Assembly: GCA_963805015.1 (NCBI GenBank) | Contig: CAWDSL010000026.1 | Location: 79,125-143,124 of the forward strand | Direction: 5' to 3' | DNA from: an uncultured bacterium | Lineage (GTDB): Bacteria; Acidobacteriota; Aminicenantia; Aminicenantales; Saccharicenantaceae | Length of the DNA stretch: 64,000 nucleotides | In this document: positions 1-64,000 of the stretch, piece after piece | How the letters are laid out: the number at the start of each line of letters is the position of its first letter | Numbering within the stretch: the first letter of the stretch is position 1 | The notes under the pieces: model-generated | The model's database searches: none | What the model saw: only the letters and a program-made list of their open reading frames with translations | Told to the model about the DNA's origin: nothing | Program-made: the position numbers and the translations under genes

Positions 1-264
1 CCTTTTCTCCAGGGTCAGCTCGATCCTGTCGCGGATGAACCCTTCCAGGTCCTCGTCGCGGACGTTCCGGGCGACGATCTCGGCCTTGATCTCGATCGCG
101 GCCAGGCCCTCGCGGCCCGTGACCGTCAGCGAGCCGGCCCCGGCGTCGATGTCGAGCCGTTTGATCCCCTGGGCGGCCAGGTCCAGGGTCTTCGTCGTTT
201 CGAAAGCGGGAAGCGTCCCGGTGAGCATTACGCCAAGAGCCGCCAAAATAAGGGCTTTTTTCAT
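1..264 (-). CDS. hypothetical secreted protein, N-terminal part (gene runs off the window start)
   Basis: Reverse-strand ATG at 262-264 preceded by GGAGG. Translation MKKALILAALGVMLTGTLPAFETTKTLDL... has a signal-peptide-like start. Truncated by the window edge, so absent from the ORF track. Family not recognised. Confidence 0.5.
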   Translation of the reverse strand, partial: MKKALILAALGVMLTGTLPAFETTKTLDLAAQGIKRLDIDAGAGSLTVTGREGLAAIEIKAEIVARNVRDEDLEGFIRDRIELTLEKR

Positions 265-536
265 GGAAACCTCCATCCTCTACCCTTGAAGACGAACGGG
301 CTCGCGGAGAGGTTCCCTGAAAGCGCACATAAAACGGCGAAAGAAAGGTCACCGGGCTGTTCTGAAACCAAATGGGGCAGGACACTTAGCCTCGAACGGG
401 TCCTGTCCGGTGGCGTTCCCGTCCGGCTTCGGCTCCACCCATCCCCCCGTGGGGAACCCCTTCCGCCTCCAGGCGGACGGGACCTATCCCCCGGCCACCC
501 GTTCGGGGCAAAGCGTCCTGCCCGACCGACAGGTCT

Positions 537-2318
537 CTACTTCAGTATGACCGACGCCGAGACCCGGCCTCCCTTGACGCTGTCGTAGGTCACCTTCACC
601 GCGCCGGAGCCCTTGACGATCAGGACCGCCGTCCGGGTCGTCTGGCCCGGGAGGCCGTTGCGGACGAGGATCCGCTTGAGGTCCTTTTGGTCGACGAGCG
701 GCGTCACCGAGGGATTGGCCTTGTAGACGGTCTTGTTGTCGATGAAGCTCGCCGCGATGACCTCGACGCTTTTCCCGTCGACGAGGACGAGGTCGGGCCG
801 GACCGTTCCGTTCTGGGCGGCCCGGGCCATGATCGTCGGGGCGACCTTGGGATTGGCGAGGTCGACGAACACCCGGTAGACGTCCCCGCCGATCCTCTCG
901 ATCTCCGTCCCGCCCAGGCGGACGAGCGGCATCTCCTCGGCCTGGTAGAGGGAGAAGGCCATGTTCCGGTGGCAGAGCTCCTCGTTCATGAACCGCGGCG
1001 GCACCCGTCCCTGGAACTTCTTCCAGACGCCGCCCATCTCGACCTTGCCGAACTGGGGGTGGTCGGTGGGCGCCCACTCGACGAACTGGTCCCCGAACTC
1101 GAGCTTGCGGTCGAAATAATAGCGGGATTGGGCCGGGGCGATGGGGCTCGACGGATCCGCCTGCTGCTCCTTGAGCGCCGGGCTGGTGAAGTACTGGTCG
1201 TTGCTCCAGAGCTCGTTGGAGAACGAGGGGATGCCCAGCCCGTCGTTGGTGTAGTCGATGAAGCCGCCGTGCACGGTGTAGAGCCCGCTCCAAAGCACGA
1301 TGTAGCGGTAGAAGGGCAGGATGCGCTCGCCGTTGCGGCCGAGCTCGTCGTAGAAGCGGACGTCCGTCATCGGGTATTCGCCCACCGCTTCGGCGCCCGG
1401 CCCGCGGAGGATCATGCCCCCGCTGTTGTGGTAGGACTGGACGCCGGCGATGTTGGGGTGGGCCTTCAGGAAATCGCCGACCGCCTTGGCTTCCGGGATC
1501 TGGAAGGGATAGTCCATGGCCCCGTTCTGGACGTAGCCCGGCTGCCAGTCGCTCGGCCAGTTCCGGTTGCCGTCGTAGCTGCCCGGCCCGTCCTCGTTGA
1601 CCAGGCCGTCGCCGTCGTTGTCGACGCCTTCCTGGCCGAGCAGGATCCAGTCGCCCGGCTCGCCGTAGGGCACGGGCTCGAGGGTGTCCGGGTTCGCCCG
1701 GCTGATCCGGTAGTTGCCTTGCCCGGGCACATGCTTGCGGATCTGCTCGACGATGCCGTTGCCGTTGACGTCCTCCGGCGCGTCCTCGTCGAAAAGCCCG
1801 TCGTTGTCGTCGTCGACCGGGACGTGGCCCGACCGGGCGTTCCCGCCGGGGCTCTCCATGAAGTATTGCCGCCCGTCGGGATTGACCGTGGGGATGATGT
1901 AGAAGACCCGCTCGTCGACGAGGCGGGTGACGTCGTCGATGCGGCCGTAGTTCTCCATGAGGTACCAGATCGTGTAGAGACAGACCTCGCCGCCTTGGAT
2001 CTCGTTGCCGTGGATGTTGGCCTCGACGTACATGCCGGCTTTGCCCGATTCGGGCCCCGTGGCCGGGTTGTGGATCGTCATCAGCATGAGGTCGCGGCCG
2101 TCGTGGCTCTTACCGATCGACTCGAGCTTGAGGAACTTGGGGAAGGCGTCCCGGAGACGCTTCATGTCGGCGTAGAGCTCGTCGACGTCGTGCCAGCGGT
2201 TGAAGTCGAGCTTGACCTTGAAGGCGGGATCGGAGGCCTTCTGGGCCGGGGACGGCGGCGCCAGGACCAGGATCGCCGCGCAGGCCAGGATGAGGAACAG
2301 GATCTTGCGGGTTCTCAT
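537..2318 (-). CDS. secreted zinc carboxypeptidase, peptidase M14 family
   Basis: 593-aa ORF with a signal peptide (MRTRKILFLILACAAILVLAPPSPAQ). Has the M14 zinc motifs ..ANIHGNEIQGGE.. and ..SYHNSGGMILRGPG.. and Asp-rich DNDGxxDED loops. Confidence 0.85.
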   Translation of the reverse strand: MRTRKILFLILACAAILVLAPPSPAQKASDPAFKVKLDFNRWHDVDELYADMKRLRDAFPKFLKLESIGKSHDGRDLMLMTIHNPATGPESGKAGMYVEANIHGNEIQGGEVCLYTIWYLMENYGRIDDVTRLVDERVFYIIPTVNPDGRQYFMESPGGNARSGHVPVDDDNDGLFDEDAPEDVNGNGIVEQIRKHVPGQGNYRISRANPDTLEPVPYGEPGDWILLGQEGVDNDGDGLVNEDGPGSYDGNRNWPSDWQPGYVQNGAMDYPFQIPEAKAVGDFLKAHPNIAGVQSYHNSGGMILRGPGAEAVGEYPMTDVRFYDELGRNGERILPFYRYIVLWSGLYTVHGGFIDYTNDGLGIPSFSNELWSNDQYFTSPALKEQQADPSSPIAPAQSRYYFDRKLEFGDQFVEWAPTDHPQFGKVEMGGVWKKFQGRVPPRFMNEELCHRNMAFSLYQAEEMPLVRLGGTEIERIGGDVYRVFVDLANPKVAPTIMARAAQNGTVRPDLVLVDGKSVEVIAASFIDNKTVYKANPSVTPLVDQKDLKRILVRNGLPGQTTRTAVLIVKGSGAVKVTYDSVKGGRVSASVILK

Positions 2319-2331
2319 CGTCGTCCTCCTA

Positions 2332-4453
2332 TCACTTCAGGGTGACCCGGGCCGTCGCCGACCCGCCCTTCTCCGACTGCACCAGGAGCTCCACGACCTG
2401 GCCCGTCTTGCCCTCGATGAGCCACTCGTACTTGGCCCGGCCGCCCGAGCCGCCCAAAACCTGCAGGAAGCTCGTCTTGGCGCTGCCCGAGAGCACGTCG
2501 CCGGGCTCGACGCCGAGCTGGACCAGGGTCGGCTTGACCGAACGGGCCGTCTGGCCCTGGGCCAGAGAGGTCGGCCAGAAGCCCGCGTTCTCGACCTCGG
2601 CCTTGAGGCGGAAGAGCCCGCCGCCGTGGGCGACCGCCTCGAACGAGGCCACCTTCACCCGCGGGAAGAGCGAGAGGAGGTGCAGGGCGAACTTGGCGTG
2701 GGAAGCGCCGAGCTCGGCCAGCTTGGCCGCCGGGGGATTGGTAGTGGCATAGGGCTTGAAGCCGCCGATCTCGACCTCGCCGAATTCGGGGTGCTTCGCC
2801 TTCGTCCATTTGACGAAGCCGTCGATCTTCTCGGCGTCCATCCACTTGAGGACCTGCCGGTCGATCCCGGGCGTCGCGGCGGACGCCGCGGCCCCGGCCG
2901 GGGACTGTCCGAAGGCGCCCAGGCCCCCGCCCGGTCCCATCTGCATCATCATCATCCCCTCGGGTCCGCCCGAGGCGACGACCGTCGTGACCGCGCCCCC
3001 TCCCCCGGCGCCGGACGCCGGCCGACCGGTCCCTGCGGCCTGGCCGGCCTGGGCCGGCGGACCCGCCTCCCCCGCGCCGGGCGGGGCCATACCCATACGC
3101 CGCGGGCCGCCCCCCTCGGCCGTCGCCAAGCCGAAGCCGGGCGTCGAGAAAGAGGGGACGCCGAACTGGAAGTACCCGTATTGGAAGAAGGCCCCCTGGG
3201 GCTCGCGGACATAAAGAGGTTGGCGGATCCCGGTCAGCTCGATGTACTTGTCGCTCACGGCCTTGAAGTAGTCGGTGTCGGCCGTCGCGACCGTGGTCGC
3301 CGGCTTGCGGTCTGGCATCATGAATCGGCCGGATTCGGCGGTCTGCGTCTGCCGGCCCGCCTGTTGGCGGCCGGACCCGCCGCCCATGAGCATCTCCATG
3401 GAGAACTCGCCCATCATCATCCGCCCGCCGCGGCCGAAGCCCATGGCCCCGCCGGTCTGGATGTACCCGGCCGCCCGGGCCCCCGCGGCCGCGGCCTCGG
3501 CGAAGCGGACGAGGTCGAGCTCGCGGGCCGGCCCTAGCCGTCCGGCCGCCGTCGGCGGGACGATGAGGTTGTCGCTCTCCCCGAAGGTCAGGATGGCCGC
3601 GACATTGCGGTGGGCCACGATCCAGGCCATCAAAGCCCGGCTCTCGGCCTCGCTGACCATATGCGGACCGGCGCCGGCCTTGTAATAGGGATACTCGTGG
3701 GCGAAGTTCCGGCCGATGTCGACGCCGCCCGGCGGGTCCTCGTTGACGAAGCCGTCGCCGTCGTTGTCGATCCCCTCCGCGAGGAGCCGGAACAGCGCCC
3801 GTCTCGCCCTTCTTGGGATCGGCTCTCTTCATCAGGCGCGGCTCTTCGGGATCGGCCACGTACTCGCCCCCGGCCGTCGGGACCCTCATCACCGTGATGA
3901 GGCCGTCGCCGTTGAGGTCCTCGGGACCGTCCTCGTCGATCCGGCCGTCGTTGTCGTCGTCGAAGGGGTTGGCGTTGGTCCGCAGCCCGGCTTTGAGGGG
4001 CGCGAAGAAGCCTTCGGCCCCGTCGGGATTGATCCGGGGGAGGACGTAGACGGTCGAGGCCTCGAGCCTCTGCTTGACCGCGGGGTCGCCGGCCGCGTTC
4101 TTGGCCAGGAATTCGGCCACGGCCAGCGAGAGCTCCGTGCCGGTCAAGTCGTCGCCCTCGAAACCCGCGGCGACGAGCAGGGCCGGACGTTTCCCGGGCG
4201 GGACGACGCCGGGGCCGGCGATCTCAAGCGCCCAGATGTCGCGCCCGCCCCGGGACTTGCCGATGGACGCGACCCGGACCAGGGTCTTGTTCGCTCCGGC
4301 CAGGGCTTGGACGGCCTTGGTCAGGGCGGCGTGATCGCGATAGGCGGATCTCTCCTGGGCGGTCGCGGGGGCGGCCGCAAAGACGAGGAGAAGGGCCACG
4401 AGGACCGGCAGGACGACCGCCGGCCGGGCGATGCCTTGGGTAGAAGGACGCAT
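2332..4453 (-). pseudogene. M14-like carboxypeptidase paralog, reading frame broken once near 3800 (pseudogene or assembly indel)
   Basis: The N-terminal piece (ATG 4453, AAGGAGG upstream, signal peptide) reads ...MKRADPKKGETG. A +1 shift near 3795-3805 is then needed to continue LFRLLAEGIDNDGDGFVNED...HMVSEAESRALMAWIV into ORF 2332..3660. Paralogous to 537..2318. Confidence 0.8.
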
Positions 4454-4601
4454 TCGGACCTCCTTGTCGGGCGGAGCTGCCGGACGGCGGAGCGTTCCCC
4501 GGGCGGGGACGGCTTGTCTGGAAAGCGGACGCGATCCGGCCATTCACGCATTTAGACTGACGGTCCGGAGGAATCTTCCGGAGAGGCCCCGGATTATTTT
4601 T

Positions 4602-4610
4602 TGTTATAAT
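4602..4610 (+). promoter_or_regulatory. candidate extended -10 promoter element TGTTATAAT
   Basis: TGTTATAAT lies 33 nt upstream of the ATG at 4643. The identical 9-mer recurs upstream of uvrA (35752-35760). No clear -35. Confidence 0.4.
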
Positions 4611-4642
4611 GCCCGTGAATGCCGCTTTGAGAGGATCCTCCC

Positions 4643-5923
4643 ATGTCCCATGCCCGCAGCCTTTCCCGCCGCCAGTTCATCCGGACCGGCGCCGCCGCCG
4701 CGGCCACGCTGGCCATCGTCCCCCGCCGCGTGCTCGGCGGCCCCGGTTATCTCGCTCCGAGCGACACCCTGACCAAGGCCGTCGTCGGTGTCGGCGGGAT
4801 GGGCCGGGGACACCTCGGCTACGAAGGCTCGGTCCTGCGCGCCGTCTGCGACGTCGACCGCGGCCACCTGGCCTCCGCCCTGGAGATCGCCGGCGCCGGC
4901 GTCGACGGGTACACGGACTTCCGCGAGGTCCTGGCCCGGCCCGACATCGACATCGTCCACATCGCGACGCCGCCCCACTGGCACGCCCTCATCTCCATCG
5001 CCGCGGCCGAGGCCGGCAAAGACGTCTGGTGCGAAAAGCCGATGACCCGGACGATCGCCGAGGGCCGGGCCGTCGCCGAGGCCGTCCGCCGCACGGGCCG
5101 CGTCTTCCGCGTCAACACCTGGTTCCGCTTCACCGACCGGTTCTACGGCTTCGGGACCGACGTCCGGCCGATCAAGAAGGTCGTCCAGAACGGCTTGCTC
5201 GGCTGGCCGCTCAAGGCGACGGTCAGCGCGACGACGGGTTTCGACTGGAAGTTCTACTGGAGCGGCCTTGCCCACGCCCGGCCCGAGCCCGTGCCGCCGG
5301 AGCTCGACTACGATTTCTGGCTGGGCCCGGCGCCCTGGAAGCCCTACCACCCCCACCGCGTTCACGGCACCTTCCGCGGCTACTGGGACTACGACGGCGG
5401 CGGCCTCGGCGACATGGGCATGCACTACCTGGACCCGGTGCAATACCTGCTCGGGAAGGACGACACCAGCCCTGTCGAGATCGCGGCCGACTGCCCGCAG
5501 CAGCACCCCGACGCCTGCGGCGCGTGGCGCCGCGTCGAGATGAAATATGCCGACGGCTGCGTCATCGTCCTCGACGGCGAGAACCGGGACACGTCGGCGC
5601 CCTTCCTCGAGGGCCCGAAGGGGAAGCTTTACCGCGGGTTCGAATCCGATATCCCGAACCTCCGCGACAGGATCGCGGCCCTGCCCGATCCGGAACCCCA
5701 GGTCACGGACTTCTCCGAGTCAGTCCGGACCCGGCGCCCCTTCGCCCTCAACGAGCGGAACGGCCACCGTTCCTGCACCCTGGTCAACCTGTCCAAGATC
5801 GCCGTCCAGCTCGGCCGGCCCCTGAGGTTCGATCCGGCGACCGAGACCTTCCCCGGCGACGAGGCGGCCAACCGCCTGGCCGGCCAGCCTATGCGGGCCC
5901 CCTGGCACCTGGACCATTCATGA
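4643..5923 (+). CDS. Gfo/Idh/MocA-family oxidoreductase with twin-arginine (Tat) signal
   Basis: 426-aa ORF. N-terminus SRRQFIRTGAAAAATLAIVP is a Tat signal, followed by a Rossmann segment (VVGVGGMGRGH..) and a typical Gfo/Idh/MocA C-terminal half. Confidence 0.85.
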   Translation: MSHARSLSRRQFIRTGAAAAATLAIVPRRVLGGPGYLAPSDTLTKAVVGVGGMGRGHLGYEGSVLRAVCDVDRGHLASALEIAGAGVDGYTDFREVLARPDIDIVHIATPPHWHALISIAAAEAGKDVWCEKPMTRTIAEGRAVAEAVRRTGRVFRVNTWFRFTDRFYGFGTDVRPIKKVVQNGLLGWPLKATVSATTGFDWKFYWSGLAHARPEPVPPELDYDFWLGPAPWKPYHPHRVHGTFRGYWDYDGGGLGDMGMHYLDPVQYLLGKDDTSPVEIAADCPQQHPDACGAWRRVEMKYADGCVIVLDGENRDTSAPFLEGPKGKLYRGFESDIPNLRDRIAALPDPEPQVTDFSESVRTRRPFALNERNGHRSCTLVNLSKIAVQLGRPLRFDPATETFPGDEAANRLAGQPMRAPWHLDHS

Positions 5924-5976
5924 AAACGCCGTGTTCTGCAGCCGCCTCGGCTTGTGAATAGCCCAGGCACACGACC

Positions 5977-8900
5977 ATGAGGAGACCCGCCATGAAAAAA
6001 CTTCCCGCCGCCATCGCCTCAGGGATCGTTACCGTCGCCCTCTCCGCCGTCCTCGTTCTTCCCGCCGCGGGCCAGCCCGTACCGGCCGGGACCGGGAACC
6101 TCGAGGCCCGGGTCTCTTCCATCCTCGAGCGCTTCCCGGCCGGTTCCGCCGCCGTCAAGGACGCCCTGTGCTCCGAGATCCTCGGCCTGGGCCCGGCCGG
6201 ACTGGCCGAGACGCTGGCCCGCGTCCAGCCGCCCGGCGGCGCCAACGACGCGGCGGCCCGGTTCGCCGTGAACGGCTTGGCCGTTCATGTGACCCGGGCG
6301 GGAGCGGAGGCCGAACGGCTCGGTTTCGTCAAGGCCCTGCTCGCCGCTGTCGCGACGGTCCGGGACAAGGACGTCGCCGCGTTCTTCATCACCCAGGTCC
6401 AGCTCGCCGGCAGGACCGAGGCCGTCAAGCCGCTGGCCCGCTACCTCTCGAACGAGAAGTTGGCCGGGCCGGTCGCGGCCGCCCTCCAGGCGATCGGCGG
6501 GCCCGAGGCCGCCCGGGTCCTCCTCGCCGCCTTTGATAAAACTCCGGCCGGCGCCCGCGTGGCCCTCATCGACGCGCTGGGCGCGATGCGCAGCCCCGGA
6601 GCGGTGAAGAAGCTCCTCGTCCTCGCGGAGAGCGGCGAAGAAGGAGTACGCCGCGCCGCCCGCTCGGCCCTGGCCAATATCGGAGATCCGGCCGCCGGGC
6701 CCGCGCTGGCCAAGGTCCGCGTCGACGCCTCGCACGACGAACGGACCCAGGCCCCGGCCCTCTATCTCCTGTATGCCCGGCGCCTGAAGGAAGCGGGCCG
6801 GTCGCCCGAGGCGTTGGAAGCGGCCCGATCCCTCCTCGCGGCCTACGACCGGCCGGGGGAAGGCCAGGTCGCGGCCGAAGCCCTGTCGCTCCTCGTTTCA
6901 GTGCTCGGGGAAAAGGCCCTGCCCGACCTCGTCAGGGCCGTCGACAGCCCCGCCGCCGCCGTCCGCGGCGCTGCGCTGGAGATGGCCGTGAAGATCGGGG
7001 GCCAGGAGGCGACGGCCGGCTGGACCGAAAAGGCCGCAGCCTCGGCGCCCGAAGTCCGGGCGGCGATCGTCGATATGCTCGGCCGACGCGGCGACGCCGG
7101 CGCCCTGCCCTTCATCCGCGAATGCTTGGGCGACAGCGAGGGATCCGTCCGGCTCGCGGCCGTCCCCGCGGCGGTCCGTCTCGGCGGGAAGACCGTCGTC
7201 GCGGACCTCTTCGGGCTCCTCCCCGCGGCGGACAACGCCGAATCGGCCGCTTTAAAGGCCGGCCTGCTGCGGTTCGACGCCGGCACGGTCGCGCCGGAAG
7301 CCGCCCGGCTCATCGACGCGACCCCGCACCCGGGAAAAGCGGTCCTCATCGAGCTTCTCGGCGAGAAGGGGGCCCGCGACGAGATCGGGCGCGTCTTCGC
7401 CCTGGCCGGCGACGCCGATCCCGCGACCCGGGCCGCCGCGCTCGGCGCCCTGGCCAAACTCGCCGGCGAAGCCGACCTCGCCCGCCTCGTGGAGATGCTC
7501 GAGAAGGCGAGCGACGGCGACGACATCGTGAACCTCCAGAACGCCGTCGCCGCCGCCGCGCTCCGCGACGCAACGGCCGCGACGCGCGGCGCCGCCCTCG
7601 TCGGGCTCCTGAGAAGCGCAAGCCCGGGCCGAAAAGCCGTCATACTCCGCGTCCTGCCCAGGGTCGGAGGGGACAAGGCCCTGCACGCCGCCGTCGAGGA
7701 GACCGGAAACACGGACTCCCAGGTGCAGGCCGCCGCGGTCTACGCCCTCTCCCAATGGCCCGATTTCGCGGCGGCGGGCGATCTCCTGCATATCGCGACG
7801 ACGACCGCGAGCAAGCGCTATCGCCTTCTGGCCGTCGAGGGCTACGTCCGGCTGGTCGGCCGGGCCAACATGACCGGGCCGCGCAAGATCGCGCTCTTCG
7901 AGAGCCTGCTCGCCCAGCCGTTCGACGATGCCGACAAGAAGCTCGTCGTCGCCGGCGTCTCGGCCGTCCGCGAACCCGAGGCGCTCCGCCTTGCCGGCCG
8001 CTATCTCGACCATCCCGTTCTCGGGGAGACGGCGTCGGCCGGCCTGCTCGAATTGGCCTCCGAACAGGCCCCGCACGAGCGCTGGCTCTCGGGCCACGAA
8101 GCTTATTCTCTCCTCCGCCGCGTCCAGGCCAAGGCCGCCGCCGACCCGGCCGAAAACGCCCGGATCGACGGTCTTATCCGGGACCGCCTCCGCCAGGGCG
8201 GCTTCGTGCCGCTCTTCGACGGCCGCACGCTCGATGGCTGGAAGGGGCTCGTCGCCGACCCGCCGGCCCGGGCCAAGATGACGCCCACCGATCTGGCCGC
8301 CGCCCAAGCCGCGGCGGACGGGCGGATGCGGGCCCATTGGCGGATCGTCGACGGCGCCCTCGTCTTCGACGGTCAGGGCGAAAGCCTTTGCACCGCGTCC
8401 GATCACGCCGACTTCGAGCTCCTCGTCGATTGGAAGATCGAGAAGGGGGGCGACAGCGGCCTCTACCTTCGGGGCTCGCCCCAGGTCCAGATCTGGGACT
8501 CGGCCGCCAATCCCGCGGGCTCCGGCGGCCTCTACAACAACCAGAAGGGGAAGAGCCAGCCTCTCGAGAAAGCCGACCGCCCCGTCGGCGAATGGAACGC
8601 CTTCCGCGTCGTCATGATCGGCGAGCGGGTCTGGGTCTATCTCAACGACAGGCTCGTCGTCGACAACATCGTCCTCGAGAATTACTGGGAGAGGGAGAAG
8701 CCGATCTATCCCCTGGGACAGATCGAGCTCCAGGCCCACGGCAATCCGCTCTATTTCAAGAACATCTACATCCGCGAGATCCCCCGCGACGCGGCCGCGC
8801 CGGGCCTCTCGCAGGCCGAGGCCGACGAGGGGTTCGCTGCCCTCTTCGACGGCCGCGACCTCGAGGGCTGGACCGGCGACACCAGGGGCTATGCCGCGGA

Positions 8901-9403
8901 GGACGGCAAGATCGTGATCAGGCCCGAGCTCGCGAGCGGGAATCTCTATACAGCGAAGGAATATGGCGATTTCGTCCTTCGCTTCGAGTTAAAGCTCACG
9001 CCGGCCGCCAACAACGGCCTGGGCATCCGCGCTCCGCTCGAGGGCGACGCCGCCTACGCCGGCATGGAACTCCAGATCCTCGAGGACGGCTCGCCCGTCT
9101 ATTGGAACCTCAGGCCCTACCAGTATCACGGCTCGATCTACGGCGTCGTTACCGGCGCGGCGCGGATTCCTCAGGCCGCCGGGGGAATGGAACACCGAAG
9201 AGGTCACGGTCAAGGGCCGGCGGGTCACCATCGTCGTCAACGGGGCGACCATCGTCGACGCCGACCTCGACGCCGCGAGCGCCGGCGGGACGATCGACGG
9301 CAACGACCATCCCGGATTGAAGCGGGCCTCCGGGCACATCGGCTTCCTGGGCCACGGCTCGCTCGTCGAATTCCGGAATATCCGGATCAGAGAGTTCAAG
9401 TAG
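5977..9403 (+). pseudogene. HEAT-repeat protein with two C-terminal DUF1080 (3-keto-disaccharide hydrolase-like) domains, frame broken near 9151
   Basis: Signal peptide, long Ala/Leu-rich HEAT-like repeats, then two DUF1080 units (GFVPLFDGRTLDGWKG.., GFAALFDGRDLEGWTG..). After ..HGSIYGVV an extra base (about 9151) shifts the frame. The +1 frame gives [31 protein letters not shown]...[23 protein letters not shown], stop at 9401-9403. Confidence 0.8.
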
Positions 9404-9461
9404 GAAGGCGGGCATGCCCGGTTTCGCCGTCGAAAACAGGCTGACGCGACCGGAAAAATGG

Positions 9462-9488
9462 GGAAATAGGTATCATGTCCCCCATTTT
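9462..9488 (+). repeat. 27-nt dispersed repeat (GGAAATAGGTATCATGTCCCCCATTTT), solo copy
   Basis: Identical 27-mer at 33161-33187, and an inverted copy with one mismatch at 33083-33109. Here it sits inside a larger hairpin (CTGACGC 9441-9447 / GCGTCAG 9494-9500) between convergent genes. Confidence 0.7.
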
Positions 9489-9496
9489 CGGGGGCG

Positions 9497-11074
9497 TCAG
9501 CGGGAGGGCAGGCCCAGGGCCCGCCGCAGGGCGGCGTTGATCTGGGTGTTGTCGATGATCAATCCCGGGTACCAGGTGCCGCGGAGCTTCAGGAGCTCGC
9601 GGGAGGCGGCCCCGACGGCGGCCAGGTTGACGAGCTCGTTGGTGTGCCCCGCCGTCCCGTACGAGACGTCCTCGTCCGGATAGACGTAGGGCGACAGATA
9701 TTCCGGCGCCTTGAGGCCGGTCCCCTTCGCACCGTTGCCGCGGTCGCTCCCCGTCCGCGTCGGCGGCTCTTCCGTCTCGACCCGGGGCGCCTGACTGGGC
9801 AGGTCGCCCGCGCCGAGCGGCCGGGACGGGTCGAGCAGCAGTCCCCCCGTGGCGTGGTCGGCGGTCACGAGGAGGGCCGTGTTCGTCCAGTCGAGGTCGT
9901 CGCCCGGTCGGTCGACAAAGGCCAGGGCCGCCCGGACCGCGCCGTCGAGGTCGGCGACACTGCCGATCATGGCCGAATAATCGTTGTCGTGGTTGGCCCA
10001 GTCGATGTCGCCCTGCTCGACGACCAGGAAGAACCCGTCGGGGTCCCGCCCGAGATAGTCCAGGGCGGCCAGGGTCGCTTCGCTCAGAGTGGGATTCTCG
10101 TCGGTCTCGGGCATGATCGCGGGCCGGCCGGGCGAATCCTCGACCCGCGGGACGTCGAAGTTGCCGCCCTTACCGCCGAAGAGCCCAAAGAGCTTACGGC
10201 CCTCCCGGGCCGCAGCCGCCGCGGCATCGGCCAGGGCCCGGCCGCCGTCGACTCCCGTCTTGCGCTCCACGAACACGTAGTCCGTCGAGGCCTGAAGGGC
10301 CCGGTAGAGGGACTCCGAGATATAGCCTTTCTTGGGATCGAAGTCCGGGTTGTCGAGGAGGGGCCAGCCGCCGGCGATGACGACGTCGGGCTTGGTCCGC
10401 AGGACGATCTCGTCCCCGATGCCCTCGCCCTTGTAGCCTTTGAGGCCGGTGTAGTAGGAGCTGCGGCTGGGATTGTGGGCGACGAACGCGGCCGGGGTGG
10501 CGTGGTCGAAGGGCACGGTGCTGATGACGCCGATCCCCGCGCCGGTGCGGGCCCGGAAGTCCTCGGCGATCGTCGGCAGGGCGCCGTCCGGGGGGTCACC
10601 GGGTAGCCAGGAGATGTTCCCGGAGTCGGTCTTGTATCCCGTGGCCAGGGCGGTCGCCGCCGAGGCCGAGTCCGTGGCCGGCCCGGTCGGGAAGCGGCGG
10701 GCATCAGGGCCGATGGGCGGCCGCGCCCCGTCGGCCTTGACGTCGTAGCCGATGAGGGGGGTGAACGCCGACCGGGAATACGGTGGACGCCCGGCCCGCC
10801 GGGCGCTGGCGTTGTAGACGTTGACGTCCCAGGTGGCGACGAAAGCCTTGGCCGGCAGCTTGTGCCAGGCCAGGCCGTCGTCCCGGCCGTAGAGGTAGCG
10901 GCTGGCCGCGGCCTCCGTCTGGGCCGACATCCCGTCGCCGATGAAGAAAATGACGTGCTTGAGGGCCGGGGCTTTCCGGCCGCAGGCGGGGACGAGGAGC
11001 AGGGCCGCGGCCAGCGCGGCGGCAGAGACCGCCCCGAACGCCGTCCGGGCCTTCCTTCCCCTGTTAGCGGTCAT
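9497..11074 (-). CDS. alkaline phosphatase (PhoA family), secreted
   Basis: 525-aa ORF with a signal sequence and the alkaline phosphatase motifs FFIGDGMS and ATDSASAATALATGYKT. Confidence 0.85.
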   Translation of the reverse strand: MTANRGRKARTAFGAVSAAALAAALLLVPACGRKAPALKHVIFFIGDGMSAQTEAAASRYLYGRDDGLAWHKLPAKAFVATWDVNVYNASARRAGRPPYSRSAFTPLIGYDVKADGARPPIGPDARRFPTGPATDSASAATALATGYKTDSGNISWLPGDPPDGALPTIAEDFRARTGAGIGVISTVPFDHATPAAFVAHNPSRSSYYTGLKGYKGEGIGDEIVLRTKPDVVIAGGWPLLDNPDFDPKKGYISESLYRALQASTDYVFVERKTGVDGGRALADAAAAAAREGRKLFGLFGGKGGNFDVPRVEDSPGRPAIMPETDENPTLSEATLAALDYLGRDPDGFFLVVEQGDIDWANHDNDYSAMIGSVADLDGAVRAALAFVDRPGDDLDWTNTALLVTADHATGGLLLDPSRPLGAGDLPSQAPRVETEEPPTRTGSDRGNGAKGTGLKAPEYLSPYVYPDEDVSYGTAGHTNELVNLAAVGAASRELLKLRGTWYPGLIIDNTQINAALRRALGLPSR

Positions 11075-11108
11075 GACACTCCATTATATCCCGGACCCGA
11101 AATCCGGC

Positions 11109-13283
11109 TCACCACTCCACTAGGCCGGCCAGTCTGAGGATCTCGAGATAGTTGAGGACCGCCTGGAGGGTCGATCGCCGCTCGTTCTGGGCGTCGAGCA
11201 TCTTCTTGATGTCGAGGGCGCTATGCTTGCCGTCGACGAGCAGCTGCAGCTCCCCCTGATTGGCCAGGACCAGGTCCTTGCCCGCGACGGGATATTTCAA
11301 CCGTTCGGGGCCGGGCACGGCCGAAAGATACTTCTGATATTCGCGATATCCTCCTTGGCGGACCTTGGCGGTCGGCCGGGGCACGATCCGGGCGGCTCTC
11401 TTCTCGAGCTCCGCGGGAGCGGAAGGCAGGGGCTTCACCCCGAGCTTCGCCGCGACCGAGGCCCGGCGGGCGTCGAGGGCCAAGAGGCCGGCGGCCCCGA
11501 CCCCGTCCACGGCCTTGGCCAGCCGGGCGATGTCGGCCGAGAGGGCCGCGTCGCCGGGGGCCAGCTCGAGCACCGTCCCGAGCGTCTCCTTCTCGTTCAT
11601 GATCGCGGCCTCGAGGAGGCCGCGAGCGTAGCGGTGATCCTCGGCGAGCGTGTCCGCCTTGGCGCCGTTCAGCGCCTCCAGGGCGACCGCCAGCTGGTGT
11701 CCGAGGCGCCGGATCGCGTTCGAGGCCGTCTCGGCGGCGATCGCCGAGGCGGCCACGGCGTCGGCCGAGGCCACCGTGTAGGCGCCCGCGGCCCCGATCA
11801 CGGCCGCCCGCCTGAGCTGGGTCGGGTCGGACTTGTCGGCCGTGTCGCCGGAGGTGTGGTACCACTGGTCGGGCCAGGCGATCATCATGACGCCGGGGAC
11901 GCCGACCGCCCAGTCGTTGAAGACCTCGTGATCGGAAGCGCCGTAGTGGGTCTCGATCGAATAATAGAAGGGCTCGTCGGCGCCGGTCGGGGCGACGACG
12001 CGCACGGGCACGCCCGAGGCCGTGGACCGGTTCTGGATGCGCTCGCGACTGCCCTCGCCGAGGTAGCGGTAGTAGTTCTCCATGACGTCGTTGATGTAGT
12101 GGGGCCGGCCGTAGGTCGTCCGCATCAGGCAGAAGAAGGACTTGTTCTTCGACAGCCATTCGCCGACCATGTCCATGTTGATGTTGCAGAGCGTCCGGTC
12201 CATGATCTCCGGATTGGCCTTGACCCACTCCCCGATTCCGGAGAACTCCGGCCCCCAGATGAAGCGGATGGTCCGCTTGGGCCGGGGCAGGCGGCCCTCG
12301 GCGACGAGCGTTTGAAGGACGCGGGCCACTTCGAGGATGCAGGCGCTGCCGGAGATATTGTCGTTGGCCCCCTGCTTCTGCATGCCCTCGAAGAGATGGG
12401 CGGAGAGGATGATCTCGCCGGCGGCCGGGTCGGTGCCCGGGATGCGGCAGACGACGTTCTCGAGATCGGCCTCGACGGACTTCGACGCGACCTGGGCCCG
12501 CGCGGTGATCTTCTCGTTGGCCAGGAGCCGGCGCTTCAGGATGTCGCCCTCGCGGACGGGCAGCTGGAAGGCGAAGCCCTGCGGCGGTGCCTGGACCGCG
12601 GGCGGCGCGGCCGGGGGGGCCTGTCCCGGCTGGCCGGGCTGGGCCTGCGGCCCGCCGGGACGGCGGCGCGAGGCGATGCCCGCCCAGGGCATCTGGAGCG
12701 GATCGAAGTAGGGCCGCGAGTTGCTGATGGCCACGACCCCCAGGGCCCCCTTGGAAACGACGGCGGCGTAGACCATCATCAGGGAGCCCTCGGTGACGGC
12801 GATCTTGCCCTCGACCGCGGCGTCGGCGATCTCCTTGGCCGAGCCCCGGCCGACCCAGACGAGCTCGGCCGTGACGTCGGCCGTCGCGCTGCCCGAGGCC
12901 AACATGGGCAGCATGTCGTTGATGGAGGCGATCTTCTGGCGCTCGGGCTTGGTCTCCCAGAGCTCGCCCTTGACGGCGACCCAGGCCGGGCCGCCCGGGA
13001 AGGTGACGACCTCGACGCCTTCCAATCCGTATTCCCTGAGCTTGCGGACGACGACCCGGGTTTCCAGGAAGTTGCCGGTGAACTCGTCGCCGAAGCGCTG
13101 CCGGTTGAAGGCGTTGATCTCGGCGACCGTGTTCCAGGCCGATTCGCCGGAGGCCTCGCCGACGATCTCGTCCATCTGGGCCTTGGGCAGGAACGTCCAG
13201 TAGAGCCAGGGCACGTACTGGGCCGCGGCGCCGGCGGCCAGAACCAGGACGCAGACGGCGGCGATGGCGAGCTTTTTGGTCAT
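11109..13283 (-). CDS. secreted M28-family aminopeptidase with PA domain
   Basis: 724-aa ORF with a signal peptide, a PA-like insert and an M28 metallopeptidase core (..GANDNISGSACILEVARVL.., ..YGASDHEVF.., ..WYHTSGDT..). Confidence 0.8.
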   Translation of the reverse strand: MTKKLAIAAVCVLVLAAGAAAQYVPWLYWTFLPKAQMDEIVGEASGESAWNTVAEINAFNRQRFGDEFTGNFLETRVVVRKLREYGLEGVEVVTFPGGPAWVAVKGELWETKPERQKIASINDMLPMLASGSATADVTAELVWVGRGSAKEIADAAVEGKIAVTEGSLMMVYAAVVSKGALGVVAISNSRPYFDPLQMPWAGIASRRRPGGPQAQPGQPGQAPPAAPPAVQAPPQGFAFQLPVREGDILKRRLLANEKITARAQVASKSVEADLENVVCRIPGTDPAAGEIILSAHLFEGMQKQGANDNISGSACILEVARVLQTLVAEGRLPRPKRTIRFIWGPEFSGIGEWVKANPEIMDRTLCNINMDMVGEWLSKNKSFFCLMRTTYGRPHYINDVMENYYRYLGEGSRERIQNRSTASGVPVRVVAPTGADEPFYYSIETHYGASDHEVFNDWAVGVPGVMMIAWPDQWYHTSGDTADKSDPTQLRRAAVIGAAGAYTVASADAVAASAIAAETASNAIRRLGHQLAVALEALNGAKADTLAEDHRYARGLLEAAIMNEKETLGTVLELAPGDAALSADIARLAKAVDGVGAAGLLALDARRASVAAKLGVKPLPSAPAELEKRAARIVPRPTAKVRQGGYREYQKYLSAVPGPERLKYPVAGKDLVLANQGELQLLVDGKHSALDIKKMLDAQNERRSTLQAVLNYLEILRLAGLVEW

Positions 13284-13465
13284 GGGGAACTCCTCTCGGG
13301 ATGGACCGGCCCGGAGAAGAGCGGCTCTGCGATCCGGGTCATGAGCAGAGGTTATATATCAAAGGCGGCCGGGCGGTCAAACGGGCCGGGGGGCTGGACA
13401 TTTGGCGCCGTTCCGCATACCATCGGCGGCAAGACCAGACCGACGGCAGAGAACGGAGGAACTCC

Positions 13466-15055
13466 ATGAGCGGTCTCCTCGACAAGGAACGGATCGTCGC
13501 CGGGCCGGGCTTCAACCGCTGGCTCGTCCCTCCCGCCGCCCTGGCCATCCACCTCTCGATCGGCATGGCCTACGGCTTCAGCGTCTTCTGGCTGCCCTTG
13601 AGCCGGGCCATCGGCATCACCCAAGCGGCACCGGGCGACTGGAAGATCAGCACGCTCGGCTGGATGTACACGCTCTTCTTCGTCTTTCTCGGCGGGTCGG
13701 CCGCCGTTTTCGGCCGCTGGCTCGAGCGCAACGGGCCGCGCAAGGCGGGTGTCGCCGCGGCCTTCTGCTGGGGCGGCGGCTTCTTCATCTCCGCCCTGGG
13801 CGTCCATCTCCATCAGATCGCCCTGCTCTGGATCGGCTCCGGCGTCATCGGCGGCTGCGGGCTGGGGCTGGGCTACATCTCGCCCGTGTCCACCCTGATC
13901 AAGTGGTTCCCCGACAAGCGGGGCATGGCCACGGGCATGGCCATCATGGGCTTCGGCGGCGGGGCCATGATCGGCGCCCCCCTGGCCGACCGGCTCATCA
14001 AGCTCTACGCGACGCCGGCCTCGGTCGGCGTGAAGGAGACGTTCCTGACGATGGGAGCGATCTACTTCGTGGTCATGCTGGCCGGGGCCTTCCTCTACCG
14101 GATCCCGCCGGCGGACTGGAAGCCGGCGGGCTGGACGCCGCCGGCCAAGAAGGCCGGCGGCATGATCACCCACGGCCATGTCCACATCGACGCCGTCCAC
14201 AAGATCCCCCAGTTCTGGCTCCTCTGGGCCGTCCTGTGCCTGAACGTCAGCGCCGGCATCGGCATCATCGGCATGGCCTCGCCCATGCTGCAGGAGGTCT
14301 TCGGCGGCAAGCTCATCGGCCTGTCCGGCTCTCTGGCGTCCCTCTCGGTCGCGGACAAGGTCCGGACGGCCTCGATCGGGGCCGGCTTCGCCGGTCTGTT
14401 GAGCCTCTTCAACATCGCCGGCCGCTTCTTCTGGGCCTCCATGTCCGATTTCATCGGCCGCAAGCGAACCTACATGATCTTCTTCGCCCTGGGCGCCTGC
14501 CTCTACGCCGCCGCGCCCTTCGCCGGCGACATCAAGAGCGTGACCCTGTTCGTGGCCCTGTTCTGCCTCATCCTGACCATGTACGGCGGCGGCTTCGCCA
14601 CCGTCCCGGCCTATCTGGCCGACCTCTTCGGCACGCAGTTCGTCGGGGCCATCCACGGCCGTCTGCTGACGGCCTGGTCGACGGCCGGCGTCCTGGGACC
14701 GGTCCTGGTCAACTACATCCGGGAATACCAGCTCAAGCGGGGCGTGCCCAACGAATCCGCCTACAACACGACCCTGTACATCCTGGCCGGCCTGCTGCTG
14801 CTCGGATTCCTGGCCAACCTCCTGGTCCGGCCGGTCGCGGCCAGGCATTTCATGACCGACGAGGAGCTGGAGAGGGAACGGCGGACGGGCCACGCCAAGG
14901 CGGGCGTCACGGCCACGGCCGTCGCTTCGCCCCAGGCCTGGCATCCGAACCGGTCGTCCTGGGTCGCCGTGGCCGCGGCTTGGACGGTCATCGGCCTGCC
15001 GCTCGCCTGGGGCATCCTGAAGACGGCGGAAAAAGCGGCGGCCCTCTTCAAATAG
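13466..15055 (+). CDS. MFS transporter, oxalate/formate antiporter (OFA) family
   Basis: ATG at 13466 after GGAGGA. The N-terminus NRWLVPPAALAIHLSIGMAYGFSVFWLPL is typical of OFA-family MFS. About 12 hydrophobic segments. Confidence 0.8.
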   Translation: MSGLLDKERIVAGPGFNRWLVPPAALAIHLSIGMAYGFSVFWLPLSRAIGITQAAPGDWKISTLGWMYTLFFVFLGGSAAVFGRWLERNGPRKAGVAAAFCWGGGFFISALGVHLHQIALLWIGSGVIGGCGLGLGYISPVSTLIKWFPDKRGMATGMAIMGFGGGAMIGAPLADRLIKLYATPASVGVKETFLTMGAIYFVVMLAGAFLYRIPPADWKPAGWTPPAKKAGGMITHGHVHIDAVHKIPQFWLLWAVLCLNVSAGIGIIGMASPMLQEVFGGKLIGLSGSLASLSVADKVRTASIGAGFAGLLSLFNIAGRFFWASMSDFIGRKRTYMIFFALGACLYAAAPFAGDIKSVTLFVALFCLILTMYGGGFATVPAYLADLFGTQFVGAIHGRLLTAWSTAGVLGPVLVNYIREYQLKRGVPNESAYNTTLYILAGLLLLGFLANLLVRPVAARHFMTDEELERERRTGHAKAGVTATAVASPQAWHPNRSSWVAVAAAWTVIGLPLAWGILKTAEKAAALFK

Positions 15056-15064
15056 ACGGCGGGA

Positions 15065-18000
15065 TCAGGCCGCGCCGAGAAAATCGAAGCTGATCTTCTT
15101 CTGGATGTCGGCGATCTGGGCGAAGGCCTGCTTGAGCAGGGTCACCTCGATGTGGGTCAATTCACGGGGATCGATGTCGTTGCCCGGGCTGGCGTCGCGG
15201 TCGATGGCCCGGACCTGGTGGGCCAGCCGCAGCTGCATGAGGTAATCGTAGACCTTGACCGCTTCGTCGTGGAGGCTCTCCCGTAACGCGCCCACCTCCA
15301 GCAAGGCGTGGAGACGGTCGAGGGTGTTGACCTCGGCGACGCCGTGGCGGAAAGCGTAGAGCCGGGCGAAATTATTGACCGGCATCAGGGCGTCCTTGAT
15401 GTTGAAGGTCTTGGCGCCCTCCTTGCCCTCTTCGAGGACGATGTGGCCGAAGAAGCTCAGGGGAGCCTTGTACTGCAGGGTGTACTGGGCGTAATGGAGG
15501 AGGAAGGGCGGCTCCTGGCGCAGGACCTCGTCGATGTGCCGGCGGAGCTCGGCGGCGAACTCCGGCTCGCCCTGGACGGTCCGGAAATCGAAGAAGATCT
15601 TGAGGTCCAGGATGTCCTTGGGCTCGGCCGTCCGGAGCCAGCCGGCGAAATACGCTTTCCACGTCCTCAGGGGCCGGCACCAGCGGGGGTTCGAGGCCAT
15701 GACCTCCCCCAAGCAGAGCGGGTATCCGGCCAGGGCCAGGCCGTCGGACACGAACCGCCCGACCTTCAGGAAATAGGCCTGGACGTCTTCCTCTTCGCGC
15801 TCGGGGACGTCCTCGAAGACGATGGCGTGGTCCTGATCGCTGGCCAGGGTCTGTTCCTCGCGGCCCTCGCTCCCCAGCGCGAGGAAGGCGAACCGGGCCG
15901 GGGCCGGCCCCAGCTCGGCGGCCGCCAGCTCGAGCAGCCGGATCACGGCGGCGTCGGTCACCGCCGTCACGGCCCGGGTGATGTTCCGGGCCTTGGCACC
16001 GCCCTCGACCAGGACCTTGGCCAGGCGCGGCAGGCCGCGGCGCGCGGCGGCGATGGCGTCGGGCGACGCGGCGTGACGGATCTCCTGGGTCAGGACGGCC
16101 AGGGAGTAGCGGTGGAAAAGGAGGAGATCGCGGTTGCGGACGATCCCGGTGACGTCGCCTTTTTCGTCCCGGACGAGCAGGTGGTCGACGTCCTTCTCGC
16201 GCATGGCCAGGATGGCTTCGTAGACGAGGGCCTGGCTCCCGATCGAGACCAGCGGCGCGCTCATGATCGCGCGCAGCGGGCTCTCCCCCGCCAGCCCTTC
16301 GGCGACGAGCCGGGCCCTGATGTCGGTATCGGTCACGAGGCCGACCGGCTCTCCCTGGGCCGTGACCACGACGGCGCTGGCCCCGCGGCCGGTCATCAGA
16401 GCGGCCCCCTTGGCCACGGTGTCCTTGAGGTCGCAGAAGACGGGCGGTCCGGCCAGCGGGCCCACGGGCTCATGGAGGAACATCAGCGAGGCCTGGAGGT
16501 CCCCGATGAGGCTCTCCCGGTCCCTGTCCCGGCGCGCGGCCGAGTTCCGCCCCCGCTCGCCCGACCGCAGGGGCCGGGCGATGAGGACCAGGCCCTCGCG
16601 GCCGGCGAACGAGATCCGGCTCGACGACAGGGCGACGTCGACCGCGCCGCCGTCGGTCCGCCTGAGAACGGTCTCCTCCGCGTTCAGCCCGGCCGTCTCG
16701 TGGACCCGGACGGCCGCGTCCGCGGCCAGGATCTCGTCGAGGTCGAGCAGGCCGAGCCCGTTCTCGGAGACGCCGAGCAGGGCGAGCATGGTCGGATTGG
16801 CGAAGGCCGGACGGCCCTCGAGCACCATCAGGGTCCCCTCGGTCGCCGATTCGACGAGCGTCCGGTACTTCTCGTGCGATTCCCTGAGCTCGTCCTCGGC
16901 CTTGGCCCGCCGGCGCTCGAGGCGCATGCTCTGGGCCGCCACGAACAGAAGCAGCAGGGCGCACAGGGCGGTGATGCCGATGGAGACGCTGACGAACCGT
17001 CGCGGCCATGGCCCGGATCTCGCCCTGGACGTCCTCGATATAGAGGCCGGTGCCCAGGATCCAGCCCCAGGGCGTGAACTTCTTGATGAAGGACTGTTTG
17101 GGCTCGAGGCGGTCCGGGTCGTCTTTCCACTGCCAGACGTACTCGACGTAGGCCTCGTCCCGGTCGCGGAGGATGTTGGCGAACTCGACGAAGATGCGGA
17201 CGCCGCGGGGGTCCTGGAAGTCGGAGACGTCCCGGCCGTCGAGATCGGTCCGGTAGGGATGCATGATCATCCGGACGCCGAGATCGGTGATCCAGAAATA
17301 ATCCTTGCCTTCGTTGCCGTAGCGGAGTCCGCGAATGCGCTCGGCCGCGGCTCTCTTCGCTTCGTCGAGCGGGATGCGGCCGGCCCGGGCCTCGGCGTCA
17401 TACTCGGCCAGGATGCCCGAAGCGACGTTGGTCAGCTCCCGGATGGTGTCCCGCTTGCGCTCGAGGAGCCGCTGCTCGAAGGCCGGGATGAGCACCCGGA
17501 AGAGAAAGACGACGAACAGCGTGATGGCCAGCGCCGTCGGCAGGAGGATGCGCAGGAGGAAGGACCTCCGGCCCGGACGGGGCACGTCCCGGTGAGCGGC
17601 GGGCTCGCCGGGGACCGGACCGCCGGCCGCTCCCGAAGCCTTTTTCAGGAGGGCATCCCGGAACTCCCGCCACAGCGCCAGGGGCATCTCCATGGCGGTT
17701 TCCGTCGAGCCCGGCAGGCCCGGCCCATGGTAGTCGCTGCCGGCGCTGACCACGAGCCCGTGCCGCGAGGCCAAGGCGACGAGCTCGCGGCTGAGGCTCT
17801 CGGGGTATCCGGCGTAAAAGGCCTCGAGGCCGTCGAGGCCCCAAGCCCTGTACTTTTCGACGAGCGCCTCGAGGGCGGGGAGGTCGGGGCGCGCCCCGGG
17901 CACGACCGGATGGGCGAGGACGGCCAGCCCGCCCGCGCCGTGGAGGACCCGGATGGCCTCGGCCGGCGGGACGGGTCCCGGCACGGCCTTGGCCAGGAGC

Positions 18001-18323
18001 GCCTTCAAGGCCTTGTCCTCCGGGTCGAACCCGTAGCCGAGGATGTGCTTCTCCCCGGCCTCGCGGTCGACGACGGTCAGCTCGACGCCGGCGACGAAGC
18101 CGACCCCTTTCTTCCTCGCGGCTTCGCGGAAGGCGGGCAGACCGTCGATGGTGTCGTGGTCGGTCAGGGCCGCGGCCCGGACCCCGGACGCCGCCAGCCG
18201 GTCGGCCAGCTGGGCCGGAGCGAGGTCCCCGTCGCTGAGCTGGGAATGGCCGTGAAGATTGACGCGGAGGAATTCGGACACGGGGCTTTGTCTCCCCTCC
18301 CCGGGGCCGCCCAACCATAGCAC
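15065..18323 (-). pseudogene. multidomain sensor protein: PHP phosphoesterase - TM - Cache-like - TM - PAS - CBS pair - DUF294 nucleotidyltransferase; one frameshift near 17000
   Basis: ORFs 16470..18323 and 15065..16942 join as ..IEDVQGEIRAMA|RRFVSVSIGITALCALLLLFVAAQSMRLE.. after one base is corrected. PHP motif VNLHGHSQLSDG; Cache-like GKDYFWITD; CBS pair and DUF294 core in the C-terminal ORF. Likely start is the GTG at 18281 (VSEFLRVNLHGHS). Confidence 0.75.
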
Positions 18324-18475
18324 CTCCGGCGAAAGACTGTCAATAGCCTGGAAACGCCTTGATTTTTGCCGGGACCTGTGAGATAAAGGCGGGCATCACG
18401 AACGGCCTTTCGCGCCCCCTCCGACGGGGCGCGGAATGACCGGTCGAAGATGCGGATAAGGGAGGGAGAGAGCCC

Positions 18476-18768
18476 ATGTTGCATGAGCCAGCCGCGAAGT
18501 CGGGACCGGATCCCGCTTTTCTGTTCAAGAGGCGCCTGGGCGCCTGGATGTTCGTCCTCTACGCGCTCGTCTATACCGGATTCGTGGTCGTCAACCTGGT
18601 CCGGCCGGGCGCCATGGAAGCGTGATCTTCGGCGGGTTGAACCTGGCCGTCGTCTACGGCTTCGGCCTGATCATCTTCGCCCTCGTCCTGGCCCTCATCT
18701 ACAGCCGGGCCTGCGGCCGCCGCGAGAAGCGTCTCCACCAGGCCGATCCCCAGGGAGGCCGGTCATGA
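18476..18768 (+). pseudogene. DUF485 (YjcH-like) small membrane protein, frameshift near 18621
   Basis: ATG 18476 after GGAGGGAGAG gives MLHEPAAKSGPDPAFLFKRRLGAWMFVLYALVYTGFVVVNLVRPGAMEA, then a stop. The next frame continues VIFGGLNLAVVYGFGLIIFALVLALIYSRA.. and ends in an ATGA overlap with the actP start. Position before actP is classic. Confidence 0.75.
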
Positions 18769-20690
18769 ACGTCCTGTCGATCGTCCTGTTCGTCCTCTTC
18801 GTCGCCTTCGTCCTGGGCATCTCTTTCTACTTCGCCGGGCGGGCCAAGTCGGCCAGCGGGTATTACGCCGCCGGCGGCCGCATCCACTGGGGCGTCAACG
18901 GCATCGCTTTCGCCGGCGATTACCTCTCGGCCGCCTCGTTCCTGGGCATCTGCGGCATGATCGCCACGGCCGGATACGACGGCTTCCTCTACTCCATCGG
19001 CTACCTGGCCGGCTGGATCGTCGCCCTGTTCATCGTCGCCGAGCCGCTCAAGCGCCTGGGCAAGTACACGTTCACCGACGCCCTGGACGCCAATTACAAC
19101 CACCGCGGCATCAAGCTCATGGCCGCCATCAGCACCTTGCTCGTCTCCATCTGCTACCTCATCCCGCAGATGGTCGGCGCGGGCGTCCTGGTCACGCCGC
19201 TGCTCGGCCTGCCCCACGCCGTCGGGGTCATCCTCGTCGGCCTCATCGTCATCACCATCGTGGCCACGGCCGGCATGACCTCGACGACCTACGTCCAGTT
19301 CATCAAGGGCGCGCTCCTGCTCGTCTTCTCGTTCGTCCTGGTCACCGTCGTCCTCATCCGGGGCCTCTCGACCAAGCCCGACCAGGGCGGCCGGGTCCCC
19401 TACCGGGAATTCCGGACGCTGGCCGCGACGGAATCGGAGGGCGTCCTGGCCCTCGACGACCCGGCCTGGCAGATCGCCGCCGTGCGCGAGGTCAAGGGCC
19501 TCCGCTTCGTCAAGCTCCTGAGCGACGGCCGCGAGAGCTGGTGGAGGGCGGAGAAGGACGCGGCGACCGGGGCCCTGAAGCTCCAGGAATCCCAGTTCAC
19601 GGCCCGCTTGGCCGACGGCAGCCAGTGGGTCAACGGCAGCCCCGCGTCCAAGGAGAACGAGCTGGCCCAGGTCGGCAACATGGAGTCGATCGCGGGCAAG
19701 ACCGGGCCCGAGGCCGCGACCGGGAGCCTCAATCCCTTCAAGTTCCTCTCGCTCGTCGGCGACCCGAAAAGCCGGATCAAGCTTTGGAAGAACGCCTCCT
19801 TCGACGACAACGGCGGCCGGGTGACGGTCTACTATCCCGTCTTCGCGGCCGGCAACAAGGTCCTCCGGCCGGGCCAGCGCTTCAAGGTCGAGGGGACGAC
19901 GACCGACCGGATCGACTTCCTGTCGCTCATGCTGGCCCTGTTCCTGGGCACGGCCGCCCTGCCCCACATCCTCATCCGCTACTACACCGTCCCCAGCCCG
20001 GCCGCGGCCCGGAAATCGACCATCGTGGCCATCGCCGCCATCGGCTTCTTCTATATCCTGACCCTGTTCATGGGCCTGGGGGCGATGACCAACGGGACCG
20101 TCAACCTGCTCGACGACAACATGTCCGCGCCCCTGCTGGCCCGCTCGTTCGGGACCTTCCTGTTCTCGATGATCTCGGCCATCGCCTTCGCCACCGTGCT
20201 GGGCACGGTCAGCGGGCTGATCATCGCCGCCTCCGGCGCGGTCGCCCACGACCTGCTCGACCGCTTCGGCAAGGTCATCAAGAACGACAAGCAGAAGGTC
20301 AACGCCGGCAAGATCGTCGCCTTCGCCGTGGGCGCCCTGGCCATCGTCCTGGGGATCATCTTCAAGGGCGTCAACGTCACCTTCCTGGTCGGCCTGGCCT
20401 TCGCCGTGGCGGCCTCGGCCAACCTGCCGTCGATCGTCATGATGCTGTTCTGGAAGAGGACGACCGCCCAGGGCATCACCGCCTCGATCTTCGTCGGCGT
20501 CTTCTCGTCGATCGGCCTGATCCTCTTCTCGCCGACCATGTTCGAGCTCTACGGCAAGGACCCCCTGACGGCCCCGTTCCCCCTGAAGAATCCGGGCATC
20601 GTCTCCATCCCGCTGAGCTTCCTGACGCTCGTCGTCGTGTCCCTTCTCACCCGCAAAAAAGCGAAGAGCGAGGCGGCCCCGGCCGTCTGA
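18765..20690 (+). CDS. actP: cation/acetate symporter (solute:sodium symporter family)
   Basis: Starts MNVLSIVLFVLFVAFVLGISFYFAGRAKSASGYYAAGGRIHWGVNGIAFAGDYLSAASFLG, a typical ActP N-terminus. About 13-14 TM segments. Preceded by a DUF485 gene. Confidence 0.85.
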   Translation: MNVLSIVLFVLFVAFVLGISFYFAGRAKSASGYYAAGGRIHWGVNGIAFAGDYLSAASFLGICGMIATAGYDGFLYSIGYLAGWIVALFIVAEPLKRLGKYTFTDALDANYNHRGIKLMAAISTLLVSICYLIPQMVGAGVLVTPLLGLPHAVGVILVGLIVITIVATAGMTSTTYVQFIKGALLLVFSFVLVTVVLIRGLSTKPDQGGRVPYREFRTLAATESEGVLALDDPAWQIAAVREVKGLRFVKLLSDGRESWWRAEKDAATGALKLQESQFTARLADGSQWVNGSPASKENELAQVGNMESIAGKTGPEAATGSLNPFKFLSLVGDPKSRIKLWKNASFDDNGGRVTVYYPVFAAGNKVLRPGQRFKVEGTTTDRIDFLSLMLALFLGTAALPHILIRYYTVPSPAAARKSTIVAIAAIGFFYILTLFMGLGAMTNGTVNLLDDNMSAPLLARSFGTFLFSMISAIAFATVLGTVSGLIIAASGAVAHDLLDRFGKVIKNDKQKVNAGKIVAFAVGALAIVLGIIFKGVNVTFLVGLAFAVAASANLPSIVMMLFWKRTTAQGITASIFVGVFSSIGLILFSPTMFELYGKDPLTAPFPLKNPGIVSIPLSFLTLVVVSLLTRKKAKSEAAPAV

Positions 20691-20707
20691 CCGGACGCGC
20701 AAAAAAA

Positions 20708-20750
20708 GGGGCCGTCCCGGTCCGCGGTCATCGCGGTCCGGGACGGCCCC
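20708..20750. terminator. bidirectional intrinsic terminator between convergent actP and the AOS gene
   Basis: GGGGCCGTCCCGGTCCGCG-gtcat-CGCGGTCCGGGACGGCCCC: a 19-bp stem with one mismatch, flanked by AAAAAAA upstream and TTT downstream. Confidence 0.7.
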
Positions 20751-20770
20751 TTTCGATACTTACCTGTCCT

Positions 20771-22018
20771 TCACATCCCGTACTTGGCGATGATGTCCTG
20801 CTTGGTCTTGCCCAGGATGTCGAACGTCTTGCCGACCTTGGTGAACGCCGCGAGCGCCTTGTCGAGGTGGTGCGTCTCGTGGCCGGCCGAGATCTGGGTC
20901 CGGATGCGGGCCTGGCTCTGGGGAACGACCGGGAAGAAGAAGCCGATGGCGTAGATGCCCTCGTCGTAGAGGGCCCGGGAGAAGTCCTGGGCCAGCTTGG
21001 CGTTGAAGAGCATGACCGGGACGATGGGGGTGTCCCCTTCCTTGAGGACGAAGCCGGCCTCGGTCAGGCCCTTGCGCCAGTAGGCGGCGTTCCGCTCGAG
21101 CTTGTCGCGCCGCTCCGTCGACTTGGAGATGATGTCCATGACCTTGAGCACGCCGGCCACGACCACGGGGGCGATGGTGTTGGAGAACAGGTACGGCCGG
21201 GCCCGCTGGCGGCAGAGCTCGACCAGCTCGCGGCGGCCGCTGACGCAGCCCCCGGAGGCCCCGCCGAGGGCCTTGCCGAAGGTCGTGGTGATGACGTCCA
21301 TCTGGCCGACGACGCCGCACTTCTCGTGGGTGCCCCGGCCGGTCTTACCGATGAAGCCGGAGGAGTGCGATTCGTCGACCAGGACCATGGCGTCGTATTT
21401 CTGGCAGACCGCGGCCATCTCGTCGAGCTTGGCCGTGTCCCCGTCCATGGAGAAGACGCCGTCCGTGACCACCAGCTTGAGGCGCTTGTCGGCGTGGAGC
21501 TGCAGCTTCTCCTCGAGGTGTCCCATGTCGGAGTGCTTGATCGTGTCGTGCATGGCGCTGCAGAGGCGGATGCCGTCGACGAGCGAGGCATGGACGAGGC
21601 GGTCGGAGATGATGACGTCGTCCTTGGTCAGGATGGCCTCGAAGACGCCGGCGTTGGCGTCCATGCAGGAGGGGAAGAGGAGCGTGTCCTCGGTCCCCAG
21701 GAACTCGGTCAGCCGGTGCTCGAGCTCGCGGTGGATGTCCTGGGTGCCGCAGATGAAGCGGACCGAGGACATGCCGTAGCCGCGCGACTCCAGCCCCTCG
21801 TGCGCCGCCTGGACCACGTCGGGATGGCTCGACAGCCCGAGGTAATTGTTGGCGCACATATTGATGACCTTCTTGAGAGGGGCGCCGGCCGGGAACTCGA
21901 CCTCGATGTCGGCCGCCTGGGGCGAGTGGATGAACCGCTCCTGCTTGAAGAGTCCCGCCTCCTGGATGCCCTTGATCTGGGCCTGGTAAGTGCCGCGGAT
22001 CTTGTCGCTGTAGGCCAC
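20771..22018 (-). CDS. PLP-dependent alpha-oxoamine synthase, Kbl-like paralog (glycine C-acetyltransferase / serine palmitoyltransferase family)
   Basis: 415-aa ORF with a GTG start. Family motifs NNYLGL, SVRFICGTQ, TDGVFSMDGD, TFGKALGG (PLP lysine). Carries a C-terminal extension ..DILGKTKQDIIAKYGM that I do not recall in E. coli Kbl. Confidence 0.85.
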   Translation of the reverse strand: MAYSDKIRGTYQAQIKGIQEAGLFKQERFIHSPQAADIEVEFPAGAPLKKVINMCANNYLGLSSHPDVVQAAHEGLESRGYGMSSVRFICGTQDIHRELEHRLTEFLGTEDTLLFPSCMDANAGVFEAILTKDDVIISDRLVHASLVDGIRLCSAMHDTIKHSDMGHLEEKLQLHADKRLKLVVTDGVFSMDGDTAKLDEMAAVCQKYDAMVLVDESHSSGFIGKTGRGTHEKCGVVGQMDVITTTFGKALGGASGGCVSGRRELVELCRQRARPYLFSNTIAPVVVAGVLKVMDIISKSTERRDKLERNAAYWRKGLTEAGFVLKEGDTPIVPVMLFNAKLAQDFSRALYDEGIYAIGFFFPVVPQSQARIRTQISAGHETHHLDKALAAFTKVGKTFDILGKTKQDIIAKYGM

Positions 22019-22022
22019 GGTG

Positions 22023-22280
22023 CTATCCCTTCTTGGCCACGAAGCGCTCGACGAGCGAGACGATCTTGTTGACCGAGTCGAAGGCCTCGGGCGTGGCCTC
22101 GTCGTCGGGGATGGCGATGGCGTACTTGTTCTCGAGGAAGCGCTTGAGCGAGACCATCGAGAACGAGTCGACGATGCCGCCCGAGATGAGGGGCGTATCG
22201 TAGGTCAGCGGCTCGCTGTCGTCCTCCAGATACTCCTTGGTGACGTAGTTCAGGACGATGTCCTTGAGTACTTCGGCCAT
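22023..22280 (-). CDS. stand-alone acyl carrier protein
   Basis: 85-aa acidic protein with the phosphopantetheine-attachment motif GGIVDSFSMVSL. Lies 4 nt upstream of the AOS start. Confidence 0.8.
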   Translation of the reverse strand: MAEVLKDIVLNYVTKEYLEDDSEPLTYDTPLISGGIVDSFSMVSLKRFLENKYAIAIPDDEATPEAFDSVNKIVSLVERFVAKKG

Positions 22281-22300
22281 GATGACTCTCCTTTTTTATG

Positions 22301-24004
22301 TCAATCGTTTTCGAGCGTGGACGTGTCGCCGATCTCCTCGCCCCATTCCTTGGCGTGGAGGAGCCGGCGCATGATCTTGCCGCTCCGCGTCTTGGGGAGC
22401 GACGGAACGAACTCGATCTCCTGGGGCATGGCCAGGGGCGAGAGCTTCTTGCGGATGAAGTTCATGATCTCGAGGTCGAGGTCCTTGCTGGCCGTGAAGC
22501 CGGGCTTGAGCGTGACGAAGGCCTTGACCACCTCGAGGTTGATCGGGTCGGGCTTGGAGACGACGGCCGACTCGGCCACCGCCGGATGCTCGAGCAGGGC
22601 CGATTCGACCTCGAAGGGGCTGACCAGGTGGCCGGCCGTGTTGATGATGTCGTCGTCGCGGCCGGCGAACCAGAAGTAGCCGTCGGCGTCGAGCTTGGAC
22701 CGGTCGCCGGTGATGTACCAGCCGTTTCGGAATTTCTTATTGAAAGCCTCTTCGTTGTTCCAGTAGGTCCGCATGCGCGAGGGCCAGTCGAACTTGAGCC
22801 CGACCAGGCCGATCTTGCCGTGGGTCGTGTAGGGCTCGTTCTTGACCGGGTCGAGGACGGTCCCGGTGATGCCGGGGAAGGGCTTGCCCATGGAGCCCGG
22901 CCGGACCTCCATGTCCGGGTAGTTGCTGATGACGATGGAGCCCGTCTCGGTCTGCCAATAGGTGTCGTAGAAGGGCTTGCCGAAGACCTTCTGCGACCAG
23001 ACGACGGCCTCGGAGTTGAGCGGCTCGCCGACGCTGGCCAGGTGGCGGAGCGAGGACAGGTCGAACTTCTTGACGATCTCGTCGCCGGCCTTCATGAGCG
23101 ACCGGATGGCCGTCGGGGCCGAGTACCACATCGTCACCTTGCGCTTCTCGATCCATTTGTACCAGGCCTCGGCCGAGAAGCCGGCGTCGAGGACGCACTG
23201 GGTGACGCCCAGGGCGAAGGGGGCGATGATGCCGTAGGACGTGCCCGTGACCCAGCCGGGATCGGCCGTGCACCAGTAGATGTCGTCGTCGCGGATGTCG
23301 AGGACCCACTTGGCCGTCAGGTACTGGGAGATGAGCGAGTAGTGGACGTGCTTGACGCCCTTGGGCATGCCGGTCGTGCCCGAGGTGTAGTGGAGGACCG
23401 AGGGTGACTCGGCCGTCGTCGGGTGGACGTCGAACCGCTCGACGGGCGCGGACTTTTCGAGCGAGAAGGCGACCTCGCGGTCCTTGAGCGGCGTGACGCC
23501 GTCATGGTCGACGATGACGATGTGCCGGAGGTGGGGCAGCTTGTCCAGGATCTTGCGGACCTTGGGGGCATGCTTCTTCTGGGTGATGACGGCCGAGGTC
23601 TCGGCGTTGGCCAGGCGGACGAGGAGCGACTCGTCGCCGAAGGCCGAGAAGAGCGGCTGGGCGATGGCCCCGGTCTTGAGGATGCCCAGGAAGCCCAGGT
23701 AAAGCTCGGGGATGCGGTCCAGGAACAGGCAGACGCGCTCCTCGGGCTTGAGGCCGAGTCCGCGCAGGAAGGAGGCGATGGTGTTCGAGGCCAGGCGGAT
23801 GTCGTTATAGGTGTAGGTCTTTTCCGCCCCGGTGAAGCCTTCCCAGTAGAGGGCGACCTTGTCCCCCTTGCCCTGCTGGCAGATGCGGTCGGTGCAGTAC
23901 CAGCCGATGTTGATGGCGTCGCCGGGCTTCCAGCCGAGCTCCTTCTCGGCGATGGCCCAGCTGAAGTCCTTGACGCGTTCGTCGTAGGAGCCGATGTTCG
24001 ACAT
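22301..24004 (-). CDS. AMP-forming acyl ligase of the acetyl-CoA synthetase (AcsA) type
   Basis: Start MSNIGSYDERVKDF (ATG 24004, GAGAGAGGAA upstream). AMP-binding motifs YTSGTTGMPKG, TGDR. C-terminal tail LPKTRSGKIMRRLL..GDTSTLEND as in true acetyl-CoA synthetases. Confidence 0.85.
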   Translation of the reverse strand: MSNIGSYDERVKDFSWAIAEKELGWKPGDAINIGWYCTDRICQQGKGDKVALYWEGFTGAEKTYTYNDIRLASNTIASFLRGLGLKPEERVCLFLDRIPELYLGFLGILKTGAIAQPLFSAFGDESLLVRLANAETSAVITQKKHAPKVRKILDKLPHLRHIVIVDHDGVTPLKDREVAFSLEKSAPVERFDVHPTTAESPSVLHYTSGTTGMPKGVKHVHYSLISQYLTAKWVLDIRDDDIYWCTADPGWVTGTSYGIIAPFALGVTQCVLDAGFSAEAWYKWIEKRKVTMWYSAPTAIRSLMKAGDEIVKKFDLSSLRHLASVGEPLNSEAVVWSQKVFGKPFYDTYWQTETGSIVISNYPDMEVRPGSMGKPFPGITGTVLDPVKNEPYTTHGKIGLVGLKFDWPSRMRTYWNNEEAFNKKFRNGWYITGDRSKLDADGYFWFAGRDDDIINTAGHLVSPFEVESALLEHPAVAESAVVSKPDPINLEVVKAFVTLKPGFTASKDLDLEIMNFIRKKLSPLAMPQEIEFVPSLPKTRSGKIMRRLLHAKEWGEEIGDTSTLEND

Positions 24005-24027
24005 GAGCGATTCCTCTCTCGTGGGGA

Positions 24028-24411
24028 TTATGCGGTCTTCGTCTCGAGAACGACCACGGCCGAGGCCAGGTCCTTGATGTGCGTAAGCGAGACTTCCATG
24101 GCCGCGATGGCGTGGGCCTCGCAGAACTCCCTGACCTTGCCGTGGACGAAGAGCTCGGGCTTGCCTTGGGCGTTGTTGACGACCTCGATATCGGAGAACT
24201 TGTGGCCGCCCGTCCAGCCGGTGCCCATGGCCTTGAGGAAGGCCTCCTTGGCGGCGAAGCGGGCGGCGAAGTGCAGGGCCGGCCGGTGCTTGGATTCGCA
24301 GTAGGCGATCTCGATCGGGGTGAAGAGCTTGGTCTTGAGGCTCTCCGTGCGGACGAGCTTGTCCTCGACCCTTTGGACCTCGATGATGTCCGTTCCCGCT
24401 CCGAAGATCAA
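24028..24411 (-). CDS. acpS: holo-ACP synthase (4'-phosphopantetheinyl transferase, AcpS type)
   Basis: 127-aa ORF MIFGAGTDIIEVQRV...FAAKEAFLKAMGTG...ISLTH-like layout typical of AcpS. First gene of the operon. Confidence 0.85.
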   Translation of the reverse strand: MIFGAGTDIIEVQRVEDKLVRTESLKTKLFTPIEIAYCESKHRPALHFAARFAAKEAFLKAMGTGWTGGHKFSDIEVVNNAQGKPELFVHGKVREFCEAHAIAAMEVSLTHIKDLASAVVVLETKTA

Positions 24412-24463
24412 AGGCTGGCACGCCTTTCGTCGATGGATGTCCCGTCCGTAAAAACGGACCTTT

Positions 24464-24491
24464 ATTATAGATAAGCCCGGCCAAAAGTCAA
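24464..24491 (-). promoter_or_regulatory. sigma-70-type promoter for the acpS operon
   Basis: On the reverse strand: TTGACT (24491-24486), 16-nt spacer, TATAAT (24469-24464). About 50 nt upstream of the acpS start. Confidence 0.5.
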
Positions 24492-24508
24492 AAGGCGCGC
24501 CGCGCCGG

Positions 24509-24895
24509 TCAGAGCCGCTCGATAACGGCCCTGAGCTTGTCCCGGACTTCGAGGCCCACGGCGCCCAGGTCCTCGTTCTTGACGGCGGCCATGGAGGCCA
24601 AAGGGTCGATCGCCGCGACCTCGACCTGGCCGGGGGCGAGCTCCTGGACGATGACGCTGCAGGGCAGCATCGTGCCGATCTTGTCCTCGGCCTGGAGGGC
24701 CTTGTAAGCGAAGGGCGCGTTGCAGGCCCCGAGGATGCGGTAGGGCCGGAAGTCGACGCCGATCTTCTCCTGGAGCGTCTTCCGGACGTCGATATCGGTC
24801 AGGACGCCGAAGCCGTCCTTCTTGAGCTCGGCCTTGACCCGCTCGACGGCCTCGTCGAACGCCAACGAGATGGTCTTGTTGAAATAGTAGCTCAT
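24509..24895 (-). CDS. DUF302 domain protein
   Basis: 128-aa ORF. MSYYFNKTISLAFDEAVERVKAELKKDGFGVLTDIDV...YRILGACNP-like pattern typical of DUF302. Confidence 0.8.
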   Translation of the reverse strand: MSYYFNKTISLAFDEAVERVKAELKKDGFGVLTDIDVRKTLQEKIGVDFRPYRILGACNAPFAYKALQAEDKIGTMLPCSVIVQELAPGQVEVAAIDPLASMAAVKNEDLGAVGLEVRDKLRAVIERL

Positions 24896-25022
24896 TTTCG
24901 TTCCTCCCGCTCATGAACCAGATTACCCCGGCCGGGCCGAAACGGCAAGGCATCGGACGGGAAGGATCGGGGCCGGGCCCCGTCCGGGGCCCGAGCCCGC
25001 TAGGATCCCGTGAGCCGTGGCG

Positions 25023-26498
25023 CTATTTCGGCGCTTCGCCGAGCTTGATGCCTAAGGCGTCGGCGACGCCCTTGCCGTAGGCCTTGTCGGCCTTCAGGCA
25101 GTTGCCGATGTGCCGGAGCTTGACGGCCTTCGGGCGCATCGCCCATGTCGGCCGCGGTGTTCGCGAAAAGTGCCTTCTGTCTGGGCCGGCTTCATCAGCC
25201 GGAAGAGCTTGCCCGGCTGGGTGTAGTAATCGTCGTCGTCCTTGCGGAAATCCCAGCGGTCGGCGGCGCCCTCGAGGGCGAGCGGCGGCTCGGCGAAATC
25301 GGGCTGTTCCTTCCATTCGTCGTAGCTGTTGGGCTCGTAGCCGAGCGTGCTCCCCTGGTTGCCGTCGACCCGCATCTGGCCGTCCCGGTGGAAGCTGTGG
25401 ACCGGGCAGCGCGGCGCGTTCACGGGGATGAGGTGGTGATTGACCCCCAGGCGGTAGCGCTGGGCGTCGCCGTAGGAGAACAGCCGGCCCTGCAGCATCT
25501 TGTCCGGCGAGAAGCCGATCCCGGGGACGATGTTGGCCGGGTTGAAGGCGGCCTGCTCGACGTCGGCGAAGTAGTTGTCCGGGTTGCGGTTGAGTTCGAC
25601 GACGCCCACTTCGATGAGCGGGTAGTCCTTGTGGTACCAGACCTTGGTCAGGTCGAACGGATTGTAGGGCATCTTGGCGGCGTCCTTCTCCGGCATGACC
25701 TGGAAATACATCGTCCAGCGGGGGAAATCGCCCTTCTCGATGCTCTCGTAGAGGTCGCGCTGGTGGCTTTCGCGGTCCCTGCCGACCAGGGCCTCCGCTT
25801 CCGCGTCGGTCAGGTTCTTGATGCCCTGCTGGGTCCTCAGGTGGAACTTGACCCAGAAGCGCTCGTTCTTGGCGTTAAGGAGGCTATAGGCGTGGCTGCC
25901 GAAGCCGTGCATGTGCCGGTAGGTGGCCGGGATGCCGCGGTCGCTCATGACGATGGTCACCTGGTGCAGGGCCTCGGGCAGGGAGGTCCAGAAATCCCAG
26001 TTGTTCCGGGCGCTCCGCAGGTTCGTGCGCGGGTCCCGTCTTGACGGCGTGGTTCAGGTCGGGGAACTTGAGCGGGTCGCGCATGAAGAAGACGGGCGTG
26101 TTGTTGCCGACCAGGTCCCAGTTGCCCTCTTCCGTGTAGAACTTCATGGCGAAGCCCCGGATGTCCCGTTCCGCGTCGGCCGCGCCGCGCTCGCCGGCGA
26201 CCGTCGAGAAGCGGATGAACAGGTCGGTCTTCTTGCCCACGGCCGAGAAAACCTTGGCCTTGGTGAACCGCGTCACGTCCTTGGTGACCTTGAACGTGCC
26301 GAAGGCGCCCGAGCCCTTGGCGTGCATGCGGCGCTCGGGGATGACCTCCCGGTCGAAATGCCCCAGCTTCTCAAGGAACCAGACGTCCTGGAGCAGGGCG
26401 GGGCCGCGGGGCCCGGCCGTCATGGTGTTCTGGTTGTCGACGACGGGCGCACCGGCGACGGTCGTCAGCTTCTTTTTGCTTTCGCTTTTCTTTGCCAT
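25023..26498 (-). pseudogene. monofunctional heme catalase (small-subunit type) interrupted by three frameshifts
   Basis: Start [33 protein letters not shown] (ATG 26498, AAGGAGGAAG upstream). The catalase sequence continues across three frame changes at about 26039, 25180 and 25131 (pieces in ORFs 25884..26822, 25094..25960, 25023..25316). Ends ..[33 protein letters not shown]. Confidence 0.85.
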
Positions 26499-26536
26499 GT
26501 CTTCCTCCTTCTTATTTATTCGATGTGCCGGCCGGC

Positions 26537-27115
26537 TCAATAGTTCTCGGCCAGGATCTCGTAGTAGGCCCGGGGGTGCTTGCAGGCCGGGCACAGGGCC
26601 GGCGCTTCCGGGCCCTCGTGGACGTAGCCGCAGTTGGTGCAGTGCCACTTGACGGGCGCCGGGCGCTTGAAGACCTGGCCGGTCTCGATATTCGCGGCCA
26701 GCTTGCGATAGCGCTTCTCGTGGAATTCCTCCACTTCGGCGATCTCCTTGAAGGAGGCCGCGACCTCCGGGAAGCCCTCGGCCCGGGCGGTCTTCTCGAA
26801 CCCGGCGTAAAGGTCGCTCCATTCCATCTTCTCGCCGGCCGCCGCGGCCTCGAGGTTGGCCTTGGTGTCCCCGATCACGCCGGCCGGGTAGGCGGCGGTG
26901 ATCTCCAGATCGCCCCCTTCCAGGTGTTTGAAGAAGACCTTGGCGTGCTCCTTCTCGTTCTCGGCGGTCTCCGTGAAGATGGCGGCGATCTGTTCGTAGC
27001 CCGCCTTACGGGCCACTCCGGCGAAATAGGTGTAGCGGTTGCGAGCCTGCGACTCCCCGGCGAAGGCCTTCAGCAGGTTCTTCTCGGTCTCGGTGCCCTT
27101 GATGGATTTGCTCAT
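26537..27115 (-). CDS. rbr: rubrerythrin
   Basis: 192-aa ORF. Ferritin-like diiron N-domain ([22 protein letters not shown]..) plus a C-terminal rubredoxin motif CTNCGY..CPACKHP. Confidence 0.9.
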
Positions 27116-27128
27116 GCGTCATGACTCC

Positions 27129-27542
27129 TTAAGGATTATTTTTTAGCGATGGCCGATGGCAGTCCGCGCACCGGCCCCGGAATTCCGTCTGATGCCCGGA
27201 AACGATGAACCCCGTGCGTTTCGAGATCCTGTCGTCGAGCCCCGGGTCGACGGGCTCGTCCAGGTCGTAGACCCGCCCGCAGGCTTCGCATCGGAAGTGA
27301 TAATGGGCGCCCTGGCAAATCTCATACCGGGACAGCGTGCCGCGGATGTCCAGGACCGATACCTTCCCGGTCCCGATCAGGACCTGCAAGTTGCGGTAGA
27401 CCGTGCCTTTGCTGATATTCGGGATGACCTTGCGGACGGAGTCATAAATACGGTCGGCCGTCGGATGCGATCTCGTTTTCCCCAGGAAGTCGAGGATGGC
27501 CTTCCGCTGCTTGGTATCTCTAGGGGCCTTATTGATATTCAT
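27129..27542 (-). CDS. Fur-family transcriptional repressor, PerR-like
   Basis: 137-aa ORF. Winged-helix N-domain (RKAILDFL..HPTADRIYDSVRKVIPNISKGTVYRNLQVL), then a metal-site HYHFRC..C and C-terminal CxxC. First gene of the operon with rbr and the catalase. Confidence 0.8.
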   Translation of the reverse strand: MNINKAPRDTKQRKAILDFLGKTRSHPTADRIYDSVRKVIPNISKGTVYRNLQVLIGTGKVSVLDIRGTLSRYEICQGAHYHFRCEACGRVYDLDEPVDPGLDDRISKRTGFIVSGHQTEFRGRCADCHRPSLKNNP

Positions 27543-27543
27543 T

Positions 27544-27583
27544 CCTATTATTGATAATAGGGCAAAGACAGGACTCTTGTCAA
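27544..27583 (-). promoter_or_regulatory. sigma-70-type promoter with overlapping palindromic operator upstream of the Fur-family gene
   Basis: Reverse strand: TTGACA (27583-27578), 18-nt spacer, TATTAT (27559-27554). The palindrome CCTATTAT-TG-ATAATAGG (27544-27561) covers the -10. Only 11 nt separate the -10 from the ATG. Confidence 0.5.
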
Positions 27584-27611
27584 GCCCCCCCCTTCACAAA
27601 ATCCCGCAGTC

Positions 27612-30600
27612 CTACTTCTTCGGATAGGCCGGCTTGGGCGCGAACTTCAACGGATTGGCATTAATCTTTTCCAGCATGACCGCGATGGCCTTCTCGAGCT
27701 GGAGATCGCGGCCGGCCATGACCGAGCCGGGGTCGTTGTCGACCAGGATGTCGGGGTCGGCGCCGTGGTTCTCGACCAGCCACTTCCCGTCTTTGCCGTA
27801 AAAGGCGTTGTTCGACTGATTGACCGAGCCGTTGTCGATCGTCAGCTGCGCGTTGAGGATGCCGACCAGGCCGCCCCAGGACGGGACGCCGACGACCGGG
27901 CCCAGCTTGCGGGCCTTGAAGTGCTCGACGAAGGCCTCGCCGTCCGAGCCGTTGTTCTCGTTGGAGATGACCACGTAGTTGCCGTTGCCGGCCGATCCGG
28001 GATAGCGGAACGGGACCATGTCCCGGAGGTTGTTGTAGGCCGTGAGCTCCCGCTCGAGCTTGTCGATGAGGAAGTACTCCGTCCAGCCTCCGGAGTTGCG
28101 CCGGACGTCGATGATGACGCCCTCCTTGTACCGGAAAGCCCGCCAGTACTTGTCGAACTCGCCGATGCCGCCGCCGCCCATGGCGTTGATGTGCATGTAG
28201 CCGACGCGGCCGCCCGTGGCCTTGTCGATGGCCTTGATGTTGTCGTCGATCCAGCGGAAGTAGCGCATCTGCGCGTCGCTGCGGACGGGCTCGATCTCGT
28301 ACGTCTTGGCCCCCGTCATCGACGGCGCCGCGTTGACCGTGACCTCGATCTTCTTCCCGGCCGTCGTCTGGAGGAGCTTGAAGTAGTCGTCGCCGGCCTT
28401 GAGCGGGGTCCCTTCGATGGCCAGGAGGAAGTCCCCTTCCTTCACGGTGATGTCGGGCCGGACGAGCGGCCCGGGCAGATTGAGATTGATGTCGGTCGGG
28501 CCGTAGATCCTGGCCAGCCTGTAGAGGCCCGAGGCCTTGTCGGCGACGAGGTCCGCGCCGAGAAGCCCGGTGAAAACGGGCGAAGCGGGCGTGGCGCCGG
28601 GACCGAAGTCGCCGCCGCCGACGTAGGTGTGCGAGACGCACAGCTCGCCGACCATCTGGGACAGGACCCAATTGAGCTCGGCCCGCGAGGACAGCTCCGG
28701 GATGTAGGCCCGGTACCTCTCGCCCATGGCCTTCCAGTCGCGGCCGTGGAAGCCGGCGTCGTAGAAGAAGTCGCGGTACCAGCGCCAAGCGTCGTTGAAG
28801 ATCTGGTGCCACTCCTTCTGGAGGTCGACCTTGTAGACGAGGCCGGAGAGGTCGAGCTTGTCCCCTGCCGATTTGGCGGCGAAGGCCTTGTCGACGGGGG
28901 TCGTGTAGAAGTCGGCGTCGCGGCGGACGAGGAGCGTGCCGCCGTCGGGCGACAGGGAGAAGTCGCGGACCTTTCCGTCGAGGACCGCATCCTTGCGACC
29001 GGCCGTGTCGAAGACGTGGAGCGACCACTTGGTCGCGCCCGTAGGCTTGGAGATGTCCTCGTACTCGTCCTCGGTGAACTCGTCGACCGCGAGCCAGAGG
29101 ACCTTACCCTTTCCGGCCTTGAGGTGGAAGTAGTTGCCGGCGGGGACGGGCAGCGGGAACGTCCTCTTGACCAGGCCCTCCGCGTCGATCCGGAAGGGCA
29201 CGGGGGCGGCCTTCTTGTCGTCCTTCTCCCCGGGCTCGCCGGCGAAGGGCGGGGCCTCGCCGGCCCGGAGCTGGACGGCCATGACCTGCTGGGGCGTCGC
29301 GATGACGTGGTTGTCTTCGTAGAAGTCCATACGCAGGGCGAAGTTCCGGCTCGAGACGTAGTAGAGATAATCGCCGCTCGCGTCGAAAGCCGGATAGAGG
29401 TTGTCGTAGAAATCGGTCGTCGCCGCGACCTTCTTCCCGGTCTCGATGTCGTAGAGGAAGATCCGGCTGTTGCGGTTGGCCTGGACGAAGCTGTAGGCGA
29501 TCCACCGGGAGTCGGGCGACCAGACGTAGTCGGCGATCTCCCAGGTGAACTCGTCGTTCTTCATCTGGTTGGAGGAATCGGCTTTGACCAGCTTCTTGGT
29601 CGCGAGGTCGACCCAGAAGATCGCATAGTCCTTGTTGCCGAAGAGGATCTTCCGGCCGTCGGGCGACCAGAGGAGCTTGTAGACGGTCCGGTCGAGCCCG
29701 GTCGTTATTTGCGTCCAGTCGCCGCCGGCCGCGGGCTGGGTGTAGAGCTGGTAGTCGCCGCTCCTGTCGCTGAAGAACGCGACGGTCTTCCCGTCCGGCG
29801 AGAGGGCCGGATACATCTCGCGCGTGCCCGGGGTCATGGACAGGTTCTCGGCCGGGCCGCGGCCCGTGGGGACGCGGAAGACGTCGCCGCGCGCCGCCAG
29901 GACGACGGCCTGGCCGCCGTCGCCGACGCCGGCCGTCTGGATGTAGTCCTTGGGATTGATGACCCGGTCGCGCAGGGCCCAACGGTCAGACGGGACCTTG
30001 ACGGAGATCCGCGTGTCCGCGCCGGACGCGACGTCGAGGACATGGAGGCGGCCGTCCTGGACGTAGACGATGGACCGGCCGTCCGTGTGCGGGAACATGA
30101 CGTCGAAGTCGTCGTATTTCGTGACCGGGGCGGCGTCATTCGTGCCGAGCTTCTGGGCGTATAGGTTGGAGATGCCGTTGCCGCGGTCGGAGACGAAGTA
30201 CATGACCCCGCCGGCCCACATCGGGTAGCTGTTCTTGCCGACGTAGTCCGTGACCGGGGTGTAGGTCTTGGCGACGGCGTCGTAGAGCCAGATGTCCTGG
30301 TACTGGCCGCCCTTGTAGCGCTTCCAGTAGTACTCCTCGTTGCCGCGCCGGCAGAAGAGGAACTGGTGCCTCTCGGGGATGAAGCTGACGAGGACGCCGC
30401 GGTCGAGGGGCAGGCGCACGGGGGCGCCGCCCTTGACCCCGACCGAAAAGAGGTTCGGGTCGCGGCCGACGACGTTCTCGAAGCTCGACCGGAAGACGAT
30501 CTCGGAGCCGTCGGGCGTCCAGGCGACGACCTGGGCACCGCCGGGGTTGTGGGTCAAGCGGACGGGGGCGCCGCCCTCGGCCGGCATCAGGTAGACGGCC

Positions 30601-30860
30601 GGGGCGCCGTCGTACGTGGCCGTGAACGCGAGCCACCGGCCGTCGGGCGAGAACTTGGCGAAGCTCTCGGTCCCGGGGAAGGTGGTCAGACGGGTGGCGA
30701 CGCCGCCCTTGGCCGGGGCGGCCCACAGGTCGGACTCGTAGGTGAAGGCGATCCGGTCGCCGCTGATCGTCGGATAGGTGAAGAACCGGCCCTCGTCGGC
30801 GGCGACGGCCGCGGCGGCGATGACGAGGATCGCCAGGAACACGCTCAGGGATCTTTTCAT
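27612..30860 (-). CDS. tricorn protease homolog (S41 peptidase with beta-propeller and PDZ domains)
   Basis: 1082-aa ORF with a signal peptide. N-terminus ..YPTISGDRIAFTYESDLW..LTTFPGTESFAKFSPDGRWLAF is typical of tricorn-like proteases. C-terminal S41 domain. Confidence 0.85.
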   Translation of the reverse strand: MKRSLSVFLAILVIAAAAVAADEGRFFTYPTISGDRIAFTYESDLWAAPAKGGVATRLTTFPGTESFAKFSPDGRWLAFTATYDGAPAVYLMPAEGGAPVRLTHNPGGAQVVAWTPDGSEIVFRSSFENVVGRDPNLFSVGVKGGAPVRLPLDRGVLVSFIPERHQFLFCRRGNEEYYWKRYKGGQYQDIWLYDAVAKTYTPVTDYVGKNSYPMWAGGVMYFVSDRGNGISNLYAQKLGTNDAAPVTKYDDFDVMFPHTDGRSIVYVQDGRLHVLDVASGADTRISVKVPSDRWALRDRVINPKDYIQTAGVGDGGQAVVLAARGDVFRVPTGRGPAENLSMTPGTREMYPALSPDGKTVAFFSDRSGDYQLYTQPAAGGDWTQITTGLDRTVYKLLWSPDGRKILFGNKDYAIFWVDLATKKLVKADSSNQMKNDEFTWEIADYVWSPDSRWIAYSFVQANRNSRIFLYDIETGKKVAATTDFYDNLYPAFDASGDYLYYVSSRNFALRMDFYEDNHVIATPQQVMAVQLRAGEAPPFAGEPGEKDDKKAAPVPFRIDAEGLVKRTFPLPVPAGNYFHLKAGKGKVLWLAVDEFTEDEYEDISKPTGATKWSLHVFDTAGRKDAVLDGKVRDFSLSPDGGTLLVRRDADFYTTPVDKAFAAKSAGDKLDLSGLVYKVDLQKEWHQIFNDAWRWYRDFFYDAGFHGRDWKAMGERYRAYIPELSSRAELNWVLSQMVGELCVSHTYVGGGDFGPGATPASPVFTGLLGADLVADKASGLYRLARIYGPTDINLNLPGPLVRPDITVKEGDFLLAIEGTPLKAGDDYFKLLQTTAGKKIEVTVNAAPSMTGAKTYEIEPVRSDAQMRYFRWIDDNIKAIDKATGGRVGYMHINAMGGGGIGEFDKYWRAFRYKEGVIIDVRRNSGGWTEYFLIDKLERELTAYNNLRDMVPFRYPGSAGNGNYVVISNENNGSDGEAFVEHFKARKLGPVVGVPSWGGLVGILNAQLTIDNGSVNQSNNAFYGKDGKWLVENHGADPDILVDNDPGSVMAGRDLQLEKAIAVMLEKINANPLKFAPKPAYPKK

Positions 30861-30974
30861 CTTTGTCCTCCTCGGGGCCCGGCCGGGCGCTCGCGCGGGG
30901 CCGGGGACGCGACGGCGAGATCGGAGGCGGAAGGCCGCCTCACCCGACGATGATAGCCGCGAGCGCCGCCGGAA

Positions 30975-32186
30975 TCAAGCGGACGCCGGGATGGCGCCGA
31001 GGCGGCGGCCGACCTTGCGGAACTTGTCGAGGGCGAATTCGATCTGGTCCGTCGAGTGGGCCGCGCTGATCTGGACGCGGATCCGGGCCTTGCCCACCGG
31101 GACGATGGGATAGCTGAAGCCGATGACGTAGACGCCCTCTTCGAGCAGGGCGCTCGAGAAGGATTGGCTGAGCCGGGCGTCGTCGGGGAGATGGCCGAAG
31201 AGGACCGGTACGATGGGGTGGATGCCGGGGACGATCCGGAAGCCGGCCTGCTCCATGCCGGCGCGGAAGAGCCGGGTGTTGGCCATGAGCCTCTCGCGCA
31301 GCTCGGCCGACTCGCCGAGGATCTTGAGGACCTCGACCGTGGCCCCGGTGATGGCCGGCGACAGCGAGTTGGAGAAGAGGTAGGGGCGCGATCGCTGGCG
31401 CAGGAACTCGACGATCTCGCGGCGGCCGGCGACGCAGCCGCCGGAGGCCCCGCCGAGGGCCTTGCCGAAGGTCGTGACGATGAGGTCGACCCGGTCCAGG
31501 CAGCCGCAGTGCTCGTGCGTGCCGCGGCCGTTCGGGCCGATGAAGCCCGTGGCGTGGGAGTCGTCGACGAGGACCAGGGCCTCGTATCTCTCGGCCAGGT
31601 CGCAGATCCTGTCCACCTGGGCGATGATGCCGTCCATGGAAAAGACGCCGTCCGTGACGATGAGCTTGAACCTGGCTTCGCGGGCCTCGATGAGCTGGTC
31701 CTCGAGGTCGTCCATGTCGTTGTTGCGGTAGACGAACCGCTTGGCCTTGGCCAGGCGGACGCCGTCGATGATGGAGGCGTGGTTGAGCTCGTCGGAAATG
31801 ATGGCGCATTTCTCGTCGAGCAGGGGCTCGAAGACGCCGCCGTTGGCGTCGAAGGCCGACGAGTAGAGGAGGACGTCGTCCATGCCCAGGAACTCGGCCA
31901 GGCGGCGCTCGAGCTCCCGGTGGACCTGCTGGGTGCCGCAGATGAAGCGGACCGAGGCCAGGCCGAAGCCCCAGCGGAAGAAGGCGTAGTTGGCGGCGGC
32001 CATGACCCGGGGCTCGTTGCAAAGGCCCAGGTAATTGTTGGCGCAGAAGTTGAGGACCTTGGCGCCGGACTCGGTCCGGATCTCGACGCCCTGCGGGGTC
32101 TCGAGAACGCGTTCCTTCTTATAGAGGCCGCGGGCCCGGATCTGGTCGAGCTCCGCGGCGATGTGGTCTTTGAATTTTCCGTACAT
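30975..32186 (-). CDS. kbl: 2-amino-3-ketobutyrate CoA ligase (glycine C-acetyltransferase)
   Basis: Start MYGKFKDHIAAELDQIRARGLYKKERV (ATG 32186 after GGAGAG). Tracks E. coli Kbl closely: NNYLGL, SVRFICGTQ, NHASIIDGVRLAKAKR, TDGVFSMDG, TFGKALGGASGG. Confidence 0.85.
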   Translation of the reverse strand: MYGKFKDHIAAELDQIRARGLYKKERVLETPQGVEIRTESGAKVLNFCANNYLGLCNEPRVMAAANYAFFRWGFGLASVRFICGTQQVHRELERRLAEFLGMDDVLLYSSAFDANGGVFEPLLDEKCAIISDELNHASIIDGVRLAKAKRFVYRNNDMDDLEDQLIEAREARFKLIVTDGVFSMDGIIAQVDRICDLAERYEALVLVDDSHATGFIGPNGRGTHEHCGCLDRVDLIVTTFGKALGGASGGCVAGRREIVEFLRQRSRPYLFSNSLSPAITGATVEVLKILGESAELRERLMANTRLFRAGMEQAGFRIVPGIHPIVPVLFGHLPDDARLSQSFSSALLEEGVYVIGFSYPIVPVGKARIRVQISAAHSTDQIEFALDKFRKVGRRLGAIPASA

Positions 32187-32232
32187 GGGCGCTCTCCGTT
32201 CGAAGCCGGGGATATTATACACGTCCCCCGGA

Positions 32233-33003
32233 TCATTTCCGGTGGACGAGCGAAGGAGAGGCCTGGGCGGTCGGCCAGATGACGACGTCGCTGACGTTGA
32301 CGTGGAGCGGCCGCGTGGCGCACCAGACGACGGCCTCGGCGATGTCGTCCGGGCCGAGCGGCGTCAGGCCCTGATAGACCTTGCCGGCCCGCTCCGCGTC
32401 GCCGTGGAAGCGGACCAAGCTGAACTCCGTCTCGACCATGCCCGGGGCGACCTCGCTCACCCGGAGGGGCGTCCCGTTGAGGTCCAGGCGCAGGCCTTTG
32501 GATAGGGTCCGGACGGCGAACTTCGTGGCGCAATAGACGGCCCCGGCCGGATAGACCTCGTGCCCGGCGATCGAGCCGATGTTGATGATGTGCCCACTCC
32601 CCCGTTCGATCATTCCGGGAATGACGGCCCGGCTGACGTAGAGGAGCCCCTTGACGTTGGTGTCGATCATCTCTTCCCAATCGCTGACCAGCCCGCCGGG
32701 CAGCTTGTCCAGGCCGCGGCTGAGGCCGGCGTTGTTGACCAGGACCTCGATGGCCCGCCACTCCGGCGGAAGGGCGGAGATCGCCGTGTCGACGGCGCGC
32801 TGGTCGCGGACGTCCAGTGGGAAATGGCGGACGGCGACCTTATATTCCGACTCGAGCGACCGGGCCAGATCCTCCAGCCGCTCTCTCCGGCGCGCGCACA
32901 TCAGGACCCTGGCCCCGAGGCCGGCGAAGGCCCGGGCCGTCGACGCCCCTATCCCGGAGCTCGCTCCGGTGACGAATACGGTCTTGTCTTTCATGGACAG
33001 CAT
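32233..33003 (-). CDS. short-chain dehydrogenase/reductase, YdfG-like (NADP-dependent 3-hydroxy acid / Ser / allo-Thr dehydrogenase type)
   Basis: 256-aa ORF. TGASSGIG cofactor motif, NNAG, catalytic YxxxK (YCATKFAV). Overall layout as in YdfG-type SDRs. Immediately upstream of kbl. Confidence 0.8.
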   Translation of the reverse strand: MLSMKDKTVFVTGASSGIGASTARAFAGLGARVLMCARRRERLEDLARSLESEYKVAVRHFPLDVRDQRAVDTAISALPPEWRAIEVLVNNAGLSRGLDKLPGGLVSDWEEMIDTNVKGLLYVSRAVIPGMIERGSGHIINIGSIAGHEVYPAGAVYCATKFAVRTLSKGLRLDLNGTPLRVSEVAPGMVETEFSLVRFHGDAERAGKVYQGLTPLGPDDIAEAVVWCATRPLHVNVSDVVIWPTAQASPSLVHRK

Positions 33004-33082
33004 TGTGGTTCTCCTTTTGGACCGGCTCCGGCGAACGGTAAGGCCAGAGCATAGGAGTCGAAGCGGTCCAAGTCAAGCCGAC

Positions 33083-33187
33083 AAAATGGGGGACATGATA
33101 CCTGTTTCCCATTTATTTGCCCCTATCCCCCATACTCTTGTCCCCGTTCTCCAGAAATTCGGAAATAGGTATCATGTCCCCCATTTT
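33083..33187. repeat. MITE-like element: 27-bp inverted terminal copies of the GGAAATAGGTATCATGTCCCCCATTTT repeat around a 50-51-nt core
   Basis: 33083-33109 is the reverse complement of 33161-33187 with 26/27 identity. Lies in the divergent SDR / UbiA intergenic region. The same 27-mer occurs at 9462-9488. Confidence 0.65.
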
Positions 33188-33245
33188 CAGGCCCGGCCTG
33201 CCCTTCGTTGAGGCCGGCGGCAAAGCAACATATAATACCGGGGCC

Positions 33246-34202
33246 ATGAACAACGCCGCCGTCCCCTCGCCCGCCGGCCTGCCGTTCCTGAAAAGATGGC
33301 TCGTCGCCGTCCGCCCCTGGTCGTTCCCGGCCTCGACCATGCCGGTCGTCTTCGGCACGGCCCTGGCCGTCGTCATGGGCGGGGCCCGCTTTTCGCCCCT
33401 CCGTTTCCTTTGGGCCCTGGCCACCATGGTGGTCCTCCACGGCGCGGCCAACATGCTCAGCGACGTCTTCGACTTCCGGCACGGCCTCGACCGTGACGTA
33501 ACGCCCGTCAGCGGGGCCGTCGTCCGCGGCTGGCTCACGGACAAGCAGGCCCTGCGGGGCGCGGCCGCCCTTTTCGTTCTCGGGACGGCTTCCGGCCTGC
33601 TCCTCGCCGCCGTGACCGGGCCCGCCCTCTTCGTCGTCGGCGCGATCGGCGTGGCCGTAGGCGCTTGCTACACGCTCCTCAAGGCCCGGGCCCTCGGCGA
33701 CCTTGCCGTCTTCCTCGATTTCGGTCTCCTCGGCGGGGCCGGCGCCTGGATCGTCCAGACCGGACGGTTCTCCTGGCTCCCGGTCATGTGGACCGTGCCC
33801 ATGGCCCTGCTCGTCATCGCCATCCTCCACGCCAACAACTGGCGCGACATCCGCTCGGACGGCGAGCGCCGGGTGACGACCATCGCGGGTCACCTGGGCG
33901 ACCGTGGCTCGCTCGTTTACTACGGGTGCCTCGTCTTCGCCCCGTTCGCGATCGATCTCGCATTCGTCGCCGTCCCGCGCCTCGCCGGCGGACCCGCGCG
34001 CCCCATGCCGCTGACCTTCCTCGCGGTCCTGCTGGCCCTGCCGAACGCATTCCGGCTCTGGGGCCGGGCCGTGCGGCGCGCGGCGCCCCGCCGCCCGATG
34101 GACTTCATCATCCTGGACGGCGCGACGGCCAGCCACAACCTCGTCTTCGGCTTGCTCAGCGCGGCCGCCGTCGTCCTCGAATATCTGTTGAGGTGGGGAT
34201 GA
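33246..34202 (+). CDS. UbiA-family aromatic prenyltransferase (MenA-like)
   Basis: Start MNNAAVPSPAGLPFLKRWLVAVRPWSFPAS. Polytopic membrane protein with the Asp-rich motif NMLSDVFDFRHGLD. Confidence 0.8.
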   Translation: MNNAAVPSPAGLPFLKRWLVAVRPWSFPASTMPVVFGTALAVVMGGARFSPLRFLWALATMVVLHGAANMLSDVFDFRHGLDRDVTPVSGAVVRGWLTDKQALRGAAALFVLGTASGLLLAAVTGPALFVVGAIGVAVGACYTLLKARALGDLAVFLDFGLLGGAGAWIVQTGRFSWLPVMWTVPMALLVIAILHANNWRDIRSDGERRVTTIAGHLGDRGSLVYYGCLVFAPFAIDLAFVAVPRLAGGPARPMPLTFLAVLLALPNAFRLWGRAVRRAAPRRPMDFIILDGATASHNLVFGLLSAAAVVLEYLLRWG

Positions 34203-34852
34203 AATCCGCCCGCCCGGGAGGCGATCCCCGGCTCCACGGCGCCGTGGGTCTGGTCGCGGCAGCCCTATTCATCGCCTTGTTCCGGTTCAGGCGCCTCGGC
34301 CCGCTCGATTTCTGGGCCTGGCTCGCCCTGAACATCGTCGTCGTCCTCGGCCTGGCCTTCCTCGTCGACCGGGGCTACGCCCGTCGGCTCGGCGCCGACC
34401 TCCGGTCGGGCCTGGTCCGCAAGATCGCCCTGGGCATCGGCTCGGCGGCGGCCCTCTACGGCGTCTTCGCCGTCGGCCGACTGGCCGCCCTGCGCCTCTT
34501 CCCCTTCGCCGCGCGGGGCATCTGGGACATCTACGCCTTGAGATCCGAGGTGCCGTTCCTGCGCGTCGTCCTGCTCATCGGACTGGTCATCGGGCCGGGC
34601 GAGGAGCTCTTCTGGCGCGGCTTCTTACAGGAGCGGACCGGCGCGGCGACGAGACCGGCGCTCGGCTTCGCCCTGACGGCCCTTCTCTATGCGGCCGTCC
34701 ACCTGGCCAGCGGCAACGTCATGCTCGTCCTGGCCGCGGCCGTCTGCGGCGTCTTCTGGGGGGTCCTTTACCTGCGCTTTCGTTCGCCCGTTCTCAACAT
34801 CGTCAGCCATACGCTGTGGGACCTGGCGGTATTCGTCGTCTTTCCCTTCTGA
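34199..34852 (+). CDS. CPBP-family intramembrane glutamic endopeptidase (CAAX protease-like)
   Basis: ATG overlaps the UbiA stop (ATGA). Motifs EELFWRGFLQ, ..AAVH.. and HTLWD in a polytopic membrane protein. Confidence 0.8.
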   Translation: MKSARPGGDPRLHGAVGLVAAALFIALFRFRRLGPLDFWAWLALNIVVVLGLAFLVDRGYARRLGADLRSGLVRKIALGIGSAAALYGVFAVGRLAALRLFPFAARGIWDIYALRSEVPFLRVVLLIGLVIGPGEELFWRGFLQERTGAATRPALGFALTALLYAAVHLASGNVMLVLAAAVCGVFWGVLYLRFRSPVLNIVSHTLWDLAVFVVFPF

Positions 34853-34884
34853 TCGAAGAAGGAGCCAGGTCCCTCCCCTCTTTA

Positions 34885-35715
34885 TCAAGACGCTTTTCCC
34901 AAGAACGGGTGGCAGGGAGCGGCGGGAAGCGGAGTCTGCGGAGCGACCTGCAGAATCGAGGCCGAGTGCTCGAGGGCTCGATTCTGAGACATTATCTTGA
35001 CAGGGCGCTTTCTTAAGATGTTTCCCAGATGCGTCGCTCCGAGTCGCTCCGCGACGCATCTGGTCCTCCGCTTCGCTCCGGGTGGCTCCCTGACAGGACC
35101 CGTTCGGGGACAAGCGGCTTGTCTTGGGGGAAGATCTCGGAGGTACATGTCCCTAGTGAGGTGTTCGATCAGGATCTTCAGGCCGATCCCGATCAGGATG
35201 AGCCCGCCCAGGAGCTCGGCCCGCCGGCCGACGACGCGGCCCACGACCGGCCCGAGCTTGGCCCCGACGAGGGTCATCGCGAAGCTCGTCGCGCCGATGA
35301 CGGCCGCCGGATAGACGATACCGGCGCGGACGACGCCGAGACTGAGCCCCACGGCCAGCGCGTCGATACTCGTGGCCAGGGCCAGCACGAGGAGCCTCGA
35401 TCCCTGGGTCCGGTCGGGGCGGCTGGCCCTTTCCTCGTCGTCGTGTTCGAACGATTCATGTATCATCCGGCCGCCGATCAGGGCCAGGAGCCCGAAGGCG
35501 ACCCAGTGGTCGAAGTTCGCGATGACCCCGAGCATCCGGTCGCCGGCGAACCAGCCGATGACGGGCATGGCGATCTGAAAACCGCCGAAATAGGCGCCCA
35601 TCCGGACCGCCTGCTTCATCGTCAAGCCCTTGGCCCCGCAGGCCAGGCCCAGGGTGACCGCGAAGCAGTCCATGGCCAGCGCCAGGGCCATTCCAAAGAT
35701 GAAAACGAACGACAT
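34885..35715 (-). CDS. mntP: manganese efflux pump MntP with an anomalous ~95-aa C-terminal read-through
   Basis: Start MSFVFIFGMALALAMDCFAV (ATG 35715 after GGAGAGAG). The MntP family normally ends shortly after ..GLKILIEHL (about 35140). Here the frame stays open to 34885 through repeat locus R1. Confidence 0.75.
   Translation of the reverse strand: MSFVFIFGMALALAMDCFAVTLGLACGAKGLTMKQAVRMGAYFGGFQIAMPVIGWFAGDRMLGVIANFDHWVAFGLLALIGGRMIHESFEHDDEERASRPDRTQGSRLLVLALATSIDALAVGLSLGVVRAGIVYPAAVIGATSFAMTLVGAKLGPVVGRVVGRRAELLGGLILIGIGLKILIEHLTRDMYLRDLPPRQAACPRTGPVREPPGAKRRTRCVAERLGATHLGNILRKRPVKIMSQNRALEHSASILQVAPQTPLPAAPCHPFLGKAS
34911..35062. repeat. composite intergenic repeat (locus R1): shared leader motif plus two hairpin modules
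   Basis: Leader GGCAGGGAGCGG..GGAGTCTGCGGAGCGACC, also at 46328-46355. AGTGCT-loop hairpin at 34951-34986. 12-bp-stem / 13-nt-loop hairpin CAGATGCGTCGC-TCCGAGTCGCTCC-GCGACGCATCTG at 35026-35062. Confidence 0.65.
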
Positions 35716-35751
35716 GGGCTCTCTCCGAGGGGTCAATTATAGCAAAAGCCG

Positions 35752-35760
35752 TGTTATAAT
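35752..35760 (+). promoter_or_regulatory. candidate extended -10 promoter element TGTTATAAT upstream of uvrA
   Basis: Same 9-mer as at 4602-4610. Lies 20 nt upstream of the uvrA ATG. Confidence 0.4.
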
Positions 35761-35779
35761 AGGCAATTCGGGACGACTC

Positions 35780-38545
35780 ATGGAGACGACAGAGCGCATC
35801 CTCCTTCGCGGCGTCCGGGTCCACAACCTGAAGAACGTCGACCTGGACATCCCCCTCTACAAGCTCATCGTCGTCACCGGCGTCAGCGGCTCGGGCAAGT
35901 CGTCGCTCGCCTTCGACACCCTCTACGCCGAGGGCCAGCGCCGCTACATCGAGTCGCTCTCCTCCTACGCCCGCCAGTTCCTCGAGCGGATGGACAAGCC
36001 CGACGCCGAGTCCATCGAGGGCATCCCGCCGGCCATCGCCATCCAGCAGAAGGGCGCGGCCAAGAATCCGCGCTCGACCGTGGCCACGGTCACCGAGATC
36101 TTCGACTTCCTGCGGGTCCTCTTCGCCCGGATCGGCACCGTCCACTGCCTCCAGTGCGGCCGCCCCGTTCTCCGGGACACGATCGACGGCATGATCGCCG
36201 AGCTCTCGGGCGAGCCGGCGGGGACGCGCGCCTTCGTCACCTTCTCCTGGCCCCGCGAGCGGAACCTGGCCCCGCTCAAGAAGGACGGCTTTACCCGGGC
36301 CGTGGCGGCCGGCGCCGTCGTCGACCTGGACCGGGTCGCGAAGTCGGCCGAACCGATCGACGTCCTCGTCGACCGTATCGCCCTCGGCGTCGACGAGCGG
36401 GAGCGCCTGGCCGACTCTCTCGAAATGGGCCTCAAGCGGGGCGAAGGCCGGGTCCTGGTCCGGACGGAAGCCGGGCGCGAGTACCGCTTCTCCGAGAAGC
36501 TCGAGTGCAAGTCCTGCCGGCTCCCGGCCGACGATCCCTACCCCAACCTCTTCTCCTTCAACAGCCCGCACGGCGCCTGCCCCGATTGCCACGGCTTCGG
36601 CGATCTGGCCGTCGTCGACGAGGACAAGGTCGTCCCCGACCGGGGCAAGAGCCTGGAGCAGGGCGCGGTCGAGCCCTGGACCAAGCCCCTGTCCAAGGGC
36701 ATGCAGAAGGAGCTCCTGGCCGAGGCCCGCCGGCGGAAGATCCCGACGAACGTCCCCTTCCGCGACCTCAAGCCCGACGACCAGCGCTTCGTCCTCGAGG
36801 GCGGCGACGGCTACTACGGCGTCAAAGGCTTCTTCGACTGGCTTCAGGCCAAGAAGTACAAGGTCCAGGTCCGGGTCCTCCTCAGCCGCTACCGCAAGTA
36901 CATCGCCTGCCCGGCCTGCGCCAAGACCCGTCTCAACGCCCGGGCCCTGAGCGTCCGGGTCAAGGGCCTTCACATCGGCGACGTCGTCCGGATGACCGTC
37001 GGCGAGGCCTCGGCGTTCTTCGCCTCCCTCGACCTCGAGCCCTTCGAGCGCCAGGTGGCCGATAAGCTCGTCCACGAGATCCGCAACCGTCTGCGATTCC
37101 TCATGGAGGTCGGCCTCGACTACATCGCCCTCGACCGCATGACCTTCACCCTGAGCGGCGGCGAGGCCCAGCGCATCAGCCTGGCCGCGGCCCTCAGCGC
37201 CTCGCTCGTCGGCACCCTCTTCGTCCTCGACGAGCCGTCGATCGGCCTGCACCCGCGCGACAATCACCGTCTCGTCCAGATCCTCCGCTCGCTCCGGGAC
37301 ATCGGCAACACGGTCGTCGTCGTCGAGCACGATCCCGACATCGTCCGGGCCGCCGAGCACGTCGTCGACATGGGCCCCCGGGCCGGCGAGGCCGGCGGCG
37401 AGGTCGTCTTCGAGGGCTCCTGGGAGGACTTCCTCCGCTCGCCGGAGTCGCTGACCGCCCAGTACATCCGGGGCGAGAAGGAGATCGCGCCGCCGCCCGT
37501 CCGCCGGACGTCGCGGGCCTTCCTCGAGATCCGCGACGCCCACAAGCACAACCTCAAGCACATCGACGTCCGTATCCCTCTCGGCGTCTTCACCTGTGTC
37601 ACGGGGGTCTCGGGCTCGGGAAAGAGCACGCTCGTCCACGACGTTCTCTACCAGGGATTCGAGGGGACGTCGGACGACGGCTTCGGCGAGATCCGCGGCC
37701 GGGACAAGATCGCCAAGGTCGTCATGGTCGACCAGTCGCCGCTCAGCGCCTCGCCCCGGTCCATCCCGGCCACTTACACCAAGGCCATGGATGGGATCCG
37801 CGAACTCTTCAGCGGGACCCGCGAGGCCAAGCTCATGGGCTTTAGGCCGGGCTACTTCTCGTTCAACACGGCCGGCGGCCGGTGCGAGGAGTGCAAGGGC
37901 GCGGGCGTCCAGGTCGTCGAGATGCAGTTCCTGTCGGACGTCAGCTTGGTCTGCGACGCCTGCAAGGGCCGGCGCTTCAAGAAGGAGATCCTCGACGTCC
38001 GCTGGAACGGCCGGACGATCGACGACGTCCTCGGCCTGAGCGTCATGGAAGCCTGCCTCCTCTTCGCCGGGCGGCCCGAGATCACGAAGAAACTCTATCC
38101 CCTCGTCGAGGTCGGCCTCGGCTACCTCAAGCTCGGCCAGCCCACGACGACCCTCTCCGGAGGCGAGCTACAGCGCATCAAGCTGGCCTACCACCTCGTC
38201 CACGAGAAGGGCCGGAAGATCCTCTACCTGTTCGACGAGCCGACGATCGGGCTCCATCCGAACGACGTCGCGGTCCTCTTGCGGTCCTTCCAGAAGCTCG
38301 TCGCCGAGGGTCACACCGTCGTCGTCATCGAGCACAACCTGGACGTCGTCAAGAGCGCCGACCACGTCATCGACTTGGGGCCCGAAGGGGGCGAGGCCGG
38401 CGGCCGGGTCGTCGCCCAAGGGACGCCTGAAAAAGTGGCCCAGAGCCCCTTATCCATCACGGCCAGATACCTCAAGGAAGCGCTCAGGAAGAAGAACGGC
38501 GGCGGCGCCTCGTCTCCCGGAATGAAACAATGCCGCTCGATCTGA
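35780..38545 (+). CDS. uvrA: excinuclease ABC subunit A
   Basis: Start METTERILLRGVRVHNLKNVDLDIPLYKLIVVTGVSGSGKSSLAFDTLYAEGQRRY. Two ABC ATPase modules (Walker A twice, LSGGE signatures twice) and Cys-rich zinc modules. Confidence 0.85.
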   Translation: METTERILLRGVRVHNLKNVDLDIPLYKLIVVTGVSGSGKSSLAFDTLYAEGQRRYIESLSSYARQFLERMDKPDAESIEGIPPAIAIQQKGAAKNPRSTVATVTEIFDFLRVLFARIGTVHCLQCGRPVLRDTIDGMIAELSGEPAGTRAFVTFSWPRERNLAPLKKDGFTRAVAAGAVVDLDRVAKSAEPIDVLVDRIALGVDERERLADSLEMGLKRGEGRVLVRTEAGREYRFSEKLECKSCRLPADDPYPNLFSFNSPHGACPDCHGFGDLAVVDEDKVVPDRGKSLEQGAVEPWTKPLSKGMQKELLAEARRRKIPTNVPFRDLKPDDQRFVLEGGDGYYGVKGFFDWLQAKKYKVQVRVLLSRYRKYIACPACAKTRLNARALSVRVKGLHIGDVVRMTVGEASAFFASLDLEPFERQVADKLVHEIRNRLRFLMEVGLDYIALDRMTFTLSGGEAQRISLAAALSASLVGTLFVLDEPSIGLHPRDNHRLVQILRSLRDIGNTVVVVEHDPDIVRAAEHVVDMGPRAGEAGGEVVFEGSWEDFLRSPESLTAQYIRGEKEIAPPPVRRTSRAFLEIRDAHKHNLKHIDVRIPLGVFTCVTGVSGSGKSTLVHDVLYQGFEGTSDDGFGEIRGRDKIAKVVMVDQSPLSASPRSIPATYTKAMDGIRELFSGTREAKLMGFRPGYFSFNTAGGRCEECKGAGVQVVEMQFLSDVSLVCDACKGRRFKKEILDVRWNGRTIDDVLGLSVMEACLLFAGRPEITKKLYPLVEVGLGYLKLGQPTTTLSGGELQRIKLAYHLVHEKGRKILYLFDEPTIGLHPNDVAVLLRSFQKLVAEGHTVVVIEHNLDVVKSADHVIDLGPEGGEAGGRVVAQGTPEKVAQSPLSITARYLKEALRKKNGGGASSPGMKQCRSI

Positions 38546-38549
38546 CGCT

Positions 38550-38763
38550 TGTTTTCAGGTCAATTGGCAATTCTGACATTCTCTTTTATGACCATTAATT
38601 GTACTATTAATTAATTATGCGTCTATATTATTTATTATGTTTTATTTAAACATGTATATCTTAATATATGTGTCCTTTATTTATACATTGTACAAACGCC
38701 AAGGAATGCCCCTATAATCTCATATGTAATTTGATATAAGTAACTTATCAAATTTTCAAATCT
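38550..38763. other. strongly AT-rich intergenic island in a GC-rich genome
   Basis: Runs such as attaattgtactattaattaattatgcgtctatattatttattatgttttatttaaac. Contains the inverted repeat AATTTGATA (38728-38736) / TATCAAATT (38746-38754). No long ORF on either strand. Confidence 0.9.
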
Positions 38764-38779
38764 TGGCCCCGTTCTTGCC
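38764..38779 (+). promoter_or_regulatory. candidate sigma-54 (-24/-12) promoter
   Basis: TGGCCCCGTTCTTGCC matches TGGCAC-N5-TTGCW, with GG (38765-6) and GC (38777-8) exactly 12 nt apart. The -12 element lies 40 nt upstream of the ATG at 38818. Confidence 0.55.
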
Positions 38780-38817
38780 ATTATAAATGGCGTGAATCAA
38801 GGAAAAGGAACGGAGTC

Positions 38818-39369
38818 ATGAAAACGAAGCTCTCCCTCATCGTCTTGACGATTTGCGTCCTGGCCGTCGGCTCGCTCGCGGCTTCTGAGGCCGTTTGGGA
38901 GGTCATCATCCCGACCGGCCTCCAGCCCTCGACGGCCATCCTGCCCGATCCCCTGCCGGTCCCAGCCTATGTGGAATACCTCATCGAGGTGGCCCCGCCC
39001 GCCCCGGTCGTGACCGCGCCCCTGCGCTTGCCCATTTACCGGCCCGCCCCGCGGCCCGGCAAGGGATTCTTCGACGCCAACCTCGTCCTCATGGTCGGCC
39101 TCAATATCGCCGATTACATCTCGACCAAGGAAGCCCTGAAGTACCCCGGCCTGGCCGAGACCAATCCGCTGATGAAGCCCTTCGTCAAGAGCCCGGCCGC
39201 GTTCGCCGCCATCAAGTTCGGGACGACGGCCCTGTCCTATTGGAGCATGAAGGTCCTTTTCAAGAAGAACCGGACCATGGCCTGGATCATGACCACCGCC
39301 AGCAACGCCCTGCTCTCTTACGTCGTGGCCAATAACTACAGGCTCATCCAGGGGGCCCGCGCCCGCTGA
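38818..39369 (+). CDS. DUF5658-family membrane protein with signal peptide and Pro-rich linker
   Basis: 183-aa ORF. MKTKLSLIVLTICVLAVGSLAA signal, then ..LMVGLNIADYISTKEALKYPGLAETNPLMKPF.. matching the DUF5658 pattern (LNxxDxxxT....E.NPL). Confidence 0.7.
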   Translation: MKTKLSLIVLTICVLAVGSLAASEAVWEVIIPTGLQPSTAILPDPLPVPAYVEYLIEVAPPAPVVTAPLRLPIYRPAPRPGKGFFDANLVLMVGLNIADYISTKEALKYPGLAETNPLMKPFVKSPAAFAAIKFGTTALSYWSMKVLFKKNRTMAWIMTTASNALLSYVVANNYRLIQGARAR

Positions 39370-39381
39370 ACCGGGACCGCC

Positions 39382-39618
39382 ATGAACGTCTACCTCCAGC
39401 GCTACCTGGGTCTCGACGAGGCTCGCGAGTTCGCCAAACCCGCGGGTTTCCCGACCCTCAAAGCCCTGGAGAAGGACTATATCGGCTTCCTGCTCGAGGT
39501 CACCGACCAGAACCGGGCCGAGGTCTCGCGCATCCTGGCCATCTCCCGCTCGACCCTGTACCACAAGATCCGCCGTTACCGGCTCGGTGACGACGGATCG
39601 GACGCGTTCCTGGCCTGA
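39382..39618 (+). CDS. stand-alone Fis-type (HTH_8) DNA-binding protein
   Basis: 78-aa ORF. ..TLKALEKDYIGFLLEVTDQNRAEVSRILAISRSTLYHKIRRYRL is the C-terminal DNA-binding module of NtrC-type activators, with no receiver or AAA+ domain. Confidence 0.7.
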   Translation: MNVYLQRYLGLDEAREFAKPAGFPTLKALEKDYIGFLLEVTDQNRAEVSRILAISRSTLYHKIRRYRLGDDGSDAFLA

Positions 39619-39726
39619 TCCCCGGCGCTCCCCCCGGCCGCCTCGAACCCGCTCCCGCCCCCCCCGCTTTTCTCGCGCCCGGGCCTTGTGGTATCCTCGA
39701 GCCTCAGCCCATTCGAGGAGGATCCC

Positions 39727-40969
39727 GTGACCGACGAACGCCGTCCCGCCCTCTCGGCCGCCCTCGCTCTCGCCGCCGGACTCGTCCTTCTGGCCGGCGC
39801 GGCCTTTCCCTGCACCCTGGCCGTCGTCTCGGCCAAGGCCGCCAGGAACGGCCGCGTGCTGATGTGGAAGAACCGCGACACCTCGACCCTCGACAATAAG
39901 CTCATGTCGCTCCAGGGGCCGAAATACGCCTTCACGGCCGTCGTCGACGCCGCCGACGCCAAGGGCGACGAGGTCTGGGGCGGCCTGAACACGGCCGGTT
40001 TCGCCATCATGAACTCCCAATCCGACGACCTCGTCGATGCGTCGCGCAAGGGCGACGGCGCCGGCAACGGCGCGTTCATGAGGATGGCCCTCGGCGAGTG
40101 CGCCACGGTCCGCGACTTCGAGGCCCTGCTCGCCCGCCATAAGGGCAAGTTCGACCTGGCCGCGAACTTCGGTGTCATCGACGCCGAGGGCAACGCCTGC
40201 TTCTTCGAGACGGCCCGGGCCTCGTACCAGAAGTTCGACGCCTCCGATCCCCGGGTCGCCCCGTTCGGTACCCTCGTCCGGACGAACTTCGCCTTTACCT
40301 CTCCGGATCACCTCAAGGGCGGCGGCTTTATCCGCTTCGAGCGGATCTCCCACCTCGTCGAATCCGCCCGCGGCGCGAACCGGATCGACGCCCGGTTCAT
40401 TCTGCAGGAAGCGGCCCGCGACCTCGTCCACGAGAAGCTCCATTCCTACCCTATGAGCCGGCCCCTCCCCGACGACCCGGCCGAACCCCTCTTCGTCAAT
40501 ACCAACGACACCATCAACCGGAACTCGAGCGCCTCGGCCATCGTCTTCGAGGGCGCCCCGTCGCCCGAAAAAGCCCACCTGGCCACGATGTGGGTCATCC
40601 TGGGCCAGCCCGTGGCCGGCGTCGCCGTCCCCGTCTGGCCGGGAGCCGGCCGGGTCCCGGGCCCGACCGCCGGGTCGCCCACGGCGCCGCTGTGCGATCT
40701 CGCCCGGTCGCTCGTCGCCTACCTCTATCCCGACCGGCGCGGCCGCATGCCCCAGTACCTGAACGTCACCCGGCTGCGGACCTACGGCGGGGAGGGCCTC
40801 CCGGCCAGGCGGCAGCGCGTCGAGGACGAGGCGCTGGCCCGGACGGCGGCCCAGCTCGCCCGGTGGGGATCGAACGAAACCCTCCGCCGCCGAGGTGGCC
40901 GCGTTCCAGGAAGCCGTCGCCGTGGCCGCCTACGAGGGCTGGAAGAAGGAGCTCGGGGACATCCGCTAG
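39727..40969 (+). pseudogene. secreted Ntn-hydrolase (choloylglycine hydrolase / linear amide C-N hydrolase-like), frameshift near 40860-40895
   Basis: GTG 39727 after GAGGAGG. Signal peptide ends ..AAFP|CTLAVVSAKAARNGRVLMWKNRD (N-terminal Cys nucleophile, NRD motif). The last ~30 codons (..PSAAEVAAFQEAVAVAAYEGWKKELGDIR, stop 40967-40969) lie in the +1 frame. Confidence 0.65.
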
Positions 40970-40985
40970 CGCGCCCCGCGCCGGC

Positions 40986-42050
40986 TCAGAACCACTTCTT
41001 CCGCCGGAAGTAGTGCACCATGCCGCCCACCGAGGCCAGGATCGCGGCCCAGACCAGCGGATACGACCAGCGCCAGCCGATCTCCGGCATGAACTTGAAG
41101 TTCATCCCGTAGACGCCGACGAGGAAGGTGACGGGGATGAAGATCGTCGAGATGATGGTCAGGACCTTCATGACCTCGTTCATCCGGTTGGAGACGCTCG
41201 AAAGGTAGGTCTCGAGCATGCTCGTCAGGATCTCCCGGAAGGACTCGACCGTGTCGATGACCTGGACGGCGTGGTCGTAGAGGTCCCTCAGGAAGACGTC
41301 GGTCGACTTCTTGATGAGAGACGTCTCCAGGCGCTCGATCCCGCTGACGACCTCCCGGAGCGGCCAGACCGCTTTGCGCAGGCCGATCATCTCCCGCTTG
41401 AGCGCGTGGATCTCGCGCAGGATCTCCCGGCCGGGTTCGGCGACCAGGACTTCCTCGAGCGCGTCGATCCGCTCGCCGAGCTTCTCCAGGACGAAGAAGT
41501 AGTTGTCGACGACCGCGTCGATCAGGGAGTAGGCCAGGAAGTCGGGGCCGAGCTTGCGGATGCGGCCCTTGCCGCCTCGGATGCGCTCGCGCACCGGACC
41601 CAGGCAGTCGCCGGGCGTCTCCTGGAAGGACAGGACGTAGTTGGGGCCGAGGATGAGGCTGAGCTGGTCGGTCGTCAGGCCCGACCCGTCCCGCTCGCAC
41701 TCGATCATCCGCAGGACGACGAAGACGGCGGCGCCCAGGTCCTCGACCTTGGGCCGCTGGCTGGTCGTCAGGATGTCCTCGAGAACGAGGGGGTGGATGT
41801 CGAACCGGGCGCCGAGCTTCTCGATGACGGACGCGTCCTCGACCCCGTCGACGTTGATCCAGGTCACGGTCGCGGTATCCTTGAAGGGGAAGCACTCCTC
41901 GACCGTGGCGACCTCTTTCTCCAGGAAGGCCGAGGCGTCGTAATCGATGACCGTGATCCGCGACCGCCCGAGCTTTTTCTCGCCGACGTGGACCAGGGTC
42001 CCCGGCTCGAGCCCCGCCTTGTCCGAGCGCTTGGTCAGCTCACTGTCCAT
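40986..42050 (-). CDS. corA: magnesium/cobalt transporter CorA
   Basis: 354-aa ORF with the C-terminal signature ..FLVGVYGMNFKFMPE.. (GMN motif) and two terminal TM helices. Confidence 0.9.
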   Translation of the reverse strand: MDSELTKRSDKAGLEPGTLVHVGEKKLGRSRITVIDYDASAFLEKEVATVEECFPFKDTATVTWINVDGVEDASVIEKLGARFDIHPLVLEDILTTSQRPKVEDLGAAVFVVLRMIECERDGSGLTTDQLSLILGPNYVLSFQETPGDCLGPVRERIRGGKGRIRKLGPDFLAYSLIDAVVDNYFFVLEKLGERIDALEEVLVAEPGREILREIHALKREMIGLRKAVWPLREVVSGIERLETSLIKKSTDVFLRDLYDHAVQVIDTVESFREILTSMLETYLSSVSNRMNEVMKVLTIISTIFIPVTFLVGVYGMNFKFMPEIGWRWSYPLVWAAILASVGGMVHYFRRKKWF

Positions 42051-42075
42051 ACCGGCCTCCTCGCGGGCGTTTCCC

Positions 42076-43461
42076 TCAGGATAACCCCGATCCGCCCTTC
42101 TTTTCCAGCGCCCCGATCCTTCGGACGTAGGCGTCGACGTCGAACTTGCGCCGCAGGCCGGCCGCGTTCATGTACCGGACGGTCCCGAACACGGGGCGCC
42201 GGCCCCAGGGCCGGTCGTGCTTGCCGAAGGTCCAGGCCACGCCCGCGAACGAGTTCGGGTCCCGGCCGTCGAGCGCATAGGCGTTGTTGAGGGCCAGGGC
42301 CGTCCGGAAGGCCTGCCGGGGCGAAGCCGACCATTCCAGGATCTTTTTGCCCCAGTACATGCGCATGTAATTGTGCATGCGGCCCGTCAGGACCATCTCC
42401 TTCTGGGCCGCGTTCCAGTAGGGATCGTGGGTCGCGGCGGCCTCGAGCTCGGCCCGCGTGTAAATGTAAGGCCGGGGGTCCCGGGCGCGCTCCAGGAGCG
42501 TCGCCCGGCTCCAGGCCGGCAGGCCCTCGAAACGGTCGTAGGCCTTGTTGTAAAAGACGTAATTGAACGAGAGCTCGCGCCGGACGATGAGCTCCTCGAG
42601 GAAGGGGGCCTGGCCGTAGGCCGGCCCCTTCTTGACGGCCAGGGCCACGGCGAGCGGGGAGATCTGGCCGAAATGGAGGTAGGGGCTGAGGCCGCTTGCG
42701 CCGTCGAGGGACGGGTCGTTCCGGTCCTCGGCGTAGGCGGCGAGCTTCTTGGCGATGAAGGCCCGGAGGCGCCGCGCCGCCTCCGACGGACCGCCGCGCA
42801 GGAACGGCGACCGCCCGATCGAGCGGTCGACGGCCAGCCCGGCCAGGACCGCGTCCGGATCGCCGAGGTCGAGGCTCTCGACGCCGGGCTCGACCGCTTC
42901 GACCCGCAGGGGCGTCTCCCGGAGCGGCGCCAGAAACCGGTCGAGCGACCGGTAGATCTTCGGCCGCAGGGTGGCGGCGGCGTACTCTTCCTTGGTCGAA
43001 GCCGTTCCGACCGGGACGATGACATTCGTCGCCACCTCGATCAGGGGGCACTCGAGGGCGGCCGCGGCCGCCCTGCGCCAACCCCTCTCGACGCGGACAT
43101 AGCCGTCATCGACGACCATCAGGGCGGCGGCGCGCCCGAAGGCCGCCGCTTCCGCAGCCGGATCGCCCTTGCGGATGACCAGGGGGATGCCGCGCCGGCC
43201 CAGCGCCTCACGCGTCTCTTTCAGGCCTTCGAGCATGAAGGCGTAATGCCGTTCGTTGGCTTCGGGATAGGCTTCGGTCAGGACGAAAAGCACGGCCAGC
43301 GGCTTCCGCAGCTCGTTGGCCGCGCGAGCGGCGTACTCCAGGGCGTGGTTGGCCTCGGCCCGCTGGGCCGCTTGCATCCAATAGACGACGAAGGGATTCC
43401 CCGTCGCTTTCCGGGAATTGAGCGCACGGACCCGCTCGGCCGGGATGGACTCGCGGACCAT
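42076..43461 (-). CDS. deoxyribodipyrimidine photolyase, class II
   Basis: 461-aa ORF. N-terminus ..GNPFVVYWMQAAQRAEANHALEYA.. and C-terminal FAD-binding region (..HNYMRMYWGKKILEW..) typical of class II CPD photolyases. Confidence 0.85.
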   Translation of the reverse strand: MVRESIPAERVRALNSRKATGNPFVVYWMQAAQRAEANHALEYAARAANELRKPLAVLFVLTEAYPEANERHYAFMLEGLKETREALGRRGIPLVIRKGDPAAEAAAFGRAAALMVVDDGYVRVERGWRRAAAAALECPLIEVATNVIVPVGTASTKEEYAAATLRPKIYRSLDRFLAPLRETPLRVEAVEPGVESLDLGDPDAVLAGLAVDRSIGRSPFLRGGPSEAARRLRAFIAKKLAAYAEDRNDPSLDGASGLSPYLHFGQISPLAVALAVKKGPAYGQAPFLEELIVRRELSFNYVFYNKAYDRFEGLPAWSRATLLERARDPRPYIYTRAELEAAATHDPYWNAAQKEMVLTGRMHNYMRMYWGKKILEWSASPRQAFRTALALNNAYALDGRDPNSFAGVAWTFGKHDRPWGRRPVFGTVRYMNAAGLRRKFDVDAYVRRIGALEKKGGSGLS

Positions 43462-43495
43462 GGCTTCTGCCGGCCGGGGAGGGCCGGGCGCGCCC

Positions 43496-44224
43496 TTACT
43501 TCAGCCTGGCGCCGACGGCCGCCCAGTCGACGTTCTTGAAGAAAGCTTCGATGTAGTCGGCCCGCTTGAGGCCGTAGTCGATCATGAAGGCGTGCTCGAA
43601 GACGTCCATGACCAGCAGGGGCGCGCCTCCGGCCGGGTGGCTGACGTCGTGCTCGTTGATCCAGAAATTGATGAGCCGCCCGTTGGTCGTGTCCTCGTAG
43701 AGGACGACCCAGCCGATGCCGCGCATGGCGCCGGTCGCCCGGAACTCTTTCTCCCAGGACTCGAGGTCGCCGAACTGCTCGGCCAGCCGGCGGGCCAGCG
43801 GACCGGCCGGGTCGAGCGGCGCCTTGCCGCCGAGGTTCTCGAAGTAGAGCTCGTGCAGGCGCATGCCGTTGAACTCCCAGCCGAGCCGGCGCTTGAGCTC
43901 CGCGAACTCGGGCGTCCCCGCCTTGCCGTCCTTGGCCATCAGGCCGAGGATGTCGAGGACCTTGTTGGTGTTGGTGACATAGCCCTGGTAGAGCGTGAAG
44001 TGGTTCTTGAGCAGCGTCTCGCCGAACCCGGGCATGCCGAGGAGCTTGGAGTAATCCTTCGCCGTATAGTTCATGTCCCGTCCCTCCTTTAGAGCGATGG
44101 TCTCCCGAGCCCCGGCCGGAAGGGTCCGGGCCACCGCGAGAGCGGTACCCCCGAGACCCGCGAACTTGATGAAATCCCGGCGCCGGAGCACGGTGCGCAA
44201 CCTCTTTCGGCTAAATCCTATCAA
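43496..44224 (-). CDS. Fe/Mn-family superoxide dismutase with Tat signal
   Basis: RRRDFIKFAGLGG Tat motif, then the SOD core (..VMDVFEHAFMIDYG..). The ORF track starts at TTG 44224. The GTG at 44191 (AAGAGG 9 nt upstream) is a more likely start. Confidence 0.85.
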   Translation of the reverse strand: MIGFSRKRLRTVLRRRDFIKFAGLGGTALAVARTLPAGARETIALKEGRDMNYTAKDYSKLLGMPGFGETLLKNHFTLYQGYVTNTNKVLDILGLMAKDGKAGTPEFAELKRRLGWEFNGMRLHELYFENLGGKAPLDPAGPLARRLAEQFGDLESWEKEFRATGAMRGIGWVVLYEDTTNGRLINFWINEHDVSHPAGGAPLLVMDVFEHAFMIDYGLKRADYIEAFFKNVDWAAVGARLK

Positions 44225-44235
44225 TTATGTAGGAT

Positions 44236-45372
44236 TTAATCAACTTTTTTCGCGGGCGCCTTCTCCCCGTCGAGGCCGACCTTGGCCCGGATCTCGGCCT
44301 CGAGCTCGGCGGCCAGCTTGGTGTTCTCCTTGAGCAGCTTCTTGACGTTCTCCCGGCCCTGGCCGAGGCGCTCGCCCTTGTAGGAATACCAGGTCCCCGT
44401 CTTCTCCAGGAGGCCCGTGTCGAACCCGACGTCGACGAGGTCGCCCTCCCGGGAGATGCCCTCGCCGAAGATGATGTCGAACTGGGCCTCGCGGAAGGGC
44501 GGGGCCATCTTGTTCTTGACGATCTTGACCTTGGCCCGGTTGCCGACGACGCTCTCGCCGTCCTTGATCACGGACAGCCGGCGCACGTCGACCCGCAGCG
44601 AGGCGTAGAATTTCAGGGCCCGGCCGCCGGTCGTCGTCTCGGGATTGCCGATGAAGACGCCGATCTTCTCCCGGAGCTGGTTGATGAAGATGAAGCAGGT
44701 CTTGGACCGGGCGACGATGGCCGTCAGCTTGCGCAGGGCCTGGGACATGAGCCGGGCCTGCAGTCCCATGTGGGCGTCGCCCATCTCGCCCTCGAGCTCC
44801 GCCTTGGGGACCAGGGCGGCCACGGAATCGACGACGATGACGTCGACCGCGCCGCTGCGGACGAGGACCTCGGCGATCTCCAGGGCCTGCTCGCCGAAAT
44901 CGGGCTGGGAGATGAGCAGGTTGTCGATGTCGATGCCGATCTGGGCGGCGTAGGACGGCGAGAGGGCGTGCTCGGCGTCGATGAAGGCCGCCTGGCCGCC
45001 GCGCTTCTGGGCCTCGGAGATGACGTGGAGGGCCAGCGTCGTCTTGCCGGTGGCCTCGGGGCCGTAGATCTCGATCACCCGGCCGCGCGGGAAGCCGCCG
45101 ATGCCCAGGGCCAGGTCGAAGGAGATCGAGCCGGTCGGGATGGCCTCGACGGGCACCGCGGCCCCCTTCTGGCCGAGCTTCATGATCGAGCCCTTGCCGA
45201 ACTGCTTCTCGATCTGGGAGAGCGCGGCGTCGATGGCCTTGTGGCGGGATGACGTCCTTTCTTCGCTCTCGGCGGCCTTGGCCGCTTCCGAATCGCGGGC
45301 CGTGTCTTTCTTGACCATGTCGGTTCGCTCCTTGTCCGTCTCTTTCTTGGCCATCTCCTCCCTCTCGCGCAC
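44236..45372 (-). CDS. recA: recombinase RecA with Lys/Glu-rich N-terminal extension
   Basis: ..[39 protein letters not shown].. The start is ambiguous: GTG 45372, ATG 45354, or ATG 45318 (AAGGAG 9 nt upstream). Confidence 0.9.
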
Positions 45373-45445
45373 TCAGAGTTTACCTGGATTGCCCCCGGCT
45401 TTCAACCCGGGCCATTAACAAGCCGAACGGCGTTTTCATTAATGG

Positions 45446-46186
45446 TTATCGCGGGAAGCCGTTGAACATGAGGTCGTAGTCGTCGATGAGGCCCTGGTCG
45501 GCGAAGCTGAAATAGCGGTTGTTGCCGACGACGATGTGGTCGAGGACCTTGATCTGGACGACCCTGGCCGCGAAGACGAGGTCCCGGGTGACCTCGCGGT
45601 CGCAGAGGGACGGCTCCGGGTCGCCCGAGGGGTGGTTGTGGGCGAAGATGAGGGCCGAGGCCTCGTACCGGAGGGCGTCCCGGATGACCTCCCGGGGGTA
45701 GACGGCGCTCGAATCGACGGTCCCCTCGAACAGGGTCTTCTCCTCGATGACCTGGTTCTTCGGATCGAGGAAGATGACCTTGAACCGCTCTTTCTTCAGG
45801 TCGCGGAGGGCGTGACAGAGGTAGTCGTAGACCTCCTGGGACGAGTGGCAGACCGGCCGGGACATCATCCGGTCCTTGAGGAAGCGGCGGGAGACCTCGT
45901 GGACGAGCTTCAGGCCGAAGACGTTCCGGACCCCGATGCCGGGGATGCGCTGCAGGTCCTCGGGCCGGGCCTCGAGGACGCCGCCGAAGGTCTTGAACTC
46001 CCTCAGGGCCTCCCGGGCCGGGGCTTTGCAATCCCGCCGGGGGGTGCCCAGGGTCAGGAGGAGCTCCACGATCTCGTAGTCCAGGAAGGCCGCCAGGCCG
46101 CCGTTGAGGAACTTTTGACGCAGCCGGTCGCGGTGTCCCGCCCCGTCGGGGCGTCCCCGGTCCGGCCCTCTGTCGCGCTCGCTCAT
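45446..46186 (-). CDS. radC: RadC-family (JAB/MPN domain) protein
   Basis: 246-aa ORF. HhH region ..LQRIPGIGVRNVFGLKLV.. and JAB motif ..LIFAHNHPSGDPEPS.. Confidence 0.85.
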   Translation of the reverse strand: MSERDRGPDRGRPDGAGHRDRLRQKFLNGGLAAFLDYEIVELLLTLGTPRRDCKAPAREALREFKTFGGVLEARPEDLQRIPGIGVRNVFGLKLVHEVSRRFLKDRMMSRPVCHSSQEVYDYLCHALRDLKKERFKVIFLDPKNQVIEEKTLFEGTVDSSAVYPREVIRDALRYEASALIFAHNHPSGDPEPSLCDREVTRDLVFAARVVQIKVLDHIVVGNNRYFSFADQGLIDDYDLMFNGFPR

Positions 46187-46327
46187 GGCGTCCGCTATAA
46201 GAGACGCCGCAACGACCGACTTTATCGCATCCTAAAAAAGAATGATGGGCGCAAAGCGTATCTTGGGGAAGTCCAGGAAAGGCGGCCATGGGTGTCGCCC
46301 TGAGGCCCCCGTGAGGGAGGGGGGACC

Positions 46328-46427
46328 GGCAGGGAGCGGAGTCTGCGGAGCGACCATCAGCGCCGCCCCGGAGCGACCCGCAGGGGCGGCGCTGGTAGAT
46401 ATCGGGAGAGTGCTATCTCCGGATATT
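46328..46427. repeat. composite intergenic repeat (locus R2)
   Basis: Leader GGCAGGGAGCGGAGTCTGCGGAGCGACC (46328-46355). Hairpin CAGCGCCGCCCC-GGAGCGACCCGCA-GGGGCGGCGCTG (46358-46394). AGTGCT-loop hairpin (46398-46427). Confidence 0.65.
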
Positions 46428-46451
46428 TCCCAGAATCCCGGCCGCGAGGCC

Positions 46452-48227
46452 TTAATCCTTATAGAGAAGATCGATGAGCGGTTTGAAGACCTTCTCGACG
46501 ATGTGGCGCTTGACCTTGAGCGAGGGGGTCAGCTCCGTGTCGACGTCGAAATCGCGCTCGAGCAGGATGACCTTCTTGATCCGCTCGTAGGAGGCCAGGT
46601 TGGGCGTCGTCCGGTTGACCTCGGCCAGCAGGAAGTCGGCGATCTCCTCCTTCCCGACGAGCTCCTTGCGGCTGCCGAAGGGGATGCCCTTCGACTTGGC
46701 GTAGGCCTCGAGCTTGTCGTAGTTCGGGACGATCAGGGCCGAGATGAACTTCCGCCCGCCGCCGACGACGACCGCGGTCTGGATGTAGGGGTTCGTCTTG
46801 AGCAGGTTCTCGATCGGCTGGGGCGCCACGTTCTTGCCCCCGGCCGTGACCAGGATGTCCTTCTTCCGGTCGGTGATGACCAGGAAGCCGTCCGCGTCGA
46901 AGTGGCCGATGTCGCCCGTCTTGAACCAGCCGTCCTCGAAGGCCTCGCGGGTCTCCTGCTCCTTCTTGTAGTAGCCCTTCATGACGTTCGGGCCCTTGGC
47001 CAGGATCTCGCCGTCCGGGGCGATCTTGATCTCGACCCCGGGGACGAGCGCCCCCACGGTCCCGAACCTCATCTTCTCGAAGGTGTTGCAGGCCAGCACG
47101 GGGGAGGTCTCGGTCAGGCCGTAGCCCTCGAGGATGACGATGCCGATGGCGTAGAAGAACTCGGCCACGTCGGCCGAGAGCGGGGCGCCGCCGGAGACGA
47201 AGAAGTGGACCCGGCCGCCCGTCTTGGCGATGATCTTGCCGTAGACGAGCTTGGCCGCGATCTTCCGCTGCAGCGCGAGCGCCCCGGGGATGGGCTGGTG
47301 GCGGATCTTCCTGGCCCCGTACTTTTTGCCGACGGCGATGGCCCAGAAGAAGATCTTCCTCTTGAGCGGCGATTGGGTCAGGACATTGTCCATGACCTTG
47401 GCGTAGATCTTGTCGAAGAGCCTTGGCACGCTGATCATGATCGTCGGCCGGACCTCGAGCAGGTTCTCGGCCACGGTCTCGATGCTCTCGGCGTAATGGA
47501 TCGACGCGCCCTTGTAGAGGAAGGAGAAGGTCGTCATCCGCTCCAGGACGTGGGACAGGGGCAAGAACGACAGGATGACGTCCTTGGCCGCGAATTCGGT
47601 GACGGCATCCAGCGCCTTGGCGTTGGAGACGAAGTTGCCGTGGGTCAGCATGACGCCCTTGGGGACGCCGGTCGTCCCCGAGGTGTAAATGATGGAGGCC
47701 AGGTCGCCGGGCTTGACGGCCAGGGCCCGCTTCTCGAATCGCCCCGGGTCGGACGTGGCGATGACCTTGCCCCGGCCCATGACCTCGGACAGGCTGACCA
47801 CGCCCTGGGGGCCGGCCTCGTCGATGAGGATGAAATGGTGGACGTTCGGGAGCTCGTGGCGGACCGCCTCGACCTTGAGCCAGAGGTTGCGGCTCGAGCA
47901 GACGACGATCTTGGCGTCCGAGTCGTTGATGATGTACTTGACCTGCTCGGGCATGAGCGAGGTGTAGATGGGCACCGTCACCGCCCCGTTGCAGAGGACG
48001 GCGAAATCGGTGATGGGCCACTCGGGCCGGTTCTCGGAGAAGATGACCAGCTTGTCGCCGGGGCCGAGCCCGAGGTCGGCCAGGCCGAGCGCGAGGTGCC
48101 GGACCCGGCGCTCGAACTCCTCCGTGGAGATGGGCACATAGCGGCCGTCGACCTTGGCCGCCAGGATGTCGTCCTTGATGTAGGTCTTGACGGTGTTGAG
48201 GAAGAGCTGGCTGAGCGTTTCGACCAT
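46452..48227 (-). CDS. long-chain acyl-CoA synthetase (AMP-forming, FadD-like)
   Basis: 591-aa ORF. YTSGTTGVPKGVMLTH, ..GYGLTETS.., ..TGDIG..D..GFL.ITDRKKD.. motifs. Confidence 0.85.
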   Translation of the reverse strand: MVETLSQLFLNTVKTYIKDDILAAKVDGRYVPISTEEFERRVRHLALGLADLGLGPGDKLVIFSENRPEWPITDFAVLCNGAVTVPIYTSLMPEQVKYIINDSDAKIVVCSSRNLWLKVEAVRHELPNVHHFILIDEAGPQGVVSLSEVMGRGKVIATSDPGRFEKRALAVKPGDLASIIYTSGTTGVPKGVMLTHGNFVSNAKALDAVTEFAAKDVILSFLPLSHVLERMTTFSFLYKGASIHYAESIETVAENLLEVRPTIMISVPRLFDKIYAKVMDNVLTQSPLKRKIFFWAIAVGKKYGARKIRHQPIPGALALQRKIAAKLVYGKIIAKTGGRVHFFVSGGAPLSADVAEFFYAIGIVILEGYGLTETSPVLACNTFEKMRFGTVGALVPGVEIKIAPDGEILAKGPNVMKGYYKKEQETREAFEDGWFKTGDIGHFDADGFLVITDRKKDILVTAGGKNVAPQPIENLLKTNPYIQTAVVVGGGRKFISALIVPNYDKLEAYAKSKGIPFGSRKELVGKEEIADFLLAEVNRTTPNLASYERIKKVILLERDFDVDTELTPSLKVKRHIVEKVFKPLIDLLYKD

Positions 48228-48285
48228 GAGAGATCTCCTTGCGGTCCGGATGGGGGCTATTGTAGCCCGTAAAGCCGCCGGGGTG

Positions 48286-48783
48286 TCAAATCTTTATGAG
48301 ATCGTGGCCCTCGTGGCGGAGGAGCCAGTCCTTGCGCCAGAGGCCGCCGCCGTAGCCGGTCAGGCGCCCGTCGCTCCCGACGACGCGGTGGCAGGGGACG
48401 ATGATCGACACGGGGTTGCTGTGGTTGGCCCCGCCGACGGCCCGCGTGGCGGCCGGCTTGCCGACGGCCTTGGCCAGGGCCTTGTAGGTCGTCGTCCGGC
48501 CGAATTCCACCTGGAGGAGCTTGGACCAGACCGATCTCTGAAAATCCGTGCCGCGGAGATCGAGCTTGACCGTGAAGGCCTTGCGCTCTCCCCGGAAATA
48601 GCCGTCGAGCTGGGCCAGGGCGGCCGTGACGGGGCCGGGCGGAGCGCTCTTGGCTTTCGGGCGCGCTTTCTCCTCTTTGATATCGACGAAATTCAGGTCG
48701 GAGACGCCCGCTTCGGTGCCGACGATCTCGATCGTCCCAATGGGGGATTCGTAGTAGGCCTTGGACACCTCGGGTTCGGGCAT
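48286..48783 (-). CDS. ogt: methylated-DNA-protein-cysteine methyltransferase
   Basis: 165-aa ORF with the active-site motif IIVPCHRVV and the preceding ..TYKALAKAVG.. helix-turn-helix. Confidence 0.85.
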   Translation of the reverse strand: MPEPEVSKAYYESPIGTIEIVGTEAGVSDLNFVDIKEEKARPKAKSAPPGPVTAALAQLDGYFRGERKAFTVKLDLRGTDFQRSVWSKLLQVEFGRTTTYKALAKAVGKPAATRAVGGANHSNPVSIIVPCHRVVGSDGRLTGYGGGLWRKDWLLRHEGHDLIKI

Positions 48784-48854
48784 GGCCGCCTCCTGGAATC
48801 ACAATAATATAACTCGGCCCTCCCCTACAAGGGACCAGGTCTCCTCTCAGCGCG

Positions 48855-48883
48855 TTGACGGTCCGCCCGCCGTGTGCTAAAAG
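48855..48883 (+). promoter_or_regulatory. candidate sigma-70-type promoter
   Basis: TTGACG (48855-48860), 17-nt spacer ending in TGc, TAAAAG (48878-48883). Lies 25 nt upstream of the ATG at 48909. Confidence 0.4.
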
Positions 48884-48908
48884 CGGAGAGGACGGAAAAG
48901 GAGAGCCC

Positions 48909-49733
48909 ATGAGCGGAGATATCCCGACCCTGGCCGTCGCCGGCAAGACCCTGCCCGAAGCCTGGGAGAAGGCCGTCCTGGCCTGTTGGAACGAAGGCGT
49001 GGCCATCAAGACCGAGTACGACAAACCGGGCGATCCGCCGAGCCGGGATTGCACGATGCTCTGGACGGTCGAGGACCCCTTCGCCGAGCCCCGCATCCAC
49101 CGGGCCTTTCCGGGCGGCCTCGAGGACCTCGAGGTTTACCGCCAGGAGGTCGTCGACGGCGTCCACGACCACTGGATCGCGCCGGAAGAGGGGAAGTGGA
49201 CCTATACCTATCACAAGCGCCTGTTCGCCTACGACATCGAGGGGGAGACGGTCGACCAGATCGCGGCGGCCGTCGACCGGCTGGCCCGCGCCGGCCACAC
49301 CCGCCGGGCCCAGGCCATCACCTGGAACCCGAAGCTCGACGGCCCCACCGACGACCCGCCTTGCCTCCAAAGGCTCTGGTTCCGGATGCTCGAGGACGGC
49401 TCCGGAGGGCTCGTCCTGAACATGAACGCCCACTGGCGGTCGCGCGACGCCTACAAAGCCGCCTACATGAACGTCTTCGCCCTGACCGATCTCCAGCGGG
49501 TGGTCGCCGCGCGCGTGGCCGAAAAGACGGGCCGGGCCGTGCGCGTCGGGCGCTACGCCGACCTCGTCGACAGCTTCCACATCTACGGCTCGTACTTCGC
49601 CGAGTTCGAGGGATTCCTCAAGATGGTGGAAAAGCGGACGTTCGCCGAGAGGACCTGGCCGAGCGCCTACGCCGAGCCCATGTTCGAAGAAGCCCGGGAA
49701 CGACTTCGCCGGGAGAAAGAGGAAGGGAGGTAA
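48909..49733 (+). CDS. thymidylate synthase superfamily protein (ThyA-like, divergent/archaeal-type)
   Basis: Start MSGDIPTLAVAGKTLPEAWEKAVL after AAAGGAGAG. ..RRAQAITWNPKLD..PPCLQRLWFRML.. (catalytic Cys context) and ..SFHIYGSY.. Confidence 0.7.
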   Translation: MSGDIPTLAVAGKTLPEAWEKAVLACWNEGVAIKTEYDKPGDPPSRDCTMLWTVEDPFAEPRIHRAFPGGLEDLEVYRQEVVDGVHDHWIAPEEGKWTYTYHKRLFAYDIEGETVDQIAAAVDRLARAGHTRRAQAITWNPKLDGPTDDPPCLQRLWFRMLEDGSGGLVLNMNAHWRSRDAYKAAYMNVFALTDLQRVVAARVAEKTGRAVRVGRYADLVDSFHIYGSYFAEFEGFLKMVEKRTFAERTWPSAYAEPMFEEARERLRREKEEGR

Positions 49734-49736
49734 GCC

Positions 49737-50382
49737 ATGACCCTAGTCGCCTTGGACGATCGCCCTCGTCGCCTGCGTTCTCGTCTCCGCGGCCCTGGCC
49801 ACCTGGTCCCAGGTCAAGGAGCGTCGGCGCTTGCACCTCGTGACCAAGCCGCTCTCGACTGGTCTCATCATCGCCCTGGCCGCTTTGGCCGCGGTCCCCG
49901 TGCCGCCCGCGTACAAGACGCTCGTGCTGGCCGGGCTCCTCTTCTCGCTCCTCGGCGACGTCGCCCTGATGTTCCCCGACAAGTGGTTCACGGCCGGGCT
50001 GGTCGCGTTCCTGGCCGCCCAGGCCCTCTACCTCCTGGCCTTCAAACCCCGCCCGGGACACTCCATATCGCCGATGACGCTCCTCCCCTTCATCCTCTAC
50101 GGCCTGCTGATGTTCTTCCTGCTGGCCCCCCACTTGGGCCCGCTGAAGATCCCCGTTTTCGTCTACGTCGCGGCCATTACGACGATGGCCGGGTTCGCGG
50201 CGGCGCGGTACGTCGACATGGGCGGGACGAAGGCGCTCCTGGCCTTCATCGGCGGCGTGTTGTTCCTGGTTTCCGACTCCGTGCTGGCCTATGACCGATT
50301 CGCCCGGAAGGTGCCGAACGCCCGGGTCATCGTTCTTGGAACCTACTTTCCGGCCCAGCTCCTGATCGCCCTGTCCATCTGA
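49737..50382 (+). pseudogene. YhhN-family membrane protein (lysoplasmalogenase-like), probable frameshift near 49753
   Basis: A strong RBS (GGGAGG) plus ATG 49737 opens a frame that becomes Arg/Pro-rich nonsense. The conserved YhhN sequence (..WTIALVACVLVSAALATWSQVKERRRLHLVTKPL...) is in the next frame, which has no canonical start before TTG 49831. Confidence 0.6.
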
Positions 50383-50398
50383 TCAGGGGGCGGCGCGG

Positions 50399-51229
50399 TC
50401 AACGGGCCGGGACGATGCGGCCGTCGATCCCGACGACCACCTTTTTCACTTCGATCGGCACGCCCGCGAGCTCCACGGCCATGCGGACGATGCGCTCGAG
50501 GCCGGAGCAGCAGGGCACGGTCATGATGGCCACCGTCAGGGAGGCGAGCTCGTTGTCCCTGATGAGCTCGGCCAGCTTCTCGACGTAGCCCTGGGTCTCG
50601 TCGAGCTTGGGGCAGGCGATGACCAGCTTCTTCCCTTCGAGAAGCTCCCCGTGGAAGCCGCCGAGGGCGAAGGCCGTGCAGTCGGCCGCGACCAGGAGAT
50701 CGCTGCCCTTGAAGTAGGGCGCGGCCGGCGAGACGAGATGGAGCTGGATGGGCCACTGGCTCAGGCACGAAGGGACCGCCGCGGCGGGACGGCTGGAGGT
50801 ATCCGGATCCCGGGCGATGTCGCGGGCCAGGCTGCCGGGGCAGCCGGCGTGGGCGGAGTGAGCGTGACCTCGGTCGGCGACCCGGTCAACTCGGTCGGCC
50901 CAGCCAACTCGGGCGGCGTTTCCGCCCTGGTTGTCGCAGACGTCGCGGACGCCATGGACCTTGGAGGCCGCCGCGGCGCCCCGCGTCTTCAGAACGTGAT
51001 CGAAGGCGGCCCGGGCGTCGTAGCCCTCGCTATCCCTTTCGACGACCTTCAGGGCGCCGGTCGGGCAGACGTCGAGGCAGGCGCCCAGGCCGTCGCAGTA
51101 GATCTCGCGGACCAGGACGGCCTTGTTCTCGGCGTCGAGCGCGAGCGCCCCCTCGGCGCAGGCGGTCGTGCAGAGCCCGCAGCCGTCGCATCTCCCGCGA
51201 TCGATCTCGATGATCTGTCGTTTGGCCAT
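50399..51229 (-). CDS. 4Fe-4S dicluster domain protein
   Basis: 276-aa ORF. N-terminal ferredoxin motifs CDGCGLCTTAC and CDGLGACLDVCP. Cys-containing C-terminal domain (..VIACPKLD.., ..VPCCSG..). Specific function not recognised. Confidence 0.7.
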   Translation of the reverse strand: MAKRQIIEIDRGRCDGCGLCTTACAEGALALDAENKAVLVREIYCDGLGACLDVCPTGALKVVERDSEGYDARAAFDHVLKTRGAAAASKVHGVRDVCDNQGGNAARVGWADRVDRVADRGHAHSAHAGCPGSLARDIARDPDTSSRPAAAVPSCLSQWPIQLHLVSPAAPYFKGSDLLVAADCTAFALGGFHGELLEGKKLVIACPKLDETQGYVEKLAELIRDNELASLTVAIMTVPCCSGLERIVRMAVELAGVPIEVKKVVVGIDGRIVPAR

Positions 51230-51292
51230 GGACGCGCTCCTCGGGAATAATTCCTACTGGATTGCTAGGATATCAGAAAGGCGGGGCGAGGT

Positions 51293-51712
51293 CTAGACGG
51301 TCGCCGGGGGTACGCGCGGCGCGTGACGGGTGACGGGCGCGCCTCCGAACCAATCGCGGGCGTCCCGGCCGAGGAGCCCGGACAGGGCGATCCCCCCCAG
51401 GATCGTGCCGACCGGGATGCCGGCGAGCAGGACGACGGCCAGGGCGACGCCGGCGAACCGGGCCCAGGGCTGGCCTTTGGCGATCCCCGCGGCGATGACG
51501 AGACCGGCGACGCCGAAGGCGGCGAAGGCGACGGCGAGCAGGATGCCGGTCGTCCCGAGCAGGGCGCTGCCGAGCAGGCTCCGGCCCTCGGTCCCCAAAC
51601 CGACGAGGGCGGCCCCGGAGAGGAAGATGAAGGCGAAGAGGGCCGCCGTCGCGAAGGCCAGTCCCGCGGCGACGACGAAGGCGATCCTGGTCGTCTTGAT
51701 GCTGTCCGGCAT
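51293..51712 (-). CDS. hypothetical small membrane protein
   Basis: ATG 51712 after GGGAGA. MPDSIKTTRIAFVVAAGLAFATAALFAFIFL.. with about four Gly/Ala-rich hydrophobic segments. No family recognised. Confidence 0.5.
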   Translation of the reverse strand: MPDSIKTTRIAFVVAAGLAFATAALFAFIFLSGAALVGLGTEGRSLLGSALLGTTGILLAVAFAAFGVAGLVIAAGIAKGQPWARFAGVALAVVLLAGIPVGTILGGIALSGLLGRDARDWFGGAPVTRHAPRVPPATV

Positions 51713-51774
51713 GTTCGGTCTCCCTGGGTATCGAGCCGGGGTCATTTTACCCGATGCGCGCGGCGGAGACAAAT

Positions 51775-51783
51775 TGATATAAT
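51775..51783 (+). promoter_or_regulatory. extended -10 element TGATATAAT immediately upstream of rlmB
   Basis: TATAAT (51778-51783) ends 6 nt before the ATG at 51790, which implies a leaderless or near-leaderless transcript. Confidence 0.45.
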
Positions 51784-51789
51784 GCCCCC

Positions 51790-52509
51790 ATGGACCGCAT
51801 CATCCGCATCAATCCCCTCCTCGAGGCCCTCAAGTCCGCGCCCGAGCGGGTCAACAAGGTCTTCGTCCAGGAGGAGCGTGGCCACGCCCGGATCGGCGAG
51901 GTCATCCGCGAGGCCAAGGGCCATCACGTCCCCGTCGTCGTCGTTCCGGCGCGCCGCCTCGACCAGCTCGCGCCCGGCCACCAGGGCGTCGTGGCCGAGG
52001 TCTCCCCCAGGAAATACGCCCGCCTCGAGGACATCCTGGCCCGTTCGGCGAAGCCGTTCGTGGTCATCCTCGACGAGGTCGAGGACCCCCAGAACCTCGG
52101 GGCCATCGTCCGGAGCGCCGAGGGGGCCGGGGCCGACGGCCTTATCCTGCCCGAGCGCCGCTCGGCCGGCCTGACGGAAACCGTCGACCAGGTCTCGGCA
52201 GGGGCCCTCGAGCACCTGCCCGTCGCCCGCGTCCCCAACCTGGTCCGGGCCATGGAAGAGCTCAAGGACAAAGGCCTCTGGCTCGTCGGCGCCGAGGGCT
52301 CCGGCGAGGAGCCCTGGTACGCCTTCGACTACACCGGGCCCGTCGGCATCGTCCTCGGCTCCGAGGGCCGGGGCCTGCGGCCCCTGGTCCGCAAGACCTG
52401 CGACAAGGTCCTGGCCATTCCCCTGGGGGGGCAGGTCGGGTCCCTCAACGTCGCCGCCGCCGCCGCGGTCTTCTTCTTCGAGGTCGTCCGCCAGCGTCTC
52501 GGAAAATAG
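51790..52509 (+). CDS. rlmB: 23S rRNA 2'-O-ribose methyltransferase, SpoU/TrmH family (RlmB-like)
   Basis: 239-aa ORF. ..INPLLEALKSAP..; SpoU motifs ..LDEVEDPQNLGAIVRSAEGAG.., ..LGSEGRGLR.., ..IPLGGQVGSLNVAAAAAV.. Confidence 0.8.
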   Translation: MDRIIRINPLLEALKSAPERVNKVFVQEERGHARIGEVIREAKGHHVPVVVVPARRLDQLAPGHQGVVAEVSPRKYARLEDILARSAKPFVVILDEVEDPQNLGAIVRSAEGAGADGLILPERRSAGLTETVDQVSAGALEHLPVARVPNLVRAMEELKDKGLWLVGAEGSGEEPWYAFDYTGPVGIVLGSEGRGLRPLVRKTCDKVLAIPLGGQVGSLNVAAAAAVFFFEVVRQRLGK

Positions 52510-52739
52510 CGACGCGACAGCGTCGACCGCCAGGATCGGGCCGAGCGGGTCATCAGAGCGAGCATCAGCGCTGATCTAGCCGGTCCGAAGCCGGACAAGG
52601 GCAGTTTCCCTGGGAACCGCCAAAACGTGTTTGAGCGAGGCTTAGCGCAAGCCGAGCGAGTTGTTTTGGCGCCGAGTCCGGCGCGTGGACCGGCGTGAAA
52701 GATCAGCGCAGCGAACGAGGATGATCCGCGAGGCCCGGC

Positions 52740-52768
52740 TTGACTTAGCCTCCCCCCGCACCTAGAAT
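52740..52768 (+). promoter_or_regulatory. sigma-70-type promoter for accA
   Basis: TTGACT (52740-52745), 17-nt spacer, TAGAAT (52763-52768). About 35 nt upstream of the accA ATG. Confidence 0.5.
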
Positions 52769-52802
52769 AGGCCCGTATCGTAACCCCTTGAAAGAGCAGA
52801 GC

Positions 52803-53759
52803 ATGGAAAAATCGGTGGAGTTTTATAGCCTCGAAAAGGGCATCCTGTCCCTGAAGGACCAGATCGACGCCCTGAACGAGACCGACATCATCGACAAGAA
52901 GGACCGGATCGCGGTCCTGCGGGCGGAGATCGAGAAGGAATGGGCCAAGATCGTGCCCAACCTGTCCACCATCAACATCGTCCAGATCGCCCGCCACCCC
53001 AAGCGCCCCTACACCCTGGACTACATCGCCTTCCTCTTCCAGGACTTCATGGAGATGCACGGCGACCGGCGCTTCGCCGACGACCCGGCCATCGTCGCCG
53101 GCCTGGCCTTCTACAAGGGCCGGACCGTGGCCGTCATCGGCCACCAGAAGGGCCGGACGACCCGGGCCCGGATCGACCGCAACTTCGGCCAGGCCAATCC
53201 CGAGGGCTACCGCAAGGCCCTGCGGATCATGCAGGAGGCCGAGAAGTTCGGCTTCCCGGTCGTCACCCTCATCGACACCCCGGGCGCCTATCCGGGGATC
53301 GGCGCCGAGGAGCGCGGCCAGGCCGAGGCCATCGCCAACAATCTCAAGGCCATCGCCATGCTCAAGACGCCCATCGTCAACGTCGTCATCGGCGAAGGCG
53401 GCAGCGGCGGCGGCCTGGGCATCGGCTTCGGCGACCAGCTGATGATGCTCGAGCACTCCTTCTACTCCGTCATCTCCCCCGAGGGCTGCGCCTCCATCGT
53501 CTGGAAGGACCAGGCCTTCATCGAGGAGGCCGCGGAGAACCTGGGCATCCGGGCCGAGAAGCTCCTGGAGCTCGGCATCATCGACAAGATCATCCCCGAG
53601 CCGGCCGGCGGGGCCCACATCGATCCCGAGCAGACCTTCAAGAACGTCGACAAGCACCTCTACCAGGCGCTGAAGAAGCTCGAGGACAAGCCCGTCGAGG
53701 AGCTCCTCGAAGAGAGATACCGGAGAATCCGCAAGATCGGGGTCTTCGAAGAGCGGTGA
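52803..53759 (+). CDS. accA: acetyl-CoA carboxylase carboxyltransferase subunit alpha
   Basis: MEKSVEFYSLEKGILSLKDQIDAL..ARHPKRPYTLDYI..LIDTPGAYPGIGAEERGQAEAIA.. is a classic AccA sequence. Confidence 0.9.
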   Translation: MEKSVEFYSLEKGILSLKDQIDALNETDIIDKKDRIAVLRAEIEKEWAKIVPNLSTINIVQIARHPKRPYTLDYIAFLFQDFMEMHGDRRFADDPAIVAGLAFYKGRTVAVIGHQKGRTTRARIDRNFGQANPEGYRKALRIMQEAEKFGFPVVTLIDTPGAYPGIGAEERGQAEAIANNLKAIAMLKTPIVNVVIGEGGSGGGLGIGFGDQLMMLEHSFYSVISPEGCASIVWKDQAFIEEAAENLGIRAEKLLELGIIDKIIPEPAGGAHIDPEQTFKNVDKHLYQALKKLEDKPVEELLEERYRRIRKIGVFEER

Positions 53760-55021
53760 GCGAAGACGCCTCCGCCCGCAAAGAGCTCGCGGCCGTCAAG
53801 GGCACCCGGGACATCCTCCCCGGCGAGGTCGAGAAGTGGCAGGCCCTCGAGCGCCTGGCCCGGGAGATCTTCGAGCGCTACGGCTACCGGGAGCTCCGGG
53901 CCCCGGTCTTCGAGTCCACCGAGCTCTTCGAGAAGGGCACCGGGTCGACCTCCGACATCGTCACCAAGGAGATGTATACCTTCGTCGACAAGGGCGGCCG
54001 CTCGCTGACCCTGCGGCCCGAATACACGCCCTCGGTCGTCCGGGCCATCGTCGAGCACCGGCTCGACCTCCAGCCCGAGCCCCTGCGCTACTACTACATG
54101 GGCCCGATGTTCCGCTACGACAAGCCCCAGAAGGGGCGTTACCGCCAGTTCCACCAGGTCGACGTCGAGGTCTTCGGCGAGAAGGACCCGGCCCTCGACG
54201 CCGAGATCGTCGAAATGGCCGACGCGCTGCTCCGCCGGCTCGGCGTCGCCGGGACCGAGACCCTGGTCAACTCGGTCGGCTGCCGGGCCTGCCGCCCGGC
54301 CTACAGCGCGGCCCTGCGGGAAGCGGCCGGGAAGCGCCGGGCCGAGCTCTGCCCCGACTGCCAGAGGAAGGCCGAGACGAACCCGCTCCGCATCTTCGAC
54401 TGCAAGGTCGAGGCCTGCCGGGCCGTGGCCGCCTCGTTCCCGCTCATCCGGGACTATCTCTGCGACGAATGCCGGGAGCACTTCGCCAAGTTCCTGGCTT
54501 CGCTCGACCTCTACGGCCTCGCCTACCGCGTGGAGCCGCGCCTCGTCCGCGGCCTCGACTACTATACCAAGACCACGTTCGAGATCGTCACCTCCCACGA
54601 GGGAGCCCAGAACGCCCTCCTCGGCGGCGGGCGCTACGACGACATGATGCGGGACTTCGGCGGGCCGGACCTCTGCGGCATCGGCTTCGCCATGGGCATG
54701 GAACGGGTCCTGGCCGTCGCCGACCTGACGCCGCCGGCCCGGCGGACCCTCTATCTCGCCTACCTGGGCGAGGAGGCTAAGAAGGCGGGCCAGGAGCTGG
54801 CCCGCTTTTTCCGGGCGAACGGCGTCGAATGCCTGGTGGAGTTCAAGGACCGCGGCATGAAGGCCCATTTCGGCCGGGCCAACAAGCTCGGCGCGGCCTG
54901 GGTCCTGGTCGTCGGCGAGGACGAGATAAAGAAGGGCCGCTTCGGCCTCAAGGACATGGCCGGCGGCCGCCAGGTCGAGGGCACCCGCGAGGAGCTCCTG
55001 GCCTTCCTCCGGGAAAATTGA
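53756..55021 (+). CDS. hisS: histidine-tRNA ligase
   Basis: The GTG start overlaps the accA stop (GTGA). ..VKGTRDILPGE..MYTF.DKGGRSLTLRPE.T..RYYY.GPMFRYDKPQKGRYRQFHQ.. are class IIa HisRS motifs. Confidence 0.9.
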   Translation: MSEDASARKELAAVKGTRDILPGEVEKWQALERLAREIFERYGYRELRAPVFESTELFEKGTGSTSDIVTKEMYTFVDKGGRSLTLRPEYTPSVVRAIVEHRLDLQPEPLRYYYMGPMFRYDKPQKGRYRQFHQVDVEVFGEKDPALDAEIVEMADALLRRLGVAGTETLVNSVGCRACRPAYSAALREAAGKRRAELCPDCQRKAETNPLRIFDCKVEACRAVAASFPLIRDYLCDECREHFAKFLASLDLYGLAYRVEPRLVRGLDYYTKTTFEIVTSHEGAQNALLGGGRYDDMMRDFGGPDLCGIGFAMGMERVLAVADLTPPARRTLYLAYLGEEAKKAGQELARFFRANGVECLVEFKDRGMKAHFGRANKLGAAWVLVVGEDEIKKGRFGLKDMAGGRQVEGTREELLAFLREN

Positions 55022-55037
55022 TCGTTCGGGGATCCCC

Positions 55038-56801
<1,764 letters not shown>

Positions 56802-56891
56802 TCTCGGGCCACCCGCGGCCGGGCCGATCAGGAAATCCGGCCTAAGCCGGAAGACCGGATCCGAGAAAAATATGACGGTCTTCTTCGGATT

Positions 56892-56919
56892 CCGGGAGAG
56901 CCCTCTCTCCGGCTTTTTT
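56892..56919 (+). terminator. intrinsic terminator downstream of aspS
   Basis: CCGGGAGAG-ccct-CTCTCCGG (8 bp with one bulged G) followed by CTTTTTTC. About 90 nt after the aspS stop. Confidence 0.55.
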
Positions 56920-56998
56920 CGGAGATATCCTCTAGCTCCCCGGCCCCCCGGGGAACGGGAAGCGCACTCTCGGTGAGCGGACCGGGCAGAAGTCCGGC

Positions 56999-57102
56999 GG
57001 AGCGACTCGGAGTCTCGGGCTCCTGCGAAGCATCTGGGAGAAAGCACTTTCTCCAGATATTCTCCCAGCGCCGCCCCTCCGAGTTCCTCCGGGGCGGCGC
57101 TG
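56999..57102. repeat. composite intergenic repeat (locus R3, inverted relative to R2)
   Basis: GGAGCGACTCGGAGTCT (56999-57015). AGCACT-loop hairpin (57031-57058). Hairpin CAGCGCCGCCCC-TCCGAGTTCCTCC-GGGGCGGCGCTG (57066-57102), with a stem identical to the R2 hairpin. Confidence 0.65.
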
Positions 57103-57121
57103 ATGGGAGAAGAACCAAATA

Positions 57122-59710
57122 TTAGCGGGGGAGGCGTGTTTCCGCGACGAGGGCGCCGGGGATCGCCAGCAGGGCGAAGATGAAGGTCTTCCAGAGGATG
57201 CCGAGGGCCATATTCCCGCCGCTTATGGCCGGCCCAGCCGCCGCGAGGATTCCCGGGACGAGCGGCGTCAGGAAGGCGTTGACGAGCCCGTAGACGAGGC
57301 CGACGAGGGCGCCGGCCGCGATACCCGCCGCGACGCGCTTGCCCATCTTCTTCCGCCGCGACCACAGCGACGCCAGGAAGCCCGCCATGATCGGGGCCAA
57401 GAACACGGCCCACCAAACGTCCTTCAGGATGGGCACGCGTCCGGTCGAGCGGACGAACAGGAGGTCCGCCAGGCCGGTGAGCATCGCCCCGATGAGAACC
57501 GCCGCCGGGACAGCGGCCCAGCGGGGCCTCTTGGCCGCCGCGAGTTCGTCCCTCTTCCGGATCCGTATCCCCAGGCTGAGCGGGTAGTTGTAGAACGCGT
57601 CGAACACGGCGTGCTCGAGCCAGGCTCCCCGCTCGCCGAAGACGGGCACGACGTGGACGGCCTCGGTGGCCCAATGGCCGGCCATGAAACGGGCCAGCTC
57701 GGGGAAGCGGTAGGCCATCTGCAGCGGGAAGGCCAGGTAGCCGATGATCTTGAAGAAGCTCACCGGCAGGGCCAGCCGGTAGTCCTTGATGTTCTTCTCT
57801 TTGATGACCAGGCCGAGAACGTAGAAGCCGCGGATGAGAGAGCCCGGAGAAACGGGGAGCAGGTTGAAAGCCGCGATGATGACCGCGGCCCGGGCCGTCG
57901 CTTCGGCCCAGCCGAACTCGGGGTGGCCGAGGATGTAGACCGCGGCGATCGTCAGGAAGACCGTCTCCGAGACGAACAGCGTCGCCAGGTGCACGGCCAA
58001 GCTCTTCAGGTATTTCTGGATGTAGGGCTCGTCGACCTGGGCCAGGATGCGGGCGGCGTCGGCGTCGCTGAGCATCCGGTTCCGGCGGCCGTCCTCGACC
58101 ATGTCCTTGAGCCACTTCTCGCGGACCGAAGGCTTGAAATAGAGCTGGAACGGCCGGACGAACATCGCCTGCAGACGTTCCTTGAAGTAGGACTTGTCCG
58201 TCAGGAACCGGTGCACGCCCGGAGGCAGGACGGCTAAAGGACGGTTGAGGACGTAATAAGCGGGCTTGTCGGCGATGGCCAGGGCCCGCCGGTCGCTCAC
58301 GCGTCCGGACCGGTGCCAGCCGATGAGGGCCTCGGCCACGTGGCCGCGGAAAGCCCGGATGAGGTAGCCGGCTTGGCCGAAGAACGCCCGGTAATGGCGG
58401 CGCAGGTCGCCGCGCCCCCAGAGCCTGCGGACGAAGGGGCCGAGGAGCGGCAGGAGCCAGAGCCCCCACAGACCGATCGACCGCCCCGGGAACGCGAAGA
58501 CGAGCAGGAGGGGGGTGAGGACCTGCAGAAGGCCGAGAAGAAGGAAGAGGAGCGCAACGAAGCGGTTCTTGGCCAGAGTCCCGCCCGCCGTCTCGTCGGC
58601 CATGTTGCGGATCCGCCAGCTCCGGACCCATCCGGCATGGATGGCCGTCCGGAGCTTTCGCCGGGTGAGCAGGCGGACGTGGTGGTAGGCGAGGTCGGGC
58701 TGGGAATCGCGGTAGGCCCCATCGGCCTTCCTGAGCTCCGCGAGCGCGCCGGCCATGTCGCCGAAGACGGCCGGCCTGGCGGCCGCGTACGCTTCGAGCT
58801 TGGCGGTGTCGCCCCGGTCGAACTGGACGAGACGGCCCCGGGCGAGGCCCCGGGCGATCAGCTTGAAATCCGCGGGGCACTGAGGCAGGAAGGGCAGCAG
58901 GGCCATGCCGGCCCGGAAATCGACGGCCACGAGTCCGCGCTCGGGATCGGCGTCCGCCTCCGTGCGCTTGAGCGCGTTGGGCTGGCTCTTCATCGTCCAC
59001 CACTCGTACTGGCGGGCGAGCTCGGGGGCGCCCATGTCGTGCATGAGCCCGACGAGCCCGGCCATGAAGGTCCGCTTGGACCGGTATTCCGGGGAGCCCA
59101 AGCCTTCGGCCGGCTTGCCGGGCTTCCAGCCGAGCCGGGCAAAGAGGCCGTCGTCGACTTCGTAGCGCCAGAGCCGGCCGTCCACCCACTCGCTGATCTC
59201 GCCGCAGCTGCCGAGGACCGGATCGACGAGCGTGGCCAGGACGTCGACGACGGCCCGCTCCGAGCCCAGGCGCTCCCGCGCGCCTCTTCGGATGAACTTC
59301 TGCCAGAGGGCCCCGGCCCGGGCCGCGTCCGGGTTGACCTGGGGGGCGAACGGGGCTTGGAAGCCCAACCCGTAGAAGAAGTTACGGACGGCCCGTCCGA
59401 ACCCCGAGACGGGGACGAGGACCTTGAGGGCGTACACGCCGCCCGGCTCGAGCCCTTCGAGGGGCCCCTCCGGAGCATCGATCTCGAGGACCCGGACCCG
59501 GTAGACCTGGCCCGCGTAGCCGCCGCCGACGTGCCGTTCGACCGACAGCTTGACGCGCGCCGGCCGGTCCGGCCAGACCCCTCGGACGTCGTACTCGAGG
59601 ACCTCGAGCGGCTCGTAACGGCGGAGGCGGAGAGGCCGGAGGAGCGCCGCTACCGAGAAGCGGCGCTCGAGCTCGCGGCGGACCCCGCCGGAATATTCGG
59701 GCTCGGTCAT
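57122..59710 (-). CDS. large polytopic membrane protein with N-terminal atypical kinase-like (ABC1/UbiB-like) domain
   Basis: 862-aa ORF. N-terminal ..HVGGGYAGQVYRV..YALKVL..EISEWVDGRLW..VAVDFRAG.. resembles the glycine loop / Lys / hinge / DFG layout of ABC1-type kinases. The C-terminal ~500 aa has about 10-12 hydrophobic segments. The assignment is tentative. Confidence 0.55.
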   Translation of the reverse strand: MTEPEYSGGVRRELERRFSVAALLRPLRLRRYEPLEVLEYDVRGVWPDRPARVKLSVERHVGGGYAGQVYRVRVLEIDAPEGPLEGLEPGGVYALKVLVPVSGFGRAVRNFFYGLGFQAPFAPQVNPDAARAGALWQKFIRRGARERLGSERAVVDVLATLVDPVLGSCGEISEWVDGRLWRYEVDDGLFARLGWKPGKPAEGLGSPEYRSKRTFMAGLVGLMHDMGAPELARQYEWWTMKSQPNALKRTEADADPERGLVAVDFRAGMALLPFLPQCPADFKLIARGLARGRLVQFDRGDTAKLEAYAAARPAVFGDMAGALAELRKADGAYRDSQPDLAYHHVRLLTRRKLRTAIHAGWVRSWRIRNMADETAGGTLAKNRFVALLFLLLGLLQVLTPLLLVFAFPGRSIGLWGLWLLPLLGPFVRRLWGRGDLRRHYRAFFGQAGYLIRAFRGHVAEALIGWHRSGRVSDRRALAIADKPAYYVLNRPLAVLPPGVHRFLTDKSYFKERLQAMFVRPFQLYFKPSVREKWLKDMVEDGRRNRMLSDADAARILAQVDEPYIQKYLKSLAVHLATLFVSETVFLTIAAVYILGHPEFGWAEATARAAVIIAAFNLLPVSPGSLIRGFYVLGLVIKEKNIKDYRLALPVSFFKIIGYLAFPLQMAYRFPELARFMAGHWATEAVHVVPVFGERGAWLEHAVFDAFYNYPLSLGIRIRKRDELAAAKRPRWAAVPAAVLIGAMLTGLADLLFVRSTGRVPILKDVWWAVFLAPIMAGFLASLWSRRKKMGKRVAAGIAAGALVGLVYGLVNAFLTPLVPGILAAAGPAISGGNMALGILWKTFIFALLAIPGALVAETRLPR

Positions 59711-59726
59711 CGGGTTGTCATCAGAT

Positions 59727-61193
59727 CTACGGGATCTTGATCTCCTGTCCCGTCATCGGGTCGATGAGGTTGACCTTGTGGACCTTGCCCAGCTTGTCGA
59801 GCGGGCCCGGCCACTTTTCGCCGCCCTTGTTGCAGGGCTCCCAGTCGCCGACGATCATCATCGCGATCTGGCCGGGCTGGATGTATTTCGTCGCCACCTC
59901 CCGGACCCGGGCTTTGGTGACGGCCCGGATCTTCGCCAGGTAGGTCTTATAGTAGTCCATCGGCTTACCGGTCATCTCGAGATTGGCGAAGTTCGACATC
60001 GTGGTCTGCGGCGACTGGAAGTTGTCGGCGAAGCTTTCGAGATAGTAGTTGATGGCGGTCTCCATCTCGGCGTCGGTGACGGGCGCCTGGCGGATCCGGT
60101 CGAACTCGGCCAGGATGAGGGAGATGGCGTAGCCGACGGTCGACGACTTCGTCTGGACGTAGCCGGCGAAGGTGCCCGGCAGGCCCCAGCGATAGGTGAA
60201 GCGGCTGCCCTGGTTGTAGGACAGTCCCTCGTCGGAGCGGACCTTGGTCGTGATCCGCGAGGTGAAGCTGCCGCCGCCGAGGATGAAGTTCATGACCTGG
60301 ACGGCGAAGTAGTCGGGGTTGGTGTCCTCGAGGCCGAGGTGGCCCAGGCTGATGTAGCCCTGGTTGATGGCCTTCTGGATGAAATACACGCCCGGCTCCG
60401 GGGACGGGAAAGCCTTGGGCAGCGCCGGGAAGGCGACCGCCCCGCCCTTCCAGCCGGCGGCGAGCTTGTCGATCTTGGCTTTGAGGGCGGCCTTGGAGAG
60501 ATCGCCGGAGACGGCCAGGATGATGTTCTTCGGCGAGAAGTACTTGGTGTGGAAGGCCTTGAGATCGGCCGCCGTGACGCCCTCATAGGTCGCCTTGGCC
60601 GGCTGCCAGGTCACGGCGTTGTCGCCGTAGAGGAGCTTCTCGTACTCCCGGTTGAGGACGCCGTTCGGCTGGTCGTTGGCCTGGCGCAGCTGTTCGACGA
60701 AGCGGGCCTTGGCCAGCTTCAGCGGCTCCTCGCGGAAAGCCGGGTTCCGGAGCACGTCGAAGAACGTGGCCAGGCCCTCGTCGAGGTCCTTCGCCAGGAC
60801 CGAGAGGCTCAGCGTGGCGGTCCGTTCGCCGACCATGAAGTTCAGGGTCCCGCCGAGGAAATCGATGCGGTCCTCGATCGCCGGACCCTCCTTGGCGGCC
60901 GTGCCGCCCTTGATGAGCTGGTCGCCGAGCAGCCGGCCAAGCCCGGCCTTGTCCTTGGGGACATAGAGATCGCCGCAATGGACGATCGCGGAGATGTTGA
61001 AGAGCGGCAGGCTCTTGTCCTCCTGGACGTAGGCGCGGAGCCCGCCCGCGTAGACGGTCCGGAAGGCCTTGGGGTCCGGCGGCTCGTACTTGAGGGCCGG
61101 GTAGGTCAGCTCGGAGGGGTGCTTGGCCTGGGCCAGGCCCAGTCCCGTGCAGGCGAAGGTGAGCGCCAGGATGGCGATGATCGCTTTTTTCAT
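59727..61193 (-). CDS. M16-family peptidase-like protein lacking the HxxEH zinc motif (non-catalytic partner)
   Basis: 488-aa ORF with a signal peptide and M16 fold-like sequence, but ..GLGRLLGDQLIKGGT.. where the zinc motif would be. Adjacent to a catalytic M16 gene. Confidence 0.75.
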   Translation of the reverse strand: MKKAIIAILALTFACTGLGLAQAKHPSELTYPALKYEPPDPKAFRTVYAGGLRAYVQEDKSLPLFNISAIVHCGDLYVPKDKAGLGRLLGDQLIKGGTAAKEGPAIEDRIDFLGGTLNFMVGERTATLSLSVLAKDLDEGLATFFDVLRNPAFREEPLKLAKARFVEQLRQANDQPNGVLNREYEKLLYGDNAVTWQPAKATYEGVTAADLKAFHTKYFSPKNIILAVSGDLSKAALKAKIDKLAAGWKGGAVAFPALPKAFPSPEPGVYFIQKAINQGYISLGHLGLEDTNPDYFAVQVMNFILGGGSFTSRITTKVRSDEGLSYNQGSRFTYRWGLPGTFAGYVQTKSSTVGYAISLILAEFDRIRQAPVTDAEMETAINYYLESFADNFQSPQTTMSNFANLEMTGKPMDYYKTYLAKIRAVTKARVREVATKYIQPGQIAMMIVGDWEPCNKGGEKWPGPLDKLGKVHKVNLIDPMTGQEIKIP

Positions 61194-61203
61194 CTCGTCC
61201 TCC

Positions 61204-62718
61204 TTACCGGCCCGACTTCCGGGTGTAGACGGCCGTCAGGCTGTTGTCCTTGACGAAGTACTTGGCGGCCACGCGCTTGATGTCGTCGTTGGTGACCTTC
61301 TGGAGCTCCTCGAGATCGGTCAGGATGGACCGCCAGCCCCGCTTGAGCTCGGCCCGGCCGACCCGGCTGGCCAGGCCCATGGTGCTGGAGAGGCTGCGGA
61401 TGAACGTGGCCTCGCCCTTGTTCTTGGCCTTCTGGATCTCTTCCTCCGTCAGGCCCTCCTTCTTGATCTTCTCGATCTCGGCCCAGATCTCCTTCTCCAG
61501 GTCCTCGGGCTTGACGCCCTTGTCGACGCGCGGCGTCGCGCTGAACTGGAAGGCGCCGGCGTACCACTGGGGCCGGCTCGAGGCCGAGGCGTTGACGGCC
61601 AGCTGCTTGTCGCGGACGAGGCTCTTGGTGAGGCGCCCCGTCCCGCCGCCGCCCCCCATGCCGCGGAAGCCGCCGCCTCCCGAGCCCAGCGTGCCGGCCA
61701 GGATCGAAAGGGCCTGGGTGTCCGGGCTGCCGTCGGGCGGGATGTGGAACATCATCTGCAGGCTCGTCGGGGCCGGGCCCTCGCCGTAGAACCGCTTCTC
61801 GCTGTACTGCGGCGGTTCGCCCGTGCGGATGGGCTCGAGGTCCGGGCCCTTGGGGATGCGGCCGAAGTACTTCTCGGCCAGGGCCGTGATCGCCGCCGGA
61901 TCGAATTCGCCGACGTAGATGGCCACGGCGTTGTTGGGGACGTAATAGGTGTTGTGGAAGGCGACGAGATCTTCCTTGGTCATCTTCTTGAGGTCGTCCA
62001 TCCAGCCGATGACGTCCCAGTGGTAGGGCGAGGCCGTGTAGAAGGCGGCCTGGACCTGCTCGCCGAAGAAGTAGCCGGGCTGGTTCTCGCTCAGCCGGCG
62101 CTCCTCCATGATGACGTCCTTCTCGGAATAGAACTCGCGGAACCGGGCGTTCATCATCCGGTCGGACTCCATGAGCATCTGGAGCTCGACCTTGTTCGAG
62201 GGCAGGGTGACGTAGTAGCCCGTCGTCTCCTGGCTGGTCGAGGCGTTGAGCCCGGTGCCGCCGTTCTTCATGTACTGCGTCCAGAGGTCGTCCTTGATGA
62301 TGAAGGTCTTCTGAGCCTTGACCAGCTCGTCGACCTCCTTCTGCCACGCCGCGATCCGGGCCTGGTCGCCGCCGTCCTTCCAAAATCTCTCCCGGTAGAT
62401 CTGGGCCATGAGCCCGTCGATCTTGGCGTCGATCGCGGATTCCTTGGCGTAGTCGGTGACGCCCATGACCTCGGTGCCCTTGAACATCAGGTGCTCGTGG
62501 ACGTGGGCGCTGCCGGTGATGCCGGGGCGCTCGTTGATCGAGCCGACCTTGAAGTAGATGTGGCAGACGACGCGGGGCGCGCCCGGCTTGGGGATCATCA
62601 GGATCTTCATGCCGTTGGCCAGGACGTGCTCCTTGACGTCCAGAGTGACCGGGCCGGCCGTGACGAAGGCCGCCAGGATGACCGCCGCGGCGGCGAGAGC
62701 GAGAATGCGCTTGTTCAT
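61204..62718 (-). CDS. M16-family (pitrilysin/insulinase-like) zinc peptidase
   Basis: Start MNKRILALAAAAVILAAF (ATG 62718 after AGGAGGTG). Inverted zinc motif in ..GSAHVHEHLMFKGT.. (HxxEH). Confidence 0.85.
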   Translation of the reverse strand: MNKRILALAAAAVILAAFVTAGPVTLDVKEHVLANGMKILMIPKPGAPRVVCHIYFKVGSINERPGITGSAHVHEHLMFKGTEVMGVTDYAKESAIDAKIDGLMAQIYRERFWKDGGDQARIAAWQKEVDELVKAQKTFIIKDDLWTQYMKNGGTGLNASTSQETTGYYVTLPSNKVELQMLMESDRMMNARFREFYSEKDVIMEERRLSENQPGYFFGEQVQAAFYTASPYHWDVIGWMDDLKKMTKEDLVAFHNTYYVPNNAVAIYVGEFDPAAITALAEKYFGRIPKGPDLEPIRTGEPPQYSEKRFYGEGPAPTSLQMMFHIPPDGSPDTQALSILAGTLGSGGGGFRGMGGGGGTGRLTKSLVRDKQLAVNASASSRPQWYAGAFQFSATPRVDKGVKPEDLEKEIWAEIEKIKKEGLTEEEIQKAKNKGEATFIRSLSSTMGLASRVGRAELKRGWRSILTDLEELQKVTNDDIKRVAAKYFVKDNSLTAVYTRKSGR

Positions 62719-62753
62719 CTCCGACACCTCCTGGGAACTGATGACGATATATT

Positions 62754-63842
62754 TTAGACGTATTTCCGGTATTTTGCCTTCCGTTTGAGCGCGGCGACGA
62801 CGTCCCTGACCCTTTGGTCGAGGGAGGCGTCGCAGACGAGCAGGGCGTCGCCGGCCTCGACGACGATGAGGTCGCGGACCCCGACGAGGGCCGTCAGGCG
62901 CCCGGGATTCCAGACGAGACAGCCCTTGGCGTCGAGGGCCAGCGTCTCGCCGCGGGCGGCGTTGCCGGCCTGGTCCCGCGGCCAGATGTCGAGGAGCGCC
63001 GACCAGGCGCCGACGTCCGACCAGCCGAAGTCGCCGTCGGCGACGAGGACGCCGCCGGCCTTCTCCATGAGGGCGTAGTCGATCGACAGGGCCGGGACCC
63101 GGGCGAACGCGGCCTTGAGCCGGGCGGCGCTTCCCGACTTCAGGGCCGCGACAAGGGCCGTCCAGGCGGGGACCAGCTCGGGCGCCCAGGCTTCGATCTT
63201 CTCGGCGAAAACGCCGGCGCGCCAGAGGAACATCCCGGAGTTCCAGGCGTAGTCCCCGGAGGCCAGGTATTCGTCGGCCTGGGCCAGGTTCGGTTTCTCC
63301 TTGAAGGCCAGGACCGGATAGAAGGCCTTCCCGCCGAACTTCCTGCCGCTCGCCCGGTCGTGCCGGATGTAGCCGTAGCCCGTGGCGGGATAGGTCGGCG
63401 GGATGCCGAAGGTCACGAGGACCCTCTCCTTCGAGGCGGCCTCGGCGCCGGCCTGCAGGACGCGGCGGAACCCGGCCTCGTCGCGGATGAGGTGGTCGGC
63501 CGGCAGCACGGCCACGACGGCCTCGGGATCGTCGAGCCAGACCCGGGCCGTGGCCAGCATGAGCGCCGGCGCCGTGTTGCGGGCCAGGGGCTCGACGAGA
63601 AAGCATTCCTTCGGCAGGCGCGGCAGGAGCTTGCGCGCCGCGCGCGTCTGGACGGCGTCGGCGACGAGCGTCACCCGCCGGCCGGATACGAGCGGCCGGA
63701 GGCGCCGGACGGTCTGGACGAGCATCGGGTCCCGTCCCGTGATACGGAGGACCTGCTTGGGCCGGGCTTCGCGGCCGAGCGGCCAGAACCGGGTCCCCCG
63801 CCCGCCGGCCAGGATGACGGCCCGAAGGTCCGGCCTGTTCAT
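62754..63842 (-). CDS. mannose-1-phosphate guanylyltransferase
   Basis: 362-aa ORF. N-terminal ..AVILAGGRGTRFWPL.R...PKQ.. nucleotidyltransferase motif and ManC-like layout without the C-terminal isomerase domain. Confidence 0.85.
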   Translation of the reverse strand: MNRPDLRAVILAGGRGTRFWPLGREARPKQVLRITGRDPMLVQTVRRLRPLVSGRRVTLVADAVQTRAARKLLPRLPKECFLVEPLARNTAPALMLATARVWLDDPEAVVAVLPADHLIRDEAGFRRVLQAGAEAASKERVLVTFGIPPTYPATGYGYIRHDRASGRKFGGKAFYPVLAFKEKPNLAQADEYLASGDYAWNSGMFLWRAGVFAEKIEAWAPELVPAWTALVAALKSGSAARLKAAFARVPALSIDYALMEKAGGVLVADGDFGWSDVGAWSALLDIWPRDQAGNAARGETLALDAKGCLVWNPGRLTALVGVRDLIVVEAGDALLVCDASLDQRVRDVVAALKRKAKYRKYV

Positions 63843-64000
63843 ACCGCACCGAGCCGGTTGATGACCTTCTGGAGGAGGCCGCGCACTTCCTTCTGGATGG
63901 CGGCCAGATCGGCCTCGGTGTCGGCCTCGAACCGGAGGACGATGACGGCCTGGGTGTTCGAGGCCCGGACAAGCCCCCAGCCCGCCGGGAAGACGGCCCG
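63839..64000 (-). CDS. phosphomannomutase/phosphoglucomutase, C-terminal end (gene runs off the window)
   Basis: Reverse-strand translation ..RAVFPAGWGLVRASNTQAVIVLRFEADTEADLAAIQKEVRGLLQKVINRLGAV, whose stop overlaps the downstream ATG (ATGA). GW.L.R.SNT.P....RFEA is the PGM/PMM domain IV signature. Confidence 0.7.
   Translation of the reverse strand, partial: RAVFPAGWGLVRASNTQAVIVLRFEADTEADLAAIQKEVRGLLQKVINRLGAV

Follow-up and report, generated by a model that had tools for sequence, protein, structure and literature searches.

The gene under study lies on the minus strand of a 64,000-nucleotide stretch of DNA (hereafter the window) from an Aminicenantes-like bacterium, where two overlapping open reading frames, 16470..18323 (617 aa) and 15065..16942 (625 aa), make up one gene. 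The reading frame shifts at GCCGCG-A-CGGTTC (approximately 16997-17000), and both an alignment with the DNA of six relatives and blastn searches against four loci indicate that the window carries exactly one surplus base at ~17000, which bears out the one-base repair by which the original prediction fused the two frames. The repaired junction (EIRAMAARFVSVSIGITAL) aligns without gaps with 22 intact homologs. Moreover, no interruption at this site is seen in six relatives or in over 100 intact proteins (1070-1270 aa, 40-88% identity), and those proteins have the whole architecture in common; the arrangement of PHP, Cache, and DUF294 in one gene is not a matter of chance. The gene probably starts at GTG 18281 rather than at 18323, the mechanical start of the open reading frame. 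This GTG is preceded by a promoter-like TTGACA-18-TATGGT with an extended TG (18314..18343, minus strand; one found versus 0.1 expected), followed by a GGAGG box. Counted from GTG 18281 and less the one base at ~17000, the whole gene (15065..18281, minus strand) encodes 1071 aa, close to the ~1070 aa first estimated, in the order PHP-TM-sCache-TM-PAS-CBS2-DUF294-DUF294_C, and its product is a bitopic membrane signaling enzyme with two transmembrane (TM) helices.

The insertion that splits the gene (GCCGCG-A-CGG; 16997..17002, minus strand) is most likely an assembly artefact and not a feature of the gene, since the window holds at least four further uncompensated indels (at 9151, ~18620, 25128/25180, and ~26000). 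These fall in DUF485, catalase (twice or more), and HEAT genes, all of which are neighboring and conserved. The protein of a sister strain (P0038; 98% identical) is intact at this site and broken elsewhere, and in another homolog (P0025) the break lies at yet another position. A genuine frameshift, whether in a pseudogene or in a natural pair in which a PHP-Cache membrane protein is encoded separately from a soluble PAS-CBS-DUF294 protein with its start at ~16927-16942, would agree with the database entry P0034 (620 aa), which comprises the C-terminal half alone and itself comes from an assembly, and with the position of the indel outside any homopolymer run. It is nonetheless improbable in light of these other breaks; further, the break lies where the second TM helix begins and would leave an out-of-frame tail of 170 aa, and the catalytic residues are undecayed on both sides of it. 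Programmed frameshifting was set aside, as there is no slippery run at the site, relatives keep the frame here, and other indels occur at several places in the window.

A Pfam scan of the repaired protein confirmed the domain order that had been claimed, with PHP (41.4 bits versus a cut-off of 26.4), sCache_2 (116.2 versus 25), CBS in two stretches directly upstream of the nucleotidyltransferase (NTase; 57.3 versus 24), DUF294 (PF03445; 156.7 versus 21), and DUF294_C (PF10335; 128.3 versus 22.5) all detected. The PAS domain scored slightly under the cut-offs (PAS_8, 20.0 versus 21.8; TIGR00229, 21.5 versus 22.9), and PAS matches PF00989/PF13188 are present in homologs. From the N-terminus, and all on the minus strand, the protein comprises a cytoplasmic PHP metallophosphoesterase domain (17664..18275), an Arg-rich cytoplasmic stretch leading into TM helix 1 (FLLRILLPTALAITLFVVFLFRVL; 17493..17564), the extracytoplasmic sCache_2 sensor (17007..17462), and TM helix 2 (FVSVSIGITALCALLLLFVAAQS; 16928..16996). 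The two hydrophobic helices flanking the Cache domain were read from the sequence and are kept in the homolog alignment. A cytoplasmic PAS domain (16553..16873), the CBS pair (16091..16444), the DUF294 NTase domain (15617..16033), and the helical substrate-binding DUF294_C domain (15080..15508), which belongs to the GlnE/GlnD/KNTase_C clan, complete the chain. The scan gave no Pfam match to a cNMP_binding domain in the repaired protein, which has PHP-TM-sCache-TM-PAS in its place. Across 23 sequences of 47-88% identity, the PHP metal ligands and the G-S-x-G-R-x-E, DxD, and D motifs of the NTase are invariant, and both enzyme domains are predicted to be active. The fused architecture is widespread and occurs in at least seven phyla.

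Divergent from this gene, as the original prediction had stated, are a gene for a small DUF485/YjcH-like membrane protein (18476..18767, plus strand), which is interrupted by the deletion of one base at ~18618-18622 and scores 42.3 bits versus a cut-off of 28 when repaired, and a gene for an ActP/MctC-like sodium:solute (SSF) symporter (18765..20690, plus strand). The symporter carries an insert of ~160 aa (~19359..19847) between its SSF halves, and symporters of this long form (617-700 aa) are also encoded at related loci. Between the symporter and acs, which encodes an acetate-CoA ligase (22301..24006, minus strand; NF003313, 752 bits versus a cut-off of 729), lie kbl (20771..22018) and a small conserved ORF (22023..22280), and the order kbl, small ORF, acs is kept in relatives. 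An MFS transporter gene of the lactate/oxalate-formate type (13301..15055, plus strand; NF049980, 308 / 320) faces the 3' end of the target gene in convergent orientation and is syntenic in Aminicenantes relatives. An SSF symporter was encoded within 3 kb in 27 of the 27 PHP-fused loci with full flanks and in 21 of 31 PHP-less loci, accompanied by DUF485 or DUF4212; at one locus SatP/YaaH was found instead, and at the loci of the 1235-aa Armatimonadota-type fused proteins DUF485-actP is not adjacent. A conserved neighbor of 416-448 aa (c8) was considered as a relative of a BBP2_2 porin neighbor, to which hhalign showed no relation; its signal peptide and C-terminal aromatic residues suggest an outer-membrane barrel. 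PADLOC returned no match for the fused protein (P0001) or for the C-terminal half encoded in the window, and a reading of the NTase and nuclease as an anti-phage (CBASS-like) defence was rejected on the basis of this result and of the metabolic neighborhood.

The top PDB matches to sCache_2 were 4k08 (E 6e-37), which was crystallized with acetate (PMC5062169), and 5g4y (PscD). Taking the ligand-contact residues of PscD as listed (Y90, W92, H103, F126, Y143, W145, and K156; PMC5062169), all seven are conserved in the PDB alignment (as Y342, W344, H355, F378, Y395, W397, and K409) and are invariant across the homolog alignment. These residues point to a C2/C3-carboxylate-type pocket, and the ligand is predicted to be a carboxylate of this size (for example acetate, glycolate, propionate, or pyruvate), which lends substance to the carboxylate control first raised as a possibility. 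The carboxylate chemoreceptors PscD, McpP, and Adeh_3718 carry the same domain with identical contact residues; their output is an MCP signaling domain, whereas the output here is a pair of enzymes.

Within the DUF294 domain, G817-S-x-G820-R821-x-E823, D829-x-D831, and D912 are invariant in the homolog alignment, including S818. When an AF2 model of the NTase (pLDDT 84, pTM 0.81) was searched against the PDB with Foldseek, the matches were 6yx5_B (4e-8), 1v4a (6e-8), and 3k7d (7e-7); DrrA and both GlnE domains were the only PDB matches to this model at E <= 1e-3. As modeled, the NTase has a GlnE/DrrA-like fold, like that of protein adenylyltransferases, with a similarity that is moderate (TM score 0.5-0.6, ~12% identity), and aminoglycoside NTases, which modify small molecules, come next in the Foldseek list. 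NCBIfam also gave a weak GlnE match for the protein. A PDB sequence search did not find a solved structure for the DUF294 part, and no biochemical characterization of DUF294/COG2905 proteins, PA3233, or PP_0353/4 was found in the literature. By fold and Pfam clan, GlnD, GlnE, and DrrA have a similar NTase and helical substrate-binding domain. GlnD combines writer, hydrolase, and ligand-sensing domains in one polypeptide, as the fused protein described here would. The hydrolase differs among these systems, being PHP here, HD in GlnD, a second NTase in GlnE, and PPM (SidD) for DrrA/SidM, and the sensor here is extracytoplasmic.

The PHP domain keeps all ligands of the trinuclear metal site; H24, H26, D31, H56, E81, H93, H138, D197, and H199 (1085-aa numbering) are invariant and match H13, H15, D20, H45, E72, H83, H198, D255, and H257 of RNase AM. 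YciV/TrpH/RNase AM and Cv1693 are its best PDB/NCBIfam sequence matches, and its best NCBIfam families are 3',5'-nucleoside bisphosphate phosphatase and RNase RNM, with equivalog scores under the cut-offs (NF041577, 117 versus 400; NF047791, 94 versus 375). Enzymes of the RNase_T and YciV-type PHP families are best known as nucleases that act on nucleic acids. The YciV and Cv1693 enzymes own a 5'-phosphate-pocket insertion domain and an HPGRY arginine, whereas both are missing here: PDB alignments jump chain residues ~109-174 (an insertion of ~65 aa), and the AHPGRY of 2yb1, 9etk, and 7ug9 is replaced by AHPVVP, with the arginine (R201 of RNase AM) absent. Because it has neither of these elements, the PHP domain, judged by its sequence, need not be a nuclease.

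The partner phosphoesterase was surveyed at 80 species-level Cache-type loci, comprising 37 with fused PHP and 43 that are PHP-less, counts that reflect shared ancestry and are not independent events. A full-length calcineurin-like Metallophos gene was found within 300 bp and on the same strand in 29 of the 43 PHP-less loci and near none of the 37 PHP-fused loci, while PHP was present in none of the PHP-less loci; the fusion is exactly complementary to the adjacent Metallophos gene. A recognizable adjacent phosphoesterase was absent from 14 PHP-less loci. No RNase_T-like ORF was found at the 80 loci with phmmer and two seeds, which may miss very divergent exonucleases, and no RNase_T-like gene was found among the window neighbors scanned. 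The separate Metallophos partner is ~250 aa long, and PDB and NCBIfam searches with it give only spurious matches to designed proteins and weak similarity to YfcE/PdeM, which did not place it in a subfamily. The PHP-less Cache-PAS-CBS-DUF294 proteins, first found here, share the TM-sCache-TM-PAS-CBS-DUF294 body (33-44% identical over residues ~250-1081) and the symporter neighborhood of the PHP-fused loci. They occur in Bacteroidota, the PVC group, Solibacter/Bryobacter, and NC10, and differ in that their phosphoesterase is a separate Metallophos gene instead of a fused PHP domain.

Annotated records of nine replicons sampled for the classical cNMP-CBS-DUF294 form place an RNase_T (3'-5') exonuclease beside it in eight and DUF485-actP or DUF4212-SSF directly upstream in six, in keeping with the context given in the original prediction. 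One of these replicons, a P. aeruginosa plasmid, has the order PA3235-PA3232, and both PA3232-PA3235 and PP_0353/PP_0354 have been described in papers. The COG2905 systems PA3233/PA3232 and PP_0354/PP_0353 share with the fused protein the CBS pair, DUF294, and DUF294_C core, a phosphoesterase partner, and a site beside DUF485-actP or DUF4212-SSF and acs. However, their sensor is a cytoplasmic cNMP-binding domain and not TM-sCache-TM-PAS, their partner is a separate DEDD exonuclease and not an in-chain PHP domain, and the protein described here, unlike theirs, is membrane-anchored. From the patterns of PHP in the chain, Metallophos adjacent, and RNase_T adjacent, it follows that three phosphoesterases unrelated to one another occupy a single partner slot. 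Since a calcineurin-like Metallophos protein also fills this slot, the common property is that of a phosphoesterase and not of a 3'-5' exonuclease. The proposal that a nuclease partner had been replaced by fused PHP is upheld as to the replacement (RNase_T at 0/80 loci, in-chain PHP at 37/80), with Metallophos as a third partner. A chance fusion, in which the PHP domain would be just an ordinary pAp phosphatase or nanoRNase acting independently of the NTase, is highly unlikely. While the best family matches of the domain would fit such a housekeeping enzyme, the scores are far under the family cut-offs, the insertion domain and HPGRY arginine are absent, and the fusion is both kept across at least seven phyla and complementary to the Metallophos gene of PHP-less relatives.

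The reading favored here, to which a probability of roughly 50% is assigned, is that of a carboxylate-gated sensor-writer-eraser membrane enzyme that tunes monocarboxylate uptake; we infer its substrate, the direction of regulation, and reciprocal control of its activities. The periplasmic single-Cache domain would bind a C2/C3 carboxylate, and the two helices would pass the signal to the N-terminal PHP domain and, through PAS and the nucleotide-sensing CBS pair, to the C-terminal GlnE/DrrA-like NTase (DUF294 and DUF294_C). The NTase would put a nucleotidyl (AMP/UMP-type) mark on a putative target, probably in the adjacent uptake/activation module (DUF485 and the ActP-like symporter, possibly Acs), and PHP would remove it by hydrolyzing the phosphodiester. 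The balance of writing and erasing would be set by ligand binding and energy charge, which would thereby tune carboxylate uptake, in parallel with the NTase, HD hydrolase, and sensor domains of GlnD. To the best of our knowledge, no de-AMPylase with an RNase_T or PHP fold is known.

Alternatively, DUF294 could make a diffusible nucleotide signal on a carboxylate or energy cue, with PHP, RNase_T, or Metallophos degrading it and a separate receptor controlling the symporter and acs. Candidate signals would be an oligonucleotide, linear or cyclic, or a modified nucleotide, and such a system would resemble GGDEF-EAL or CD-NTase systems. The making and breaking of a small phosphodiester would suit the pairing of a synthase with a phosphodiesterase and the three interchangeable hydrolases; moreover, pAp and short 5'-P oligonucleotides are hydrolyzed by the enzymes closest to the PHP domain, and oligoribonucleases are found among RNase_T-fold enzymes. 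Nevertheless, a second messenger appears unlikely: the fold search with the modeled NTase gave no cGAS/CD-NTase, GGDEF-like, or oligoadenylate-synthetase match and was topped by protein adenylyltransferases, the neighborhoods showed no conserved gene for a receptor, the PHP domain is without the insertion domain and arginine with which Cv1693/RNase AM bind the 5'-phosphate of the nucleotide, and the fused protein had no PADLOC match.

Published genetics bear on the sensor-writer-eraser reading through the classical relatives. Operons for acetate/pyruvate uptake contain the DUF294/COG2905 and exonuclease pair in Pseudomonas, Vibrio, Paracoccus, and many further bacteria, and the pair is among the strongest MxtR/ErdR (CrbS/CrbR) targets. 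In P. putida, deletion of pp_0353 (RNase_T) impaired growth on pyruvate as did deletion of actP-I, whereas deletion of pp_0354 (NTase) did not (PMC9927547), the pattern expected if an eraser lifts an inhibitory mark; these phenotypes are mild, and in a later preprint the effects of PP_0353 and PP_0354 are both described as moderate. Additionally, a COG2905-cluster gene shows cofitness with a DUF4212/SSF symporter (10.1101/072470). Price et al. speculated that the COG2905 gene is needed for symporter expression (10.1101/072470) and Henriquez et al. that PP_0353 degrades mRNA (PMC9927547), and both suggestions, like the exoribonuclease activity of RNase T and RNase AM (YciV), would suit an enzyme pair that edits RNA ends, the NTase extending a specific RNA (actP/acs mRNA, a small RNA, or tRNA) and PHP, RNase_T, or Metallophos trimming it, for post-transcriptional control of uptake. 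Such a role seems quite doubtful, however, as RNase_T acts 3'-5' and YciV-type PHP 5'-3' and they therefore would not share one RNA end. The NTase model is also unlike CCA-adding enzymes or poly(A) polymerases, with a TUTase matched only at probability 0.2, the Pfam and NCBIfam scans found no RNA-binding domain, and a membrane anchor would be odd for an RNA editor.

The PHP-fused, Cache-sensing protein is a variant of a kind, DUF294 with an exonuclease, that is already known but uncharacterized. New here are the three-fold partner slot, including one in-chain fusion, the GlnE/DrrA-like model of the transferase, and the acetate-type sensor on the fused form, and these turn a vague pairing of NTase and nuclease into a specific, testable writer/eraser hypothesis. 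More broadly, and more tentatively, DUF294 proteins may be the writers of a previously unrecognized reversible nucleotidylylation (AMPylation/UMPylation-type) switch that gates acetate, pyruvate, and propionate uptake, with RNase_T, PHP, and calcineurin-like enzymes as independently recruited erasers; the fused protein of the window would then be a self-contained sensor-writer-eraser with direct sensing of extracellular carboxylate. If this is true, the uptake of short-chain fatty acids would come under a new post-translational layer of control, and the erasers would form a new family of de-nucleotidylylases.

The fused gene is genuine and looks like an ordinary representative of a widespread family for which database labels are only generic. 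In the window, where G+C is approximately 70%, it is divided between two minus-strand ORFs, an upstream one at 16470..18323 (617 aa) and a downstream one at 15065..16942 (625 aa), that have approximately 470 nt in common. The upstream ORF makes sense as far as ...YIEDVQGEIRAMAA, beyond which it runs on as an out-of-frame tail rich in Arg, Pro, and Gly, and the frame of the downstream ORF encodes ...RFVSVSIGITALCALLLLFVAAQSMRLERRR... upstream of its first start codon. Deletion of one base in GCCGCG-A-CGGTTC (~16997-17000) fuses both ORFs into a 1085-aa mechanical translation, to which the residue numbers used here refer. Alignment of the DNA to six related loci revealed exactly one surplus window base at ~17000, blastn against four loci placed an uncompensated one-base insertion at 17000-17002 in 4/4 comparisons, and the repaired junction, AMAARFVSVS, aligned without gaps to 22 intact homologs. 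The mechanical start at 18323 is overlapped by a promoter-like TTGACA-18-TATGGT (1 found, 0.1 expected), downstream of which a GGAGG box is followed by GTG 18281. Since the protein read from this GTG begins with MSEFLRVNLHGHS..., which is the N-terminus of the homolog P0038 and nearly that of the homolog P0003 (MTDLFRVNLHGHS...), the real protein is likely to be approximately 1071 aa in length.

The frameshift at 17000 is probably not real. That the gene is genuinely frameshifted or naturally split is improbable, given that further uncompensated, window-specific indels show up in the same comparisons. These include one extra base at 9151, absent from all four relatives and located close to the 3' end of a plus-strand HEAT-repeat/3-keto-disaccharide-hydrolase gene (5962-9444) in which the GC3 frame switches at the same position, and a one-base deletion near 18618-18622 relative to four relatives in a plus-strand DUF485/YjcH-like gene (18476-18767). 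GC3 frame plots and ORF translations showed the latter gene to be divided between two frames and the minus-strand catalase gene (25023-26440) among at least three: ORF 25884..26822 encodes the N-terminal portion of the catalase, 25094..25960 its central portion, and 25023..25316 its C-terminal end. Relative to the related locus L014, single bases are inserted at 25128 and 25180, and the broken catalase is further evidence for an indel-rich assembly. Moreover, P0038, from a sister strain and 98% identical, is uninterrupted at the 17000 site but broken farther downstream, the break in P0025 (86%) is at a third site, and the catalytic residues are intact on either side of the break, which together argue for an indel-rich assembly rather than decay of a single gene. 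Compared with the window, L014 (CAVUQU010000004.1) itself has approximately 30 isolated insertions of one base in 5 kb (aligned window 19096-23740), which suggests that long-contig MAGs from this lineage suffer heavily from indel errors.

The repaired protein comprises PHP (residues 23-93; 41.4 bits, Pfam cut-off 26.4), sCache_2 (288-439; 116.2 bits, cut-off 25), PAS_8 (484-530; 20.0 bits, cut-off 21.8), two CBS stretches (the best at 684-734; 57.3 bits, cut-off 24), DUF294 (764-902; 156.7 bits, cut-off 21), and DUF294_C (939-1081; 128.3 bits, cut-off 22.5). Hydrophobic helices at ~254-277 and ~443-465 bracket the Cache domain, and because an Arg-rich stretch can be read on the outer side of each helix, the Cache domain is predicted to be extracellular and both catalytic modules cytoplasmic. 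In an alignment of 23 sequences with 47-88% identity, the PHP metal ligands (H24, H26, D31, H56, E81, H93, H138, D197, and H199) and the nucleotidyltransferase motif (G817-S-x-G820-R821-x-E823, D829-x-D831, and D912) are invariant, which indicates that both domains are selected as active enzymes. The nearest proteins to the PHP domain are Cv1693 and RNase AM; however, these have an insertion domain of ~65 aa that the target lacks and an HPGRY arginine that is replaced in the target (AHPVVP) (residue roles from PMC9410882). These absences, together with scores far under the Cv1693/RNase AM family cut-offs, point to a separate PHP subfamily, in which the active site is more open, rather than a YciV orthologue.

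The Cache domain matches the sensor Adeh_3718 (4k08, E 6e-37), which was crystallised with acetate (PMC5062169), and PscD (5g4y, E 2e-29), the ligands of which are glycolate, acetate, propionate, and pyruvate. In PscD, the ligand is contacted by Y90, H103, Y143, and K156 and sandwiched between W92 and W145, with F126 behind, and McpP and Adeh_3718 have the same seven residues (PMC5062169). In the alignment from the PDB sequence search these residues correspond to Y342, H355, Y395, K409, W344, W397, and F378 of the target. Because all seven map and are invariant in the 23-sequence family alignment, the prediction of a C2/C3 carboxylate as ligand is well supported.

A protein search with the target returned 829 proteins at E <= 1e-10, and the best 120 of these were nearly all 1070-1270 aa in length with the full domain set. 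When each GTDB species was scanned through a single genome, at least 576 relatives were detected; locus comparison used the best 80, for which neighbouring ORFs were clustered, the clusters were named by Pfam, and all loci were re-searched with local HMMs. Two classes were distinguished by where the query match begins. In the PHP-fused class (37/80), from Aminicenantes, Hydrogenedentota, Holophagaceae, Anaerolineae/Chloroflexia, Spirochaetia, Tepidisphaeraceae, and Geopsychrobacteraceae, the match begins at residue ~1-56; in the PHP-less class (43/80), from Bacteroidota, Planctomycetota, Lentisphaerae, Kiritimatiellia, Solibacter/Bryobacter, and NC10, it begins only at residue ~235-300. PHP is encoded in-chain at 37/37 fused and 0/43 PHP-less loci, and a same-strand Metallophos gene lies within 300 bp at 0/37 fused and 29/43 PHP-less loci (21/31 of those with full flanks); because the loci share ancestry, these counts do not represent independent events. 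Each Metallophos gene is full-length (~250 aa), and it precedes the DUF294 gene in Bacteroidota and follows it in the PVC, Acidobacteria, and NC10 lineages. Some bacteria with the Metallophos form are in culture, for example Ancylomarina sp. DW003 (L075), and could serve for genetic work. The PHP/Metallophos complementarity had no exception within the sample, and it is very improbable that the PHP domain is an unrelated housekeeping enzyme. With two seed sequences, phmmer found an RNase_T-like ORF at 0/80 loci. An SSF symporter, accompanied by DUF485 or DUF4212, lies within 3 kb at 27/27 fused and 21/31 PHP-less loci with full flanks.

The classical form, a cNMP_binding-CBS2-DUF294-DUF294_C protein, was sampled in nine annotated replicons (Vibrio, Paracoccus, Skermanella, Hymenobacter, Cytobacillus, Shinella, Ruegeria, Methylocella, and P. 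aeruginosa), all of which encode it. An annotated 3'-5' exonuclease is adjacent or one gene off in 8/9 (Pfam RNase_T confirmed for two), and DUF485-actP or DUF4212-SSF is directly upstream in 6/9. With PHP in-chain, Metallophos adjacent, or RNase_T adjacent according to class, one partner slot is filled by three unrelated phosphoesterase folds, once by fusion. The Rosetta-stone argument of the original prediction, that the fusion indicates cooperation between the nucleotidyltransferase and the nuclease, is thereby confirmed and extended. Across the 80 loci and nine replicons, partner switches track sensor type and lineage.

Several other features of these loci were observed. In Carboxylicivirga sp. 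RSCT41 (L065:7277-7855), a SatP/YaaH (Gpr1_Fun34_YaaH) acetate/succinate channel precedes the PHP-less DUF294 gene and replaces SSF, which makes it a third transporter family at the same position. Classical loci of alphaproteobacteria (L089:6861-9166; L093:5828-8047; L094:5821-7781) encode a long exonuclease (479-646 aa) with an N-terminal region lacking assignment, and a small response regulator or ~175-aa hypothetical protein encoded between the exonuclease and DUF294 genes hints at further components. A conserved 416-448-aa protein without a Pfam hit recurs beside fused and PHP-less genes alike (L087:6684-7946, L045:5776-7122, L016:11247-12698, L067:11263-12513, and L003:10251-11501); its signal peptide and C-terminal ...YYFF suggest an outer-membrane beta-barrel, and it is unrelated to the BBP2_2-like neighbour at L035, L047, and L052.

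Divergent from the fused gene, with 195 bp between, are the DUF485/YjcH-like gene (18476..18767, plus; 42.3 bits after repair, Pfam cut-off 28) and an ActP/MctC-like SSF symporter gene (18765..20690, plus). The symporter has an insert of ~160 aa (~19359-19847) between its two SSF halves that has no Pfam match and could be a regulatory or target domain; symporters adjoining fused genes in other phyla are likewise long (617-700 aa vs. ~550 for ActP). Beyond it, on the minus strand, are kbl, a small ORF, and acs (NF003313, 752 bits, cut-off 729), and an MFS transporter of the lactate/oxalate-formate type is convergent with the 3' end of the fused gene. Aminicenantes relatives keep this gene order, including the small ORF (22023-22280, minus; L003:2608-2859 and L009:4098-4355 in relatives), which encodes 83-85 aa and is without a Pfam match. 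A relative with 56% identity encodes, two genes from the fused gene, a Pat/YfiQ-like protein of 828 aa (CoA_binding-Succ_CoA_lig-ATP-grasp_5-GNAT; L003:11555-14041 and L004:9032-11518); Pat/YfiQ-type enzymes acetylate Acs. Elsewhere in the window, the catalase gene is neighboured by a rubrerythrin-like ORF (26537-27115, minus; C-terminal CxxC...CxxC) and a Fur/PerR-like ORF (27129-27542, minus), which, from translations only, suggests an oxidative-stress cluster.

A PDB search by sequence matched no solved structure to DUF294. The C-terminal 411 residues, modelled with AlphaFold (pLDDT 84, pTM 0.81), had only four PDB structural matches at E <= 1e-3, namely DrrA/SidM, the GlnE N-terminal domain, and two GlnE adenylylation-domain chains. 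Additionally, NCBIfam gives a weak GlnE match, and Pfam groups the helical domains of GlnD and GlnE with DUF294_C. Next in the structural list are aminoglycoside nucleotidyltransferases; a TUTase is listed with a probability of only 0.2, and the list contains no cGAS/CD-NTase, poly(A) polymerase, or CCA-adding enzyme. A synthase/hydrolase pair for a second messenger is a doubtful alternative, editing of RNA ends is less probable still, and a defence-system reading of the fused protein was rejected (no PADLOC match). The evidence best supports a bifunctional switch similar to GlnD, in which a carboxylate-gated, CBS-modulated nucleotidyltransferase would write a nucleotidyl mark, the PHP domain would take it off, and the output would be control over the linked monocarboxylate uptake and activation module; we infer the substrate, the sign of regulation, and reciprocal control of both activities.

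Available genetics in relatives fit this writer/eraser reading. In P. putida, deletion of pp_0353 (RNase_T) impairs growth on pyruvate, as does delta-actP-I, but deletion of pp_0354 (nucleotidyltransferase) does not (PMC9927547), the pattern that an inhibitory mark relieved by the hydrolase would produce. Further, a gene of a COG2905 cluster is cofit with a DUF4212/SSF symporter (Price et al., 10.1101/072470), and a 2026 preprint independently suggested protein modification for PP_0354. In the literature searched, neither the PHP-fused nor the Metallophos-partnered form was described, and no activity was reported for DUF294. The role of the DUF294-exonuclease pair in acetate operons is a long-standing question, and the combination of the fusion, the triple displacement of the partner, the GlnE/DrrA-like fold, and the acetate-type pocket makes it directly testable.

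Follow-up and report, generated by a model that had tools for sequence, protein, structure and literature searches.

A conserved ligase–carrier protein–α-oxoamine synthase operon in uncultured anaerobic bacteria and its possible role in a carrier-dependent Kbl step

Introduction

The sphingolipid triad AasR/AcpR/SPT of Rhodobacteria corresponds to Caulobacter CC_1165, CC_1163, and CC_1162 and combines a ligase with a carrier protein of its own and an α-oxoamine synthase (AOS). Previous studies have shown that this ligase acylates only its own carrier and not CoA, that the AOS prefers the acyl-carrier, and that AcpS-type phosphopantetheinylation is needed (PMC9386255). In SbzL/SbzG, the carrier protein is 84 aa long and receives a substituted acetate from SbzL; this ligase charges only its private carrier, which feeds a different kind of transferase (PMC11685415).

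Here, we analyzed an operon in a window of 64 kb, that is, the whole stretch of DNA considered, for which a sequence-only reading had pointed to Spt with its own ACP and ligase as precedent. The AasR/AcpR/SPT triad does offer a reasonable model for the logic of the operon. No published description of the present ligase–carrier–AOS module was found in the literature.

Results

Organization of the locus

The sequence-only reading had described four tightly packed reverse-strand genes, with the AOS starting 4 nt after the carrier protein gene, behind a good TTGACT-N16-TATAAT promoter. Gene calls bear this out: the operon is compact, runs on the − strand in the order acpS, ligase, carrier protein, and AOS, and has gaps of about 20, 20, and 4 nt. 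The promoter sequence is the sole match in positions 20500–24700, compared with a mean of 0.4 in shuffled sequences. The features of the operon and its flanks are as follows.

18765–20690, + strand: ActP/MctC-like cation/monocarboxylate (acetate) symporter, convergent with the operon (MctC 432 bits, ActP 395 bits)
20707–20752, no strand assigned: long GC-rich palindrome plus T7 (− strand), candidate bidirectional terminator common to the operon and the symporter gene
20771–22018, − strand: Kbl-subfamily AOS, 415 aa, GTG start (TIGR01822, Kbl structures)
22023–22280, − strand: dedicated carrier protein, 85 aa, containing GGIVDSFSMVSL (predicted fold, structure matches)
22301–24004, − strand: AcsA-type AMP-forming ligase, 567 aa (NF003313, Bacillus subtilis AcsA match)
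24028–24411, − strand: acpS, holo-[acyl-carrier-protein] synthase (AcpS-type PPTase), 127 aa, TTG start (TIGR00516, PF01648)
24444–24459, − strand: small hairpin, GTCCGTTTTTACGGAC, where the transcript is predicted to begin
24464–24491, − strand: σ70-like promoter TTGACT-N16-TATAAT, 11 of 12 positions matching

The ligase starts at the ATG at 24004 and not at the upstream end of its long ORF. A search of Rfam gave no family matching the hairpin at 24444–24459. The palindrome and T-run at 20707–20752, which lie 3′ of the AOS and between it and the convergent ActP-like gene, surfaced in the Rfam search as a hairpin-type chance match.

The carrier protein

The carrier protein has no match in Pfam, and it shares just 32% identity over 41 aa with Escherichia coli AcpP. 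Its predicted phosphopantetheine site is Ser39, in GGIVDSFSM, and in an AlphaFold2 model (pLDDT 91.4) helix 2 begins at this residue. Among solved structures, those nearest to it are type II PCPs (PigG and PltL), DltC, and a glycyl carrier protein, with TM scores of 0.7 to 0.88. PDB entry 7r49 is among the structure matches, and AcpS is known to serve DltC. The carrier thus resembles type II peptidyl carrier proteins rather than AcpP, and the earlier view of it as a private carrier holds, in the form of a dedicated, non-AcpP protein.

The accompanying AcpS scores 95.1 bits against TIGR00516 (cutoff 59.8). The operon-encoded PPTase had been counted among the unusual features of the locus; the gene is indeed present in the operon and is common beside the ligase–carrier–AOS triad in other genomes (it precedes the ligase gene in 55 related loci and also in WOR-3/Eisenbacteria loci), but it is not universal there. 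It evolves much faster than the triad (28–91% identity to relatives) and may be the housekeeping copy.

The AcsA-type ligase

The ligase scores 752 bits against the acetate–CoA ligase model NF003313 (cutoff 729), and its best PDB match, over a nearly full-length alignment, is B. subtilis AcsA (9g79, E 1e-169). It retains the adenylation motifs, the catalytic Lys in PKTRSGK, and the motif YWQTETG, whose Trp belongs to the acetate pocket and limits Acs to acetate/propionate (PMC10455477). The sequence-only reading had noted a tail like that of the true acetyl-CoA synthetases; this tail, PKTRSGKIMRR..GDTSTLE, is present, and the AcsA alignment and the conserved Trp uphold a true AcsA-type enzyme. 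Most members of the cassette ligases keep this Trp, and YF replaces YW in six of them.

The ligases differ from true Acs at the A8 motif, which is SG(H/E)R(L/V)G in the latter and (A/G)GHLVS in 70 of 71 cassette ligases, the motif not being found in one. The conserved Acs Arg (Arg526 Se/Arg528 Mt, where Se is Salmonella) is accordingly Leu in these 70 proteins, as it is in the WOR-3 branch. DltA and NRPS adenylation domains retain Arg at this position; the change to Leu sets the cassette ligases apart from Acs but is not a known signature of carrier loading. In the Methanothermobacter thermautotrophicus enzyme, replacement of the Arg cripples the CoA-dependent step (PMC10455477). The CoA loop with Arg191/Arg194 is uninformative because the short AcsA type already lacks it. 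Judged from these motifs, the ligase is predicted to activate acetate and may load it onto the carrier.

The Kbl-type AOS

The AOS scores 564 bits against the Kbl equivalog model TIGR01822 (cutoff 493), and its best PDB matches are the Kbl structures 7bxp, 7v58, and 1fc4. Spt models give 246 to 310 bits against cutoffs of 500 to 670, in agreement with the earlier description of the protein as Kbl-like and not Spt-like. The residues N52, V81, H138, S187, D212, H215, T243, K246, L274, F275, and R370 of Cupriavidus necator Kbl (PMC9814548) are all invariant in the AOS clade. Placement of the AOS among its relatives, as had been proposed, gave a divided answer: curated HMMs put it inside the Kbl family, yet it forms a clade apart from canonical Kbl, with 10 fixed substitutions. 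These include second-shell changes, namely Asn to Val before the catalytic His and Phe to Met in the SxFDAN PLP-phosphate loop. The C-terminal extension seen earlier was confirmed as 14 to 17 aa relative to Kbl, with a tail, ILGKTKxEIIxxYG, that is conserved in the clade.

A lipid pathway, in which the triad would produce a long-chain base of the sphingoid type or some other aminolipid of the membrane in the manner of Spt/AcpR/AasR, is disfavored and in our view very improbable. The logic of ligase, private ACP, and AOS is shared with the Caulobacter system (PMC9386255), and the carrier's best NCBIfam match is an ornithine-lipid ACP model; that match, however, reaches 58 bits, far under the cutoff of 130. 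The Spt scores are low, the small Kbl cavity is intact, the ligase is of the AcsA type with a closed acetate pocket and not long-chain, and no recurrent reductase or acyltransferase partners occur nearby.

The sequence-only reading had suggested a new short aminoketone made from Gly, Ser, or Thr. Since all catalytic and glycine-binding residues of Kbl are kept, the amino-acid partner is most likely glycine, not Ser or Thr, and ordinary Kbl chemistry is the most likely outcome. A related possibility is that the ligase loads another small acid, be it propionate, glycolate, or an amino acid like glycine, and that the AOS product is some other small aminoketone, such as a signaling or pyrazine precursor. 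Such cargo would suit a carrier whose nearest relatives are the aminoacyl/peptidyl carriers PigG, PltL, DltC, and glycyl carrier protein, as well as the fixed N-to-V and F-to-M changes in the AOS and the YF variant of six ligases. It fits poorly with the acetate/propionate-restricting Trp of most members, with a first-shell Kbl cavity that is invariant down to the glycine carboxylate ligands, and with a neighborhood made up of tdh, kbl, and acetate transporters instead of tailoring enzymes; we regard it as distinctly unlikely.

Conservation and genomic context

The gene set occurs in hundreds of uncultured anaerobic bacteria. A check of synteny across genomes had been called for, and the triad order proved conserved in every relative examined: wherever the contig reached, ligase, carrier, and AOS followed one another in 82 of 82 related genome loci. 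A more distant carrier branch showed the same order in 14 loci, as did 7/7 loci retrieved with the AOS as bait. This recurrence places the arrangement beyond chance. The hosts are all MAGs, with GC contents of 32 to 68%, and span about ten phylum-level lineages by submitter-supplied labels, some of which are clearly unreliable. In Saccharicenans-type relatives, identities are 77 to 80% for the ligase, 77 to 82% for the carrier, and 79 to 82% for the AOS, compared with 62 to 66% for UvrA and 55 to 63% for AcpS in the same loci. Across cassette loci, carrier identity is 57 to 96%.

Frequent neighbors of the cassette are acpS, canonical kbl, tdh or a YdfG-like SDR, and SatP/ActP acetate transporters. 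Besides the ActP-like symporter, the window itself holds two such genes outside the operon.

30975–32186, − strand: canonical kbl, glycine C-acetyltransferase (NF005394, 607 bits, cutoff 460)
32233–33003, − strand: YdfG-like SDR, candidate (allo)threonine/3-hydroxy-acid dehydrogenase (best match NF007829 with 258 bits, short of its cutoff, 411)

The canonical kbl, which the earlier reading had located correctly, encodes a protein 51% identical to the cassette AOS, and the SDR gene lies immediately upstream of it. In relatives, a canonical-type kbl directly adjoins the cassette in about 25 cases, SDR homologues lie upstream in eight Aminicenantes loci, and in WOR-3 the gene directly preceding acpS is a true tdh (TIGR00692, 471 bits, cutoff 458). 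The cassette adjoins an ActP homologue in six or seven relatives, and SatP is downstream in 19. For the symporter in the window, the MctC and ActP scores are both under cutoff, each match being split in two by an insertion of some 160 aa. Because tdh, canonical kbl, SatP, and ActP adjoin the cassette in relatives, the context points to central threonine/glycine/acetate metabolism and not to a lipid or secondary metabolite.

Such a context would also suit an organism that uses the ligase as its acetyl-CoA synthetase and has in the AOS another glycine C-acetyltransferase, both CoA-dependent and acting in acetate/threonine metabolism, with the carrier accessory, regulatory, or unrelated. Both proteins pass the curated NCBIfam equivalog thresholds of CoA-dependent enzymes (acetate–CoA ligase and Kbl), so both may use CoA. 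The resemblance to the characterized AcsA, the retained Kbl active site, the association with acetate transporters, which is classic for acs, and the fact that no second Acs was seen within the 64-kb window all speak for this alternative. Against it stand the carrier gene between both enzymes in every locus, conserved across hosts so different in GC content, the family-wide loss of the A8 Arg, and the ten fixed differences between the AOS clade and canonical Kbl; moreover, an adjoining canonical Kbl would leave a second CoA-dependent Kbl redundant. On balance, we consider it unlikely, though a serious contender.

Two further observations were counted against a carrier-dependent role: no fusion protein joins the carrier to the ligase or the AOS, and a canonical CoA-dependent Kbl is frequent beside the cassette.

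Discussion

A proposed carrier-dependent Kbl pathway

We favor, with modest confidence, the reading that the products of the operon carry out the Kbl step of threonine/glycine metabolism in a form that depends on a carrier protein. AcpS would convert the 85-aa apo-carrier to its holo form, as the PPTase and the modeled position of Ser39 suggest. The ligase, with its acetate pocket and adenylation motifs, would adenylate acetate and then acetylate the carrier at its phosphopantetheine thiol, instead of, or in preference to, CoA; we infer this transfer from the invariant adjacency of the genes and the loss of the A8 Arg. The AOS, through its Kbl active site, would then catalyze glycine + acetyl-S-carrier <-> 2-amino-3-ketobutyrate + HS-carrier, the carrier being the putative thioester partner. 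Judging from the recurrent neighbors, Tdh or the SDR could link 2-amino-3-ketobutyrate to threonine, and SatP or ActP could move acetate across the membrane.

The pathway could run in either direction. In an anabolic option, cleavage of ATP to AMP and PPi would charge a private thioester pool and push the unfavorable Claisen condensation, yielding threonine or aminoacetone from acetate and glycine while the neighboring CoA-dependent Kbl runs catabolically. In a catabolic option, threonine would give glycine and acetyl-S-carrier, and the ligase, operating in reverse, would release acetate. If true, a textbook pathway would have a hitherto undescribed variant that does without coenzyme A, encoded by a module in which annotation pipelines at present see two ordinary enzymes.

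Comparison with known systems

As in Tdh–Kbl threonine degradation (E. coli and C. necator Kbl; 1fc4, 7bxp; PMC9814548), the cassette AOS passes Kbl equivalog models and keeps the catalytic and cavity residues, and the operons of relatives hold tdh and/or canonical kbl. In contrast to that system, the AOS belongs to a separate clade with ten invariant substitutions and a conserved C-terminal tail, and carrier-protein and ligase genes always precede it. With the short AcsA (B. subtilis AcsA 9g79, NF003313), the ligase shares the pocket Trp, the adenylation motifs, the PKTRSGK lysine, and the acetate-permease association; it differs in the A8 Arg-to-Leu change and in the carrier-protein gene that always comes after its own.

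The closest sequence and fold relatives of the carrier are found in the adenylating enzyme/type II carrier pairs PltF/PltL, PigI/PigG, DltA/DltC, and SbzL/SbzG. Unlike the cassette, these belong to secondary metabolism or to the modification of the cell wall. Their ligases are NRPS-like or other ANL enzymes, the enzymes that act next are different as well, and none of the pairs supplies a Kbl-type AOS. CitC and MadH, the acetate-[ACP] ligases of citrate lyase and malonate decarboxylase, carry out ATP-dependent acetylation of a protein-bound thiol in central catabolism. They may be likened to the cassette by analogy only, as they involve a different enzyme family and prosthetic group and no PLP enzyme.

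The AasR/AcpR/SPT triad and the cassette each group the genes for an ANL-family ligase, a private carrier, and a PLP enzyme of the AOS family. The cassette ligase, however, is an AcsA-type acetate activator and not long-chain, the AOS is of the Kbl type (glycine, C2) and not Spt, and the carrier is PCP-like; where the triad has ceramide genes as neighbors, the cassette has tdh, kbl, and acetate transporters, and its hosts are uncultured anaerobes. The cassette would work like the sphingolipid triad but is not a member of it.

A four-gene operon with a ligase, a carrier protein and an alpha-oxoamine synthase

A compact operon lies on the reverse strand between 24491 and 20707, in a window with a GC content of ~61-74%. 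Its core is a cassette of ligase, carrier protein and Kbl-type alpha-oxoamine synthase (AOS) genes, preceded by acpS. The features are as follows.

Features of the operon
24491-24464, reverse strand: promoter TTGACT-16 nt-TATAAT, 11/12 positions matching, sole match in the region (shuffles, mean 0.4)
24028-24411, reverse strand: acpS, TTG start, 127 aa
22301-24004, reverse strand: ligase, 567 aa, ATG at 24004
22023-22280, reverse strand: carrier protein, 85 aa
20771-22018, reverse strand: AOS, 415 aa, GTG start 4 nt past the carrier stop codon
20707-20752: candidate bidirectional terminator, a long GC-rich palindrome flanked by T/A runs, where the AOS gene and the ActP-like transporter gene converge

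The sequence-only reading of this operon was right in all details that could be checked, including the 4-nt gap between carrier and AOS genes and the promoter. The long ORF listed over the ligase extends further upstream, where it crosses acpS in a different frame; the true ligase ATG is that at 24004. Directly after the -10 box, where the mRNA is predicted to begin, lies a small hairpin (24444-24459). Rfam searches gave no credible riboswitch or leader, either in the window region at E <= 1 or in 10 diverse loci at the gathering threshold, and RNA therefore offers no clue to a ligand.

The second, canonical kbl gene that had been read at 30975-32186 is present, and its product is 51% identical to the AOS. 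Directly upstream of it, in place of a classical Zn-dependent tdh, lies a gene for a YdfG-like SDR, and the two genes (30975-33003, reverse strand) may form a pair of SDR-type (allo)threonine dehydrogenase and Kbl. Between the cassette and the canonical kbl, the reverse strand encodes a rubrerythrin, a Fur/PerR-like regulator and a 1082-aa tricorn-like protein composed of a TolB propeller and a peptidase (26537-27542 and 27612-30860); desulfoferrodoxin genes adjoin the cassette in the relatives' loci L001 and L002. A catalase gene at 25094-26543 (reverse strand) is split by a frameshift, with the N-terminal part (MAKKSESKK...DLNHAVK) in ORF 25884-26822 and the C-terminal part in ORF 25094-25960, and is either a pseudogene or an assembly error.

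The gene order is conserved across diverse uncultured bacteria

The carrier family is narrow, with 63 clusters (50% identity) at E <= 1e-10 among 1.8 billion representatives. Scanning one genome per species for the carrier gave at least 592 matching stretches; since the scan relied on two patterns within one gene, this corresponds to hundreds of genomes and not to an exact count. The best 80 of these loci all come from MAGs, labelled as Aminicenantes, Zixibacteria, Bacteroidales, Delongbacteria, Cloacimonadales, Ignavibacteriales, Elusimicrobia, Caldisericales and Bipolaricaulota, and no cultured host was found. Such labels are partly unreliable (e.g. "Eubacteriales"), but the hosts are truly diverse, since the GC content of the loci spans 32% to 68%. 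Many metagenomic proteins, mostly from Aminicenantes and all labelled glycine C-acetyltransferase, share 88-97% identity with the window AOS.

Wherever the contig extends far enough, the ligase, carrier and AOS genes follow each other in this order on the same strand. The same order was found in metagenome loci of a carrier branch further removed from the window carrier (57-64% identity) and in 7/7 loci that were reached via the AOS and not the carrier, including WOR-3 and Eisenbacteria genomes. The four-gene arrangement read from the window thus recurs in relatives as a conserved core of three genes with a frequent fourth: acpS lies directly upstream of the ligase gene in 55 loci and in the WOR-3/Eisenbacteria loci, and is absent beside some triads. 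Identities of the window proteins to those of Saccharicenans-type relatives, taken from the same loci, are listed below.

Identity of window proteins to Saccharicenans-type relatives
Ligase: 77-80%
Carrier: 77-82%
AOS: 79-82%
UvrA: 62-66%
AcpS: 55-63%

The sole interruption of the triad was seen in a Delongbacteria-labelled locus of 32% GC (L078:1046-6951), where ~6 kb with ORFs of 229 and 1740 aa separates a ligase fragment from the carrier gene. At another locus (L021:7324-8517), the AOS that follows the carrier gene is matched by Kbl models in two pieces, and no full match was obtained for the ligase; this cassette is probably frameshifted or degraded, judging from these matches.

The carrier resembles stand-alone peptidyl carrier proteins

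The dedicated carrier of the cassette matched no Pfam family, PP-binding included, at E <= 0.001, and no NCBIfam model above its cutoff. The best of the latter was ACP_for_OlsHI (58 bits vs 130); an identity as an ornithine-lipid ACP was rejected on this score, nor is any dependence on such an ACP described in the OlsH/OlsI paper. In the AlphaFold2 model (pLDDT 91.4; helices 2-17, 39-53 and 70-84), Ser39 of GGIVDSFSM, within a D-S-x motif, is placed at the N-terminus of helix 2. According to this model, the 85-aa protein has a phosphopantetheine-carrier fold, with Ser39 as the predicted phosphopantetheine site. Fold comparison gave TM values of 0.7-0.88 to PigG, PltL and DltC, and profile searches gave E values of 4e-17 to 1e-7 to PCPs, so that its closest relatives in sequence and fold are stand-alone peptidyl or aminoacyl carriers (PigG, PltL, Bmp1-type carrier, DltC and glycyl carrier protein). 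It is not a housekeeping ACP, as its identity to E. coli AcpP is 32% over 41 residues only. Candidate fusions of the carrier to ligase or AOS were discarded: the longer representatives that contain it are frameshift chimeras or Bmp1-like carrier-hydrolase proteins. The AcpS passed TIGR00516 (95.1 bits, cutoff 59.8) and TIGR00556 (93.6, cutoff 45.35), and matched PF01648.

The ligase is an acetate-type adenylating enzyme with an altered A8 motif

The sequence-only reading had taken the ligase for an acetyl-CoA synthetase (Acs) type and not a long-chain enzyme, and profile searches bear this out. The ligase scores 752.2 bits with NF003313 (acetate--CoA ligase, AcsA type; equivalog cutoff 729), and its homologue at locus L087 scores 792 bits; long-chain ligase models remain far under cutoff (303 vs 476 and lower). 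Among solved structures, B. subtilis AcsA (9g79) matches it best, with E 1e-169 over a nearly full-length alignment. Acs adenylation motifs are retained, and the catalytic Lys is kept within PKTRSGKIMRR in all cassette ligases (n=71). The acetate-pocket motif DTYWQTETG occurs in 58/71 cassette ligases, with YF instead of YW in 6. One aromatic residue of this pair is, in the numbering that we assume, Trp414 of Salmonella Acs, and both positions are aromatic in the cassette ligases; GWVTG and VGEP segments, also found in the ligase, presumably make up the remainder of the pocket. Trp414, which is Trp416 in M. thermautotrophicus Acs, is conserved in almost all Acs and restricts the substrate to acetate or propionate (PMC10455477).

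Motif A8 differs from that of true Acs. It reads (A/G)GHLV(S/G) in 70/71 cassette ligases, with no such motif found in the remaining one, and likewise in the WOR-3 branch, vs SG(H/E)R(L/V)G in B. subtilis AcsA and the 8rpk enzyme, and presumably also in Salmonella Acs. [quoted passage not shown] When this Arg was replaced, M. thermautotrophicus Acs either became unsaturable for CoA or had its kcat reduced 130-326-fold, with smaller effects in the Salmonella enzyme (PMC10455477). Judged from the alignments, the change of Arg to Leu is fixed and sets the cassette ligases apart from Acs in the thiol-using half-reaction. Carrier-loading adenylation domains often retain Arg at this A8 position, and the change is therefore no proven signature of carrier loading.

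The AOS keeps a Kbl-type active site within a clade of its own

The AOS scores above both equivalog cutoffs for Kbl (EC 2.3.1.29), with 563.9 vs 493 for TIGR01822 and 561.7 vs 460 for NF005394, and the WOR-3 homologue reaches 626. The AOS falls far under BioF, ALAS, CqsA and three Spt models, and the solved structures closest to it are those of Kbl (7bxp, 7v58 and 1fc4). A role in sphingoid or long-chain lipid synthesis is effectively excluded by the Spt and long-chain ligase HMM scores and by the pocket residues.

Residues N52, V81, H138, S187, D212, H215, T243, K246, L274, F275 and R370 of C. necator Kbl are invariant in 70/70 cassette AOS. They include the PLP lysine, the catalytic His, Ser and Asp, ligands of the glycine carboxylate and the cavity residues V81, L274 and F275 (PMC9814548). 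Since all of them are retained, the amino-acid substrate would most likely be glycine and the acyl group small.

In an identity-based UPGMA tree, a crude distance method and not a maximum-likelihood phylogeny, the cassette AOS make up a distinct clade that excludes C. necator Kbl, 7v58 Kbl and the canonical Kbls encoded in the same genomes. Ten invariant substitutions are common to them and absent from canonical Kbl. Among these are Asn to Val directly before the catalytic His, Tyr-Ser-x-x-Phe to Phe-Pro-x-x-Met in the SxFDAN loop, and Leu to Cys and Ser to Ala slightly upstream of L274/F275; the cassette AOS also carry a conserved C-terminal tail, ILGKTKxEIIxxYG. The hallmarks that were checked (SDRLVHAS, LCRQRARPYLFSN and, where found, LFPSCMDAN) occur in the WOR-3 branch too. 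Of the earlier description of a Kbl-like, not Spt-like, AOS with a C-terminal extension and possibly different chemistry, the enzyme type and the extension hold, whereas the chemistry is called into question by the Kbl active site. Placement gives a similarly divided picture: the separate clade, crude as the tree is, and the ten substitutions set the AOS apart, whereas the curated equivalog scores put it inside Kbl.

Further AOS-family genes were seen at some loci. A tandem second Kbl directly follows the cassette AOS in L046, L056, L058, L063, L073, L078 and L093 (~8250-9870 in full-length loci); at most of the clade-specific positions it retains the canonical Kbl residue, but its C-terminal tail and its Trp and Ala changes are those of the cassette, and by these residues it looks like an intermediate between Kbl and cassette AOS. 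A third AOS-family gene lies slightly downstream of the cassette AOS in Zixibacteria-/Ignavibacteria-labelled loci (L027:8570-9994, L031:9020-10255 and L040:2607-3221), with a product 32-38% identical to Kbl and under all NCBIfam cutoffs (Kbl, BioF, Spt, ALAS and CqsA).

Recurrent neighbours point to threonine, glycine and acetate metabolism

Canonical Kbl adjoins the cassette in ~25 loci, in some of them upstream of acpS and in others immediately after the cassette AOS. Acetate transporters recur as well: 19 loci have SatP (Gpr1/Fun34/YaaH) downstream of the AOS, mostly as the very next gene, and an ActP-like symporter adjoins the cassette in seven loci, window included. The WOR-3 branch has, directly upstream of acpS, a gene for a bona fide L-threonine 3-dehydrogenase (TIGR00692, 471 vs 458 bits), with 72-83% homologues in four more loci and more distant Tdh-like dehydrogenases in others, and a YdfG-like SDR is found upstream of the cassette in eight Aminicenantes loci. 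Clustering of neighbour ORFs of the related loci yielded only acpS, kbl, SatP/ActP and tdh/SDR, together with lineage-specific UvrA, MgsA, MntP and an ~890-aa ORF (no NCBIfam match in L033; an ORF of that size in L052 is DUF5916); no tailoring, reductase or lipid genes recurred. Because tdh, kbl and acetate transporters recur and lipid or tailoring genes do not, the module belongs with threonine, glycine and acetate metabolism.

The ActP/MctC-like symporter of the window (18765-20690, forward strand) is an unusual family member: model matches fall in two pieces (residues 1-198 and 362-635) around a ~160-aa unmatched insertion, and every score is below the curated cutoff. In two WOR-3 loci (L112:10421-11551 and L113:2296-3426), the AOS is followed by a DAO-family flavoprotein (SoxB/ThiO-like, under cutoffs), which may be a glycine-oxidizing partner.

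The main rival explanation is an ordinary CoA-dependent Acs accompanied by an ordinary Kbl. It accounts for the passed HMM thresholds for acetate--CoA ligase and Kbl and for the classical association of acs with an acetate permease, but leaves unexplained the constant presence of the carrier gene, the fixed Arg-to-Leu change in the ligase, the separate AOS clade and the second, canonical Kbl next door; we regard it as rather unlikely. That the same architecture handles a different small cargo, as could be suggested by the resemblance of the carrier to PCPs and by second-shell substitutions in the AOS, seems improbable given that the pocket Trp is retained in the ligase, that the glycine site of the AOS is intact and that the neighbours argue against it.

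A possible private thioester pool

We tentatively consider the possibility that many lineages of uncultured anaerobes run part of their threonine, glycine and acetate metabolism on a private pool of protein-bound thioester and not on CoA. An Acs-derived acetate:carrier ligase (ATP to AMP + PPi) would then drive a Kbl-derived enzyme, leading from acetate and glycine to 2-amino-3-ketobutyrate and on to threonine, with the neighbouring CoA-dependent Kbl being catabolic. By submitter labels, the lineages concerned are Aminicenantes, WOR-3, Zixibacteria, Delongbacteria, sediment Bacteroidales and others. What we infer, and regard as somewhat more likely than not, is that the ligase would acetylate the carrier protein and that the AOS would use the resulting acetyl-S-carrier thioester, in the reaction glycine + acetyl-thioester <-> 2-amino-3-ketobutyrate + thiol.

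In the anabolic direction, for which thermodynamics offers a rationale, the AMP-forming ligase would keep the private carrier pool almost fully acetylated, pushing the condensation without disturbing the CoA pool. The coexistence of a CoA-dependent Kbl would thereby be explained. Coupled E. coli Kbl and Tdh reportedly form threonine, as described by Marcus and Dekker in 1993. In the catabolic direction, threonine would yield glycine and acetyl-S-carrier, and the latter acetate, in keeping with the classical function of Tdh/Kbl; in Syntrophus, AMP-forming Acs has been reported to run in reverse.

If the carrier truly replaces CoA, dedicated carriers are not confined to lipid and natural-product pathways but can partition flux in small-molecule primary metabolism, and the Kbl reaction could be run in a chosen direction, independently of the acetyl-CoA pool. 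Since hundreds of MAGs annotate these genes as 'acetate--CoA ligase' and 'glycine C-acetyltransferase', metabolic models of these bacteria, which are abundant in sediments and digesters, may assign acetate and threonine fluxes wrongly. The hypothesis is directly testable in vitro, given small, soluble proteins with simple hallmarks in their sequences.

Comparison with known systems

Public annotation describes the parts of the cassette as acetate--CoA ligase, acyl carrier protein and glycine C-acetyltransferase, and literature searches for an Acs-ACP-Kbl cluster, an acetyl-ACP-dependent Kbl or reports from Aminicenantes or WOR-3 gave nothing relevant. The "acyl-CoA synthetase" AasR of Caulobacter and related bacteria acylates solely its private carrier AcpR, and the AOS enzyme Spt prefers acyl-AcpR (PMC9386255). 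The cassette resembles this triad in that ligase, private carrier and AOS are encoded together. It differs in that its AOS is no serine palmitoyltransferase (309.8, 288 and 245.7 bits vs Spt equivalog cutoffs of 640, 500 and 670) and its ligase no long-chain fatty-acid activator. SbzL/SbzG sets a precedent for loading a small carrier with a substituted acetate (PMC11685415). The cassette is best classed as a putative new use of a known logic: the combination of ligase, private carrier and AOS is known, and its application to a C2 unit and glycine, embedded in central metabolism, would be new.
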